NCBI GenBank assembly: GCA_002269645.1
Contig: NIVC01001259.1
Location: forward strand, 160,010-224,009
Origin: Macrostomum lignano
Taxonomy: Eukaryota
Direction of reading: 5' to 3'
DNA: 64,000 nt
Part shown: positions 1-64,000 of the stretch, piece by piece
How the letters are laid out: every line of letters starts with the position of its first letter
Numbering within the stretch: position 1 is the first letter of the stretch
Translations under genes and position numbers: made by a program
Notes under the pieces: generated by a model
The model's input: only the letters and a program-made list of their open reading frames with translations
Told to the model about the DNA's origin: nothing
The model's database searches: none

Positions 1-859
1 TGATGGAGGACGAAAGCTCTCGTAAGCATAGGATTTTTGGGATTGACTCATAGTTCATATTATTATAACTGGCGGGTTTCATTTTCACAATAGATATTCA
101 TAACTTATATACACTCAGCAACAGTCAAACCCGCCACCCTTGGAAATTGGCAGAGCGATTGACTTCAGAAAAAAATACTGTAATGATGAAAGGTTTCTTA
201 CTTTCACTTTGGTATACTATGTATGTCTAAGCAAGGTGGCAGTTTTGAATGTTGCTAAATATACATTGACAAATGGTATTATCACTTTTAAGTATAAAGA
301 AGCATTGATTTGAAATATACTATAAATCTATAGTAAATAATTTTCTTGAAAAAAAATTAAGTAAATAAATTAAGCTATTATAATAAAGTTATTAATTAAG
401 AAAATTTAATTAATAAAAGGTTTTTAATTAACTAAAGTATTTACTTTTAATTATTTGCCTGAATATTAAACTACTTAAAAACTCTCAATTTAGACTAAAT
501 AAAATATATGTATAATGATAGCTATATATAAGGTTAACATAGGTAATGATATAATTTTTTTGATAAAAATAGACTAAAATAAATTATATAATTAAAATAG
601 TCATTCTTTAATTCTAAGTCTTGATCTTAAATGACTTATAAGTAGGCCAATTCATATTGCCATTAAATCATACTAATAGTATACTAATAAGTCACTTACA
701 TGGAATGAAAGTTTATGTACTTATATAAGCTATAAGGCATATTATCATACCAATTTTGGCCTTGTTTGATAATAGTATAAGCAAGCCTTTAGACTAGGCT
801 TAATTAAAACCTTTAATAAATCTTTGTTTCATCTAGGGCAGCTTGTTAAAGGACTTAAA

Positions 860-3800
860 ATGGGACAGCTAGCTAAGGAACAAAAGAGAGGGTAACCTGC
901 TAAGGGATTGAGGAGCTGCAATAGTCTTCTTAAATAAAGAAAATATGATATGTATCAAACTGTCATTCATTTCTTACATTTCTATAGGACAACTGGTGAA
1001 AGCCTATATCAGGTACTGGGCCTGCAGAAGGATGCAACTCCGGAACAGATTAAAAAGGCCTATAGAAAGGTTTGCTATTAATTTATTTGTCAAATTTGCT
1101 TATGTATAGGTATGTGTATATAAGTATACAAATATATAATTAACCCTTGTCAATATTCCAGCTGGCATTGCAGTATCACCCAGACAAGAATCCCGATCCA
1201 GCATCAGCTGATAGGGTATGCAGAATTTCATTATTTTTTTGATTTATTGGTGTTAGTAATTTTATTGGCCATTCCTTAGGTAGTAGCCAATGTAAAGTGG
1301 CAGTCTGTCATCATACCCATATTGCATAGCTATTCTGCAAGGGCTGGTAGCGGCAGTCTGCTGATCTACTACTTTTCGAAATCTACTAATCTACCTACTC
1401 ATCAGTAGATAACTGTCCAGTCGCCCTATTAACTTTACAGTTCAAAGAGATCAACCGAGCCAACCGGGTTCTCAGCGATGAGACAAAGAAGAGCATCTAT
1501 GACAAGTACGGCTCCATGGGGCTGCACATCGCGTCACAGTTCGGGGAGGACAATGTCAACGCTTACTTTGTGCTGAGTCATCCCTGCTGCAAGGTAACTT
1601 TCGGGCTTTTCACCTGTTGCCTTGCTCAGAACCGAAATCGCAGTCAAAAATCCCAATCCCCATCGACCCCTCCCCCAATCTCCAGCCGGTGAATTCCCTC
1701 TCAGATTCCCTATTGAGAATCGGCCTCCCATTCTCCAGCCGGTGAATTCCCTCTCAGATTCCCCATTGAGAATCGGCATCCCCAATCTCCAGCCGGTGAA
1801 TTCCCTCTCAGATTCCCCATTGAGAATCAGGCCTCCCCAATCTCCAACCGGTGAATTCCCTCTCAGATTCCCCATTGAGAATCAGGCCTCCCCAATCTCC
1901 AGCCGGTGAATTCCCTCTCAGATTCCCCATTGAGAATCGGCCTCCCCAATCTCCAGCCGGTGAAATTCTCATTTTGCAGCTGAAAGGAACGGTTAGAATT
2001 CATGCTAGTTAAAATTATAACTTCACTCTAAACTGTAACCCTTAATTCCCTTACCCATGCTTGAAAAGAGTCACTTGACTCAACTCACTGCTCACTGCAA
2101 CGCAGCGGACAGTCGGGTAGTTCCCTTCGGTTGCTGTCCCGCCCGCCCCCGCGGCTACAGAGTTCCAATTTTGGAGCTGTTCTCACTCTTATCCCAAGCC
2201 CACTCTTTCCCTCTGTTCTCCACTCGCGGTTAGAAACCAATCAATAACTATACCACATTCGCGCTTTGCATGCACACGAGAGCTTAGCAACTCCCTAGTT
2301 TCAGTATTCACATTGGAATTCCAAATGCAATGCATTTCAAACTCCTTTTGGGCCAATTTTTTTCTGGCAAAATCGAAAAAAATATTCTATAATTGCTTCT
2401 TTTTTAAACTCTTAGTCTAGTGCAGTGTTTCAGTTACAGTTATATTATCAACTAGATAGCGTTTTTGCTTTTGAATTATGCCAATATTTCGTAAAATGAC
2501 TGTAGCAATATTATTAGAAACAGCTCTTGGGTGTGGCGGTGGCAGTGACAAGCTGACAAGTTCTATGCAATGGACGGATTAGTGTTTCAAACAGTTCGCC
2601 TGCACCAATAATATCCGGATTTGCGAGCGCCACGTGTGTGTGGATTATGTTCACCTCAGGCTTAGTAAATTGCAATAACAGGATTCTATATAAACAGTAA
2701 ATATTTTTGTTCATCCCATTCCTACTGAAGCATTTTTTATTATTCAGTTCTTGTCTTTAACTGACTACTACTGGTCAGTAGTGCAAGTGATTATTCTGTG
2801 CAGCAAAGTTATATTTAACTAATTCATTAAACCAATTCATTATAACCAAGGCCCTGTTTGTGCTCTGCTGCCTATTCACTGGTTGCTTCTTCTGCCTCTG
2901 CTGCTGTTGTTGCTGCAATTTCTGCTGCGGCAAATGCGCCCCGAGAGACGACGAACAGGAGTCCGAAGCTGATGCCTTCATGGTGAGAGCAAAGTTACTG
3001 ATGATGGAGACTGTGGGCCGTGGTCACACAGTAAACAGTATCACACAGTAGACAGTGTCACAGAAGACAGTGTCACAGTAGACAGTGTCACAGTAGACAG
3101 TGTGTCACAGTAGACAGTGTCACACAGTAGACAGTGTCACACAGTAGACAGTGTCACAGTAGACAGTAGACAGTGTCACACAGTAGACAGTATCACACAG
3201 TAGACAGTGTCACACAGTAGACAGTGTCACAGTAGACAGTGTCACGCAGTAGACAGTACACAGTAGACAGTGTCACAGTAGACAGTGTCACAGTAGACAG
3301 TGTCACAGTAGACAGTGTCACAGTAGACAGTGTCACATTAGACAGTGTCACACAGTAGACAGTGTCACAGTAGACAGTGTCACACAGTAGACAGTGTTAC
3401 AGTAGACAGTATCACACAGTAGACAGTGTCACACAGTAGACAGTGTTACAGTAGACAGTATCACACAGTAGACAGTGTTACACAGTAGACAGTGTTACAG
3501 TAGACAGTATCACACAGTAGACAGTGTCACACAGTAGACAGTGTTACAGTAGACAGTATCACACAGTAGACAGTGTCACACAGTAGACAGTGTTACAGTA
3601 GACAGTATCACACAGTAGACAGTGTCACACAGTAGACAGTATCACACAGTAGACAGTGTCACAGTAGACAGTGTCACAGTAGACAGTGTCACACAGTAGA
3701 CAGTGTCACAGTAGACAGTGTCACACAGTAGACAGTGTCACACAGTAGACAGTGTCACAGTAGACAGTGTCACACAGTAGACAGTGTCACAGTAGACAGT

Positions 3801-4570
3801 GTCACACTGTAGACAGTGTCACAGTAGACAGTGTCACACAGTAGACAGTGTTACAGTAGACAGTATCACACAGTAGACAGTGTCACACAGTAGACAGTGT
3901 TACAGTAGACAGTATCACACAGTAGACAGTGTTACACAGTAGACAGTGTTACAGTAGACAGTATCACACAGTAGACAGTGTCACACAGTAGACAGTGTTA
4001 CAGTAGACAGTATCACACAGTAGACAGTGTCACACAGTAGACAGTGTTACAGTAGACAGTATCACACAGTAGACAGTGTCACACAGTAGACAGTATCACA
4101 CAGTAGACAGTGTCACAGTAGACAGTGTCACAGTAGACAGTGTCACACAGTAGACAGTGTCACAGTAGACAGTGTCACACAGTAGACAGTGTCACACAGT
4201 AGACAGTGTCACAGTAGACAGTGTCACACAGTAGACAGTGTCACAGTAGACAGTGTCACACTGTAGACAGTGTCACAGTAGACAGTGTCACACAGTAGAC
4301 AGTATCACACAGTAGACAGTGTCACACAGTAGATAGTGTCACACAGTAGACAGTGTCACACAGTAGATAGTGTCACAGTAGACAGTGTGTCAGTAGACAG
4401 TATTACACAGTGGGCCAATGTCACACAATACTCCCCAAACTCCAAATTCCCAGTCGGGAGACTCCAGTGCCAAGGACGGGCCCATCACATCGCAGCCGAA
4501 GTCGGCAACAGAGCAGACTTCGTTGAAACAGGAGCAGCCACCAGACTACAGTGCCAGCAATGGCAACTGA
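860..4570 (+). CDS. DNAJC5: Cysteine string protein / DnaJ homolog subfamily C member 5 (6 coding exons, ~189 aa)
   Basis: Exons 860-891, 988-1069, 1162-1215, 1441-1593, 2851-2982 and 4454-4570 join in frame with GT-AG introns (570 nt). J-domain [36 protein letters not shown] with HPD, linker [27 protein letters not shown] and cysteine string [24 protein letters not shown] all match CSP. Confidence 0.95.
1665..1965. repeat. ~54-bp minisatellite, ~6 copies, DNAJC5 intron 4
   Basis: Unit ccccaatctccagccggtgaattccctctcagattccccattgagaatcggcct is visibly repeated. Confidence 0.9.
3030..4410. repeat. 15/17-bp minisatellite (cacagtagacagtgt[ca]), DNAJC5 intron 5
   Basis: Direct tandem repetition over ~1.4 kb, filling most of the intron. 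Confidence 0.95.
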
Positions 4571-4735
4571 GCGCAGTGCTAGGCCGGCCGGTTTCCATTT
4601 CAAATATGCTTTGACTCGTCTTCCATCCCAGTTGCGTAAATTGTCAAACTTGCGGTTAATTTATTTTTTTAACAAATTAATTTTTCGCGGCACGAAATTT
4701 ACACAATTTCCCAAACGGAACAGCTGCGGGTGGCC

Positions 4736-5200
4736 ATGATTTTTAAAGAAAATCAGTTACAGACTACTACTGAACTACCAATAGTAGCGAGCTATGATTT
4801 TAAAAGAAAATCAGTTACAGACTACTACTGAACTGCTAATAGTAGCGAGCTATGATTTTAAAAGAAAATCAGTTACAGACTACTACTGAACTACCAATAG
4901 TAGCGAGCTATGATTTTAAAAGAAAATCAGTTACAGACTACTACTGAACTGCTAATAGTAGCGAGCTATGATTTTTAAAGAAAATCAGTTACAGACTACT
5001 ACTGAACTGCTAATAGTAGCGAGCTATGATTTTTAAAGAAAATCAGTTACAGACTACTACTGAACTGCTAATAGTAGCGAGCTATGATTTTTAAAGAAAA
5101 TCAGTTACAGACTACTACTGAACTGCTAATAGTAGCGAGCTATGATTTTTAAAGAAAATCAGTTACAGACTACTACTGAACTGCTAATAGTAGCGAGCTA
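4736..5200. repeat. ~58-bp tandem repeat, ~8 copies, in presumed DNAJC5 3' UTR
   Basis: Unit atgatttttaaagaaaatcagttacagactactactgaactgctaatagtagcgagct lies between the stop codon (4570) and AATAAA (5200-5205). Confidence 0.9.
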
Positions 5201-5205
5201 ATAAA
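5200..5205 (+). terminator. Candidate polyadenylation signal of DNAJC5
   Basis: First AATAAA I found downstream of the stop codon; it directly follows the 58-bp array. Confidence 0.45.
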
Positions 5206-5989
5206 AATCGTTCGGTTCCTATTCTTCCAATTTCTATTAATATGCATGTTTTTAATCCGACGCTGCCTCTACCCTTCCCCAGACACAATTTTGTGCCTCG
5301 CAAATTTAATTTAGATTTGTTCGAGAAAGTTAATAAATATATTCATATATACTTATCTATCCATACAGTACATATGTTTGTATATGCTATTTAAAAAAAT
5401 GCGACAACAATTCTTATAATTATTTACAAGCTGATTGACAGGCCCGACTGCTTCCTATGATTTTTGTTTGCCTTCTTTTGGTTGTGGATAAAAATAGCCT
5501 TCCATCAATGCCTACCAGTCGTACATTCCAACTGTGTGCAACTGCTATTCCGTTTATTCCATTATTTTTTGCTATTGATTTTTTTCCAAAATGTTGAGTA
5601 GACTCTTGCAAGGCTGCTGCCGCTGGTGTAGGACATTCGGTTTGAATCAGAGAGTTATTAGGGTTTTCTGGGCAAAGTTGTATTACTTTTTTGTTGGATC
5701 TGAAGAGATTCAACACCTGATCTTCTCTGTGCTTCCCATCTGGTTGAGGGCTTCTAATGCTCTTATTCTGTCTTGTGTCTATTTTTTGTTTTTAGCCGTA
5801 TGCTTCTGCTTATATAGAAAAGGTCTAATATAAATATATAACATCAGTTGTAAGCTGGAATAACAGAATTACTCCGGCTTTTAGAGTGCTGCAGTTTTTT
5901 GCCCGAGTGTCTTAAATTAATAGATTGCTGTGTATTGCTCCATTGTTGGTTTTTGCTGTGGCCTCTTTCTGCTTTTATCTAACACTAGG

Positions 5990-6555
5990 AGATGTTGATC
6001 TAGCACACCTGGGGATGCTGATCTAGCACACCTGGGGATGCTGATCTAGCACGCCTGGGGATGCTGATCTAGCACACCTGGGGATGCTGATCTAGCACAC
6101 CTGGGGATGCTGATCTAGCACACCTGGGGATGCTGATCTAGCACACCTGGGGATGCTGATCTAGCACACCTGGGGATGCTGATCCAGCACACCTGGGGAT
6201 GCTGATCTAGCACGCCTGGGGATGCTAATCTAGCACGCCTGGGGATGCTGATCTAGCACGCCTGGGGATGCTAATCTAGCACGCCTGGGGATGCTGATCC
6301 AGCACACCTGGGGATGCTGATCTAGCACGCCTGGGGATGCTAATCTAGCACGCCTGGGGATGCTGATCTAGCACACCTGGGGATGCTGATCTAGCACACC
6401 TGGGGATGCTAATCTAGCACGCCTGGGGATGCTGATCTAGCACACCTGGGGATGCTAATCTAGCACGCCTGGGGATGCTAATCTAGCACACCTGGGGATG
6501 CTAATCTAGCACACCTGGGGGTGCTGATCTAGCACGCCTGGGGATGCTGATCTAC
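5990..6555. repeat. 23-bp minisatellite (gatgctgatctagcacacctggg)
   Basis: Direct tandem repetition, ~24 copies. Confidence 0.95.
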
Positions 6556-6859
6556 ATGTAAACACCTAGAGATGTACTGATCTGGCACACCCGGAGTCTG
6601 GAGATGTCCATCACTATACTAAAATGGTTTTTCTTTATCAATCTCTATCTACAATAGGTAATCTCTGTGATAGATTTTAGAAAAAACGGCTTGACAACCG
6701 ATTATTATGAAACTGCACTGTTCGGTCAAAAAATTTCCGGTGTCGGTACGTGTCGTGGCTAAGTAATTTCTCTATGCTAAAAAGATTAAATATTCGAAAA
6801 ATATGCTTCTTTGCAAAGGTCAAGCAGAATTAGAATGCAAAAGAAAAACGTCATAACTG

Positions 6860-7330
6860 CTTGTGGTAGTTTAGCTGGTCTAATAAGTAGAAAAAAAGGT
6901 AATAGAAACATAGCCCAACGCGTTTCGCCTATCATTGACGTCGTCAGGGCCAATTCAATCCAAGTGATTTAAGAACAACCTGTACAGTCCAAAAACGGGT
7001 CCGGTAGAGTTTCAAAACGAGCATAAGTACAGAACGGAGGGAGAGAGAGAATAGACACGGCACTGCTCACAGTACTCTGAGCTCACGCTCCACCCCATTG
7101 CCAGCTAGCTGCACATTCAAGTTGGGTTTGTGCATTCTGATACACGAAGCTTCAATAATCTGAGGCTTATGGCCAAATCTGCACCCATCTAACACTTTGA
7201 ATACTGCTTCCTGTGACTTTTGCTCTAACCGACTTGATGTGTGTTAAATTATAAATACTACGGTTTCTTATCTTAGATGTGAAGACTTGGTTCAACTTTT
7301 GAAGGTGTCAAACATAAGAGATTTCATTAG
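6860..7330 (-). mobile_element. 3' remnant of a Penelope-like retroelement (GIY-YIG C-terminus plus 3' tail)
   Basis: Minus strand ~7245-7095 translates FKVLDGCRFGHKPQIIEASCIRMHKPNLNVQL, the F.IL...I.EA..I..KP.LN.Q motif that ends PLE GIY-YIG endonucleases. It is homologous to the + strand copy near 45350-45500 and is followed by a hammerhead-like motif. Confidence 0.7.
6913..6951 (-). ncRNA. Minimal type I hammerhead-like ribozyme motif (PLE-associated)
   Basis: The minus strand reads ggcc-CUGACGA-c-guc-aaugaua-ggc-GAAA-CGCG-UU-gggc: core CUGANGA and GAAA, short stem II and palindromic ACGCGU loop 3. Stem I pairing is weak and there is an extra base after A9. Confidence 0.4.
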
Positions 7331-7417
7331 GGAATTTATAAGATATCAAGGCTCGAGGAAATTGCTATAATTTGCTGTGAGTCTTGGGGAGAACTGCTGA
7401 TTTCAAGGCTGACGGAG

Positions 7418-7645
7418 GAATTGCTGAGATGTCGAGGCTGACAGGGGAATTGCTGAGATGTCGAGGCTGACAGGGGAATTGCTGAGATGTCGAGGCTGAC
7501 AGGGGAATTGCTGAGATGTCGAGGCTGACGGGGGAATTGCTGAGATGTCGAGGCTGACGGGGGAATTGCTGAGATGTCGAGGCTAACGGGGGAATTGCTG
7601 AGATGTCGAGGCTGACGGGGGAATTGCTGAGATGTCGAGGCTGAG
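7418..7645. repeat. 29-bp minisatellite (ggggaattgctgagatgtcgaggctgaca)
   Basis: About 8 direct copies. Confidence 0.9.
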
Positions 7646-8347
7646 AGGCATGAAGCTACATGTAATTCAAAAAAATTATTCCATTCTTCGTTGTTTCGCA
7701 ACTGGGGCCGCCGATTGCTAGTACTGATCTATACAAAACAGCTAAAAGATGCTGATAGTCCAATGCACCTATGTTTCATAAGAGCTATATATAAACACAA
7801 ATTTACATTCAATAGAAGATCCAGTACACAGAACAATGAGCACTGCAAATGGAACCTTATCAAAACTTAATCACCGTAAGAATTGCAGTTGTCCCTGTAT
7901 TTGCGCATGTACAAGTCTTGTATTCATCAACTGGGCATGCAAGTGTTGGACACGCGATTTTATAAACCGAAAATAGAACTTCTAATGAATAATAAAAAAA
8001 CAACTTCTGACAGCGGCTGTTACTGGGTTACATAGCGATTTGTTAACATTCATGAATCAGATGACAAGCAAATGGCGTTTTTGACATCGTCAGGAAAAGA
8101 GAAAAATACTTGGTTTCTGTCTTGTCTTAGGGAAGCGGTTTGCGTTGGACAATCAAGGTACAATATTGGCTCGGGAAGGGTTTGTTTGGAGTTGGTTGTT
8201 TGGCTCTGCTACTCAATTTCCCCCTTTCGATATTGATTCCAACGTATTTTCCATCAAATTTCTGCAAAATAGCAATGCTTGCATGTGCTGTACAACTCGA
8301 ATTAAAAGTACATTTCAAAGTGCAGTACAATGTCTAGGACAAAGAAA

Positions 8348-11300
8348 TTATTCACGTCTGCCTAGCGACGACGCCAGCTGCCCAACAATGAACGATTTGC
8401 GCCGTCGGGTTCTGCCGCCAGCAGCAGGCGCCGCCGCCGCTCCGGCAGCTGACCTCGGCAGCGCCAAGCTGGAGTGCCGGCCACTGGCTGCAGTCGGCTG
8501 GCCGGCGGTGGCCCAGCTGACCGCGTCTGAAAATGTGCGAATATACAAAAGACTTAAGTTAGTCTCTACGAGAATGGGTTGAAAATCAAAATATTTATTT
8601 TTCACTACCATATAAAACGAAAGTTCTTTTTGAATCCTTAACTATTCCTGTCCTAATTGGCAGGTATTAATTTAAGCCCTCTACCCCTATCTACTGCGTA
8701 CATTTTATTAAGCCACGGCCCCAAAAAATTTCTATCCCTTCCTTCGCGCTGATTGGCTGGTTCTTATTGAACCTCTGCCCTATTTTGTGTACTACACTTC
8801 TGTCTCGCTACGCCCCCCATAAAATATTTCTGCCCTCAATTGAATCGCGCTGATTGGCTGGTTTTTATTATTGGCTGTATAAGTACTTTATCTCTAGCAC
8901 TCCCCGTTAAATTTTCTGGCCCATTGCTAAGAGCCGATTGGCTGGCTCTAAATTGACTATTCGGCCCCTGTGCTCTAGATATGAAATGTTTATCAACTGG
9001 CATGTGCGGTTCATACTCCTATAAGTAAAAATGCGTACATTGTATACAAATAACGCAACATAAAACAATACTATCGATACACAATTGTTTTACAAGTAAA
9101 CACAATAACACATGGATCGGGCCGAACCTTGCACAACGAATCTGGCACGAATGTACATGCAAGTTTCGAATTGAAAAATTATGCACGTTATGCACGCGCC
9201 TCGCTACTCGCGACGCAGCTATAGTTAGTAGTATACAGTTAGAAATCGGACTGTCATGCAGCTGATAGATTCTGCACACGATTTTATAGCAGCAGACCGA
9301 ATATTTCTGCACCGATGACGGAAGCTCGGATGCAAATTTAATTTACCAACACTTTGCTGGCCCGCGTGCAGGGCCGCTGCTTGTGGGTAGCAGCAGCAGC
9401 CCAGTGGCTGCCAGCTCTGCAAGCGACGCGACAAAATGTTTGCTGTTCTGTAATTTTATCTAAACAAGATTAATACGAGTTTCTACCGCTGTCTCGGGCG
9501 AATCCAGCGACTGCTTCTGTGCTCAGTTAATAAACACTTCTGCAGCTGCACAGCCGGCTAAACTGCGTGTTTAGCGGCAGCTCTATTGAATGTTATTTTC
9601 GAATTCCGCTGTTTATTCCGCGGAAGCAGAGTGCAGGTGCGCAGAAGCCAGTTATAGCTAAAAAAGCTCAGATTCCTTGCTTTTAGGCGCACACTCGAGT
9701 TCTGTTGCAGCGTGTCTGCTTCCGCAGACATAACTGCTGGAAAAATGCTTTTTTAGGTTAGCGGAATTGAAAATTGAAATTTAGCATGCCTTTGGCTCCA
9801 TAGATTGTTCTCACACGGGATGCATCCTTGAGGCGCAATTACACATGAATGAGTCCCTAGGATAAATATGATAATCGGCAAATTAAAAGGAAATGAGAAG
9901 AAATTAAAAACAACTTAGTAGGTAACGAAATCCTTGCGGCAAAGTGCACAATTCTCTCACATCCCAGATCCCAGATCCTAGATCCCAGATCCTAGATCCC
10001 AGATCCTAGATCCCAGATCCTAGATCCCAGATCCTAGATCCCAGATCCTAGATCCCAGATCCTAGATCCCAGATCCTAGATCCCAGATCCTAGATCCCAG
10101 ATCCTAGATCCCAGATCCTAGATCCCAGATCCTAGATCCCAGATCCTAGATCCCAGATCCTAGATCCCAGATCCTAGATCCCAGATCCTAGATCCCAGAT
10201 CCTAGATCCCAGATCCTAGATCCCAGATCCTAGATCCCAGATCCTAGATCCCAGATCCTAGATCCCAGATCCTAGATCCCAGATCCTAGATCCCAGATTC
10301 TAGATTCCAGATCCTAGATCCCAGATCCTAGATCCCAGATCCTAGATCCCAGATCCTAGATCCCAGATCCTAGATCCCAGATCCTAGATCCCAGATCCTA
10401 GATCCCAGATCCTAGATCCCAGATCCTAGATCCCAGATCCTAGATCCCAGATCCTAGATCCCAGATCCTAGATCCCAGATCCTAGATCCCAGATCCTAGA
10501 TCCCAGATCCTAGATCCCAGATCCTAGATCCCAGATCCTAGATCCCAGATCCTAGATCCCAGATCCTAGATCCCAGATCCTAGATCCCAGATCCTAGATC
10601 CCAGATCCTAGATCCCAGATCCTAGATCCCAGGTCCTAGATCCCAGATCCTAGATCCCAGATCCTAGATCCCAGATCCTAGATCCCAGATCCTAGATCCC
10701 AGATCCTAGATCCCAGATCCTAGATCCCAGATCCTAGATCCCAGATCCTAGATCCCAGATCCTAGATCCCAGATCCTAGATCCCAGATCCTAGATCCCAG
10801 ATCCTAGATCCCAGATCCTAGATCCCAGATCCTAGATCCCAGATCCTAGATCCCAGATCCTAGATCCCAGATCCTAGATCCCAGATCCTAGATCCCAGAT
10901 CCTAGATCCCAGATCCTAGATCCCAGATCCTAGATCCCAGATCCTAGATCCCAGATCCTAGATCCCAGATCCTAGATCCCAGATCCTAGATCCCAGATCC
11001 TAGATCCCAGATCCTAGATCCCAGATCCTAGATCCCAGATCCTAGATCCCAGATCCTAGATCCCAGATCCTAGATCCTAGATCATAGATCCTAGATCATA
11101 GATCCCAGATCCTAGATCCCAGATTCTAGATCCCAGATCCTAGATCCCAGATCCTAGATCCCAGATTCTAGATTCCAGATCCTAGATCCCAGATCCTAGA
11201 TCCCAGATTCTAGATTCCAGATCCTAGATCCCAGATCCTAGATCCCAGATCCTAGATCCCAGATCCTAGTTCCCAGATCCTAGATCCCAGATCCTAGATC

Positions 11301-14300
11301 CCAGATCCCAGATCCTAGATCCCAGATCCTAGATCCTAGATCCCAGATCCTAGATCCCAGATCCTAGATCCCAGATCCTAGATCCCAGATCCTAGATCCC
11401 AGATCCTAGATCCCAGATCCCACGGGAGATAGCAAGCATTGCAGTGCTCAATACTGTGAGGCAGTGCGCGGCCAGTGTGGTGAGACCTGAGCTCACCCAA
11501 CACCATCTCGCGCCAGCATCACAGCAACTCATCCTCGGCGCCTGCGAGCGGCACCTTCAGGCTGTCCTCAGGTGAGCCACCGCTGCCAGCTTCTTCGACT
11601 TCGAAGGGCGACAACTTCGCTTTCGCTTGCGCCGACGCGGCCGACACCAACGAGGTGAGCTGCTCCTCCTCCGCGTCCTGCGGTGCTGTCAGCTGAAACA
11701 GGCATTTCAACAAAGTCGGAAGTTTTGTTGAAATATTTAATACGATTTAGTGAGAATTGCCTGCAGTGACAACTGCCTGCAGTGACACCTGCCTGCAGTG
11801 ACAACTGCCTGCAGTGACACCTGACTGCAGTGACAACTGCCTGCAGTGACAACTGCCTGCAGTGACAACTGCCTGCAGTGACAACTGCCTGCAGTGACAA
11901 CTGCCTGCAGTGACAACTGCCTGCAGTGACAACTGCCTGCAGTGACAACTGCCTGCAGTGACAACTGCCTGCAGTGACAACTGCCTGCAGTGACAACTGC
12001 CTGCAGTGACAACTGCCTGCAGTGACAACTGCCTGCAGTGACAACTGCCTGCAGTGACAACTGCCTGCAGTGACAACTGCCTGCAGTGACAACTGCCTGC
12101 AGTGACAACTGCCTGCAGTGACAACTGCCTGCAGTGACAACTGCCTGCAGTGACAACTGCCTGCAGTGACAACTGCCTGCAGTGACAACTGCCTGCAGTG
12201 ACAACTGCCTGCAGTGACAACTGCCTGCAGTGACAACTGCCTGCAGTGACAACTGCCTGCAGTGACAACTGCCTGCAGTGACAACTGCCTGCAGTGACAA
12301 CTGCCTGCAGTGACAACTGCCTGCAGTGACAACTGCCTGCAGTGACAACTGCCTGCAGTGACAACTGCCTGCAGTGACAACTGCCTGCAGTGACAACTGA
12401 CTGCAGTGACAACTGCCTGCAGTGACAACTGCCTGCAGTGACAACTGCCTGCAGTGACAACTGCCTGCAGTGACAACTGCCTGCAGTGACAACTGCCTGC
12501 AGTGACAACTGCCTGCAGTGACAACTGCCTGCAGTGACAACTGCCTGCAGTGACAACTGCCTGCAGTGACAACTGCCTGCAGTGACAACTGCCTGCAGTG
12601 ACAACTGCCTGCAGTGACAACTGCCTGCAGTGACAACTGCCTGCAGTGACAACTGCCTGCAGTGACAACTGCCTGCAGTGACAACTGCCTGCAGTGACAA
12701 CTGCCTGCAGTGACAACTGCCTGCAGTGACAACTGCCTGCAGTGACAACTGCCTGCAGTGACAACTGCCTGCAGTGACAACTGCCTGCAGTGACAACTGC
12801 CTGCAGTGACAACTGCCTGCAGTGACAACTGCCTGCAGTGACAACTGCCTGCAGTGACAACTGCCTGCAGTGACAACTGCCTGCAGTGACAACTGCCTGC
12901 AGTGACAACTGCCTGCAGTGACAACTGCCTGCAGTGACAACTGCCTGCAGTGACAACTGCCTGCAGTGACAACTGCCTGCAGTGACAACTGCCTGCAGTG
13001 ACAACTGCCTGCAGTGACAACTGCCTGCAGTGACAACTGCCTGCAGTGACAACTGCCTGCAGTGACAACTGCCTGCAGTGACAACTGCCTGCAGTGACAA
13101 CTGCCTGCAGTGACAACTGCCTCCACCGACAACTGCCTGCACTGACAACTGCCTGCAGCTCGGGTCCTCTAGCACAAAGACAGTTCCACACCAACCTGAC
13201 TGTGCTGGGGGGAGCCCTCCGGTATGGTTGCGATGAGCCGCCTTGACGCGCCGCCAAAACCGCCCCCACCGCTGAAGCCGCCGACTTTTCCGCCGCTGCT
13301 GCCGCTGCGAGCTCGGATGCCGAGTTCTGGTGCTGAATGATTCGCCACTTTTACTGAATTCCGAGCTGATTCCAGCATTTTGATTCAATAGTAAAACTCG
13401 TTTCATATAGGACAAAGTGCATGTGAATTCTGATGTACATGTACACTGATGCAAGCTCGCTGCTGTATATGTACACAGAGACAATGTACATTGATACAAG
13501 CTCGCTGCTGTATATGTACACAGAGACAATGTACACTGATGCAAGCTCGCTGCTGTATATGTACACAGAGACAATGTACATTGATACAAGCTCGCTGCTG
13601 TATATGTACACAGAGACAATGTACACTGATGCAAGCTCGCTGCTGTATATGTACACAGAGACAATGTACATTGATACAAGCTCGCTGCTGTATATGTACA
13701 CAGAGACAATGTACACTGATGCAAGCTCGCTACTGTATATGTACACAGAGACAATGTACATTGATACAAGCTCGCTGCTGTATATGTACACAGAGACAAT
13801 GTACACTGATGCAAGCTCGCTGCTGTATATGTACACAGAGACAATGTACATTGATACAAGCTCGCTGCTGTATATGTACACAGAGACAATGTACACTGAT
13901 GCAAGCACGCAAAGTGCTCCGTGACTCATAAGCCTCTACAATAATAAAAGTTTTACGTAAATCTACCCAAGCCATCTTCAGTGCAGATAATTTCCAAATG
14001 GCGACTTCAATTAGCAAAAACAGCACTGATTTGACCCTTAATTTCTCGATCGGTTTAGCTTTAAAAAGACGTTTAGCTAAGACTAAGGGAGATCAACAGA
14101 GAGAGCATTGCAGTAGCAGCATTAATAATGCAACAGACCGCATTGCCGATGCGTGCGACCCTGGGGAGGGATGGACAGGCGGGCGGGCATAAAACTGCAG
14201 TCCCCGCTGGACTCTCAATTATTTACAAAGTAGCCCGACCCTTTTTGGACCAGCAATAGTGACTTTTATAGTAAAGTATGAGCTTGACTAATCGAATGAG

Positions 14301-17300
14301 TAAAACAAAGTTTTTGACTCTGTACCGATCCCTGACCTAGGCACTGGGCCAGCCGACTAGAGCTTTATCCGGTGCACTACTAGTTCTTGTTTAGATTTTT
14401 TGTGTGACAGATTGCGATAATATGGGGCAGAAACAGAGCATTCTTTGGTGCTTTTCAGTGAAAACTGGTGTCAAACAGTGTCTATGGCCTAGGTTGTCCT
14501 ACTGACTTCATCAATCGTGAACTGTCTATGGCCCAGATTGTCTTACTGACTTAATCAATCTGGAACTGTCTATGGCCCAGACTGTCATACAGACTTAAAC
14601 AATCGGGAACTGTCTATGGCCTAGACTGTCCTACTTACTTATTCAATCGGGAACTGTCAGTGAACAGGCCTAGACTGTCCTACTGACTTCATCAATCGTG
14701 AACTGTCTATGGCCTAGACTGTCCTACTGACTTAAACAATCGGGAACTGTCTATGGCCTAGACTGTCTTACTGACTTAATCAATCGGGAACTGTCTATGG
14801 CCTCTAGACTGTCCTACTGACTTAATCAATCAAGAACTGTCTATGGCCTAGACTGTCCTATTGACTTAAACAATCGGGAACTGTCTATGGCCTAGACTGT
14901 CTTACTGACTTAATCAATCGGAAACTGTCTATGGCCCAGACTGTCCTACTGACTTAATCAACCGGGAACTGTCTATGGCCTAGACTGTCCTATTGACTTA
15001 ATCAATCGGGAACTGTCTATGGCCTAGACTGTGATACAGACTTAATCAATCGGTAGAAGCCACCTTTCTGTGCAAAGTGACAGATGAAATGAGGAGTGAG
15101 AGGCAAACTCAGACTCACCCGGCCATGACTCGCTGAGCAGGTCACTTCTGTCGTCACTCTTTGCCCGCCTCAACACTAAGTTATCGGTGTGAGCGATTGC
15201 CGTTGTTTTTGAGGCAATAAAATTCAAATTAATTGTATAACATTATCAGAACGTAGATAACACTAATTAAGGATGCATCCCGTGTAAAAATAACTTAAAA
15301 AATCTCTTATTTCAACGTTTGAGAGGCGGCATGCAATAAATTGGGTGCAATTAAGCTGCCAGGGTCAAAAACTTCATACATTTCATAATTCGCTATGCTC
15401 AATTAAATTTGGAACATGCTTCTGGCTATAGAAAGTACATTTGCATCGAGGTAGTTTATTGCGCAATTTTCATACCTCGCCTAGCCGATGACAGGTTCTG
15501 ATCGTCCGGTGGCAGGTGGCCATTGGGCCTGAGGCTGGCTCTTCGCAATAGTCGGGAGTTCCTGGCTGAAACTGCTGACGGAGGCCCGGGGGATTCGGGT
15601 GAGTGCTGCTGTTGCTGCAGTTGCTGGTGCTGCGGCGATCGTTGCTCTCTTGCTACTGTCCCAAGTGCTTTTGTTGGAAAATAATTTGCACAATCAGATA
15701 GCCATTGAGTTTTAGTTTGCACTTTACAGAAGCACTTCTAGCCTGACAGAGTTTCGTCCTGGGAACCCTGAACCAGTAGGAACTTAAGTCACTCAGCTCC
15801 AGGTGTGTCAGATGGGAATCGGTGATACCGGAGCCTCAGTCACTCAGCTCCAGGTGTGTCAGATGGGAATCGGTGATACCGGAGCCTCAGTCACTCAGCT
15901 CCATGTGTGTCAGATGGGAATCAGTGATACCGGAGCCTCAGTCACTCAGCTCCAGGTGTGTCAGATGGGAATCGGTGATACCGGAGCCTCAGTCACTCAG
16001 CTCCAGGTGTGTCAGATGGGAATCAGTGATACCGGAGCCTCAGTCACTCAGCTCCAGGTGTGTCAGATGGGGATCAGTGGAATTGGAGCCTCAGTCACTC
16101 AGCTCCAGGTGTGTCAGATGGGGATCAGTGGAACCGGAGCCTCAGTCACTCAGCTCCAGGTGTGTCAGATGGGGATCAGTGATACCGGAGCCTCAGTCAC
16201 TCAGCTCCAGGTGTTTCAGATGGGAATCAGTGATACCGGAGCCTTAGTCACTCAGCTCCAGGTGTGTCAGATGGGGATCAGTGGAATTGGAGCCTCAGTC
16301 ACTCAGCTCCAGGTGTGTCAGATGGGGATCAGTGGAACCGGAGCCTCAGTCACTCAGCTCTAGGTGTGTCAGATGGGGATCAGTGATACCGGAGCCTTAG
16401 TCACTCAGCTCTAGGTGTGTCAGATGGGATCAGTGATACCGGAGCCTCAGTCACTCAGCTCCAGGTGTGTCAGATGGGGATCAGTGGAACCGGAGCCTCC
16501 GTCACTCAGCTCCAGGTGTGTCAGATGGGAATCAGTGATACCGGAGCCTCAGTCACTCAGCTCCATGTGTGTCAGATGGGAATCAGTGATACCGGAGCCT
16601 CAGTCACTCAGCTCCAGGTGTTTCAGATGGGAATCAGTGATACCGGAGCCTTAGTCACTCAGCTCCAGGTGTGTCAGATGGGGATCAGTGGAATTGGAGC
16701 CTCAGTCACTCAGCTCCAGGTGTGTCAGATGGGGATCAGTGGAACCGGAGCCTCAGTCACTCAGCTCCAGGTGTGTCAGATGGGGATCAGTGGAATTGGA
16801 GCCTCAGTCACTCAGCTCCAGGTGTGTCAGATGGGATCAGTGGAACCGGAGCCTCAGTCACTCAGCTCCAGGTGTGTCAGATGGAGATCAGTGATACCGG
16901 AGCCTCCGTCACTCAGCTCCATGTGTGTCAGATGGGAATCAGTGATACCGGAGCCTCAGTCACTCAGCTCCAGGTGTGTCAGATGGGGATCAGTGGAATT
17001 GGAGCCTCAGTCACTCAGCTCCAGGTGTGTCAGATGGGGATCAGTGGAACCGGAGCCTCCGTCACTCAGCTCTAGGTGTGTCAGATGGGGATCAGTGATA
17101 CCGGAGCCTCAGTCACTCAGCTCCAGGTGTGTCAGATGGGGATCAGTGATACCGGAGCCTCAGTCACTCAGCTCCATGTGTGTCAGATGGGGATCAGTGG
17201 AATTGGAGCCTCAGTCACTCAGCTCCATGTGTGTCAGATGGGGATCAATGATACCGGAGCCTCAGTCACTCAGCTCTATGTGTGTCAGATGGGGATCAGT

Positions 17301-18501
17301 GATACCGGAGCCTCAGTCACTCAGCTCCAGGTGTGTCAGATTGGGATCAGTGATACCGGAGCCTCAGTCACTCAGCTCTAGGTGTGTCAGATGGGGATCA
17401 GTGGAACCGGAGCCTCAGTCACTCAGCTCCAGGTGTGTCAGATGGGGATCAGTGGAACCGGAGCCTCCGTCACTCAGCTCTAGGTGTGTCAGATGGGGAT
17501 CAGTGATACCGGAGCCTTAGTCACTCAGCTCTAGGTGTGTCAGATGGGATCAGTGATACCGGAGCCTCAGTCACTCAGCTCCAGGTGTGTCAGATGGGGA
17601 TCAGTGGAACCGGAGCCTCCGTCACTCAGCTCCAGGTGTGTCAGATGGGAATCAGTGATACCGGAGCCTCAGTCACTCAGCTCCATGTGTGTCAGATGGG
17701 AATCAGTGATACCGGAGCCTCAGTCACTCAGCTCCAGGTGTGTCAGATGGGGATCAGTGGAACCGGAGCCTCCGTCACTCAGCTCTAGGTGTGAATGGGA
17801 ACTGGTCCCCATCGCTTCTCACCAAGCGCAGGGATTTCCAGCGCCTCCGGCTTCCTTGCAGCGGGCACCTCGTCCGAAACTTCGATGGTGATGTCCGGCG
17901 TGCAGCCTGAAATATTAGCGACAAATTTCTTTACGCACGAATACAAATCAAAATTCTTCCCAAAATCATGGCCAGTTCGGGTCTAGAAGCTTATTTCTAA
18001 GAAAAATCGAGTGCAGCGTCCTGGTACTTCAGTTTTCCATGCCTAGAACCTGTCAACACCGATGGCTGACGCACCTGGGAAGGCGGTCTGTCCCGCTGTG
18101 ACGGCCTCGGGCGACAAGTCGAGCTCTTCGCTCACCGACGGCGTCTCCTCGCCGGAATCTGAGCAGCTCAGCTGGTGCTCGGAGCCGCACCCGTTGCCGC
18201 CGCCGCCGCTGATGCAACCGCCGTCGCCGTCGCCGTCGCCACAGCCGACGATCACGGCACCGGCAGTCTGCTTGAGAGCGTCGTGCGCTCCAACCAAAAC
18301 CCGCTTCTTCCTCTTTGGCAGCTTCAGCCGGGCCTGGGCGTGCGTGTAGTACAGGGCGAAGTTGTTGACAATGATTGGCACTGGCAGGGCGATGACCAGG
18401 ACGCCGCTGATGGCGCAGACGCCGCCTACAATGTAGCCTGGGCGGCGGCGAGAGAGGCGAAGACGAGATTGCGGATAGTTAAGGCGGAGTTAGAGAGAGA
18501 T

Positions 18502-18590
<89 letters not shown>

Positions 18591-21500
18591 TTCTCCCTTG
18601 AAGAGCTTGTGGCAGGTGCTAATGCCGAGCGGGGAGTTATTACCCAACCCCCGAGCCACTTCCCTTGGGGGGGGGGGGGAGTGAAGCATAGCGGGAAAAT
18701 GGAGCTCAGAAAGGGCGATTGGGGAGCCCGGGATTCCTAATGGCGGCTGGCGCAATCAATTTCTGTTAGCAGCCGCCCGGGTGTCAGTGAAGTGGACGGC
18801 CAAATTGCGACGTTGAACGCGGCGGAAAGTTCTCGTGGCTTGCCGGGGTCGGACTGGGAGATTTGAAGGGCTCGGCTGAGGCTGCCGGGGTTGCTGGGGT
18901 AAAGTCTGTCTGCTCATTCTATTGCCAGAGTTGTCGGATTCCAATTTGTGGATACTGGATAATCGGGAGAGCCGATCGGTAAAGGATTGACTGTGGATTA
19001 ACAAATACCGGGTTATCGAGGAGATTTTACAGGTGTCGGATTATCGAGGAGATTTTACAGGTGTCGGATTATCGAGGAGATTTTACAGGTGTCGGATTAT
19101 CGAGGAGATTTTACAGGTGTCGGATTATCGAGGAGATTTTACAGGTGTCGGATTATCGAGGAGATTTTACAGGTGTCGGATTATCGAGGAGATTTTACAG
19201 GTGTCGGATTATCGAGGAGATTTTACAGGTGTCGGATTATCGAGGAGATTTTACAGGTGTCGGATTATCGAGGAGATTTTACAGGTGTCGGATTATCAAG
19301 GAGTTTTACAGGTGTCAGATTATCGAGGAGATTTTACAGGTGTCGGATTATCGAGGAGATTTACAGGTGTCAGATTATCGAGGAGATTTTACAGGTATCG
19401 GATTATCGATAAGATTTTACAGACGTCGGATTATCGAGAGACTTTACAGGTGTCGGATTATCGAGGAGATTTACAGTTGTCGAGTTTTTACCATATCGAG
19501 GTGAATTAACCGACTTACCTGGCAGCGTCCTTGGCACCATATCACCGTAACCAAGCGTTGTCATGGTAACCAACGCCCACCAGAATCCGATAGGGATGGT
19601 TCGAAACTCGTTTACGGGCGACTCGACGAACTGTTCGCAGATGAAGATGGCGGTGCCGCACAGGATGACGAAGATGGCGAACACGGTGCCCAGCAGGGTC
19701 AGCTCCCTGGACGAGGCCTTCATGGTGTGCACCAGGATTTTCAACCCGGAGAAGTGCCTGGTCAGCTTGAAGATGCGCAGAATTCTGGGCACCTTGAGAA
19801 TCTGGTGCACGATAACGGCTGATTCCGGCGGCACAGCGAACGAGACGCAGGCCGTTGCCACAGCAACCAGGTCGATCCAGTTTAGCGCCGATTTGAAAAA
19901 TTCCGGCTTCGACGGGCAGAAGACAAGGCGGGCGGCCAGCTCCAGGGCGAAGTAGGCCGTCACCGTGATGTCCACCGCGTGCACCGCTGGCCGCGGCTGC
20001 GTGTACCGGAGACAGTCAGAGACCATCAGGCGGCTGCAGTTCATGGCGCCGGCGCCGGGCCGCGGGATTCGAGCCTCGGGCAGCGTCTCCACCACCAGGG
20101 CGATGATGGAGGCCAGGATGAAGAGAACGGATACTGTGGCCAGCGCCTGGAGGTCAGGGGTTTTGATGTGGTCGTTTTTTATGTGGTCGGTTTTGGGGTT
20201 GTTGGTTTTGAGGTGGTCGGTTTTGAGGTGGTCGGTTTTGAGGTGGTCGGTTTTTGATGTGGTCGTTTTTTATGTAGTCGGTTTTGGGGTTGTTGGTTTT
20301 GAGGTGGTCGGTTTTGAGGTGGTCGGTTTTGGGGTTGTTGGTTTTGAGGTGGTCGGTTTTGAGGTGGTCGGTTTTTGAGGTGGTCGGTTTTGAGGTTGTC
20401 GGTTTTGATGTGGTCGTTTTTGAGGCTGTCGGTTTTGAGGCTGTCGGTTTTGAGGCTGTCGGTTTTGAAGCTGTCGTTTTTGAGGCTGTCGGTTTTGAGG
20501 CTGTCGGTTTTGAGGCTGTCGGTTTTGAGGCTGTCGGTTTTGAGGCTGTCGGTTTTGAAGCTGTCAGTTTTGAGGCTGTCGGTTTTGAAGCCGTCGGTTT
20601 TGAGGTGGTCGGCTTTGAGGTTGTCGGTTTTGATATGGTCGGTTTTGATATGGTCGGTTTTGATGTGGTCGGTTTTGATGTGGTCGGTTTTGATGTGGTC
20701 GGGTTTTAGGTGGTTGGTCGTTTTTTGAGCCAGTCTACTTTGGCAGGCTACTAGTAATGGATCTGAGATGGTTAAGTCATTCGAAGTGCACAAGCTAACT
20801 AATTATATTACAGCACATTATCAAGGACTCAATCAATTCCTTCCATTCTGTTTTCAACTTATCGGCAGAGTGTGTAGGATTGCAGAAGACTCCAAATTTG
20901 GATGAGAATGGCCGACTAATACGTCACCCAAGCGAACGGATGCTCCGGTCTACGGGGTGGGGATTAATTTCGCGGAGAGGGTCGAGGAGAAATAAGGAGC
21001 CCATTGCTGCCATCTGCGCGCTGGCACAGTTTGGGAACTCAGCCGCCGCGCGCCGCGCTCCCTAGGGAAAAAATGCGAAGCCTCAATCTGTGTCCCATCT
21101 CCGCTCCCCCGGCCAAAGGGGTGTTGCGGGTCCCGAAAAATGATTCTGCTTATCCAGTCTCGCTGTCGCAATTCTTTCCCGCATTCACGGCCGTCTCTGC
21201 TTGTTGACGCTCTTTTTTAAAATGCCCGTCTTCCTCGGGGTCAGTGGGGATTTCATTTCTGGCCGTAGTTTGACTTGATAAATTCTTCCCATTTTTCGCA
21301 CGGTTATTTGCCCGCTCTATAAAAATGGCTGGGCGGTACATAAGAGATTAGTTTTACATCACAGGTGACCAGCCTGTGATCAGTTGATCTGTGATCAGTC
21401 TATCCTGTGATCAGTCTATCTTGTGATCAGTTGATCTGTGATCAGTCTATCCTGTGATCAGTCTATCCTGTGATCAGTCTATCCTGTGATCAGTCTATCC

Positions 21501-24500
21501 TGTGATCAGTCTATCCGGTGATCAGTCTACCCTGTGATCAGTCTATCCTGTGATCAGTCTATCCTGTGATCAGTCTACCCTGTGATCAGTCTACCCTGTG
21601 ATCAGTCTATACCGTGATCAGTCTACCCTGTGATCAGTCTATACTGTGATCAGTCTATCCTGTGATCAGCCTACCCTGTGATCAGTCTACCCTGTGATCA
21701 GTCTACCCTGTGATCAGTCTATCCTGTGATCAGTCTATCCTGTGATCAGTCTATCCTGTGATCAGTCTATCCTGTGATCAGTCTATCCGGTGATCAGTCT
21801 ACCCTGTGATCAGTCTATCCTGTGATCAGTCTATCATGTGATCAGTCTACCCTGTGATCAGTCTATCCTGTGATCAGTCTACCCTGTGATCAGTCTATCC
21901 TGTGATCAGTCTATCCTGTGATCAGGTCTAAAACAAGTCACAATGCTACCTCATAGCACAGCACAGTGCAGATGCCCCTGTGTCACATGTGGTGAGAAGG
22001 GCTAATTGAATTACCCTATCAACAGCCCAGCGTAGAAATCCTAGGCCTATACTATAACGACCCTAGGGATGCGAGAGTTTACCCTCCCTAGTTCTCCGGC
22101 CTGCCGCCCAGCTCATTAATTATTAATGAGCCCCCGGGTCGGGTATTCCGCCAGAGTTTAACACTTAGCTGGCCAATAGCCGATGGCTCTGATCTACTGC
22201 TGCTGCGCCGCGCCAGCACTGGGCGAAGGAAAACTTCACCATTTTTCTCCAATCTCTCCTCTTCCCAGCCTCAGAGTCCTCAGCATCATCTCGTTCTTAT
22301 CTCTTATCCCTATCTCATTCTCTTTGGTGGAGGTCTGGGCGCGGGGAAGCGGCATGCATAATGCAGATTCGGTCGCCCCCAGCAGCTGATGGCCCGATTC
22401 GTCTCTGTCGCAAGCCGCAGATGAAGACTCGCCGCCAGCACTGGCCCCAAACTGGTGGCTGATTAATTACTCCAAAGCCGAGTCGGCGGGGGTAAACATG
22501 GCCAGTAAGCTGACACAACCGCGCCGGCTCAGCTAGCTCCCGTATTTATGAGCCGCGTCGGTCAGGTGTGCGAGGTGAGACACCTTTGATCGGCCGGACA
22601 CCCTTCTGTCTGACGCTAGCATAGGTGTACAGTTTACTGACTTTGCACTGATTCCTGCGGTGCTTCGCCTATAGTCATGCCTTGTTATGCTGGGTGCAAG
22701 GAGGAAACCACATTAACTTGAGTTAGCGTCATTCTTGAACAAAAACTAAGCGATGAAAACAAGTTTGTTATGACTAGCACCCACCCCTACAGGCCCGAAC
22801 CCACAGCTGCACCCAGCCTGAGCCCACAGCTGCTCCCAGCCTGAGCCCACAGCTGCACCCAGCCTCAGCTGCACCCAGCCTGAGCCCACAGCTGCACCCA
22901 GCCTGAATCCACAGCTGCACCCAAACTGAACCCACAGCTGCACCCAGCCACAGCTGCACCCAGCCACAGCTGCACCCAGCCTGAACCCACAGCTGCACCC
23001 AGCCTGAACCCACAGCTGCACCCAGCCACAGCTGCACCCAACCTGAGCCCACAGCTGCACCCAGCTTAAACCCACAGCTGCACCCAGCCTGAACCCACAG
23101 CTGCACCCAGCCTGAGCCCACAGCTGCACCCAGCCTCAGCTGCACCCAGCCTGAGCCCACAGCTGCACCCAGCCTGAATCCACAGCTGCACCCAAACTGA
23201 ACCCACAGCTGCACCCAGCCTGAGCCCACAGCTGCACCCAGCCTGAGCCCACAGCTGCACCCAGCCTGAGCCCACAGCTGCACCCAGCCACAGCTGCACC
23301 CAGCTTAAACCCACAGCTGCACCCAGCCTGAACTCACAGCTGCACCCAGCCTGAACCCACAGCTGCACCCAGCCACAGCTGCACCCAACCTGAGCCCACA
23401 GCTGCACCCAGCTTAAACCCACAGCTGCACCCAGCCTGAACCCACAGCTGCACCCAGCCTGAGCCCACAGCTGCACCCAGCCTCAGCTGCACCCAGCCTG
23501 AGCCCACAGCTGCACCCAGCCTGAATCCACAGCTGCACCCAAACTGAACCCACAGCTGCACCCAGCCTGAGCCCACAGCTGCACCCAGCCACAGCTGCAC
23601 CCAGCTTAAACCCACAGCTGCACCCAGCCTGAACTCACAGCTGCACCCAGCTTAAACCCACAGCTGCACCCAGCTTAAACCCACAGCTGCACCCAGCCTG
23701 AACCCACAGCTGCACCCAGCCTGAGCCCACAGCTGCACCCAGCTTAAACCCACAGCTGCACCCAGCCTGAACCCACAGCTGCACCCAGCCTGAACCCACA
23801 GCTGCACCCAGCCTGAGCCCACAGCTGCACCCAGCCTGAACCCACAGCTGCACCCAGCCTGAACCCACAGCTGCACCCAGCCTGAGCCCACAGCTGCACC
23901 CAGCCTGAACCCTCAGCTGCACACAGCCTGAACCCACAGCTGCACACAGCCTGAACCCACACCTCCCAAGCTGAACCCACCTTGCCGGGCCCGCCAACGC
24001 CGGTACCCTCGACCTCGAGCAGCGCCCAGACCCTCGGCCGGACCCGCTGCCACCTGCCCAGCTCCGGCCCGGCGGCCTCCTCGATGCCAAACCGCCTGGC
24101 GGTGTCGCCGGGCGCGTCCTCCTCGCCGTCGTCGGACAATTCGCCGCCGTTGAGCTCGGCGAGGGTCTCCTGAGCGTCCCGGTGAGTCCGGTAGGTGGTC
24201 CAGCAGCAGGACTCCATCTGTTTCTCGTCGATGCCCCAGTAGGCCAGCTCCTCCTCGAACATGGGGCCGCAGATGTCCATGGGGGTGTGCAGCCGGCCGG
24301 TGCGGTAGTAGTTGAGAATCATGGCGAACACGCCGCTGTGCCGGTCGAAGAAGTACTCCCCGGTGTCCGGATCGAAGTCGGCGCTGTTCACCGAGGTGGC
24401 TTCGGCCAGCCAGGCCAGCCGGGTGTCCGGGATGTTCTGCAGAGTGGATTTGTAAGTCTCGAAACGGACTCCGCCAACATTGATGACGATTCGGTTCTCC

Positions 24501-24565
24501 GGCGGCCGCGACTGGCCGCAGCCGCCGCCCTGGCGCAGCGTCACCGAGGTTGCTCTGCTCACCAT
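8348..24565 (-). CDS. Shaw: Voltage-gated K+ channel, Kv3/Shaw subfamily (long isoform ~810 aa; short isoform ~739 aa ending at 11519)
   Basis: Exons (-): 24565-23981 (T1: [20 protein letters not shown], Zn motif HX5CX20CC), 20146-19519 (S1-pore: [30 protein letters not shown]), 18437-18075 (S6: [16 protein letters not shown]), 17906-17823, 15667-15476, 15175-15119, 13332-13196, then either 11692-11519 (stop) or 11692-11555, 9416-9347 and 8526-8348. All junctions are GT-AG and phase-consistent. An upstream in-frame ATG at 24616 is also possible. The core is certain; the C-terminal exons are less so. Confidence 0.92.
9961..11420. repeat. 14-bp satellite (agatcccagatcct)n built from alternating GATCCCA/GATCCTA heptamers
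   Basis: Near-perfect array of ~1.45 kb; same family as 58965-60437. Confidence 0.97.
11757..13160. repeat. 16-bp minisatellite (ctgcagtgacaactgc), ~87 copies, Kv3 intron
   Basis: Almost homogeneous array filling the intron between exons 13332-13196 and 11692; source of the 461-778 aa spurious ORFs. Confidence 0.97.
13433..13905. repeat. 45-bp minisatellite with 90-bp higher-order dimer
   Basis: Units alternate ...cactgatgcaagc... and ...cattgatacaagc... variants. Confidence 0.93.
14480..15052. repeat. ~44-bp minisatellite (gaactgtctatggcctagactgtcctactgacttaatcaatcgg)
   Basis: About 12 degenerate copies, ending just before the donor of the 57-nt exon. Confidence 0.9.
15788..17790. repeat. 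51-bp minisatellite, Kv3 intron
   Basis: Unit gtcactcagctccaggtgtgtcagatgggaatcagtgataccggagcctca, ~39 copies. Confidence 0.95.
18505..18588. repeat. (GA)n microsatellite
   Basis: Pure dinucleotide run. Confidence 0.95.
19008..19495. repeat. 28-bp minisatellite (tttacaggtgtcggattatcgaggagat)
   Basis: Direct tandem copies ending ~25 bp from the pore-exon donor. Confidence 0.93.
20160..20705. repeat. 15-bp minisatellite (gaggtggtcggtttt and variants)
   Basis: Graded variants starting just past the S1-exon acceptor. Confidence 0.93.
21372..21924. repeat. 16-bp minisatellite (ctgtgatcagtctatc)
   Basis: Direct tandem repetition. Confidence 0.93.
22797..23980. repeat. ~23-bp minisatellite (cacagctgcacccagcctgaacc)
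   Basis: The array abuts the T1-exon donor (23980), and its unit contains the donor-adjacent gtgggttcag on the minus strand. Confidence 0.95.
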
Positions 24566-24702
24566 GGCGGCTGCAACCAACTGTGCTTTGCTGGCTGAGC
24601 TCAGACTCTTTCGCATTACGGCCGCATCCGGCACTGCTTTGGCTAGGTTTCCCACCCGCCATTCCTCTGCAGCACCTATCCAGATGCGGCATCAGCAGCT
24701 GA

Positions 24703-24726
24703 CCAGCCAATCAGAAGCCAATCCGA
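24703..24726. promoter_or_regulatory. Two CCAAT boxes upstream of the Kv3 start
   Basis: ccagccaatcagaagccaatcc, ~140 bp upstream of the ATG at 24565. Confidence 0.35.
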
Positions 24727-24884
24727 GCGGCCGTCTTCATCAGATCAGCAAACAGACCTGCCGCTTGAACACGAGTTGCCGGCAGGATTTTTATCAGACT
24801 TAATCAAATATAAATCTTATTGTTACCAAGGTAAAAATATATAACGGCTGATATAATAAACGGATGCCTCTGTTGACCAACCGT

Positions 24885-26075
24885 TCTTCCATCTATGCTG
24901 AGCCTCCCAATTCCCATCAGGAGGATAATCTCCCCTTCATGCTGCTGAGCCTCCCAATTCCCATCAGGAGGATAATCTCCCCTTCATGCTGCTGAGCCTC
25001 CCAATTCCCACCAGGAGGATAATCTCCCCTCTATGCTGAGCCTCCCAATTCCCACCAGGAGGATAATCTCCCCTCTATGCTGAGCCTCCCAATTCCCACC
25101 AGGAGGATAATCTCCCCTCTATGCTGAGCCTCCCAATTCCCATCAGGAGGATAATCTCCCCTTCATGCTGCTGAGCCTCCCAATTCCCACCAGGAGGATA
25201 ATCTCCCCTCTATGCTGAGCCTCCCAATTCCCATCAGGAGGATAATCTCCCCTTCATGCTGCTGAGCCTCCTAATTCCCATCAGAAGGATAATCTCCCCT
25301 TCATGCTGCTGAGCCTCCCAATTCCCATCAGGAGGATAATCTCCCCTTCATGCTGCTGAGCCTCCCAATTCCCACCAGGAGGATAATCCCCCTCTATGCT
25401 GAGCCTCCCAATTCCCATCAGGAGGATAATCTCCCCTTCATGCTGCTGAGCCTCCCAATTCCCATCAGGAGGATAATCTCCCCTTCATGCTGCTGAGCCT
25501 CCCAATTCCCATCAGGAGGATAATCTCCCCTTCATGCTGCTGAGCCTCCCAATTCCCACCAGGAGGATAATCCCCCCTCTATGCTGAGCCTCCCAATTCC
25601 CATCAGAAGGATCATCTCCCCTCTATGCTGCTGAGCCTCCTAATTCCCATCAGAAGGATAATCTCCCCTTCATGCTGCTGAGCCTCCCAATTCCCATCAG
25701 AAGGATAATCTCCCCTTCATGCTGCTGAGCCTCCCAATTCCCATCAGGAGGATAATCTCCCCTTCATGCTGCTGAGCCTCCCAATTCCCACCAGGAGGAT
25801 AATCTCCCCTCTATGCTGAGCCTCCCAATTCCCATCAGGAGGATAATCTCCCCTCTATGCTGAGCCTCCCAATTCCCATCAGGAGGATAATCTCCCCTTC
25901 ATGCTGCTGAGCCTCCTAATTCCCATCAGAAGGATAATCTCCCCTTCATGCTGCTGAGCCTCCCAATTCCCATCAGAAGGATAATCTCCCCTTCATGCTG
26001 CTGAGCCTCCCAATTCCCATCAGAAGGATAATCTCCCCTCTATGCTGCATGAGCCTCCTAATTCCCACCAGGAAG
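24885..26075. repeat. 44/47-bp minisatellite
   Basis: Unit gctgagcctcccaattcccatcaggaggataatctccccttcatgct mixed with a shorter ...ctctat variant. Confidence 0.95.
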
Positions 26076-26729
26076 ACAATCTCCTCAATCAGAAACCAAA
26101 AGCATTGTTTAGTCAAAAGCTTGAGTGCTTGAACTTTCTCTTAACACGTGTAACATAAAACGTATAATGATGATAGATAATAGCAACTAGATAACCATAT
26201 CAGAATATTAGCAAGAATAATATTAATATTAGCAAAAATACGCACTTTGCTAGTTGTTTCATGATGAAACACGAGAGTAACAACAATTACATAAGCAAAC
26301 GGAGCATTATTAACAAAAGTTCACGTGCACTTTTAAATGTGCAAATCAATATTAACAAACGATTACGTACAACGTTAAATAATAGAAATAAAAAAGTAGC
26401 ATCAAGACAGGTAAACAATAAAATCTGAGTTCTCCTACCATCAGTAATATGAAAAGCGCAACAGAGGAATAATTAAAACGAGGTGACTTCTGGTACTGTA
26501 GGATAAGCACGGTGGCTCTTGACTGGTTATTGTTGACGCTTATTGCTTGACTCCCAGCTTCCTCTAGTTGCCGGGGGGGGGGATTAACGCATTGCAAAAG
26601 GTATCATGCGCATTAAAAACTTGAACACGTGCGTGCTAGGGCGCGGTTTAATTAAAAAAACTATTCAACACAACGAATGTTATTAGAGATGAATATTACA
26701 AACTGATAATGAGGGAGGCCAACAGGCGG

Positions 26730-29700
26730 TCACCCGTCGCCGTGGTAGAGATTCAGCTGTGGCAGGAACAGTCCCGGATGAGACGGCGGCAGGCGGGGTG
26801 GCGGAGCCCTGCCGGATCCCACAGGGATGTTGGCGGCCGCAGCTGCCGCCGCTGCCACGGCTGCCGCAGTCGATTGAGGCGCTGAAAAGGCCGGCAGTCC
26901 GCTGCCGCTGCAGGAGGTGATCGCGGAGTGCGACAGCGACGGCGTGGGAGCGCCCATCGGATTGGCGATGATGACAGGCACCAAGGTGGCTGCCGGTGAC
27001 TGCAGGAAGGGCAGCGACGGGAGCGGGGCACCGCCACCACCGCCACCGCTGCTGACGCCGCCGCTGACGCCGCCAAATCGCTGCGGGCCGCCGCCAAGCG
27101 GAATGGGCGGATGCGACAGGCCAGGATAGGACGGCATCTGCATGGGCGGGGCGCCGTAGCAGGGCGTCTTCTGTGGCACCCACATTGACTGCGGCGGCGG
27201 CGGCCCGGCCGGCTTCTGATGCTGCTGGCGCGCTGCTTGCTGAGGAAACTGCGTGTTAGGCGGCTGCGGAAAATGTGGCGGCATCGACACGGAGGATGCA
27301 GCTGCCGCAGCTGCAGCCGCCGCCGCCACAGCCGCCTCCCAGGACGCCGGGTGATGCCGGGCAGCGGCCCATTGCTGCAGGAAAGCCGCCGGATCCTCGG
27401 CTGCCGACGGAGGAAACGGCAGGTGCATTAACGGGTGCTGATGCGGCGGAAACAGGCGGTGATGAAGCTGCTGATGCTGGTGCAGCTGGTGCAAACTGTG
27501 CAGCTGGTAGAGCTCGTGCTGGCTAACGATCGGCGGTGACACTGGCTCGTTCTCGATTTTAGTCACCGGCGCGGCGGGTGAGATGGTCTCCAGTCTCAGC
27601 TGAAAGGGCGACGAACGCGCCGGCGGTGGCGGCGAAGTCGGTTGCGCCGGCGGCGGCGGCGGCGGCGGCGGCTTCGCAGAAGCAGCGGCAGTAGCGACGG
27701 CAGCCGATGACGTCACCAGGCGGTAATCCTGATCGTGAGCCTGGCTGAGCACATTCTCAATTACGCTGTCGATTGAGTCCCTCGTACCAGCGAAGCTTTC
27801 AAATGACGAGGCAGACGCGGCGTCCGTTGCGGTTGCCGCTGTCACAGTGGCATCTGGCGCATCGGCAGCTTGATTAGCAGCTGCAGCTGCGGCGGCATCC
27901 GCCGATGTTGTCCCGCGCCGCTGCGTCGGGTTGGCCGGCTCAACTAGCCTCGTTTTGCGCGGCCGGCCCCGCTTTCTGGGAAGCGCCACAGCCGACGGAA
28001 GCGACGGCGGTGCCTGAGTTGCCGGCGATGGAGGCAGCGGAGGTGGCGGCGGAGGCGGCGGAGGCGGCGGGGTTGGAGGCGGCGACTGAGGATGCGGCGG
28101 CGACGCCGGCGACACGTCGGAAATCTCCAGCTTGGGGGTCGCAGGCTCCAGTTTGGGTCGCTTCTTAGGTGGCCGGCCTTTCTTTCGTCGACCATGTCGA
28201 CGCTTTCGCGACGGAGCCGCCGCGGCCGCTGCCGCCACCGCCGCTGCTCGAGCTGCCGCAGTTGATGGCGGCTTCTTGCGCCGCTGTTTGGCTGCCGTTG
28301 TCGCTGCTGCCGCCGCCGCCGCAGCGGAGGACCTGCTTGACAGGCGATTATTTGCGGCGGTGCCGCTTGCCGCAGCGGCATGTCGCGTCCGCTTGGGCCG
28401 TCCGCGGCCGGCGCGACTGACCTGCTCATCAGTGTCGCTGGCTTCGCCGCTGCCGCCGCCGTGGCCACCACGCTGGCGGCGCAAGCAGCGCTTGTCGACT
28501 TTGACACGCAGCTGCAGGTCGCTGATGCACTCCTGCTCGGAGCGGCGGCCCAGAGTGCGCAGTTCGCCTTTGCGCTTCGGAGCTGTGAAATTTCAAGTGA
28601 AAAGAGGCTCTTTGTTCAGGGTGTCCATCAGAGAGACAGGACTCAAATAGAGGGTGTCCATCAGAGAGACAGGACTCAAATAGAGGGTGTCCATCAGAGA
28701 GACAGGACTCAAATAGAGGGTGTCCATCAGAGACAGAACTCAAATAGAGGGTGTCCATCAGAGAGACAGGACTCAAATAGAGGGTGTCCATCTGAGGGCA
28801 GGATGTCCGCCCTTTAGAGAGAAACTTACACTGGGTATCAACAGTAGAATGAGGTTACGGAACTCCCTAAAAGACGCTAGACTCGAATAGCAAGTGAAAA
28901 GTAGACAAGCTCAAGCAGCTCACCCAAAGACTCCTGCCGGCTGGCGTGCCGATTAACGTGGTAGAGAGGGTGCTTGCGCCGGCAAAAGAAGACTTTGGTG
29001 CCGGCCGGGCACTGCGCCAGACAGCCGTCACCAATATAGCCAAGCACCTGTTCGCGACTCCAGCCGTACAGGCAATGGGCCGCCGAATAGCGTTGAAGAC
29101 GATTGAATGAGCTCACTGACATTACTAGAACGTTTGCCTTGCTCCTAGCATCACGCTTGCCTGTGAGTAGAGTTTTAATCAAGTTAAAATTTTACGGATC
29201 ATGCGCGCCTATCTACTTATAGTAGGAAAGAAAGTTTTCACACTACTTATTTTTATCTCTAGTAAATAAAATAATGATAGATTAATGCCAAGCAACAGCA
29301 CAGCTGCTTACCGTGCGACGAAGATGCCAAAAAATCGGGTAAACTGTAGCCTTGCTCAGCCCAATTGCCAGTTCCATTGCCGCAAGCGTCTGGCGCGATG
29401 CACTTAAAGAAGTCTTCAAGCGTTAGGGTCAGCGGCTTAGGATGACGAAGAACTTCAAAATCAACCTGTAGTAGGGTAGTTGATTGTGAAAATATAAAAA
29501 CTACAGTAATCGTGACAGTCATCGAATTCACATTTATGCATATTTTCTCCGCTATTATCCTGTAATTTAAAGCACAGAAAAACCCTTTTTAACCCGCTAA
29601 TCATGATAAAAATAAAAATTGTGATAATAATGATAAAATATACTGACAGTTGTTTCAGCAAAACCAGCATTTAGGCCATATGAAAAAGTCTTGAAACTTA

Positions 29701-31062
29701 ACAAAACTATTTATAGTTTAGCTTATAAAAACTAAACTAAAAAGCCATTAGAATTCTTTCGGCATGCGCTGTACATTTTGCCAAGGGGGGTGGGTGGGTG
29801 CAGGGGGTTGCGATTTCATGAAACTTGTCATATTAAGTGCGCCGGCGCACAAGCCCCTCCCCCCTCCATTGGCCCACCCCCAGATTCTCATTGCTATCAA
29901 CCCCTACCCCCACCACCCGCCACCCCATTTTAAATCAAGCCTCGGTGGTTAGTTTTATTTGGGACGGGCGTTTTGAGAGAGGGGAGGTTGGCACTGGCAC
30001 AAGGTGCGCTCATTCATTCTCTTTTCCTCCTTTTTTATTAACTAAAGTCGAGAAGTGACCCCCCCCCGCAAAGGAAGGGAAGGAGAGAGGAGGGCGAGGG
30101 ATGGGGAGGGGGCGGGGAGAGAGGAGGGCGAGGGATGGGGGGGGGCGGGGAGAGAAAGTCGTAAGGAAAGAGAGACTTGTGCAAAGAGCGTCCGTATCAG
30201 CTGTGTCAGCCACCCCAGACGCCTCTCCATTCTCTCTCTCCCCCTCTTATTTCTTTAGTTGTTAGTAGATTGGCTTTGGCTGCGACCGAAAAAAACAGAT
30301 ACTAATAAAGAGCGCGTACGCACTACGCATTTGGGACAGAGACATAGAAATAAACCTTTGCCTGCCGTGTGGGCTGGCTGAACGTAAGGGGAAATGAAAG
30401 AATAGCTTTTTTGTTAAGTATGATTTGGAGGAATCAAGATTAGCTAGTGAAAAAAATATACTCATTTCTATAGGGGGTTGACAATTCAGATTTAGTACTG
30501 AACTTATTTTGTTAATTCAATCATTCTACAAAAAAGAAAAGAAAAAGGAAAAGGCAATGAAAATGTAAAAGAGCGTTTATGTACCGTTTTACATGACCAA
30601 ATATTTCTAAATTGACTGTACTCGTATAGTTGCCAACAGAAGTTTAGAGAAAATTAATGCATGGAAGTACACACAGCAGTCTGTTGAAAAATATTAACTA
30701 GAAAACAATAAAGCACTCACCGGCGGCACGAAGACCCGGTGAAAGCCCACGCAGACAACGCCAGACGCAGAGATTGGCGCGTTCACCCGTTTCAGTTTTA
30801 GGCCGTAATTAGCATCACGTGACACATAGCTGGTGGGGTAGAATACGCTGACGCTGGCCATCCGGCTGATGGCTCTGTCCTGCCGCAGGCGCCGCTGTAC
30901 AGGAATGTACAAGGCCTCTAGTCTGAGCAGGAAGCACCGGCCGGCCTTGCTCAAACTGGACCAGAAGCAATCGCCAATAGAGACTCGACGACCTGGGCCG
31001 CAGCTGGCGCTGGCAAAGTAGATCTCCGAATCGTTGCTGCTCAATGCGTCCTCGAGCTCCAT
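26730..31062 (-). CDS. BAH-domain / AT-hook chromatin protein, ARID5-related N-terminus, ~839 aa
   Basis: Exons (-) 31062-30787, 29465-29312, 29160-28924 and 28582-26730 join in phase (2520 nt). The N-terminus (RRVSIGDCFW...ASVSVFYP...EVL...LTLEDFFKCI...NVLVMS...KVFFCR...APKRKG) parallels the recalled ARID5B BAH region (RILSLGDFF...VKLEDLVKW...NVIVLS...ILYCR...APNLKG). AT-hooks RGRPKR, KGRPPKK and RGRPRK are followed by an Ala/Pro/Gln-rich tail. Confidence 0.8.
28617..28800. repeat. 33-bp minisatellite in the last intron of the BAH gene
   Basis: Unit agagggtgtccatcagagagacaggactcaaat, ~5-6 copies. Confidence 0.9.
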
Positions 31063-34000
31063 TGCTGGCCACCCGGATTGGCGCTTTAAGCTCTCTTGGG
31101 CGAAGCCTAAAATATGCGGGCGCCCGGCGTATTAACCTATCAAAGTTACCAGCTGCTTCATAGCTTTCAGCGTGTAAGAAAGAGTTCAGGAACAAAGTCT
31201 CACCTGGGGTCAACATAATTTTTGACAATTATCAAGTATAATATAACTAGCTTATCTTATTAGACGAATTCATGTGATATTATGCTCATGCATAAAAAAT
31301 CTTAAATCAGAATAATAGTTGATTTTCAATTTTCTGAGAAAAAACGCAAGCATATTAAAGCTGTCATATTTATTGTCTATGGCATTCAGCCTAATGGCCC
31401 AGTCAGAGGCTATAAATTGTTTATTGAATACGATTTGATTAAAATATGCATCGATCCATCATTTCTCACTTATTCTTTCAACTCTAAAAGCATACATTCT
31501 CTTTTGGTTTAATGAATGAGATCTCTTGAGAATGTAGATATAGATATAATGCAGGCATTAAAACTTGGAAAATCTGTTTTCTAAATGTTTTAAAAAGTGG
31601 GCATTCAATAATTTTCAGCTATAATAGTTACTGCCAATTACTAAACCTGCTATGCATAGAGATTTTTCTACCCCCTAATCTCCTACTTCTCCAATAGTTA
31701 GCAGCTATGACAGAGGCTAGCGAGTTCAATAACTGTGTGTGCCCATGCTCACACAAGCAATATTGGGAAGGGAGATGGCTTTTTTCATGTTTTTATTTCT
31801 ATATCACCCAATTTCTCTCCCCCGCTCAGCCTCCCTGCAGAGGCATACAGAGGCCGTACAGTGAGTGCATTGCCGAACACGCGTAGGGAAAAATACACAG
31901 ACAGCAGCAAACTAGACTAGAGACACAGGGCAAAGGAGCGAAGCGCGGGTAAAGGAGGAATAAGGAAAGAAATGTTTCACTACCAGCCCCACTCTCCCCT
32001 CTTCTTCCCTTATACTTCTTCTCTATCCCTCCACACAACCCATGTGCTGATCCACCAACCCCCTCACTAGATCGCCCCAACACAACTAGAAAAGCAACTC
32101 CCCATGCATGGAATTGATTTGTTCACTCAGTCTAAATAGGGGGAGAGGATAGGGTAACTGTATATAATGCGTTCTTATGTAAGTATTTGTAGGGACTATC
32201 GCAAAATTATTTGCTTACAGTTGGGGGGGGGGGTGAGTGCGTGCAGAACCGGGAGGGAGAGACAGTTGATGCACAAGTATACAAAACTTTCGGAGTCAAT
32301 GATCCGCAGCTGCTACTATAGCGAGACAAAACTTGAATGCTGTTACTGCTGCCTGCTAGGTGAAATTATATTTGGCTCACTGTTATGTAAAACAGAAATA
32401 CGGGAGCTTTACTTAAAATGAGTGGCCATAGTAATTAAAACACTACTTGACAAAAATAAATGCCATCCTATAAAATTCAGGAGGCCTCTGAATAAGCAAC
32501 TCACTTTCTAGGGGTGTTTTATTAGCGAACTCGAATTGTTATTCAATTTCAGATGATCAAAGTAATTCTACATGGTGCGGAGCAGACTATACTATATCAA
32601 AACAACAGATAAAATATGTAATTACGCTCGTACGATGGACTACTTACAAATAACATTTAGGATAATTATGAAAGATCGAAATTCGAAACGCGGGCTTAAA
32701 AGTTGCTACATTATTATTTTTAGTTTATATATAATTAACTTATTTTCTTGTTCCTTTTTACGACTATTAAAGATTTTAGTTAGCTACATACGAGATTGGT
32801 CATTGACATTGCTATTACTATTTATTAATTGTTTAAAGCGCCCAAAAACTACAAGGCTTACATAGTGTAAAGCACACGATTGGCTGAAGTCTCATTTGGC
32901 TCATATCATAGCCGTCAAGCCATGCGTTCTGTACGGCCTATGGCCACAGCCCCAGCTGTAAAGTAAGGGGGTGGGGGCTGCCAGTCTGTAAATGTACATA
33001 AACCCGCTAGGGAGGTGGGGTTGGGCCAGTGTACAAGACGAGAAGAGGCGGAGAGAGGCTAGTTTTTCACTCCAGTTTTGCGGGCCGTCCTGACACCTAG
33101 AGTTCTATAACCGCTCGCTCCCCACCCCGCCAGGCCCACCAGAGGAAGAATCGAGCAACTCACGTGTGCGTTTGCAGCCCTCCCCTATTCGTCCAAGAAC
33201 AAGCGCAGGCTTTCAATCTTTTCCGTCTCGTTCTTCTATCTCTTCTCAAGCCAGTATGGAACGGGGCTCACTTGTATAGCCTTTTTAGGCCTATAGAGGT
33301 TCTAATACTTTATTAGATTCTAATGTTTTATTAATTAAACAGTTATGCCTCAACAATTACACCTGTGACTGTGATTTATTCAACAGTGGCACGGCTGTCT
33401 TATGCTGAGGATGGCGATATTTAATTGGTCACGGACGATCTCGAACTAATTTTTAAATGGGTCATAAATACTGAGTTTATTGCTCTAATTATTCAAACTT
33501 CCCCAACACTGCTGATAAGAGCAGTATAATTTTAGATGGGAAATGACCGCAATATTTTATTACACTCTATATGATGTCCAGACAATACCATGACCACTAA
33601 CTTGCTGATAACATCTTCAGAATTTACAAAGGATACGTACTCGCAACATTACAGTACTACATTTAGTTATTATAATCATTACCATTACAATTATTGCCAA
33701 CATTTATGAAACTGAAAATAACAGAAAATTCTCAAAACTAACAGCATTTTTTGGCTTTTAGCTGCATGTATTCTTATACGATGTATTGAAATGTGCATGC
33801 AAGACAGAATAAATAAACAATGCAGAATTGTCATCGGCGTCGCATCCCTACAAATCTCTTTACGAAGCTACTAAGCTTAAGCTAGTACTCGTAGTTAGAC
33901 AATTTGAACTGGCTATAATATTGCTTCAATCTTGCTCGGCTTGTTAGCCAGGCCTCTATATTCAAATCGCCATTTTTCTTTCCCTGCGTTACATACATCT

Positions 34001-34719
34001 AAACTAATCACCCACCCCTCACTAAGTCTCCTACACTACTGCCCCCTTTTACTTCTTATCCCTTAGTCCTGGATGCACAAAAAACTCCCAGCTACCCTAA
34101 AATATCCTCCGACGCCCCATCAAAACCCGTCTCCCCTAAAGCACCAGGAGGATTGCAAAGCTGGGGTGGGGAGGTACGACGGAGGGGGTGGGGGCGCCGA
34201 GGAGAGACCGGGGGAATAGAGAAGGCACAGTATATTTCATTCCCTTCGCTTCTCTTTATAATTTCTTACCACTCATGCAAGCTACGATATTATCCTATTT
34301 CTCTATATTTCTGGGATAGGAAGCCACGTCAAATGCGGCCTACCCACCTCAGAGTGCAAGGAGCTTGGCCACTAAAGAGGAGTGGGTATCAGGCTGTAAG
34401 CTGATCTATAGGAGAGAACGGGAGAAATGCGATTCAGAAGTGCGTGCGCGCAAATTCACGTCATTGGTGTCGTGACTCGTGTGCCATTGGCCGAAATATG
34501 TGAAAAGTTATTTTAAACGGGAAATTGCTTGTTGGCTCCACATTTCTTCCTTTTAGATGAAAGTATCCATTTTTGCTATTTCTTTTACAAGTAATTGAGC
34601 ATAAAGAAAACTAAAAAAATGCAGTTGTTACATTTTATTTTTCACTACAAGGAAGGAAGTTGTTAATGTGTATGCAATGAAAACACCCAAGTAAGACCAT
34701 CCAGTTTTCTTCAAAACCA

Positions 34720-35225
34720 TTGAACCACCCCCTGCCCCATTCACCTAATCCTTACTTCGATCAACCATCGAGCCACCCCCGCCCCATTTACCTAATCCTT
34801 CGATCAAACATTGAGCCACCCCCACCCCATTCACCTAATCCTTCGATCAACCATTGAGCCACCCCGCCCCATTCACCTAATCCTTCGATCAACTATTGAA
34901 CCGTCCCCCGCCCCATTCACCTAATCCTTCGATCAACTATTGAACCGTCCCCCGCCCCATTCACCTAATCCTTCGATCAACTATTGAACCGTCCCCCGCC
35001 CCATTCACCTAATCCTTCGATCAACCATTGAGCCACCCCGCCCCATTCACCTAATCCTTCGATTAACTATTGAACCGTCCCCCGCCCCATTCACCTAATC
35101 CTTCGATCAACTATTAAACCGTCCCCCGCCCCATTCACCAAATCCTTCGATCAACCATTGAACCGTCCCTCACTCCAGTCACATAGTTCTTCAATCAATC
35201 ACTTAACCCATTCACCTAATCCTAT
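34720..35225. repeat. ~42-bp C-rich minisatellite
   Basis: Unit ccccgccccattcacctaatccttcgatcaactattgaaccgt, ~11 copies. Confidence 0.9.
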
Positions 35226-38200
35226 CAACCATCCCTCACCCCACCCACTCTCGTTGAACCTTTCATTTCCCGTCCATCATCCTCGAGCTCAGAACTTTAT
35301 CCTAAAGTTCGAACTGACTACACACTGCCATTAGCAAAAAACGATATCGAATCCTTTTTAATCAGCATTTTTGAAAAAAAGAATTAATTCTGAATCGAGG
35401 CGCAAAATGTTTTTATTTTATTGGAGACAGAATGTTTAATTAATAATAATTGGTCAAATATGCCTATTGAAAAAAAAGTGTAAAACATGCAGATAATACA
35501 TGAAAAGGTATGGTTCATTTTGGTGAATATGCCAATATTGTTTAGACTACCTGCTAACTAATTGTCTAATTAGTCTAATAAACTTTGCGATTTTACAAAA
35601 TTATTTAATTGACTGATAATATTGATATTCGAAAGATACCAATAAAAAGAGGAATGACTAGCCAATAAAATAACTGATTAAAACATAACTAATTATTAAA
35701 ATAAATCGAACAAAAAAATCTTACCTTTCGATTTTTGCAGTACTCTTTAAATAAACAATGGACAAATTACACAATTTACCAAAAACGAGACATTTTATTC
35801 AACAAAGAAGCAAATAAATAGTGGTTTAATTTTCAGCTGATTTATACAAACGAGAAGTTAGTTATTTCAACTCTTTTAACGTAAGATGAAATAGGGGGGG
35901 GTATACGACAAGGGTTTTCGACACGGTCAGTATGGGGGGAGGGACGAGAGAGTACGCGCAAAATGGGGTGTGGGGGACGGGGGAGGGGTTGCAGCAGCTA
36001 TAATAAGATGGGTCCGGCGCGGCGGAGGGAGCGAGAGAGGGTTTTATGCCATTAGAAAAAGAAATGGAGTCAGACATGGTGGGGTGGGTTGTCTACAATA
36101 TTTCAAGCCCACAAACCCCGGGAGGGGGTGGCGGGCTGGCCTACCCTCTCTCCCTAAAGCCACCCACCACCTCAAAACAGTTGGTGCGTCAGTAAGGGAG
36201 AGTTCGTGCAGCGTGTGGGGGGGGGGTTAGATAGGAAAGTGAAATGCGGGGAAGGGTTTCGTTTAATAACACACACTTCTCTTGCCCCTAGTATTAGACA
36301 CATTTACATTGCTTTTTATTCTTAGAGGCCGTTAGTGTCGAAATTCTAAGTAAAAAAACGAAGCCAGAAAATTTGCTCACAGTTACATTACTGTCTATGC
36401 ATAATCGTAAGCAATGTGCAAATTAAAGAGCTTGCTTGACCCTCAAACTCAAACGAAACGATATTTTTTCCATGTATTTCTTATGGAGAATTTTCTATTA
36501 TCGTGGCCTAACCTTTTGAAGGTTAAGATATGCAATCGCATTTTTACTCGTATCTTGGTGATAAGTACTTACATATCATTAATAAGGCAAGTAGGGAGAG
36601 AAATATATCTTAGGAATAGCATGCAAAATGGTAAAAATGCATGCCCAGCAGCATAAAAAACTTTGAATATCCAGTTAAAAAGTAGTAAAAACGGAAAAGT
36701 TGCAGGTAGGCAGCTAGCGAGCACTTGAAATCTTAACACTCAAAACTCATAACATCCAGCCTGTAGTAGATTCACAGTCAGAATAAGTCAATGAAAAAAA
36801 CAAGCATCTGATACGAGAATTTTGATTACTTAAAAAAAGGAAATGAATCAGACAGATCCAACAGTATCTAAAACATTATAGTCCTTGAGATTTTAGGCGA
36901 TGTGTCAAACCATGCTACTTGCAGTAGCAATGAAACAACACAAACGGGAAAAAGCGATTGGTCACTTCATTCCATTTGGATTAATTCCAGAAATAATGAA
37001 TGTGGATTCTCCATAAGACTCTGTAGGGCAATTCAATAAGTCATTTAAACAAATTTAGTGTCATATTAGGTAGGTTTTTTATTTGTAGGAACATTATACA
37101 AGTTGGCACAATGCTAACAAAATTGTTTCATCATTCCTCTATTTTAAAATTTCATAGCAAGACTGATAGAAAAAATCTAGAACTTGGGGTATTTTTATAT
37201 TGAAAAAAAACAAAAAACAGTCCATTGCCACCCTATTAAGGCTTAAGGGATATATACATCAAAATAGCCACAGGACTAAAACAGCCACATAACAAAACAG
37301 CCACAAGGCCAGAATGGCTAGCACAGCAAACAAAATGGACACAATAACAATTTTTTGGTTGTTATGTTATGCAGAAAGTTGTCTGCAATGGCATAGCTTA
37401 TTATTTAGCATTTAATGCATGCTTTATTATAACCATTCAATCCTACAAGTTGGACATAATTGGTGTATTTGTATCATTCAATATAGTGTTACAGGGCTGA
37501 TTCCTCTGTCTAGAACTCTCAGCCACTGATACCAAAGTTGTCGTAGGGCTGATTCTTCCTTCTTAATAATATCCCACTATTGCCACCAAGTTGTAACAGG
37601 GGTTATTCCTGTTTGCCAACTACAGTTATCCTGATTATACTTGTTTCTACTCCCTAACTATTTCTTAGAATTTCATTTAAATTTTTCTGGGTAGCGTTCT
37701 TAGTATCGTTTCTGCTAGCTTATGGCCAGCTTTCTGGTAGCGTTCTGGTAGCTTATGACTAGCCTTCTGGTAGCGTTCTGGTAGCTTATGGCCTGAGCGG
37801 TCTAGTACTGGTATATGTATTAGTGAATAGTCCTAATCGGGCGTTACCGAGACTAGAGGGTCACGGCGCCTCTCTTAGTATATCTCCAAGAATTAGTCCC
37901 AATTTCCCTTCTCTTAGCAAATTTCTTAGGATCGTTTCACAGGTTTTGCAAATGAATAAGTCGCTATTCAACTCAAAAAGACTTTGAAAGGTTTAGCTTG
38001 AACTTCTTATTTCGTTCGCAATATTGCTCACTGGTAAAAGACAGTTGGTTTATTTGCTACAAAATCGCTCCTATATATAGTGGTTTCCCCCCCATACGAT
38101 TAAAACAAAAAATAATTCCCCAATTTATTTCGCGCAGTAAAACAAATTATTCAGTACAGTAAAACAAAATATTTATCTAGTATTTCGCACAAGTTTGGTT

Positions 38201-41200
38201 TCTAAGAAAACATACCTTTATTGCTCAAAATTTGTACAGTATTGAAGCACTACTACAATAGCTTGGTGCAATAGTTTTTGCAGAAAATAGCAAAGGTAAA
38301 ACTTTATTTTGTTTTTATTACATTTAAAAGTATGACATATGAGGTAATACAAAATATGGCAATAGAATTTGCAAATTTCTTGCAATGTGTACAATGTGGC
38401 CATTGCATGTGTTGCATTTCGATAGTACCCTGACTTAAGTGCACCACATGCCTATCCTAATTGCAAATTTCTTTGCTATACCTTATTATGCCATACCTGG
38501 TATATACCACATTAGATTAGATAAGCATAGAAATAAAAAACAGTCATAAAACAAAATATATTTCTAGAATCTATAGCTTTGTTTTAATCATTTCTTTTAA
38601 AGTAGTTACCTATTTTCTATTTAATGTATGGTATATCCCTTTTATTCTAGGAGGTATTCTATGACTATAAATATAATAGCTATGATTTTAAAGAATGTAT
38701 ATGTGTAGCTAGGTTATTAACTGTTAAAGCCATAATACTATTTCAAATTTTAGTTCCAAATTAAAAAGTAGGACAATAACTAGTATAAGTAAAAAATAAA
38801 AAAGGTAGCCACATACTTTGATGCTATACATTTTGGTACTAAGGCAATTTAGTATCAAAGCAAATAGAAGCTTTGCAAGGAATAAAGAGTTATGCAGGAG
38901 TGTTTTTTCTTTTAAGTTAAATTTTCATGGGTTTTTAGGCCTAGTCTAAAATTTCATTTTCTAAAATCTAATTTCATAAATTGGCCACAGACATACACAC
39001 AGAGTTTTGATTATAGATAGAGATATATACTGACATTGTTATTAAAGATTTTATACTTTTATTTTAAGAAAGAACATAAGTTTTGAAGAACATATATAAT
39101 TCATATACTATATAATTTAAGTAATTTAAAGTATTAAATTTGAATCTTAAATTAATTACTATACAGGGATTGCCTTTGATATAGCTAAAATATGAGGGGT
39201 GTCCTAAAATTAATGTCATTTTTTCTTGCTATCAATCTATCATATTCTGATAAGATGCTAATAATAGTTGCCTTTGCCTATAAAGTGGTTCATCTTAGCT
39301 CTTTAAGGTCAAAAGTCCCATTGTTTATGTGCTTGTTACTCAGCACAATAAGTTATGATTTGAGCACCCTTGGCTATAGATTTACATAGATATGCAGTCT
39401 ATTCTGACTTGGGTAGAAGCAAGCATCAATAGAGCTAAGGCAGCACAAACTTGCAGAGCATGGATGACTTAAGATGTATTAATGTCATGGACATGAGTAT
39501 TCAATTTGTTCTATAGAAAGGCAATAATATGCCATATTCTCCATTTGGAATCTTAGTCAAACTGTCTAGATCCATGCAAACCTGATCCATATCTATAGTG
39601 CTAACACAATCAATAGAAGAATGGTCTACTAGTTGGTGAAGCAGTTTGAGGCTAGTTAAGAAAGTGTAGCCAACTTGCCTTAGTATCTATGATGACTATG
39701 ATGGCAGAAATGTGTCTACTAGCACATAAAAACTATGTTAAAAAGAGGACAACACCCATAGATGGGGGTGAGTAATTATATACTTTATTATATAAAAGTA
39801 TGTCCTTGGCCTAATGCTAAATCCTTTATAAACCTATTCACATTTTTCTAATTTCAAAAGTTTTAGTAACATTTTGTTGCTAAATAAAACCATTATTAAG
39901 TGATTATTTCCATTGTTTAAATATATATTTATGAAAGGTATTGCAAGCAAGTGACATGAGAATAACTTTGGCCAATTGGTTCTTACTGATGTTAAAATGT
40001 ATATAAACATGTGCATAATGACTTACTTACCTCTCACTCCTTGGTTAGCCCCTATTGGAATAAGTTTTCAGACACTGTGGACAGTGCATCTAGTGCGCCA
40101 TGGCAATCATAAAGTGGCCTGGACGGTGCGTCATGACAATCTTCAAATCCTAAGGTGGTATGGACGATGTGTCATTCAAATCTTCAAATCCTAGGGTGCC
40201 ATAGCACTCTAGGTTTAGGTGATATTGTGCATGACTCCAGTCTCTATCATGTTCATTCTGATGATGCATCACTCGTTTTTGAGAGATTTAAAGAGATTGA
40301 GAGAAAGTTGTGTGTTTTACCGCACTTGTGTTTTACTGCACTCTGTTCTGTACTGTACTTCTGCCCCCTTCTGTTGTAGTTGTATCTATTTCTTAATTCT
40401 TAGTCTACTCGTCTTTTGACTTACAAAGTTACATTGTTGGTCTATTCAAAGAAAAATAAATAATGTAAATAGTGTGGCAATTGAATCAGTGAGTACTTAA
40501 AATAATTACGAACACTGAAACCCTTTACTTCAATTTGGCTAATCGGTTAATACAAAATGAAGAAACTCCGTGATGAACAACACAGAGTTCACGAACAAAC
40601 AAAATTGTCTTTGCCTTATCCACACACTTTTTCAGTAGTAGTTGTAGCACTTTGGCTCGGGTCGGGTTATCAAATCTGATAACTATTTAGCATGGTGTTT
40701 CGAAGAATATTTTCACATTTAAATGTCAGCATAAATAAATGTACGCGCAACCAATCAAAAAGATAATTAAACAAAGCAGAAAATTTGTTGAGACTTTTAA
40801 TAGAATTTAGTTTACTTTTTTATTTCTTGCAACTGTGTTATAAGAGAACATTAAGAGCAATTAGCATTTGGCACTATGTTATAATGTTTATGAGGCAATA
40901 AAGAACATTTCTGCTGCGATCTTTCAACTACAATTTCCAATTTTACGATTAACTTGCATGCATATTCTAGATGACACAGCAATCAATACATATGATAGGA
41001 GATATGCTATACTATAGCCCATAGCAATATTATCAAAGTTATAGAAATTAGAAAAACAAGTTTTACTTACAGTTTGCTGAATTTCCACCGTGCTGCTGAC
41101 TTTCTCCTGTGCATGCTTCTCATCCTTGTTCAGCAGCGCTGTATGTAGCGCGTGATGTCCTCCTTGCATCTTACCTGTGAGCTGCCATGCGCCATGACTA

Positions 41201-41565
41201 TGAGGAAAAAGAAAAAGTGCGCCGGACGCCATCCGCGAAAATACCACTTATTCCAATAGGGTGGTTAGCTACCCCATAATTTTGTTGTCTAGTATATAGC
41301 AACCCTATTCCCATTATGTACATTTTAATATGGTTTCAATGTCAGTAAAAACCAATTGACCAAAGTTATATATAATATGACATTACTTTTAGGATATCCC
41401 TTATAATTAAAATCAGATAAGGCCCTAATTTTATTATTTCTATCTTATCCACATGGCACACTGATAAGGTAGCTACCTTATCTTCTATATATACTATAGG
41501 AATAAGTTGTTATACTACAATTAAACTAGAAAAACAAACTAAATTATTCATTACATAACATCTTT

Positions 41566-42543
41566 CGCCATGACTAGGGAGGGGACATGGCGGCCGTGCC
41601 TCTAACTCTATGTCTAAGGACACGGCCGCCATGTCCCTAGCTACCACGCTACTCTGTGCCTAGAGCCACGGCAGCCATGTCTTTAGCTGTGTGGACTCGC
41701 TGTGTGTATGGGGACACAGCGGCCATGTTCCTAATAATCTACTACTCACATGCCTAGGGGCACGGCGGTTGTCTCTGAACAATGGGCTTTAAATGCAACA
41801 TGATTCGATATATGTATGTAAGGTAGCTCGAACGTTGCCAGTAGTGTCCATAAAGACGGTCAAATATTGTGTCAATCCAATATACTGAAACTCCTTTTAA
41901 ATTATACTATTATATTGTACAAGTATACTATGTTGTAGAATGCACAAACTTGTTCGTTTTTTGTTTTATTTATTATTGCTTTTTTTGATGCGTACATATC
42001 TCAAGCATTTTTGTTGAAATTGACTGTTTGCAGGAATATAATTTAAGAATTGAACTTCTTACCTACCATGCCTAGAGTACCTTACAAAAATACATGTAGC
42101 GCCATGCAATTACTTTATATACATTTATGTTAGCGCATCCAACATAGAATGGGGCGGTTAGCGGATGCATGTACAATATAGTATATACTTGTGAGTTTTA
42201 GTATATTGGAAAAGATTGATTGACACAATATTTGACCATCTTTACGGACACTACCGGCAATGTTCAAGCTACCTACGTACATGTATCGAATCATGTTGCA
42301 TTTAAAGCCCATTGTTCAGAGACAACTGCCGTGCCCCTAGGCATGTGAGTGGTAGATTATTAGGAACACGGCCGCTGTGTCCCCATACATGCCCATGCTA
42401 CGTCCCTATGCCGCGAGTCCACATAGCTAAAGACATGGCCACCATGGCTCTAGGCACAGAGTAGCGTGGTAGCTAGGGACATGGCAGCCGTGTCCTTAGA
42501 CATAGAGTTAGAGGCACGGCCACCATGTCCCTAGTCATGGCAA
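41566..42543. mobile_element. Foldback / non-autonomous TIR element with ~360-bp inverted arms
   Basis: 41566-41921 is the reverse complement of 42170-42543 around a ~250-bp spacer. The flanks acatcttt (41558-41565) and atatcttt (42544-42551) resemble an 8-bp TSD. Confidence 0.75.
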
Positions 42544-43210
42544 ATATCTTTAAGAAGACAGGATAGACTATTTAGTCATTATGTTATATAGAAGACATTA
42601 ACTATTCCCTAAAGTAGGCATAAGTATAGCCTATAGGAAGATAAGATAGCTATTTTATCAATAGGCCTATACCATATGGAGAAGATAGAAACTATTCTTA
42701 TGGCAAAGAGATGGCTATGTTGCCTATGTTATGCAGATAAACAGAAAATTATTCCCACTGTACTATAAAAAATAAGCCAGAAATTAGTCTTATGGTACCA
42801 TGGGGATAAGCACTGCTTTATTAAAAACAATAATCAATAAAAAATATTTATATTATTACCTAAATATAATCAGCCTATTTGCTATAGTATTATATTGCAA
42901 ATAAAATTTAGGATATATAAAAAATTTTATAGACCTAAGTTAAGAAACTTAATTTAAAAATTGAATACTATAAATATAGCATAATATCGTAATGAAGTTA
43001 ATTGCTTAAAAAACAAGGTAACCAATTTGACACCTGAAATTAAAATTTAAAATGTGAAAAATAGGTAACCTTGCCTGCCCCTGCCCCTGGCCTAGTCTAC
43101 TAAGCACTAGGGGCTTAGTAGACTAAATTGAACCATCTAAATTGTCAAAACTGCCTAGGCATATCAAATGATTCAAACCAAGCTAAAAATTCATGGAATA
43201 CTATATTAGC

Positions 43211-43610
43211 GGGTACCGGTCGTTTCGGTGACAGACGTGAGGTGGGGCGGAGAAAAGAATTGGTGACCTGTTTGGGTGGTTTCTAGAACTTTGAATTCCC
43301 ACCTTCGTTATTCCGGCACTCGTAAAGCCGGAAAGTTTTACGAATGATTCAAAACGCTTTTCTCCTTTGATACTCCGTCTGCCGGGTCTTCAATTCCGGG
43401 AGAGGGTAGTCGCAATTGCGGTCGAGCGGTCTTGAGCAGGCACGGTCGTTCAGATGGTAGACACAGCGGTCTTGACACCGTAAATTAATGCGTCGATATG
43501 CTGAGCTGATTACTTTCAGAAGAGTAGCGCTGCACTACTGCAGTATCTTTTGCTTGTCACCGAAACGACTGTCACCGAAACGTCTTGTCACCGAAACGAC
43601 TGTAAGATCC
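43211..43610. mobile_element. 400-bp MITE-like element with GG...CC termini and 8-bp TSD
   Basis: Left end gggtaccggtcgtttcggtgacagacg and right end cgtcttgtcaccgaaacgactgtaagatcc are inverted; atattagc occurs at 43203-43210 and 43611-43618. Confidence 0.7.
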
Positions 43611-44182
43611 ATATTAGCTGAGATCCATATTAGCTGAGTCTGGTCTGGCTCCTTTCCATCAAGGAGGTCCTCTGGTACGTACGTGGTACAACTGGTACCT
43701 GCATGGCACTGAAAGTGGAACCTTGGCTCTACTATACTTGATTCAAGTTGATTGTCGATTGTGAATCTTGTGATTGCAGCTGTTCCCACGATGAACAAAC
43801 CAAGCCGTGGCAATTTTAATTTCACTTAGCCAAGCTCATATTAAAGACCTGAGCATTACATACAGAAGCCCTCGCCAAAAAAACAACAAAAAAGAATAAG
43901 GATCTTGAACTTCTTGGAGTTCATAGGCTTAGGCGTAAGCTTTCTAAGGGTCAAGAATGATGAATCAAGATCAAACGGGATGGATGAGCACCTCTTTCGT
44001 TTCGGCGAGAAACAGTAGCCACGGTTATTTTTAGAAATTTTTGTATTTAAAGAAACTTGTAGTGTATTTATTTCTATACTTTTAGCTGCTATATGTACTG
44101 AAACTATTTTAGTTTTACACATAAATTGTTATACATGTGCATATGCGTGCAGCCGCGGAGACTACCTGATGACTTGACTCAC

Positions 44183-44464
44183 GGGGTCGCCATCATAAAC
44201 CCGAAAAATCACAACTCCGAAAGCACTTTCCATCATATAAACCCGAAATATCATAAACCCGAAAAATCACAACTCCGAAATTAATAGCAACGCCCATCAT
44301 AAACCCGAAATATCATAAGCCCGAAATATCATAACTCCGAAAACCAAAATAGTGTTGGACATAGCTAGAACTTTCGGAGTTATGATATTTCGGGCTTATG
44401 ATATTTCGGGTTTATGATGGAAAGCGCTTTTCGGAGTTGTGATTTTTCGGGTTTGTGATACCCC
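44183..44464. mobile_element. ~280-bp palindromic MITE with 15-bp subterminal repeats
   Basis: GGGG...CCCC termini; atcataaacccgaaa / atcacaactccgaaa motifs on the left are mirrored by tttcgggtttatgat / tttcggagttgtgat on the right; imperfect flanking duplication ttgactcac / ttcgactcac. Confidence 0.75.
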
Positions 44465-44666
44465 TTCGACTCACGTATATAGCATTGAATAAATATTGCT
44501 TTTCAGTAAGTTGAGAATTTCATTTAAATTTGCTATTGATCTTGCCACCGACTTGCTCTCCCAATGTGATTCACCGAATATTACGAAGCTCGATCGCTCT
44601 TCCTAAGAAATTGTTACAGTAGGTTTTGTTTTTTCCGGGATTTTCATGTTTTGATCAGAACCAGTA

Positions 44667-45510
44667 TATCGCCAAATCGATGGCTGCAGTATAGGTAGCC
44701 CTTCAGCTCCTGCTCTTGTCGACCTGTGCATGGCTGATTGGGAAGAGAATTGGTCGAACCTTTCCTACTGAGCACCGCGGATTTACATGCTACTACGTGG
44801 ATGACGCGTTTGTCATTAGACAATCATGGAATTCATAATTGAGGGTGGAGAAAAAGAAGCTTCCGATTCTTGACACTGAGCTAGTTGACTGCTCTCGGCA
44901 GAGCTCTCAGTTGAAAATCTACCGTAAACACACGTTTGTTTGTGCTGATGTGACACTTTGATGCCAAGATTGTCCGGCTAATTACATGTACATTGTAACT
45001 GGAAAGTTGGGTTAATCAAATGCCTCCGCATCGCGCTTTCACTGTGTGTTGCTCGTGGTATAGGTTCGGTTCTCGGGAAAGTTCGAGAAAGCCTTTCTTA
45101 TAAATGGCTAAAATGCCGGATTCACATTGCGTTCTGTACTGAGATTGGTCGCGGTTTGCTAGCTAGCAGACTTATATTTAAGTCAGTTGTGTCCCCCTTC
45201 CCCTCAAGTCAATTCCGTTGCTCTGTCGATTAGAGTGTTTCCTACTAGAAGGAAAAACACACGACACCTGCCCACAAAAGCAAGACTTTACTGGCTGAAG
45301 TTCTGCGATTCAAGATCCCACTTGTTAGGTTGTGACAACGGTCTGATGCATCTTTTCACGTATTAGATGGTCGCAAAAACGATTTCAAACTAATAATTAG
45401 ATTAAAGCTTCGCACATTAAATTACACAAACCTATTAGTTTCAATGTGCAACTTGCTTGCTAGCGGTGGGGTGGAACACCAACTCAGAGTGCTGTGATCG
45501 GCACTGAGGA
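44667..45510 (+). mobile_element. Degenerate Penelope-like retroelement (RT and GIY-YIG fragments)
   Basis: YRQIDGCSIGSPSAPALVDLCMADWEE (RT motif with GSP), frameshifted YYVDDAFVI (44791-44817), EKKKLPILD and KIYRKHT, then FHVLDG...EASHIKLHKP...NVQL near 45350-45460. Stops, frameshifts and deletions are present. Confidence 0.85.
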
Positions 45511-45517
45511 TGACTGA

Positions 45518-45618
<101 letters not shown>

Positions 45619-46204
45619 GCATTAAATAATAAATTCTTAACCCTTCTAGCTGTTTCCTAGCTCTTTCGCATCTTTCTTTTCTGCACTTCTTATACACCTT
45701 TCATGCAGTCTCCATGCAGTCTCTCTCTCCTTTCCCCTAAAATTCTGCTCTTTTATTTATTAGTAAACACGAGTACGTGATGTTATTTTATTTTAAAATC
45801 ATAAAAAATGTTTTTAAAGGCTTCTGTATGCATGCTCTGTACTTGTTGCACAGCCCTCAGTTTTAGTCAAACAGGATTAACTTAATTTTTTTGAAGTCAT
45901 CAGTAGCGTAGCTAAGGGTGGGAGCACCCTTTTCCATTTCGGAGAAGTTTTTTTATTGTTTAACACTGATTTCGAAAATCAAGTTTTTCCCGCCGTCTTT
46001 TGCATCCTAATCTGTTAGATCCTCTCCCCAACTGAGTGAAGTTATCCTCCCTCCAAAAATCTAGGTCATGATGTGCTGTTTTTGCTACTATAATTATAAG
46101 AAGGGATTTTGATGCTCCGATTTGTTTTGCTTTGCTTTTTTGCTATCTATAATCTGAACTCTAGTTCCATTAATAATGGTACAACAGTCTGTTATGTCAG
46201 TTTA

Positions 46205-46760
46205 TTAACCTGTTTATAGCAACCTGTTTATAGCAACCTGTTAATAGCAACCTGTTAATAGCAACCTGTTTATAGCAACCTGTTAATAGCAACCTGTTTA
46301 TAGCAACCTGTTTATAGCAACCTGTTTATAGCAACCTGTTAACAGAAACCTGTTTATAGCAACCTGTTTATAGCAACCTGTTAACAGCAACCTGTTAACA
46401 GCAACCTGTTTATAGCAAGCTGTTAACAGCAACCTGTTTATAGCAACCTGTTTATAGCAACCTGTTTATAGCAACCTGTTTATAGCAACCTGTTAACAGC
46501 AACCTGTTTTATAGCAACCTGTTTATAGCAACCTGTTTATAGCAACCTGTTAGCAGCAACCTGTTAACAGCAACCTGTTAATAGCAACCTGTTAATAGCA
46601 ACCTGTTTATAGCAACCTGTTTATAGCAACTTGTTTATAGCAACCTGTTAACAGCAACCTGTTTATAGAAACCTGTTAACAGCAACCTGTTTATAGAAAC
46701 CTGTTAACAGCAACCTGTTTATAGAAACCTGTTTACTAATATGTTTATAGCAACCTATTA
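46205..46760. repeat. 14-bp minisatellite (agcaacctgtttat / agcaacctgttaac)
   Basis: Direct tandem repetition. Confidence 0.93.
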
Positions 46761-47184
46761 CTTATAGCAAGTTTTTCATAAGCACCTGTTTATTAACTGT
46801 AAATTCAGTAACTTGAGTGCTATAACGCACTGAAAACTCAGATTTTTATATGACAGACTATAGAATATTTAGGAAATGCCTGTTTTAATTTGTGTTAATA
46901 AAGCTAATTACTGAAACTATTGTATTTCGCTTTGAGGCAGAATGAACACCCCAATGTTATTCTGACTGACGATCTTGAACCCATCGATATGATGAATGCT
47001 GCTGCGTGTCAGTTACATGCGGTGAATGAGTTATAATATGGTAACAACATGCCTAAACTATGCAGAAAATTATAGGGCTTTTTAGTGAAGGATTGGGAAA
47101 ATGTTTATGTATAGAACAACTACTCGTAATGATGCAGAAGCAGATTAAAGGAATGATAAGCTATGACACCTGAGGCTCTCAGCG

Positions 47185-47372
47185 GCCCACTGCACTCGCT
47201 ACCCTCTTCCACACTGAGGCTTTCAGCGGGCCACTCGCTACCCTCTTCCACACTGAGGCTTTCAGCGGGCCACTCGCTACCCTCTTCCACACTGAGGCTT
47301 TCAGCGGGCCACTCGCTACCCTCTTCCACACTGAGGCTTTCAGCGGGCCACTCGCTACCCCCTTCCACACCT
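47185..47372. repeat. 39-bp minisatellite, ~4.5 copies
   Basis: Unit cactcgctaccctcttccacactgaggctttcagcgggc. Confidence 0.9.
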
Positions 47373-47783
47373 GAATTAATGAGAAAAAGAGCATCAAACT
47401 GGGAAAAGAATTATAAGACATCATCACGATTCAATTCGGCAAGGTAAACGAAATAAAGCAGCCAGCCACAGTCCTCTGCAGCACCGAAATTCCACACTGT
47501 CCCACTCAAACAAAGACGAGAAATGAAAACTGCATAGCAAATTCTTAACTCATTGGCTTATAACAAATAAGTCTTTGTTACTGGCTGAGTTCTGCTCTAA
47601 TTGGTTACGCAAGCGCAGGGGGCACACATGGGACTTCGGCCGAGGGAATTTAGATAAGGCTAAAGTCCCTCATTGTTACTTCAAAGTTCGAGTCACACGG
47701 TGGACAGAAAGGGGATAAAATATGATTGAGAGGGAATTAAGATTGCCAGGGCCCCAACCCCCAAAAGCCACCAGGCCTGGCAA

Positions 47784-47789
47784 TATAAA
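47784..47789 (+). promoter_or_regulatory. Candidate TATA box of the homeobox gene
   Basis: TATAAA ~90 bp upstream of the ATG at 47877; AATAAA at 48500-48505 lies downstream of the stop. Confidence 0.4.
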
Positions 47790-47876
47790 CCCCAGTCCAA
47801 CAATTGGGATTCATAAATTGCCCCACGAGCGAACTGAGTCGAGTTCTGGCTCTTCAAGAAATTTTCCTTTCGCAAC

Positions 47877-47898
47877 ATGGTTTCCCCTAGTAGCAGCT

Positions 47899-47951
<53 letters not shown>

Positions 47952-48338
47952 CGCGCTCTGCCAGTCGCCTGCCTAGCGGTGCTGGAGGCCTGGACCGCCC
48001 ACGCCAGCCTGCGGCGCTACCCGACCCGCGCGGAGCGCCAATTCCTGGCCGAGGTGACCGGCCTGACCATCAAGCAGGTGACCACCTGGTTGAACAACCG
48101 GCGCCACCGGGCCGGCCAGGCCCGCCAGATTAAGCGCCGGAAGCGGCGGTCGGCCGAGACGTCGACGCCGCCGGTGGACGATGCTGAGGCAGCCGAGGAC
48201 CGGCGGCAGCTGCCGGCGGCGGGTCGGGAGGCCGGCGGTGAAGATCGGCATCGGGAAGCCGCTGTGGCGGCCATCATGTCGGAGCCGGTGCCTCCTGAAA
48301 TTGTCGACTTTGTGCTGGCGTACCAGCGAGCTGTTTGA
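47877..48338 (+). CDS. Intronless divergent TALE-class homeobox protein with N-terminal polyQ (153 aa)
   Basis: PRALP...VLEAWTAHASLRRYPTRAERQFLAEVTGLTIKQVTTWLNNRRHR. The W-to-YP spacing of 9 gives the three-residue TALE loop extension; helix 3 carries W48, N51 and R53; a basic NLS (KRRKRR) follows. Confidence 0.85.
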
Positions 48339-48649
48339 TTTCTCAAGAGTAATATTACTTTACCTTTTCTGTAATATGCATATTTATTACATATATAATA
48401 TCTTCTTTGTTTTGCATCAATTCTTTCACCGGCTTAGATTTCTATAATTTGCTTGCTAATCAAAATTGACATAATTGCATTGTAAATAGAGACAAATTAA
48501 ATAAAAGTGCTGTGTTGATTGTCTGCAGTTTGGCTTTCTGCTTTTTGGCATGGTTTTTTGAATCGCTATAAATATTGCTTTTCAATTCAAGTCTTCAGTT
48601 AGCAGTTCAGACTGTGTGCGGACATAAAAAGTCTAAAACAGACCAATCT

Positions 48650-49970
48650 CCTGCATCTCACTGTACTCTCCTGCATGTCACTCTACTCTCCTGCATGTCA
48701 CTCTACTCTCCTGCATGTCACTCTACTCCCACTCCTGTATCTCACTCTACTCTTACTCCTGCATATCATTCTACTCTCCTGCATGTCACTCTACTCTCCT
48801 GCATGTCACTCTACTCTCCTGCATGTCACTCTACTCTCCTGCATGTCACTCTACTCTCCTGCATGTCACTCTACTCTCCTGCATGTCACTCTACTCTCAC
48901 TCCTGTATCTCACTCTACTCTTACTCCTGCATATCACTCTACTCTCCTGCATGTCACTCTACTCTCCTGCATATCACTCTACTCTCCTGCATGTCACTCT
49001 ACTCTCCTGCATGTCACTCTACTCTCCTGCATGTCACTCTACTCTCCTGCATGTCACTCTACTCTCACTCCTGTATCTCACTCTACTCTTACTCCTGCAT
49101 ATCACTCTACTCTCCTGCATGTCACTCTACTCTCCTGCATATCACTCTACTCTCCTGCATGTCACTCTACTCTTCTGCATGTCACTCTATTCTCCTGCAT
49201 GTCACTCTACTCTCACTCCTGTATCTCACTCTACTCTTACTCCTGCATATCACTCTACTCTCCTGCATGTCACTCTACTCTCACTCCTGTATCTCACTCT
49301 ACTCTCACTCCTGTATCTCACTCAACTCTTACTCCTGCATATCACTCTACTCTCCTGCATGTCACTCTACTCTCACTCCTGTATCTCACTCTACTCTTAC
49401 TCCTGCATGTCACTCTACTCTCCTGCATGTCACTCTACTCTCACTCCTGTATCTCACTCTACTCTTACTCCTGCATATCACTCTACTCTCCTGCATGTCA
49501 CTCTACTCTCCTGCATATCACTCTACTCTCCTGCATGTCACTCTACTCTCACTCCTGTATCTCACTCTACTCTCACTCCTGTATCTCACTCTACTCTTAC
49601 TCCTGCATGTCACTCTACTCTCCTGCATATCACTCTATTCTCCTGCATGTCACTACTCTCCTGCATGTCACTCTACTCTCCTGCATATCACTCTACTCTC
49701 CTGCATGTCACTCTACTCTCCTGCATGTCACTCTAATCTCACTCCTGTGTCTCACTCTACTCTCACTCCTGTGTCTCACTCTACTCTCACTCCTGTATCT
49801 CACTCTACTCTCACTCCTGTGTCTCACTCTACTCTCACTCCTGTGTCTCACTCTACTCTCACTCCTTTGTCTCACTCTACTCTCACTCCTGTGTCTCACT
49901 CTACTCTCACTCCTGTGTCTCACTCTACTCTCACTCCTGTGTCTCACTCTACTCTCACTCCTGTGTCTCA
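48650..49970. repeat. 20/24-bp pyrimidine-rich minisatellite
   Basis: ctcctgcatgtcactctact grading into ctcactcctgtgtctcactctact. Confidence 0.95.
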
Positions 49971-50764
49971 CCCTCTCGTCCACTCTCTTTCCTCCCTCTA
50001 GTCTCCCTACTCCTTCTCCTCTACCACCACTCACCTCTCTCTCTATACTTCTCTTTCCGTCTCTTCTTCGCCTCCCTCTCTCCCCCTTTTTGCAGTCCGC
50101 GACTGAAATTAGCAAGTTTTCCTGCTTGCTAAGTCAATGTGTCCATCTCACACCCTCTCCTCTCGCTCTCCCTTTCATCGCAGCTAGTTCTCAATTCTAA
50201 GAATTCCAATTGCATTGTTCAACTTGTGTGCCCACAACTCCATTGTCTGTTCTGGTGCACTGGTGATATTTGATATCCGATGCACTTCAGATCCGTGCGT
50301 CATAGCCAGCCGCTGGCGCTGCCCATCTGCAGAAGTCGGTATTAAAGAGCGTGGCAAGTCTGGAAAGCCGTCCTCAATTGAGTCAGACTTAAGCTTGGAA
50401 ATCGCCTCCGACTTTCCATATATGGAAGCCAGGGTATTCTCTAGCACAATCCAAATCTACACGCCAAACTTTTGAATCGCCCACCAGCCACAGAGACCAA
50501 CAAAGCCCCCCACGTGTTGGGCATTAAGCGCTAAGTCTCGAATATTTGACCTGTAAAATACGAGGTGCTCAAATTTATCCAAATCCATCTTATGCCCCAT
50601 GCATACTGTAGATTCTGAATTCGTGGGCGCGGGCTAAAAGGTATAGTGATTAAACAGAATATAGCTTTGAATATAGATTCAAAAGCAACTTCAAAAGAGG
50701 GAGTAGAGAAGCAAAATTTATTGAATTTGTAATCAAAGTCCCTTCAGTGGATGGAAGCGAGTAT

Positions 50765-51272
50765 TGCTCATGATAAATTCAAAATAAGCGCCCATGATAA
50801 ATTCACAATAAGCGCCCATGATAAATTCACAATAAGCGCCTATAATATAAGCGCCCATGGTATAAGCGCCCTTGATATAAGCACCCATGATATTAGCTTG
50901 AATGATATAAGCTTGAATGCTATAAGCTGGAATGATATAAGCTTGAATGAGACAAGCGCCCATGATATAAGCGCCCACGATATAAGATTTAATGATATAA
51001 GCACCCATGATATAAGATTTAATGATATAAGCGCCCACGATATAAGATTTAATGATATAAGCGCCCACGATATAAGATTTAATGATATAGGCGCCCACGA
51101 TATAAGATTTAATGATATAAGCGCCCACGATATAAGATTTAATGATATAAGCGCCCACGATATAAGATTTAATGATATAAGCGCCCACGATATAAGATTT
51201 AATGATATAGGCGCCCACGATATAAGATTTAATGATATAAGCGCCCACGATATAAGATTTAATGATATAAGC
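50765..51272. repeat. 15/30-bp minisatellite (gatataagcgcccacgatataagatttaat)
   Basis: 15-bp periodic array with a 30-bp dimer. Confidence 0.9.
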
Positions 51273-51974
51273 TCGCATACACAAGCATTTTGACATGTGT
51301 TTGAATGGCATGAGCGTGCATTGAAAATACTGCAGCCAGACACACATGTACCTGTAAGTGCTGACAAGCAGACTGCAAGCGTTATTTTAACTGAACATGG
51401 AGACCCGCGGAGAGAACAGCGCGCTGGAAGTCTCTGAAACTCTCTCGAATGGATTTCGAGTTATTACACTGTAAGCAAACCTGTGCTTTGAGGAGTTGAG
51501 CCTGTTGAGTTGATCTCGGTCTCGCATTAATCATCTCAGCCGATTAATGCGTTAAATTTGCCGGTCGGGAACTAGTCGGGCTTCTAATCAGAGCTGAAGC
51601 AGTCGGCGGGATTGAGACAGGCAACACGCAGCCCTCTTATTATCGAATGCGCCCCTGCCTTTGCTTTGGGATTTCCTCTGACAACCAGATTAGGCGGGTT
51701 GGGCAAGCAGCGTCTTTAGCAGCAGAAATTCGGTTGCCAAGGCGCAGGTTTACAGAAGCCTCTTGACCTCAGAATTAAGTGAAAAGCAGTAACTGTAATA
51801 GTGAACGCTTGGCTGCAAGTGTCTCTTCTAAATTAATAATGCAAAACATTCAGTCTCGAATTTTGCTGCTGAGTGACGGGGGCACAACCGCTATCATAAG
51901 CCTGCCTAGAAATGCGGAATTATAGGAACTTGCTTTAGGCTTTGCCTAGGAGATTTCTGGGCTTATTCTAAGGC

Positions 51975-52352
51975 CTATACTAGTTTGTTTAGGCTTAGGC
52001 TTAGTCTAAGGCTTATACTAGACTTTGTCTAGGCTTAGGCTTAGTCTAAGGCTTATACTAGACTTTGTCTAGGCTTAGGCTTAGTCTAAGGCTTATACTA
52101 GAGTTTGTCTAGGCTTAGGCTTAGTCTAAGGCTTATACTAGACTTTGTCTAGGCTTAGGCTTAGTCTAAGGCTTATACTAGAGTTTGTCTAGGCTTAGGC
52201 TTAGTCTAAGGCTTATACTAGAGTTTGTCTAGGCTTAGGCTTAGTCTAAGGCTTTTACTAGAGTTTGTCTAGGCTTAGGCTTAGTCTAAGGCTTATACTA
52301 GACTTTGTCTAGGCTTAGGCTTAGTCTAAAGCTTATACTAGACTTTGTCTAG
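51975..52352. repeat. 40-bp minisatellite containing TAGGC/TTAGGC motifs
   Basis: Unit ttatactagactttgtctaggcttaggcttagtctaaggc, ~9 copies. Confidence 0.92.
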
Positions 52353-52378
52353 GGCTGAACTTTCGTCTTGTAGGAGAT

Positions 52379-52678
52379 CGGGTTGTAGCCTAGTGGTCAG
52401 AGCGTCGGACTCACGACTGAAGAGTCGGGGGTTCGTTTCCCGATCCACTCGGAACAATTTGTGTCCTTGAGCAAGACACTTAACTCTGCATTGCTTCAGT
52501 TCATTCAGCTTTAAAATGGGTGCCAGCATTAGCTGGGGTAATTGAGGGTGTGTGGCGACACCCCAGTCCTTGGACTGAACAGCCGTACGCAGCCTTCAGA
52601 TGCGCCGCGCAATAGCTGCGGCTGAGCTGTCGGTTGCACATCTGCCCATTAGGGTAGGTGTAATCAATTATTACTATT
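52379..52678 (+). mobile_element. tRNA-derived SINE, copy 1
   Basis: Head gggttgtagcctagtggtcagagcgtcggactc...ggttcgtttcccgatcc has A- and B-box motifs; central gtgtccttgagcaagacacttaac...taaaatgggtgcc is CORE/Meta-like; AT-rich tail; highly similar to 58022-58323. Confidence 0.85.
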
Positions 52679-53146
52679 GTTAAGTCTGAGGCTTCAGCTT
52701 AGTCTAGAATTTATCTGAGGCTTAGGCTCAGTCATGTTTTGACAAGTGACTCAAAGTGACTGTGGTGACTCAAAGTTACTGTTGGATCCCCTCGGCTCAA
52801 ACCGTGTTTCAGCAGAAGTCAGCAAATTGCTCTGTTTGAGCAACTCTCCTTAAGCTGTGAAGAAACCAGAAGAAAAATGCAACACAGTTTGGCTTTCACT
52901 CCAAGCCCCATTTTTAGAACTTTGAAACAGCGCAACTTCAATAATAGCGTTGACCTTTCGCGAGTTGCATGTTTATATTTCTCATCAAATCGAACGATTA
53001 CCTACAGAGGCTGGGGCCGCACCTAGAGCACACTGCATCAAGGCGCACAGGCACAACAGCAATAAGGGACATTGGGGCTCGCTAATCGGTCTCAGGTTAA
53101 GTGACGATGGTCAGCTGGCGGCAGGTGTTCGCGTTGCCTTCGCTTC

Positions 53147-53593
53147 TCAGCCGTAGCGCATGATGTTGGCCCTGAGGATCTGGCCGGCCCTGTGCTGGTC
53201 GCCGGGCTCCACGCGGACTCTTGAATAGTGGAACAGCGGCGAGGTCAGGAAGTCTCGCTTGGCCTGACGGACCCGGCGACTCTCCAGCTGGCGGCCGTCG
53301 CCGCCGCTGCTAAGCCTCTCGGCCAAGAGGGTCGCTACTGCGGCCGAGGCGGCCGAGGCGGCGGCAGCGGCGGCGTCGGCGGCTGCCTGGGAGGCGCACA
53401 CGGCCGTCAGCTGGGCGGCGTCGCTGTCGGCGAGCTCCTCGACGCGCGGATGACGAAGCGCCTGCTGACAGGCGTCGTCACCGGCGGCGGCGGCAGGGAC
53501 GGCGACTGCCAGGGCGGCCGGCTGCGGCTGAAGGCAGGCGGACGAGAGCAGCAGCAGAGACAGCAGCAGGTGAGCAGCGATTCCTCGGGACAT
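53147..53593 (-). CDS. Neuropeptide precursor (148 aa) with a single C-terminal 34-aa RYamide, NKY-like
   Basis: Hydrophobic signal peptide MSRGIAAHLLLSLLLLSSAC, Ala-rich propeptide with two Cys, dibasic KR, then DFLTSPLFHYSRVRVEPGDQHRAGQILRANIMRY-G-stop (Gly amide donor). Intronless, with upstream TATA and CCAAT boxes. Confidence 0.85.
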   Translation of the reverse strand: MSRGIAAHLLLSLLLLSSACLQPQPAALAVAVPAAAAGDDACQQALRHPRVEELADSDAAQLTAVCASQAAADAAAAAASAASAAVATLLAERLSSGGDGRQLESRRVRQAKRDFLTSPLFHYSRVRVEPGDQHRAGQILRANIMRYG

Positions 53594-53698
53594 GGCCGGC
53601 TTCTCAGTTGCCTGGTTGCTTCTTCCCTCTTTCGAAAAATGCAAGAGTTTTCTCTTCAACAGTGAGAAGGCAGCGAAGGCTGCATGGGGATGCCAGGC

Positions 53699-53749
53699 TT
53701 TTTATACAGACTCCCCGCCTCATCAGTCCAGCCTACGCCATGATTGGCC
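53699..53749 (-). promoter_or_regulatory. TATA box and CCAAT box of the neuropeptide gene
   Basis: Minus-strand TATAAAAA at 53706-53699, with ggccaatca ~40 bp further upstream. Confidence 0.6.
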
Positions 53750-53971
53750 GCCTCGGCTCTTAAACAATTATTTTTCTCCCACGCCTCCGCCTCGATAATC
53801 CTAACTTAGGAGACAACTGGGGTAGTCTGAACTCTGCGTGTTGAAATCTGAATTTAAACACGTCTCTTGTACGCTCGTAGGAGCAGCTCCGACAGTAGCG
53901 ATTGAGGCTTCTTCATAAAACTGTGAAGAAACCTGAGTAGCGAAATTGGGCTGCATTTCACGGCTAGCAAC

Positions 53972-55205
53972 ATCACCTACCTGTCTATAGCACCATCACC
54001 TACCTGTCTATAGCACCATCATCTACCTGTCTAGCACCATCACCTACTTGTCCAGCACCATCATCTACCTGTCTATAGCACCATCATCTACCTGTCTATA
54101 GCACCATCATCTACCTGTCTAGCACCATCACCTACTTGTCCAGCACCATCATCTACCTGTCTATAGCACCATCATCTACCTGTCTATAGCACCATCATCT
54201 ACCTGTCTAGCACCATCACCTACTTGTCCAGCACCATCATCTACCTGTCCAGCACCATCACCTACTTGTCCAGCACCATCATCTACCTGTCCAGCACCAT
54301 CATCTACTTGTCCAGCACCATCATCTACCTGTCTAGCACCATCATCTACCTGTCCAGCACCATCATCTACCTGTCCAGCACCATCATCTACTTGTCCAGC
54401 ACCATCATCTACTTGTTTAGCACCATCATCTACCTGTCTAGCACCATCATCTACCTGTCTAGCACCATCATCTACTTGTCCAGCACCATCATCTACCTGT
54501 CTAGCACCATCATCTACTTGTCCAGCACCATCATCTACCTGTCTATAGCACCATCATCTACCTGTCTATAGCACCATCATCTACCTGTCTAGCACCATCA
54601 CCTACTTGTCCAGCACCATCATCTACCTGTCTATAGCACCATCATCTACCTGTCTATAGCACCATCATCTACCTGTCTATAGCACCATCATCTACCTGTC
54701 TATAGCACCATCATCTACCTGTCTATAGCACCATCATCTACCTGTCTATAGCACCATCATCTACCTGTCTAGCACCATCACCTACTTGTCCAGCACCATC
54801 ATCTACCTGTCTATAGCACCATCATCTACCTGTCTATAGCACCATCATCTACCTGTCTAGCACCATCACCTACTTGTCCAGCACCATCATCTACCTGTCT
54901 ATAGCACCATCATCTACCTGTCTATAGCACCATCATCTACCTGTCTAGCACCATCACCTACTTGTCCAGCACCATCATCTACCTGTCTATAGCACCATCA
55001 TCTACCTGTCTATAGCACCATCATCTACCTGTCTATAGCACCATCATCTACCTGTCTATAGCATCATCACCTACCTGTCTATAGCACCATCACCTACCTG
55101 TCTATAGCACCATCACCTACCTGTCTATAGCACCATCACCTACCTGTCTAGCACCATCATCTACCTGTCTAGCACCATCACCTACCTGTCTAGCACCATC
55201 ACCTA
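53972..55205. repeat. 20/22-bp minisatellite (tagcaccatcatctacctgtc[ta])
   Basis: Direct tandem repetition with recurring variant blocks. Confidence 0.95.
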
Positions 55206-55574
55206 CATCACGGCTAGCACAGCACCATCACTTGGCTAGCAACTTCGTTACGCCGTGAACAAAAAAGAACAAAAAGCTACATGTTTTGAACTGGCTGTTT
55301 TGAGCTTCCGAATATTCTATTTTCCGGCTTCCTCTATATTTCCATGCTAGCCAGAAATTATTTATAAATAAAAACAGCGTTTGACAATGCAAATGAGTTT
55401 GTGAGAAGTTCGGTATTGAATATGCGAGCTGTTACTGGGAAATCAAGCGCGAGAAGCAGACGAGTGCGCTTAGAAAACTAGGCGGCAGCTGCAGGTTTGC
55501 TGCCGTACTTTTAAATGGGCAATATTGTCAATATGGTGAGAAACATAGTGCAGTCTGTACTACAGGGAGCGGAG

Positions 55575-56708
55575 AGGCACAGCATGGGAGGCACAGGGTG
55601 GGGATGCAGGTGAGAGGTGGCGGGGGAGGCACAGGGTGGGGATGCAGGTGAGAGGTGGCGGGGGAGGCACAGGGTGGGGATGCAGATGAGAGGTGGCGGG
55701 GGAGAGGCACAGGTTGGGGATGCAGGTGTGAGAGATGGAGGGAGGCACAGGGTGGGGATGCAGGTGAGAGGTGGCGGGGGGAGGCACAGGGTGGGGATGC
55801 AGATGAGAGGCGGCGGGGGAGAGGCACAGGTTGGGGATGCAGGTGTGAGAGATGGAGGGAGGCACAGGGTGGGGATGCAGGTGAGAGGTGGCGGGGGAGA
55901 GGCACAGGGTGGGGATGCAGGTGAGAGGTGGTGGGGGAGGCACAGGGTGGGGATGCAGGTGAGAGGTGGCGGGGAGAGGCACAGGGTGGGGATGCAGGTG
56001 AGAGGTGGCGGGGGGAGGCACAGGGTGGGGATGCAGGTGTGAGAGATGGAGGGAGGCACAGGGTGGGGATGCAGGTGTGAGAGATGGAGGGAGGCACAGG
56101 GTGGGGATGCAGGTGTGAGAGATGGAGGGAGGCACAGGGTGGGGATGCAGGTGAGAGGTGGCGGGAGAGGCACAGGGTGGGGATGCAGGTGAGAGGTGGC
56201 GGGAGAGGCACAGGGTGGGGATGCAGGTGAGAGGTGGCGGGGGAGAGGCACAGGGTGGGGATGCAGATGAGAGGTAGCGGGGGAGAGGCACAGGTTGGGG
56301 ATGCAGATGAGAGGTGGCGGGGGGAGGCACAGGGTGGGGATGCAGGTGAGAGGTGGCGGGGGAGAGGCACAGGGTGGGGATGCAGGTGAGAGGTGGCGGG
56401 GGGAGGCACAGGGTGGGGATGCAGGTGTGAGAGATGGAGGGAGGCACAGGGTGGGGATGCAGGTGTGAGAGATGGAGGGAGGCACAGGGTGGGGATGCAG
56501 GTGTGAGAGATGGAGGGAGGCACAGGGTGGGGATGCAGGTGAGAGGTGGCGGGAGAGGCACAGGGTGGGGATGCAGGTGAGAGGTGGCGGGAGAGGCACA
56601 GGGTGGGGATGCAGGTGAGAGGTGGCGGGGGAGAGGCACAGGGTGGGGATGCAGATGAGAGGTGGCGGGGGAGAGGCACAGGGTGGGGATGCAGGTGTGA
56701 GAGATGGA
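55575..56708. repeat. ~38-40-bp G-rich minisatellite
   Basis: Unit gaggcacagggtggggatgcaggtgagaggtggcgggg with a ...gtgtgagagatggaggg variant. Confidence 0.95.
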
Positions 56709-58021
56709 AGGCTCAAAAGAAGCAGATCAAGAAAAACGATTAGGGAAAATCGATTTGGCTTCTTGGAGCCCAGGTGGCGATACTCGAAATGGTTCGGTTG
56801 CTACGGCGCTATAAAATTATTTTCACTTTGAAGTCTGGGAAAAACTCTAAAAATATCCTGGCGGCAATTTTTTTACAGCACAGAAACAAGCAGACGTGAC
56901 GGGAATGGTAATCGAGAGCTGCTTTCAGGTCTGCCCAGATACTAGCCGACATGTACTAAGCATCCCCCCAGTTTGACAATTCACAAGTACATGTGAACTA
57001 CACAATAAAATGAAGTACACATCTGGCTTCGAGGCTCGCTAAGGTCAAAACATCGAGCAAACTTAGCTCGTAGAAGCGAACTAACTAAACTCACATGTGC
57101 AAACTATTGATCGTTATAAAACTGGACCAAATATCCTCGCTTTAACAGTCGAACTACTCGTGCCAAGGGGGTCCCCCATCGACAGTTTTTTGCTGCGCCG
57201 GAACGGAGCAGCGCAGGCACACAAAACACCAGAACACGGTCCAACTTTTTGTTGCGCACCTTCTCAAACAAGAATCAAGTCGCCAGCCCTCCGGACCGTC
57301 CAGACATTCAACGATTCTGCCAGGTCGGATTTTCCCATAAGCGCCAGTGCATTCAGTACACCTCTGTGCGCCAATCAGCATTGCGCCTCGGTGCGGCCTT
57401 CCCAAGCCTCCAAATTTCATCAGCACGTCAACCTGACTTCGTTGGTCACTGGCCTTCACCCAGGCGGAGCTTCTGGACCTTCAACGGGTAGCATCAGTCG
57501 ACTATGGACATCCAAGCGAGATTTTCAATGGGCAAGTCGTCTGCTTTATTAAGGAATATACTAGTAGTAAAGGCTGGCAAAAGGCTGGTGTGTATATGTG
57601 CACTTGGGAAATCTTGAGAGTTCACCTGGCATATGATGATTAGGTCGGCTCATTTAACACCGGAGACAAAATTGAGCTTAGTGGCACATGCTGCATTAGC
57701 GATATTAGCAGGCGCTGCAGCATTGAGCCCAGCACACCTGTTGCAGTGCGTAGGAGTGCGTGCGAGAGAGAGAGAGACGCGAATGCGGGCGAGCCGTGCA
57801 GAATCCGTAAACAGCAAACAACTTCATCCCGAGTAGAGCTTCGTATCTCTAGCAATTAAAAATCCTAGAATAAACATTCAATAAGAGATCCCGAAATACA
57901 GCTCACACTTGCAGACATCCCAAAACACACGTTCCCGCCGGTAGGGTTGCCTGCGTAATAGGGTACTGAGCGAATACCAGCACAGTAAGAAGAGCGCTAC
58001 TGAAAAACACTTCAAACAGGG

Positions 58022-58323
58022 TAATAATAATTGATTACACCTGCCCCAATTAGGCCAGATGCGCAACCGACAGCTCAGCCGCAGCTATTGCGTGGCGCAT
58101 CTGAAGGCTGCGTACGGCTGTTCAGTCCAAGGACTGGGGGGTCGCCACGCACACCCTCAATTACCCCAGCTAATGCTGGCACCCATTTTACAGCTGGGTG
58201 AACTGAAGCTAAGCAGATTTAAGTGTCTTGCTCAAGGACACGAATTGTTTCAGTGGGATCGGGAATCGAACCTCCGACCTTCAAGTAGTGAGTCCGGCAC
58301 TCTGACCACTAGGCTACAACCCC
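58022..58323 (-). mobile_element. tRNA-derived SINE, copy 2 (inverted relative to copy 1)
   Basis: The reverse complement reads ggggttgtagcctagtggtcagagtgccggactc...ggttcgattcccgatccc, followed by the same central domain and tail as 52379-52678. Confidence 0.85.
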
Positions 58324-58964
58324 ATAACAGAAAAACAGAAGCAATTGACTTCTAGCTGCACCTGAGCAGAAGCAGCAACAACAAGCGGCAGCGACAGCAG
58401 GTGTGAAAGCCCAGAGACATCTCAGGTGAGGGCTCTAAGGTGGGCGCGGAGTGGCAGGTGGGTGACACACAATCAGATTAAATAATGAGAGATCCTAATT
58501 GAAATGAAGTTAATAAACTGAATTAAAGCTATTTAATCAGGAGTTTTGCCTATGGCGCAGCTTGCATTGGGGTGGGGGATGGGCAGGCCAAGGCCCTAAG
58601 CACTGAACCCTGTCACAATTTATCAGCTAATATTTTAATGTCAATTTGAAGATGACAATTCAATTTAATTAATTCAAACAGCTGGGATAAGTGAAATTAA
58701 AACATTTTTTGTTATTCTACACTTGATTTTTATCTGCAGTGAGAGACAATTTTGTAGCTCGTATAGGCTTGTGTATTTGAATCTCTGCCGTTTCCGGCAC
58801 TGCGTTCTGCTGCGTTAAAACAAAAATTATTTAAATAAGCGAGTAAAAACAGAGCCAAAAGCCAGCGAAATGCACAGCGCATCAGTGGGCTCAGAGCCTC
58901 CGAGTGAAATTCATTCATTTTTAATTTAATTTAATTTAATGTCCACCACAAGAAAAGATCCTCA

Positions 58965-60437
58965 ATCCCAGATCCTATATCTTAGACCCTAGATCCCCGA
59001 TCCCAAATCCCAGATTATATATCCCTGATCCCTGATCCTAGATTCACGATCCCCGATCCTAGATCTCAAATCCCTGATCCCCGATCCTAGATCTCAAATC
59101 CATGATCCCCGATCCTAGATCCTAGATCTTAGATTCCAGATCCTAGATCTTAGATTCCAGATCCTAAATCCTAGATCCCCGATCCCTGATCTCCGATCCC
59201 TGATCTCCGATCCCTGATCCCCGATCCCTGATCTCCGATCCCTGATCCCCGATCCTAGATCTCAAATCCATGATCCCCGATCCTAGATCCTAGATCTTAG
59301 ATTCCAGATCCTAGATCTTAGATTCCAGATCCTAAATCCTAGATCCCCGATCCCTGATCTCCGATCCCTGATCTCCGATCCCTGATCCCCGATCCCTGAT
59401 CTCCGATCCCTGATCCCCGATCCTAGATCTCAAATCCCTGATCCCCGATCCTAGATCTCAAATCCCTGATCCCCGATCCTAGATCTCAAATCCCTGATCC
59501 CCGATCCTAGATCTCAAATCCCTGATCCCCGATCCTAGATCTCAAATCCCTGATCCCCGATCCTAGATCTCAAATCCCTGATCCCCGATCCTAGATCTCA
59601 AATCCCTGATCCCCGATCCTAGATCTCAAATCCCTGATCCCCGATCCCAGATCCTAAATCCTAGATCCCAGATCCTAGATCCCAGATCCTAGATCCCAGA
59701 TCCTAGATCCCAGATCCTAGATCCCAGATCCTAGATCCCAGATCCTAGATCCCAGATCCTAGATCCCAGATCCTAGATCCCAGATCCCAGATCCTAGATC
59801 CCAGATCCTAGATCCCAGATCCTAGATCCCAGATCCTAGATCCCAGATCCTAGATCCCAGATCCTAGTACCCAGATCCTAGATCCTAGATTCTAGATCCC
59901 AGACCTTAGATCTCAAATCCTAGATCCTAGATCCTAGATCCTAGATCCCAGATCCCAGATCCTAGATCCCAGATCCTAGATCCCAGATCCTAGATCCCAG
60001 ATCCTAGATTCCAGATCCTAGATCCCAGATCCTAGATCCTAGATCCTAGATCCCAGATCCTAGATCCCAGATCCCAGATCCTAGATCCCAGATCCTAGAT
60101 CCCAGATCCTAGATCCTAGATCCCAGATCCTGGATCCCAGATCCTAGATCCTAGATCCCAGATCCCAGATCCTAGATCCTAGATCCCAGATCCCAGATCC
60201 TAGATCCCCGATCCTAGATCTCAAATCCCTGATCTCCGATCCTAGATCCTAGATCTTAGATTCCAGATCCTAGATCCTAGATCCCAGCTCTTAGATCCCA
60301 GATTCCTGATCTTAGATCCCCAATCCCAAATCCTAGATCCCCGATCCTAAATCCCAGATCCTAGGTCCCAGATCCTAAATCCCAGATCCTAGGTCCCAGA
60401 TCCTAAATCCCAGATCCTAGGTCCTAGATCCCAGAGT
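58965..60437. repeat. GATCC-heptamer satellite, complex variant of the 9961-11420 family
   Basis: A core of (agatcccagatcct)n flanked by derived units (gatctca aatccct gatcccc gatccta), ending ~10 bp from the PIGN stop. Confidence 0.95.
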
Positions 60438-60445
60438 CTAGTAAC

Positions 60446-63292
60446 TCAGAGTTGCCGACTCCTCTGGTGCAGCAGCAGCCTAGAAGCAGCTAGCAGAGCC
60501 ACAGACGCTACGGTTGTTGCCATGACAACTACATAGTGCCCGATGCTGGTCCCAATGTCCAGCCAAGAGCCGTGGTCTCGGATTTGCAAGAAGAAATGCA
60601 CGGCCAGAATGTCCGAGAACAGCAGCACCTCCAGCACCAGGAGCGAGCGGGCCAGAATGGCGAATGCCATGCCTACTGTCAGCATGGGCAGTAGTATCTG
60701 CGGGATGAGAAAGGCGATTATTTGGGGTGAGAAGGGCGATTATTTGGGGTGAGAAGGGCGATTATTTGGGGTGAGAAGGGCGATTATTTGGGGTGAGAAG
60801 GGCGATTATTTGGGGTGAGAAGGGCGATTACTCGGGCCAGTTTACTAGCAGTACAAACCCACCTTGATCAGCATCAGAAAGCCCATGGTGAAGGGGCTGA
60901 ACACAGTGATGAAGCAGTACACAGAGGATGTATCAAATCTGAAACAACGAAGGAGATGTCAATGAAGTTTAAACACTGATTTGTGAGATAAGCAAAAAAA
61001 CCAATAAGAGGTAGGTCGCTCACGAGTTGATGCTGGCAATGTTGCCTGTGCCAAAAAATGACAACAGCAACAGGAATACCTGATGCCCTGACAGAGTTAA
61101 GGAAAACTGCGTGGCAATTTATGTTGACAAAGACCTTCAAAGTTGAGTACCCGTATGAAAGTGGGACTGTCACATTTTTTGGTGACAGTCGAAATTGTGA
61201 CACTGCTTGTCACGCTTGTGACAGTCAGTTATTAATGTGACCGTCGATGTGACACTCAAATGTGACACTCAAATAAACTGTCACAGCTGTGACCGTCCAT
61301 GTGACAGTGAAGTACTGTCACCGCTGTGACCGTCTATGTGACACTCAAATACTGTCACCGCTGTGACCGTCGATCTGACACTCAAATGTGACACTCAAAG
61401 AAACTGTTACCAGTGTGACCGTCGATGTGACACTCAAATGTGACACTCGAAGAAACTGTCACCAGTGTGACAGTCGATGTGACACTCAAATGTGACACTC
61501 AGAAAAACTGTCACCAGTGTGACTGTCGATGTGACACTCAAATGTGACACTCGAAGAAACTGTCACCAGTGTGACAGTCGATGTGACACTCAAATGTGAC
61601 ACTCAGAAAAACTGTTACCAGTGTGACCGTCCATGTGACTCGTGTGTTTAGTTGTTTTGAGCAATGGTAAAAAAACTAACAATTTGGTAGAGTAATATTT
61701 CCGATGCATCATTTTTCTATCAAAGGTGGTATGGTTATTAGACATGTTAATTACGTGCCTCAAATTCCGTGCATAATCATCAAGTCAAATAAGTATTTCC
61801 ACGTGTATTGTTATACACATCTGCAATACAATCCACTTATCCAGTCAAGCACGTACATGCACGATATTTCAGGAGCAAACTAATAAATCAATCATAATCA
61901 CTGTTCACTGGCATCCCGCTTAGGAAACAATGTTGTACAACTTGGGTTCACATGACAACACATTGACTGTCACACATGAGACAATGAGACAGTTTTCGAC
62001 TGTCACATGAGTGTCACATCGACGGTCACACTGGTGACAGTTTCTTCGAGTGTCACATTTGAGTGTCACAATGAAGGGTCACATGTGATACAGTCATTTG
62101 AGTGTCACAGAACTGTCACATAGTCAAAATGTGACAGTGCCACTTTTATACGGGGTATCCATGATACACAAACAAAGACCTGAAAGTCAGTGGTCAATAT
62201 AGATAATCCACTAACAAAGACCTGAAAGTTAGAGGTTAATAATCCACTAGCAAAGACCTAAGACTTAGGCAGGAATTCAATTACAAAGACCTGAGGGTCA
62301 GGGGTCAATAACCCACCAACAAAGACCTGAGGGTCAGGGTCAATAACCCACCAACAAAGACCTGAGGGTCAGGGGTTAATAACCCACTAACAAAGACCTG
62401 AGAGCCAGGGGTCAAAACACCATTAGCAAAGACCTGAGAGTAAACGACCAGGGAATGACACCAAATATAACGGCAAGGATACAAAGCAGAGGTTCTGCCG
62501 CAGTCCGCCGCCCAGAGTCCGCAGTCCTCGCTCAACCGCCAGCCGCTCTTTTCCCAGCTTTGCGTCCGCCTCATCGGCGCTACAGTCTCCGTCACTGCCG
62601 TCCGCCAGCGTCATCAGCAGCAGGCATTCAATCCGCGTCCAGGCCTCCAGGAACACGGCCAGGGTCAGCAGGAACAGGCCCTCGTAGCTGATGCACATCA
62701 GTCCGTACACAGGCAGCAGCAGGGCTACGGAAGGTGCCAGGCCGGAGTACCCAGTCGCTGATTGGCTGACAGACACCGGCGAGAGTTGGTCCAGCCAATC
62801 AGAGGGAAGACAGCTGCTAGTAGGCACCCAGCTGGCGGCCTGCAGAACAAGCGGCTTGTCCCGGCGCGTGGTACACGGTGTGGGTGCTCACCGACATCAG
62901 GCCGGCCAGGAGGCACTGTGCGGCCTGCGGCGACCGGGGTGCGCCACTTTGATGCACTTTTGCAATCATTTGTATGTTCCGGCCTTCTTTTGGCCGTCTG
63001 CTTCCTTACACGCTACCTTGCTCTCGCCTAACATGCAGTGTCCCCTCTTTCCACCTTCCATCATTCTCGCATCTTCCTCATTCTCACATCCCTCATTCTC
63101 TCATCTCCATCACTCTCATCTCCCTCATTCTCATCTCCATCACTCTCATCTCCCTCATTCTCGCATCTCCCTCTCTCATACAGACCCCTCCATCTCACAG
63201 CACTCACAGACAGAGGTACAATCAGCTTGGCGTCCGGCTCAGATCTGAGGTAGGCAACAGAGTAGGCCGCTGCAGCAGCAGTGTTCACGGCT
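60446..63292 (-). CDS. PIGN: GPI ethanolamine phosphate transferase 1, 3' partial; one exon frameshifted
   Basis: Exons (-) 63292-63208, 62924-62483 (internal frameshifts), 61079-61024 (VFLLLLSFFGTGNIASINS), 60938-60863 (FDTSSVYCFITVFSPFTMGFLMLIK) and 60697-60446 (SDILAVHFFLQIRDHGSWLDIGTSIGHYVVVM) match the PIGN/Mcd4 C-terminus (FFGTGNIAS, YCF.TVFSPF, GSWLDIGTSISHY). The 5' part lies beyond the window. Confidence 0.92.
60715..60830. repeat. ~23-bp minisatellite in the last PIGN intron
   Basis: gggtgagaagggcgattatttgg repeated ~5 times next to the acceptor. Confidence 0.9.
61150..62155. mobile_element. ~1-kb non-autonomous DNA transposon with TIRs and TA flanks, in a PIGN intron
   Basis: Left ta|cccgtatgaaagtgggactgtcacatttt and right aaaatgtgacagtgccacttttatacgggg|ta; internal ~62-bp gtgacac/gtgtcac subrepeats are mirrored in both arms. 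Confidence 0.8.
62165..62445. repeat. ~36-bp degenerate minisatellite
   Basis: aaagacctgagggtcaggggtcaataacccaccaac-like units. Confidence 0.8.
63055..63175. repeat. Pyrimidine-rich 15/30-bp repeat in a PIGN intron
   Basis: tctcatctccatcac / tctcatctccctcat units. Confidence 0.75.
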
Positions 63293-63429
63293 CTGCAAAG
63301 GCAAAAGGCAAAAGAGTTTAGTTAGATACACAAAAAATCTATAATCCAGTAGTCTATAGCAAGTTTAACAAATAAGATTCGAGGATCTGGACTTTAAATT
63401 GGCATCATCCCAAAATCCCACAGGGCCCA

Positions 63430-64000
63430 ATCCAGCACCGGGAATCACACAGCAGACCCAATTGCAGCACTGGGAGTCACACAGCAGACCCAATTGCAGC
63501 ACTGGGAGTCACACAGCAGACCCAATCCCAGCACCGGGGATCACACAGCAGACCAATCCCAGCACCGGGAGTCACACAGCAGACCCAATCCCAGCACGGG
63601 GATCACACAGCAGACCAATCCAGCAGCGGGGATCACACCAGCAGACCCAATCCCAACATCGGGATCACACAGCAGACCCAATCCAGCACCGGGGATCACA
63701 CAGCAGACCCAATCCCAACATCGGGACAACAGCAGACCAATCCAGCACCGGGGATCACACAGCAGACCCAATCCCAGCACCGGGAGTCACACAGCAGACC
63801 CAATCCAGCACGGGATCACACAGCAGACCCAATCCCAGCAGCGGGGATCACACAGCAGACCCAAATCCCAACATCGGGGATCACACAGCAGACCCAATCC
63901 CAGCACCGGCGGATCACACAGCAGACCCAATCCCAACATCGGGATCACACAGCAGACCCAATCCAGCACCGGGGATCACACAGCAGACCCAATCCCAGCA
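63430..64000. repeat. ~33-bp minisatellite running off the window end
   Basis: cacacagcagacccaatcccagcaccggggat units with many 1-bp indels. Confidence 0.9.

Follow-up and report, generated by a model that had tools for sequence, protein, structure and literature searches.

The Macrostomum lignano gene Mlig012642.g1 is probably a descendant of ARID5 (ARID5B/MRF2-like) that has kept the BAH module and AT-hooks, has lost the ARID domain, and is extremely diverged. It lies in a 64-kb window, the whole stretch of DNA that we analyzed. The coding sequence is on the minus strand in four exons (31062-30721, 29465-29312, 29160-28924, and 28582-26730) with GT-AG borders, and it reads uninterrupted for 2586 nt to yield 861 aa. 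The initial annotation had given the limits of this four-exon open reading frame (ORF), 26730-31062, exactly, and its length of ~839 aa was slightly short. The predicted product is 100% identical to GenBank PAA70197.1/UniProt A0A267FAM4 ("hypothetical protein BOX15_Mlig012642g1", Macrostomum lignano), and public databases already list the gene as an uncharacterized entry. The PAA70197.1 annotation derives from a genome-guided RNA-seq transcriptome (PMC5730564). An in-frame stop codon is found 72 nt upstream of the ATG at 31062 in contiguous DNA. The splice borders (junctions shown as slashes) are CCGCCG/gtgagt at the donor of exon 1 (phase 0), ctactacag/GTTGAT and CGCACG/gtaagc at the acceptor and donor of exon 2 (the latter in phase 1, in a Gly codon), CTTTGG/gtgagc at the donor of exon 3 (phase 1), and tttcacag/CTCCGA at the acceptor of exon 4. 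An older gene model, P0004, fuses Mlig012642.g1 with the downstream Kv gene by read-through. The GC-rich, low-complexity tail region contains long ORFs in several frames, and aa 261 to 861 consist of 19% Ala and 17% Pro. Neither an Rfam scan of the 64-kb window nor a literature search on Mlig012642 or planarian ARID5 returned a match. The features of the locus are listed below.

30721..31062, minus strand: exon 1 (aa 1-114, ATG at 31062), putative BAH core, the very diverged N-terminal half of the ARID5-type module
29312..29465, minus strand: exon 2 (aa 115-166), putative end of the BAH core (FEVLRHPKPLTLTLEDFFKCI...W149), within the significant hhalign match
28924..29160, minus strand: exon 3 (aa 166-244), probable extension on the C-terminal side of the BAH fold, specific to ARID5 (NVLVMSVSSFNRLQR ... 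KVFFCRRKHPLYHVNRH), matched by hhalign to ARID5 profiles
26730..28582, minus strand: exon 4 (aa 245-861 and the TGA stop), a single open exon of 617 codons with APKRKG, the basic AT-hook region, and the Ala/Pro/Gln/His-rich tail
28566..28582, minus strand: (A)PKRKG (aa 245-250), remnant of the family's LAPxLKGRPRK motif, its Ala codon split by a phase-1 intron at exactly the position seen in ARID5 genes
28389..28409, minus strand: AT-hook core 1, GRGRPKR (aa 303-309), motif match
28158..28184, minus strand: AT-hook-like core 2, KKGRPPKKR (aa 378-386), a weaker variant (KGRPP) in the NLS-like basic cluster SRKRRHGRRKKGRPPKKRPK
27954..27977, minus strand: AT-hook core 3, RKRGRPRK (aa 447-454), canonical, motif match
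27747..27776, minus strand: tail motif SIDSVIENVL (aa 514-523), common to the M. lignano paralog P0002
26647..26652, minus strand: ATTAAA, a poly(A)-signal-like hexamer 78 nt past the stop, weak on its own and fitting a terminal exon

To identify the origin of the N-terminal region, we compared it with ARID5 profiles. Using hhalign, aa 117 to 256 matched an 18-sequence ARID5 profile with a probability of 75% (E = 2.5e-5; score, 41). The scores of 200 shuffles against the same profile had a mean of 15.0 (sd, 3.2; maximum, 27.6), placing the real score ~8 sd above them. A full-length, invertebrate-only ARID5 profile matched the protein with a probability of 85% (E = 6.3e-6; score, 53.8). The aa 117-256 match includes the ARID5-specific C-terminal extension (VxVLSYPxYCRYR ... 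RxLYCRDTFxHP ... L-APxLKG), which ends here in L-APKRKG at aa 244 to 250, at the junction of exons 3 and 4. Independently of hhalign, MAFFT aligned the protein colinearly with 30 ARID5 N termini, and nine columns were invariant in all 31 aligned sequences (Y75, R82, G87, E118, D132, W149, S180, R186, and C225). These comparisons indicate that aa 117 to 256 are of ARID5 ancestry.

The likeness to ARID5 could also be spurious or convergent, in which case the gene would encode a Macrostomum-specific, mostly disordered AT-hook protein whose N terminus has a novel or non-BAH fold. The lack of single-sequence and Pfam matches favors this alternative: hmmscan of the full protein against Pfam gave 0 hits at E<=10, and phmmer with aa 1 to 284 gave 0 hits among PDB sequences. 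Exhaustive phmmer against 1.84 billion (1.84e9) representatives returned only M. lignano proteins, namely, the protein itself and one paralog fragment, which fits the description of the gene as lineage-specific in the initial annotation. No homologs of aa 1 to 284 were found in a word-indexed search, which returns no M. lignano entries and is weak evidence on flatworms. The profile score, so far above the shuffles and higher still with the invertebrate profile, argues against a chance likeness, as do the colinearity of the match and its identical L/APxxKG end.

The exon-intron structure is a further argument, as convergence would leave unexplained why three of three introns agree with those of clam and vertebrates. 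The M. lignano introns lie in phase 0 before VDFEVL and in phase 1 within both G166 and the Ala codon of L/APKRKG. In the clam Ruditapes, whose ARID5B-like introns we mapped directly, the corresponding positions are HGE/DEI (phase 0), D171 (phase 1), and the Ala codon of L/APNLKG (phase 1). Read-through fragments of vertebrates and insects imply the same three introns (HGE/V..., ADLG/KYDL = G/GTAAGTATGA, and DEF/ followed by G, D, or A). The ARID5 intron set, consisting of HGE/DEV (phase 0), the linker before VxVLSYP (phase 1), and the Ala codon of L/APxLKG (phase 1), is thus present in M. lignano. All three match in phase; the third is at the identical position, and the first two are within 2 residues, beside indel-rich stretches. 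A spurious or convergent likeness is already disfavored, and we regard it as improbable.

The initial annotation had the N terminus following ARID5B through to the APxxKG motif. This held for aa 117 to 256 and APKRKG, and exon 1 was not significant by sequence alone. When exon 1 (aa 1 to 116) was compared with two profiles of the N-terminal half of ARID5 (18 and 121 sequences), the score of the real sequence was equaled by 44 and 14, respectively, out of 200 shuffles each. The weak matches in this half (GRRVSIGDCFW, CFLLRLEALY, and ASVSVFYP) are colinear with the family. Of the signature LGxFFFV ... CIxELQLLW ... LYFLPExTPxGRxxHGEDEV, approximately 6 of 16 invariant family columns are retained, and the near-invariant LYFLPEDTPxGRxxHGEDEV is largely absent and broken by an insertion of ~28 aa. 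The BAH domain of Pfam (PF01426) had no match at E<=10, a search of low power given that only 3 of 30 bona fide ARID5 N termini reach E<=0.01. The ARID5 family profile itself matches the BAH domains of TNRC18, BAHCC1, and DNMT1 in PDB (E values of 1e-5 to 2e-4).

We also modeled the module with AlphaFold. Guided by an ARID5 alignment, the model had pLDDT values of 79 to 89 for aa 1 to 55 and ~80 for aa 117 to 140, with a mean of only 56; modeling was poor for the extension, the part whose sequence match is significant. In a Foldseek search, the top ~48 PDB matches of this model were all BAH domains (E = 5e-3; probability, 1.0), with 73-column cores at an rmsd of 2.2 to 3.5. Because the ARID5 alignment guided the model, its fold is inherited from the alignment and is not independent evidence. 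Single-sequence AlphaFold gave an unusable model (pLDDT, 29). The restriction of good values to the ARID5-guided alignment, together with the nonsignificance of exon 1, would also fit a spurious likeness to ARID5. Colinearity and the ARID5-guided model nevertheless suggest that exon 1 may adopt a BAH fold.

The ARID domain is absent from the gene and from the 64-kb window. No match to the ARID of Pfam (PF01388) was found in the protein at E<=10. Searches of all six frames of the window with an ARID5-type ARID HMM and tblastn gave chance-level matches (best E values of 2.2 with hmmsearch and 0.11 with tblastn), the best tblastn match falling within the T1 exon of the Kv channel. The tail and the region after APKRKG likewise had no hhalign match to full-length invertebrate ARID5, including its ARID. 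In agreement with the initial annotation, no ARID exon lies between 26730 and Kv3 in any of the six frames, and a 47-bp satellite (24896-26084) takes up most of the interval from the stop codon to the Kv3 gene. The architecture proposed there, an ARID5-type BAH region with AT-hooks and without ARID, is borne out by the profile match, the three introns, the three hooks, and the ARID searches. The ARID5 proteins of molluscs, arthropods (insect and tick), and chordates (fish) retain the ARID. Two ARID-less "ARID5B-like" insect models considered as precedents, Cydia P0126 and Callosobruchus P0135, were rejected as broken or chimeric gene models, which contained either repeated segments or a fused transposon.

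The ARID might instead be encoded elsewhere, in an alternative 3' exon (for example, through G/GTGACC at the stop), in a gene separated by fission, or in a canonical BAH-plus-ARID paralog of which Mlig012642.g1 would be a side copy. The M. lignano genome is recently duplicated and redundant (PMC5730564), at least one diverged paralog (P0002) is present, and the P0004 model reads through into the Kv gene, all of which would be compatible with an ARID exon or gene elsewhere. The RNA-seq-derived model, in contrast, stops at the TGA at 26730 with ATTAAA located 78 nt beyond, and the window has no ARID-like peptide in any frame, including the 26.7 kb downstream. Exon 4 also runs unbroken from the end of the BAH module to the stop, where the clam gene has at least 7 further exons. 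From the transcript model and the 64-kb window, we consider an ARID located elsewhere unlikely and favor its loss.

Next, we looked at copies of the gene within M. lignano. A second genomic copy (g2) has an intact ORF of 859 aa with all splice sites kept. Between g1 and g2, aa 1 to 260 have accumulated 0 nonsynonymous and 2 synonymous changes, and all six nonsynonymous differences are in the tail; with too few differences (11), dN/dS was uninformative. In the paralog P0002, two tail motifs and a block of 98 aa (62% identity) have been kept, with the remainder diverged; exon 3 is 62% identical to P0002. This pattern indicates purifying selection on the module and counts against a decaying duplicate, that is, an ARID5 relic close to a pseudogene after whole-genome duplication, transcribed and with no selected function. 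Such decay could account for the fact that the otherwise conserved ARID5 signature has diverged so far, for the long ORFs in several frames of the tail, and for the confinement of nonsynonymous g1/g2 differences to the tail. The intact ORFs and splice sites of both copies and the lack of nonsynonymous changes in aa 1 to 260 are at odds with it, and we find decay very unlikely. A retained, ARID-less ARID5 descendant remains our preferred reading.

The three AT-hooks of the initial annotation were recovered. The pattern [RK]GRP[RKP] occurred 3 times against an expected 0.015, and 0 of 20000 shuffles reached 3. The R-G-R-P core with basic flanks that defines the class (SMART SM00384/Pfam PF02178) is present at aa 304, 379, and 449. 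The proposal that AT-hooks replace the ARID did not stand, because hooks are ancestral in ARID5: in molluscs, mites, and vertebrates, a conserved AT-hook (LAPxLKGRPRK) already directly follows the BAH module of these proteins, in some cases with additional hooks. In Mlig012642.g1 the ancestral post-BAH hook (KGRPRK after L-APxL) reads LAPKRKGELRTLGRR and has lost its GRP core, and the three other hooks lie downstream. Tick ARID5 members also deviate at this position (ERGRQRKR). The paralog fragment P0002 is without GRP hooks, so that hooks may be dispensable in the subfamily. We also considered satellites as targets. The 27 tandem arrays of the window have a GC content of 0.33 to 0.67, most with A/T runs of 5 or fewer. 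The link to satellites made in the initial annotation was therefore dropped; these GC-balanced local arrays are not AT-rich and are not obvious AT-hook targets.

Mlig012642.g1 resembles the long isoform of ARID5B (MRF2/Desrt) and invertebrate ARID5B-like proteins (Ruditapes philippinarum P0131, Liolophura P0127, and tick P0103) in its putative extended BAH region of ~245 aa up to L-APxxKG, in its three intron positions and phases, in the basic AT-hook-type region behind the module, and in the long, presumably disordered C-terminal part on a large last exon. Unlike them, it has no ARID and only ~20% identity, its LYFLPEDTPxGRxxHGEDEV signature is degenerate with the ~28-aa insertion, and the ancestral LKGRPRK has become RKGELR, beyond which lie three new hooks. 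ASH1L/Ash1 and others also combine AT-hooks with a BAH domain in one chromatin protein. In ASH1L, a SET-domain methyltransferase, the BAH is C-terminal and is accompanied by bromo and PHD domains; Mlig012642.g1 has no SET, bromo, or PHD domain and is related to ASH1L only at the level of the BAH superfamily. Several RGRP AT-hooks in a disordered protein that may bind AT-rich repeats are likewise seen in HMGA proteins and in the Drosophila satellite binder D1. HMGA proteins are ~100 aa with an acidic tail, D1 has ~10 hooks, and both are without a BAH domain; the satellites around Mlig012642.g1 are not AT-rich. The best structural matches of the model, which are also sequence-profile matches of the ARID5 family, are DNMT1 BAH1, BAHCC1, TNRC18, and ORC1. 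These BAH domains read H4K20me or H3K27me3/H3K9me3 by an aromatic cage, whereas ARID5B is without such a cage (PMC9077328).

The term chromatin reader used in the initial annotation is accordingly not favored, as human ARID5B has no aromatic cage for methyl-lysine in its BAH (PMC9077328), and docking of HDAC1/2-MIER1 is the role reported for that domain (bioRxiv 10.1101/2025.10.17.683040). In our protein, the alignment puts F44, F74, and Y75 close to the cage sites (human C53, L75, and F77), in a half where the register is unreliable. At the residues reported to contact HDAC (N87, S88, D89, and E92; helix 181-193), conservation is no more than loose. The retained module of ~245 aa would comprise the BAH core and the ARID5-specific extension, ending in L-APxxKG. 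The ARID-coding exons of other animals would be gone, with all that follows APKRKG in one exon carrying the three AT-hooks, NLS-like basic clusters, and a presumably disordered Ala/Pro/Gln/His-rich tail of ~600 aa. By analogy with its human ARID5B counterpart, which binds HDAC1/2 with MIER1, the BAH module may offer a protein-docking surface. The AT-hooks are predicted from their motifs to bind the minor groove of AT-rich DNA with low specificity. Together, the two could anchor a partner such as a co-repressor on chromatin with no need of an ARID. Nuclear localization, DNA binding, and an HDAC-type partner are thus predictions. On a tentative reading, which we think doubtful, the only surviving ARID5 descendants of the Macrostomum lineage are ARID-less and serve as BAH and AT-hook adaptors, delivering to AT-rich DNA a co-repressor of the HDAC/MIER type.

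ARID5B is a leukemia-risk and neurodevelopmental gene whose BAH domain has been tied to HDAC1/2-MIER1 recruitment only recently, and both transgenesis and RNAi work in M. lignano. The gain is modest, as domain loss is common in flatworms and the gene was already in public databases. As this locus also illustrates, conserved intron phase and position can recover the homology of rapidly evolving flatworm genes that are still labeled "hypothetical protein" after HMM searches. An ARID-less descendant with the BAH extension would allow a test of the role of the BAH without ARID-mediated DNA binding, and the M. lignano gene would likewise allow a test of whether AT-hooks suffice for targeting. If the adaptor reading is true, the gene would be a natural experiment indicating that the essential conserved part of ARID5 is the BAH docking module and not the ARID that gives the family its name.

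We reconstructed Mlig012642.g1 from splice sites only as a coding sequence of 2,586 nt (861 aa) on the minus strand, in four exons with canonical GT-AG borders. The initial annotation had the coordinates and the exon count right and set the length too low, at about 839 aa.

Exons of Mlig012642.g1 (GT-AG splice sites)
31062-30721, minus strand, exon 1
29465-29312, minus strand, exon 2
29160-28924, minus strand, exon 3
28582-26730, minus strand, exon 4

Exhaustive phmmer against 1.84 billion representative proteins retrieved a match with identity across all 861 residues, GenBank PAA70197.1 (UniProt A0A267FAM4; "hypothetical protein BOX15_Mlig012642g1," Macrostomum lignano, contig NIVC01001259.1). 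That GenBank record was annotated from TransDecoder ORFs in a transcriptome built from RNA-seq with genome guidance (PMC5730564), so the splice-site model coincides with a transcript-based one. Mlig012642.g1 is a real, expressed gene, already catalogued and uncharacterized. Its second genomic copy, g2 (859 aa; contig NIVC01004490.1, 8676-12972), has exons 99.6% identical to those of g1. The copies differ by 11 exon substitutions (5 synonymous and 6 nonsynonymous codon differences, none of the latter in aa 1-260), 16 intron substitutions, and a few indels. The M. lignano genome is known to have duplicated recently (DV1 line; PMC5730564), and the g2 copy is consistent with that history. An older UniProt model, A0A1I8I2V8 (1,096 aa), joins Mlig012642 to the downstream potassium channel (Kv) gene via a frame-shifted read-through and looks like an artifact of the earlier assembly. 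An upstream ATG at 31217 with a small intron of ~95 nt (31100-31217, minus strand) could add 19 N-terminal residues (MLTPGFAQESLKRQSGWPA); this addition is present in older UniProt models, A0A1I8I2V8 among them, and the GenBank model starts at 31062. Tandem repeats in intron 1 (34 bp, G/A rich, 2.2 copies, 30082-30155) and intron 3 (33 bp, 5.7 copies, 28618-28803) create spurious ORFs on both strands.

Pfam returned no family for the full protein at E<=10, and a single-sequence search of PDB sequences with its N terminus returned no match. Besides the protein itself, exhaustive phmmer matched only one M. lignano protein, the paralog fragment A0A1I8GKP9, with 62% identity in aa 173-270, and no recognizable relative outside M. 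lignano. A word-indexed homolog search returned no M. lignano entries even with the query in the collection; its silence on flatworms is therefore weak evidence, and phmmer is the better basis for this result. We gathered the ARID5 family with the human ARID5B N terminus (100% identical to database entries) and then with an invertebrate profile, yielding vertebrates, Ciona, molluscs (Lottia, Liolophura, and Ruditapes), ticks, one mite, and many insects. In profile-profile comparison, an 18-sequence ARID5 profile matched aa 117-256 of Mlig012642.g1 (probability, 75%; E = 2.5e-5; score, 41), compared with a mean score of 15.0 (standard deviation, 3.2; maximum, 27.6) for 200 residue shuffles of the query and 18.7 for the reversed sequence. 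A full-length, invertebrate-only profile matched aa 118-253 (probability, 85%; E = 6.3e-6; score, 53.8); its ARID part and the Mlig012642.g1 tail had no match.

Aligned blocks, M. lignano and ARID5 family
Block 1: FEVLRHPKPLTLTLEDFFKCI and DEVLAVSEKVVLRLEDLVxWI
Block 2: NVLVMSVSSFNR and xVxVLSYPxYCRYR
Block 3: KVFFCRRKHPLY and RVLYCRDTFDHP
Block 4: L-APKRKG and L-APxLKG

An independent MAFFT alignment was colinear in the same way across the entire module, and nine of its columns did not vary among the 31 sequences. The BAH core of human ARID5B spans aa 34-108 (bioRxiv 10.1101/2025.10.17.683040), and exon 1 (aa 1-116) should be where the flatworm core lies. Alone, exon 1 was not significant against the 18-sequence ARID5 profile (score, 15.0; 44 of 200 shuffles as good) or a 121-sequence one (score, 15.6; 14 of 200). 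Its best local match, GPGRRVSIGDCFWSSLS to GxxxxLxLGEFFFVRC, falls at the expected colinear site. The family's near-invariant LYFLPEDTPxGRxxHGEDEV is mostly lost, and an insertion of ~28 aa breaks the signature. Within aa 175-250, residue numbers are equal in the flatworm and human proteins (N175, S180, R186, C225, and A245 of APxxKG) despite ~20% identity, with compensating indels upstream. A Cys/His cluster in the BAH extension (C212-x3-C216-x8-C225-x3-H229-x3-H233-x3-H237; aa 212-237, ~28945-29023, minus strand), mostly kept in the paralog fragment and not in other ARID5 proteins, is a possible lineage-specific zinc site.

We then compared introns (positions marked by a slash), mapping an annotated Ruditapes philippinarum ARID5B-like protein onto its 32-kb gene. 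Intron 1 is in phase 0 in both flatworm (VPP/VDFEVL) and clam (HGE/DEI). Intron 2 is in phase 1, within the Gly166 codon nine residues before NVLVMS in the flatworm and at D171, 12 residues before VVIMTY, in the clam. Intron 3, also in phase 1, splits the Ala codon of L/APKRKG (Ala245) and of L/APNLKG. Vertebrate and insect introns are implied by genomic fragments that read through splice sites: at site 1, HGE precedes V, the phase-0 reading of GT; at site 2, ADLG precedes KYDL (G/GTAAGTATGA read in phase 1); and at site 3, DEF precedes G, D, or A, whose codons all begin with G, the expectation for a phase-1 intron splitting a GCN codon. The position of intron 3 is identical between the flatworm and ARID5, the first two lie within two residues beside indel-rich stretches, and all three phases agree. 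Without common descent, the shared introns, including the one at the exon 1/2 boundary, are difficult to account for. The ARID5-type BAH assignment of the initial annotation is supported by the profile match and the introns; exon 1 does not reach significance alone.

At the family level, the module is a BAH domain: the ARID5 profile matches solved BAH domains (TNRC18, 1e-5; BAHCC1, 6e-5; DNMT1, 2e-4), and the ARID5B N terminus has been described as a BAH domain that bears, at its C-terminal end, an extension specific to the family (PMC9077328). Of the 30 ARID5 N termini among the 31 aligned rows, the Pfam BAH model detects only 3 at E<=0.01. AlphaFold failed on the flatworm protein without an alignment (pLDDT, 29); with the 31-row alignment, pLDDT was 79-89 for aa 1-55 and ~80 for aa 117-140 (mean, 56), with the insertion and extension modeled poorly. 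The first ~48 Foldseek matches of this model in the PDB were BAH domains (DNMT1 BAH1, TNRC18, BAHCC1, ORC1, ZMET2, and PBRM1; E from 5e-3; probability, 1.0; 73-column cores; rmsd, 2.2-3.5), the same set as the neighbors reported for human ARID5B (PMC9077328). Since the ARID5 alignment supplies the fold, the model indicates compatibility with BAH rather than proof, and a BAH-type flatworm module is suggested on weaker evidence than for the family.

As initially proposed, no ARID was detectable, either in the protein (Pfam at E<=10; invertebrate full-length ARID5 profile) or in six frames of the 64-kb window (best hmmsearch E, 2.2; best tblastn E, 0.11, inside the Kv T1 exon). Elsewhere in the M. 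lignano genome, there may be an ARID5 paralog of canonical form or an independent gene for ARID. Downstream of the stop codon, ATTAAA occurs after 78 nt, and the interval before the Kv gene consists mostly of a 47-bp satellite. In the clam, at least seven further exons, ARID exons among them, follow the APxLKG-type motif, whereas a single 617-codon exon follows APKRKG in the flatworm. The possibility raised earlier, that this architecture is usual among invertebrates, is not borne out: every reasonably complete invertebrate ARID5 retrieved (chiton, clam, mayflies, hemipterans, beetle, and ticks) carries ARID. Apparent ARID-less insect models were broken or chimeric and were rejected as precedents.

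The three AT-hooks noted initially are present (0.015 expected; none of 20,000 shuffles reached three).

AT-hook cores
aa 303-309, GRGRPKR
aa 378-386, KKGRPPKKR
aa 447-454, RKRGRPRK

NLS-like basic clusters surround them. Ala (19%) and Pro (17%) are abundant in the rest of the tail, which also has a stretch rich in His and Gln. The idea that the AT-hooks replaced ARID did not survive comparison: from molluscs to mammals, ARID5 proteins conserve an AT-hook (LAPxLKGRPRK) immediately C-terminal to the BAH module, so AT-hooks are ancestral in ARID5, and some members have another after ARID. In Mlig012642.g1, the ancestral hook lacks its GRP core and the three others lie downstream; A0A1I8GKP9 has none. 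The tail motifs SIDSVIxNVL (aa 514-523, 27747-27776) and LE(T/A)ISP (aa 575-580, ~27576-27593), both on the minus strand, recur in the same order in A0A1I8GKP9, are absent from retrieved ARID5 sequences, and are candidate short linear motifs.

The window is eukaryotic and tandem-repeat rich (overall GC, 0.47), with 27 distinct arrays of 14- to 58-bp periods covering ~21 kb (33%).

Example tandem arrays
9961-11420
11749-13158
15787-17793
24896-26084
58957-60435

A proposed link between the AT-hooks and satellites lacks local support: the 27 arrays are GC balanced (0.33-0.67), and most of them have A/T runs of <=5. The 14-bp unit ATCCTAGATCCCAG recurs in two arrays (9961-11420 and 58957-60435). 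The Shaw/Kv3-like Kv gene (18000-24655, minus strand) lies directly downstream on the same strand, with a T1 (BTB_2) exon in ORF 23744-24655 (E = 3e-30), an Ion_trans exon in 19403-20095 (E = 5e-31), and introns full of tandem arrays. ORF 47877-48338 (plus strand) opens with poly-Gln and contains a homeodomain of the TALE type (Homeobox_KN E, 3.5e-8; Homeodomain E, 2.4e-7); it is probably one exon of a homeobox gene in the TALE class. The 170 residues of ORF 53147-53659 (minus strand) begin with a hydrophobic, signal-peptide-like N terminus and continue as an Ala-rich body, and Pfam gave no match; the ORF could represent a secreted or neuropeptide-like gene, or it may have arisen by chance in GC-rich sequence.

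In human cells, the ARID5B BAH region is reported to mediate HDAC1/2 binding in complex with MIER1 and C16orf87 (bioRxiv 10.1101/2025.10.17.683040), and it has no methyl-lysine aromatic cage (PMC9077328). In Mlig012642.g1, the residues reported to contact HDAC show only loose conservation. With moderate confidence, we regard Mlig012642.g1 as a highly diverged ARID5-family descendant that keeps a BAH-type module and AT-hooks without ARID. By descent, the module would most likely serve in protein docking rather than histone-mark reading, while the AT-hooks would give low-specificity minor-groove contacts and the low-complexity tail further interactions.

What the first reader, a model, noticed from the sequence alone, without database searches (positions are those of the whole stretch)
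53147..53593. Candidate flatworm NKY-type (sNPF/PrRP-related) long RYamide neuropeptide
Seen: signal peptide, KR, a single 34-aa peptide ending ANIMRY-G-stop, and a clean TATA/CCAAT promoter. Recalled knowledge: annelid and mollusc NKY precursors encode one long peptide ending in forms such as ...KIMRYamide or ...KAMRYamide, one Platynereis form has an internal SRIEP similar to SRVRVEP here, and NKY activates an sNPF/PrRP-type receptor. It lacks the RPRF/RQRY end of NPY/NPF. The propeptide also has a Cys pair 24 residues apart that might form a second, disulfide-bonded product. Short precursors like this are often missed by annotation.
Basis: partly seen in the sequence, partly recalled or inferred. 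Interest (0 to 1): 0.72.

Follow-up and report, generated by a model that had tools for sequence, protein, structure and literature searches.

The report
Orphan flatworm RYamide peptide precursor gene

Summary
On the minus strand, 53593..53147 is an intron-less 148-codon ORF. It encodes a signal peptide, an Ala-rich propeptide, KR, a 34-aa peptide ending ANIMRY, then Gly-stop. A CCAAT box and a TATA box lie upstream. The window is Macrostomum lignano, so "flatworm" is correct. GenBank lists the protein as hypothetical protein BOX15_Mlig017662, in three near-identical copies.

Coding is supported by strong codon-position GC periodicity. It is also supported, weakly, by substitutions among the copies: 7 non-synonymous changes, all outside the peptide, and only synonymous ones inside.

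The NKY assignment does not pass a test. The precursor layout and the terminal IMRYG match real NKY precursors. NKY profile HMMs give only 3-10 bits, all from the last six residues. The defining core motifs are absent. True divergent NKYs score z = 8-10 in the same shuffle test, where this peptide gives p = 0.03-0.3. Three searches of 1.8-5.8 billion proteins found no relative outside M. lignano. NPY/NPF, sNPF and luqin fail on defining features.

Best reading: a lineage-restricted, NKY-like long RYamide prepropeptide with family unresolved. Expression and the peptide itself are untested. NKY has already been reported in other flatworms. Interest is modest.

The parts
53743..53747 (-). CCAAT box, about 40 nt upstream of the TATA box
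   Evidence: Read directly (ggcggCCAATcatgg). Function is inferred.
53699..53706 (-). TATA box (TATAAAAA), 106-113 nt upstream of the ATG
   Evidence: The 5'-partial GenBank model of the homeolog (P0003) begins 66 nt upstream of the ATG, about 40 nt downstream of the TATA box. That fits a transcript start just downstream of this element (inference).
53594..53675 (-). Inferred 5' UTR (about 65-80 nt, 50% GC). G at -3 of the ATG.
   Evidence: Extent is inferred from the TATA position and the P0003 model.
53147..53593 (-). Complete single-exon CDS, 148 codons plus TGA. Identical to GenBank hypothetical protein BOX15_Mlig017662 (cluster P0001).
   Evidence: Codon-position GC periodicity p = 7e-7.
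53537..53593 (-). Predicted signal peptide, residues 1-19 (MSRGIAAHLLLSLLLLSSA | C)
   Evidence: Hydropathy and the -3/-1 rule. In the AF2 model, helix 3-19 is followed by a pLDDT<50 break at residues 21-24. Not verified with SignalP.
53261..53536 (-). Propeptide/spacer, residues 20-111. 34% Ala. Holds Cys20, Cys42, Cys66 and an internal RHPR.
   Evidence: Together with the signal peptide it carries all 7 amino-acid differences between the window copy and L002.
53255..53260 (-). Dibasic prohormone-convertase site K112-R113 (context RRVRQAKR|D)
   Evidence: Conserved in all three copies.
53153..53254 (-). Predicted mature peptide, residues 114-147: DFLTSPLFHYSRVRVEPGDQHRAGQILRANIMRY. Amidated monoisotopic mass 4041.10.
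   Evidence: Zero non-synonymous and one synonymous difference within the peptide (S124) among copies. GC3 0.89.
53147..53152 (-). Gly148 (amide donor) followed directly by the TGA stop
   Evidence: cgc tac ggc tga. Smed-npy-7 also ends in ...RYG directly at the C-terminus of its prohormone.
52972..52979 (-). Possible variant poly(A) signal AATATAAA, about 170 nt after the stop
   Evidence: Inferred only. No canonical AATAAA is seen in the first 300 nt.

Best explanation
This is a real, intron-less M. lignano gene for a small secreted prepropeptide, with three near-identical homeologous copies.

Inferred mechanism:
1. The signal peptide (about 19 aa) is removed on entry to the ER.
2. A prohormone convertase cuts after K112-R113.
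3. No carboxypeptidase step is needed, because Gly148 is the last residue.
4. Peptidylglycine alpha-amidating monooxygenase converts ...MRY-Gly to ...MRY-NH2.
5. The product is a basic (pI about 10) 34-residue RYamide. It may be trimmed further at internal single Arg residues to shorter C-terminal RYamides such as AGQILRANIMRYa or ANIMRYa.
6. The peptide would act as a neuropeptide or hormone on a rhodopsin-type RF/RYamide GPCR.

In precursor layout and C-terminal pentapeptide it works like spiralian neuropeptide KY. By sequence it is an orphan confined, as far as the databases show, to M. lignano. Descent from NKY is possible but not shown.

Shown here: the ORF and its motifs, the codon structure, copy conservation, and the lack of detectable homologues. 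Inferred: transcription, processing, amidation, neuronal expression and the receptor class.
For: - ORF anatomy.
- The organism is identified and the ORF is annotated as a gene in three copies.
- Codon-position GC is 0.76/0.56/0.83, p = 7e-7. GC3 is 0.89 in the peptide part, similar to the Kv-channel exons nearby.
- Between the window copy and L002 there are 7 non-synonymous changes, all in the signal peptide or propeptide. The KR-plus-peptide segment has 0 non-synonymous and 2 synonymous changes. That is the classic prohormone pattern, though Fisher p is only 0.11.
- The motif combination occurs once in the window against 0.01 per shuffled window.
- TATA and CCAAT boxes sit at sensible distances. 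The 5'-partial homeolog model starts about 40 nt downstream of the TATA box.
- The layout and the IMRYG end match curated NKY precursors.
- Internal monobasic trimming of NKY was seen by mass spectrometry in Lineus.
- M. lignano has a nervous-system PC2 homologue whose RNAi is lethal.
Against: - There is no direct evidence of transcription, neuronal expression or the peptide. The gene identifier Mlig017662 was not found in the searched literature or in one set of differential-expression supplements.
- No homologue exists outside M. lignano, so there is no deep conservation to prove constraint.
- The three copies are 97.5-99% identical, flanks included, so the synonymous/non-synonymous contrast has little power.
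- The region is 72% GC, so long ORFs arise easily. The antisense strand also has a 145-codon ORF.
- About 100 chance ORFs with this motif set could exist genome-wide (extrapolation).
- The 34% Ala propeptide is unusual for a prohormone.
Confidence: 0.6

Rival explanations
1. One reading: it is a bona fide, highly diverged orthologue or paralogue of spiralian neuropeptide KY (NKY). The N-terminal FWxPxG core has eroded in the macrostomorph lineage.
For: - It has the same precursor layout and a similar peptide length (34 aa against 35-45) as about 60 curated NKY/NKY-2 precursors.
- The terminal IMRYG is identical to Platynereis NKY-2 and is within the family's [ILMFV][LMF]RYG range.
- MAFFT places DFLTSPL-FHY under K[VM]FWQPL-GY, and SRVRVEPG near the annelid SRIEPD and the brachiopod PVRVRLG.
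- The residual N-terminal signal is marginal: p = 0.03-0.06 in some statistics.
- NKY is reported to exist in flatworms.
Against: - Full-precursor HMMs give 2.8-4.8 bits. Peptide HMMs give 9-10 bits, all from the last six residues.
- Other statistics give p = 0.14-0.31.
- Members from five phyla keep the core motif with z = 8-10.
- The diagnostic motifs and the N-terminal Lys are absent.
- The C-terminal half is predicted helical, whereas canonical NKYs are G/S/N-rich in that stretch (sequences).
- An xMRYamide end is also found in unrelated sNPF-type peptides such as GSLMRYa, so it is not family-specific.
Confidence: 0.28
2. It is a secreted, lineage-specific protein that is not a neuropeptide, for example a gland, adhesive or reproductive secretory product. 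The KR and Gly-stop would then be incidental.
For: - It is an orphan restricted to M. lignano.
- The spacer is Ala-rich and of low complexity.
- There are no expression data.
- From general knowledge, unverified here: M. lignano is rich in taxon-restricted secreted proteins.
Against: - The four processing signals occur together in the right order.
- All amino-acid changes among copies avoid the KR-peptide-Gly module.
- The end is identical to known bioactive RYamides.
Confidence: 0.12
3. It is a divergent member of the NPY/NPF family, which is expanded in flatworms.
For: - It is a long peptide (34 aa) ending in RY-amide.
- A C-terminal helix is predicted.
- Planarians have 11 npy genes, four of them ending in Tyr. 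Smed-npy-7 also ends ...RYG at its C-terminus.
Against: - The end is IMRY, not RxR[FY]. The flatworm signature NEYxAIxGRPR[FY] is absent.
- The peptide lies at the C-terminus after a spacer of about 90 aa, not directly after the signal peptide.
- The conserved intron in the penultimate Arg codon is absent: atc atg cgc tac ggc tga is contiguous.
Confidence: 0.03
4. It is not a protein-coding gene. The ORF would be a chance open frame in a GC-rich island that was picked up by an ORF caller.
For: - The region is 72% GC, and a 145-codon antisense ORF overlaps it.
- There is no homologue and no Pfam domain.
- The window is full of satellite arrays that generate spurious long ORFs.
Against: - Three-base periodicity with GC3 > GC1 > GC2 holds on this strand (p = 7e-7), and GC3 is 0.89 in the peptide part.
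- The ORF lies in a unique island, not in a tandem array.
- The GC-rich block is sharply bounded at the ATG: GC falls to 0.44-0.56 upstream. The fall on the stop side is more gradual, 0.52-0.62 over the first 150 nt.
- Promoter elements are present.
- The frame is intact in three copies.
Confidence: 0.07

Closest known systems
Neuropeptide KY (NKY-1 / NKY-2) precursors of molluscs, annelids, nemerteans, brachiopods and phoronids. Sequences from Thiel et al. 2021, PMC8557429, supplementary file 27.
   Same: - Signal peptide, then a 60-110 aa spacer, a dibasic site, and one long peptide at the extreme C-terminus.
- Ends in an aliphatic residue, M/L, then RYG. IMRYG is identical to Platynereis NKY-2.
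- Peptide length is close to the NKY range (34 aa against 35-45).
- Internal single Arg residues could give shorter fragments, as seen for Lineus NKY by mass spectrometry.
   Different: - It lacks the core motifs FW[RQ]P[LM]G[YG] and G[YF]WIWMPAQG and the N-terminal Lys.
- There is no HMM-detectable similarity outside the last 5-6 residues.
- The middle and C-terminal part is not G/S/N-rich and is predicted helical.
- The spacer is Ala-rich rather than acidic and helical.
- It ends Gly-stop with no trailing basic residues. Some mollusc NKYs also end this way.
Flatworm NPY/NPF superfamily (Smed-npy-1..11; Collins et al. 2010, PMC2953531)
   Same: A long amidated peptide with a C-terminal aromatic residue preceded by Arg. 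Smed-npy-7 also ends ...RYG at the C-terminus of its prohormone. Same phylum.
   Different: - No RPR[FY] end and no NEYxAIxG helix motif.
- The peptide is not adjacent to the signal peptide.
- No intron in the penultimate Arg codon.
Spiralian sNPF-type peptides (Platynereis 'RYa' GSLMRYamide/GTLLRYamide; Crassostrea GSLFRFamide)
   Same: The C-terminal tetrapeptide xMRYamide. If the precursor were cut after R141, the product ANIMRYa would be of sNPF size.
   Different: sNPF precursors carry several short copies, each flanked by dibasic sites. Here there is a single copy, with no dibasic site next to the short form.
Luqin / RYamide
   Same: An RYamide end occurs in arthropod members.
   Different: Luqin peptides are short and sit directly after the signal peptide. 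Their precursors have a C-terminal Cys pair about 10 residues apart (general knowledge, not checked here). In this gene the peptide is at the C-terminus, and the Cys pair is N-terminal and 24 residues apart.

Membership tests
NKY (neuropeptide KY) | Precursor layout: signal peptide, spacer, dibasic site, single long peptide at the extreme C-terminus | tested here: met
   compared with the curated precursors.
NKY (neuropeptide KY) | C-terminal ...[ILMFV][LMF]-R-Y-Gly amidation end | tested here: met
   IMRYG-stop, against KIMRYGK, KAMRYGRR, KLMRYGRR and LLRYG. The motif is not exclusive to the family: sNPF GSLMRYa has it too.
NKY (neuropeptide KY) | Core motif FW[RQ]P[LM]G[YG] (NKY-1) or G[YF]WIWMPAQG (NKY-2), as defined by De Oliveira et al. 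2019 | tested here: not met
   The peptide starts DFLTSPLFHY. The HMMs do not align this region. With the last 5 residues removed, global-alignment p is 0.04-0.31 against NKY-1 and 0.03-0.14 against NKY-2. True members give z = 8-10.
NKY (neuropeptide KY) | Diagnostic N-terminal Lys of the peptide | tested here: not met
   The first residue after KR is Asp114.
NKY (neuropeptide KY) | Statistically significant profile similarity to family members | tested here: not met
   2.8, 4.8 and 3.3 bits on full-precursor HMMs. 9.4 and 9.9 bits on peptide HMMs, from NIMRYG only. No NKY appears among the hits of an exhaustive phmmer search of 1.84e9 proteins.
NKY (neuropeptide KY) | Link through flatworm NKY sequences (parasitic flatworms in Koziol 2016; polyclad NKY1 in Piovani 2023) | not testable with these tools
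   Those sequences are not in the held papers or supplements. The NKY profile search returned only mollusc and annelid fragments.
NKY (neuropeptide KY) | Activation of an NKY receptor | not testable with these tools
   The physiological NKY receptor is itself uncertain.
NPY/NPF | C-terminal RxR[FY]amide (flatworms: GRPR[FY]amide) | tested here: not met
   The end is N-I-M-R-Y, against the Smed NPYs.
NPY/NPF | Peptide immediately follows the signal peptide | tested here: not met
   A spacer of about 92 residues precedes the KR site. Smed precursors are shown.
NPY/NPF | Conserved intron inside the penultimate Arg codon (Collins 2010) | tested here: not met
   Genomic sequence ...atc atg cgc tac ggc tga is uninterrupted.
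sNPF / PrRP-type | Short peptides (about 5-12 aa), usually in several copies, each flanked by cleavage sites | tested here: not met
   There is a single copy. The nearest dibasic site is 34 residues upstream. Only the xMRYa end matches.
Luqin/RYamide | Short peptide after the signal peptide, plus a C-terminal Cys pair about 10 residues apart (general knowledge) | tested here: not met
   The peptide is at the C-terminus. The Cys residues are at 20, 42 and 66 in the N-terminal half.
Amidated neuropeptide precursor (generic) | Signal peptide, convertase site, and C-terminal Gly as amide donor | tested here: met
   The combination occurs once in the window against 0.01 per shuffled window.
Amidated neuropeptide precursor (generic) | Expression in peptidergic (pc2-positive) cells and detection of the peptide | not testable with these tools
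   No expression or peptidomic data were reachable. A PC2 homologue exists in M. lignano.

The most novel reading that the evidence does not exclude
The gene founds a macrostomorph-specific (or so far unrecognised flatworm) family of long RYamide hormones. It either arose independently of NKY or is an NKY descendant that has shed the whole conserved N-terminal core while keeping only the receptor-activating xMRYamide end. In the second case the family's function would reside in the C-terminal pentapeptide. M. lignano is transgenic and RNAi-tractable, so it would then be a handle for finding the still-uncertain physiological NKY receptor.
Probability: 0.3. Interest if true: 0.5.

Novelty: new member of a known kind. 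Interest (0 to 1): 0.3.

Why it matters
M. lignano is a genetic model flatworm, yet no catalogue of its neuropeptides turned up in the literature I could search. This gene sits in GenBank as a hypothetical protein.

If the 34-mer RYamide is real, it adds a candidate ligand for the large and mostly orphan RF/RYamide-type GPCR set of flatworms. These receptors are of interest as anthelmintic targets.

The case also bears on NKY, a spiralian family whose receptor is still disputed. The work here shows that "architecture plus C-terminal motif" is not enough to assign NKY membership. The practical value is a concrete, testable candidate: an exact mass, an RNAi target and an in situ probe. It is not a conceptual surprise.

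Tried and rejected
1. Pfam scan of the protein: no family, even at E = 10.
2. Word-indexed homology search with the full protein: only its own cluster. With the C-terminal 49 aa: no candidate.
3. Exhaustive phmmer against 1.84e9 representatives: the protein itself plus two bacterial repeat proteins (a TPR array and a repetitive protein). Their scores are sums over 6-9 repeats matching VEPGDQH or the Ala-rich stretch. Rejected as spurious.
4. NKY-plus-Mlig profile against 5.8e9 proteins: five mollusc or annelid NKY fragments and no flatworm.
5. NKY HMMs and shuffle tests: no signal beyond IMRYG.
6. NPY/NPF, sNPF and luqin: rejected on defining features.
7. Smed-npy-7, the one planarian npy gene not listed with the conserved intron, was checked as a possible bridge. 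It is a standard GRPRYG NPY.
8. Flatworm NKY sequences were sought in Piovani 2023 supplements, Koziol 2016 and McVeigh 2009. None is held.
9. Gene identifier Mlig017662: not found in full texts or in one differential-expression supplement set.
10. The Cys42/Cys66 "second disulfide product". The single-sequence AF2 model is all-helical and of low confidence (pLDDT 69), so it is uninformative. The region is an Ala-rich spacer carrying substitutions, and a third Cys sits at the signal-peptide cleavage site. No support.
11. Amphipathicity of the C-terminal helix: not different from shuffles.
12. A second copy within the window: none.

Full report
**1. What is there**

On the minus strand, 53593..53147 is an uninterrupted ORF of 148 codons:
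MSRGIAAHLLLSLLLLSSA|CLQPQ...(Ala-rich spacer)...ESRRVRQA-KR-DFLTSPLFHYSRVRVEPGDQHRAGQILRANIMRY-G-stop.

- The N-terminus has a charged n-region (R3) and a Leu-rich h-region (Kyte-Doolittle maximum 2.78). The best small-residue cleavage site is after A19.
- A single-sequence AlphaFold model puts a helix at residues 3-19, followed by a low-confidence break at 21-24.
- K112-R113 is the only dibasic site close to the C-terminus. The 34 residues that follow end in Tyr, then Gly148, then TGA.
There is also a Cys20 at the predicted signal-peptide cleavage site.
- Upstream on the same strand are CCAAT (53747..53743) and TATAAAAA (53706..53699). A variant AATATAAA lies about 170 nt after the stop.

**2. 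Organism and annotation**

The exact protein is in public databases. It comes from Macrostomum lignano assembly GCA_002269645.1, contig NIVC01001259.1, and is labelled "hypothetical protein BOX15_Mlig017662". Two further copies exist on other contigs: L003 and L002 (proteins P0002 and P0003).

The copies differ by 3-11 codons, and their flanks are also 93-100% identical over most of the aligned 1.5 kb. They look like recent homeologues, not transposon copies.

The model of the third copy is "5'-partial" and begins 66 nt upstream of the ATG, about 40 nt downstream of the TATA box. That is what an ORF caller does on a transcript whose 5' UTR has no in-frame stop. I take it as indirect evidence for a transcript starting just downstream of the TATA box (inference).

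**3. Is it coding, and more than chance?**

The region is 72% GC against about 50% in the flanks. ORF length alone therefore means little, and the antisense strand also carries a 145-codon ORF. Several other lines favour coding:

- GC at codon positions 1/2/3 is 113/84/124 of 149 (chi-square p = 7e-7). In the peptide part it is 0.60/0.40/0.89. Both resemble the Kv-channel exons in the same window.
- The GC-rich block is sharply bounded at the ATG (GC falls to 0.44-0.56 upstream). The fall on the stop side is more gradual: 0.52-0.62 over the first 150 nt.
- The gene lies in a unique island of about 1.6 kb between two minisatellite arrays, not inside one.
- An ORF with an SP-like start, a dibasic site, 9-51 residues and then R[FYW]G-stop occurs once in the window, against 0.01 per locally shuffled window. 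Extrapolated to the whole genome this still allows roughly a hundred accidental cases, so the motif set is suggestive and not decisive.
- Between the window copy and L002 there are 7 non-synonymous and 4 synonymous codon changes. All 7 non-synonymous changes fall in the signal peptide or spacer. The KR-peptide-Gly module has only 2 synonymous changes. The direction is what one expects of a prohormone, but Fisher p is 0.11.

**4. Test of the NKY hypothesis**

I took real sequences from Thiel et al. 2021 (PMC8557429, supplementary file 27): 24 NKY-1-type and 8 NKY-2-type precursors from six phyla.

- a single long peptide lies at the C-terminus;
- the ends include KAMRYGRR, KIMRYGK and KLMRYGRR;
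- Platynereis NKY-1 contains SRIEPD.

The layout and the end of the M. lignano protein fit. The rest does not:
- Full-precursor HMMs score the protein at 2.8, 4.8 and 3.3 bits.
- Peptide-only HMMs score 9.4 (NKY-1) and 9.9 bits (NKY-2). The aligned residues are essentially NIMRYG.
- Shuffling the peptide with only RYG fixed gives p = 0.004 and 0.0008. With IMRYG fixed this weakens to p = 0.06 and 0.04.
- Global BLOSUM62 alignment of the peptide without its last five residues gives p = 0.04-0.31 against NKY-1 and 0.03-0.14 against NKY-2.
- In the same test, the most divergent genuine members (brachiopod, Dinophilus, scaphopod, oyster, octopus, phoronid) give z = 8-10, with no shuffle reaching them.
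- The published diagnostic features are an N-terminal Lys and the cores FW[RQ]P[LM]G[YG] or G[YF]WIWMPAQG (De Oliveira et al. 2019). Both are absent.
- MAFFT does place DFLTSPL-FHY under KVFWQPL-GY. That is at most a trace.

Membership is therefore not shown. The claim that survives is "works like NKY in layout and C-terminus".

**5. Database searches**

- The full protein found only itself in the 5.8-billion-protein word-indexed search. The C-terminal 49 residues found nothing.
- An exhaustive phmmer run over 1.84 billion representatives returned the protein itself plus two bacterial repeat proteins. Their scores are sums over repeats.
- An NKY-plus-Mlig profile returned five mollusc or annelid NKY fragments and no flatworm.

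The protein is an orphan at the sensitivity available. These collections seem poor in flatworm transcriptomes, so absence from other Macrostomum species is not established.

**6. Other families**

- NPY/NPF. Planarian NPYs all carry ...NEYxAIxGRPR[FY]G close to the signal peptide. Their genes have an intron in the penultimate Arg codon. This gene ends IMRYG after a 92-residue spacer, and atc atg cgc tac ggc tga is contiguous. Three defining features fail.
- sNPF-type. These peptides share the xMRYamide end (GSLMRYa) but are short and multi-copy.
- Luqin/RYamide. These have a different layout.

**7. Receptor claim**

The Platynereis "NKY receptor" is an sNPF/PrRP-type orthologue activated by NKY at 420 nM, and also by FMRFamide. 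Oyster NKY activates the oyster sNPF receptor only at 3 µM. Both Yañez-Guerra et al. and Thiel et al. consider this probable cross-talk and regard the true NKY receptor as open.

**8. Prior knowledge and novelty**

- NKY is listed among ligands already predicted in flatworms (McVeigh et al. 2018, citing McVeigh et al. 2009, Collins et al. 2010 and Koziol et al. 2016).
- NKY1 is expressed in apical-organ neurons of a polyclad larva (Piovani et al. 2023).
- "A flatworm NKY" would therefore not be new in kind.
- I found no paper naming this M. lignano gene or a M. lignano neuropeptide catalogue.
- M. lignano has a nervous-system PC2 homologue that is essential in RNAi, so the processing machinery exists.

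**9. Verdict**

The most likely reading (about 0.6) is a genuine, lineage-restricted prepropeptide gene. It would yield a C-terminally amidated 34-mer RYamide or shorter C-terminal fragments, since R135 and R141 have basic residues at -8 and -6. Its family is unresolved.

- True NKY descent: about 0.3.
- Non-neuropeptide secreted protein: about 0.1.
- Chance ORF: below 0.1.
- NPY/NPF: about 0.03.

The Cys-pair "second product" idea has no support. Interest is modest. The finding is a useful, testable candidate in a model flatworm and a caution about motif-based family calls. It is not a surprise to specialists.

Noticed in passing
window 1-64000, e.g. 3023-4427, 9961-11420, 11749-13158, 15787-17793, 48647-49971, 53964-55206, 55586-56701, 58957-60435: The window is packed with long minisatellite arrays: units of 14-58 bp with up to about 100 copies. 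Most long mechanical ORFs without Pfam hits lie inside these arrays and are not genes (11568-13904, 16417-17520, 48575-50200, 55511-56716). The weak SLBB and Pentapeptide hits on 11568-13904 are repeat artefacts.
   Followed up: partly
window 19403-20095 (-) and 23744-24655 (-): These are exons of a voltage-gated K+ channel on the minus strand: Ion_trans (E = 5e-31) and a T1/BTB_2 tetramerisation domain (E = 3e-30). A 23/46-bp tandem array (22793-23980) overlaps the start of the ORF that holds the BTB domain.
   Followed up: partly
window ~60446-62788 (-), = L001 806-3148: A called gene with a PigN domain (GPI ethanolamine-phosphate transferase) lies about 7 kb upstream of the candidate, on the same strand.
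   Followed up: no
window 53228-53665 (+): A 145-codon Gly/Arg-rich ORF lies antisense to the candidate CDS and in register with it. It has the composition expected of the mirror image of an Ala-rich coding frame (GC1 > GC3) and is probably not coding.
   Followed up: yes
L002 (NIVC01000853.1) and L003 (NIVC01001874.1) versus window 52000-55100: Three homeologous copies of the locus are 97.5-99% identical in the CDS. Their flanks are mostly collinear but are interrupted by indels or array-length differences 500-1200 bp upstream. This fits the recent genome duplication known for M. lignano.
   Followed up: partly
P0004, from the exhaustive protein search: A 1130-aa bacterial protein with a long TPR-like repeat array (unit ...YYKKALEIKPGDQHCESQLEKIAE...) reached E = 1.5e-6 against the query by summing nine weak repeat matches to VEPGDQH...QIL. 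It shows how repeat proteins can produce false "significant" hits for short peptide queries.
   Followed up: yes
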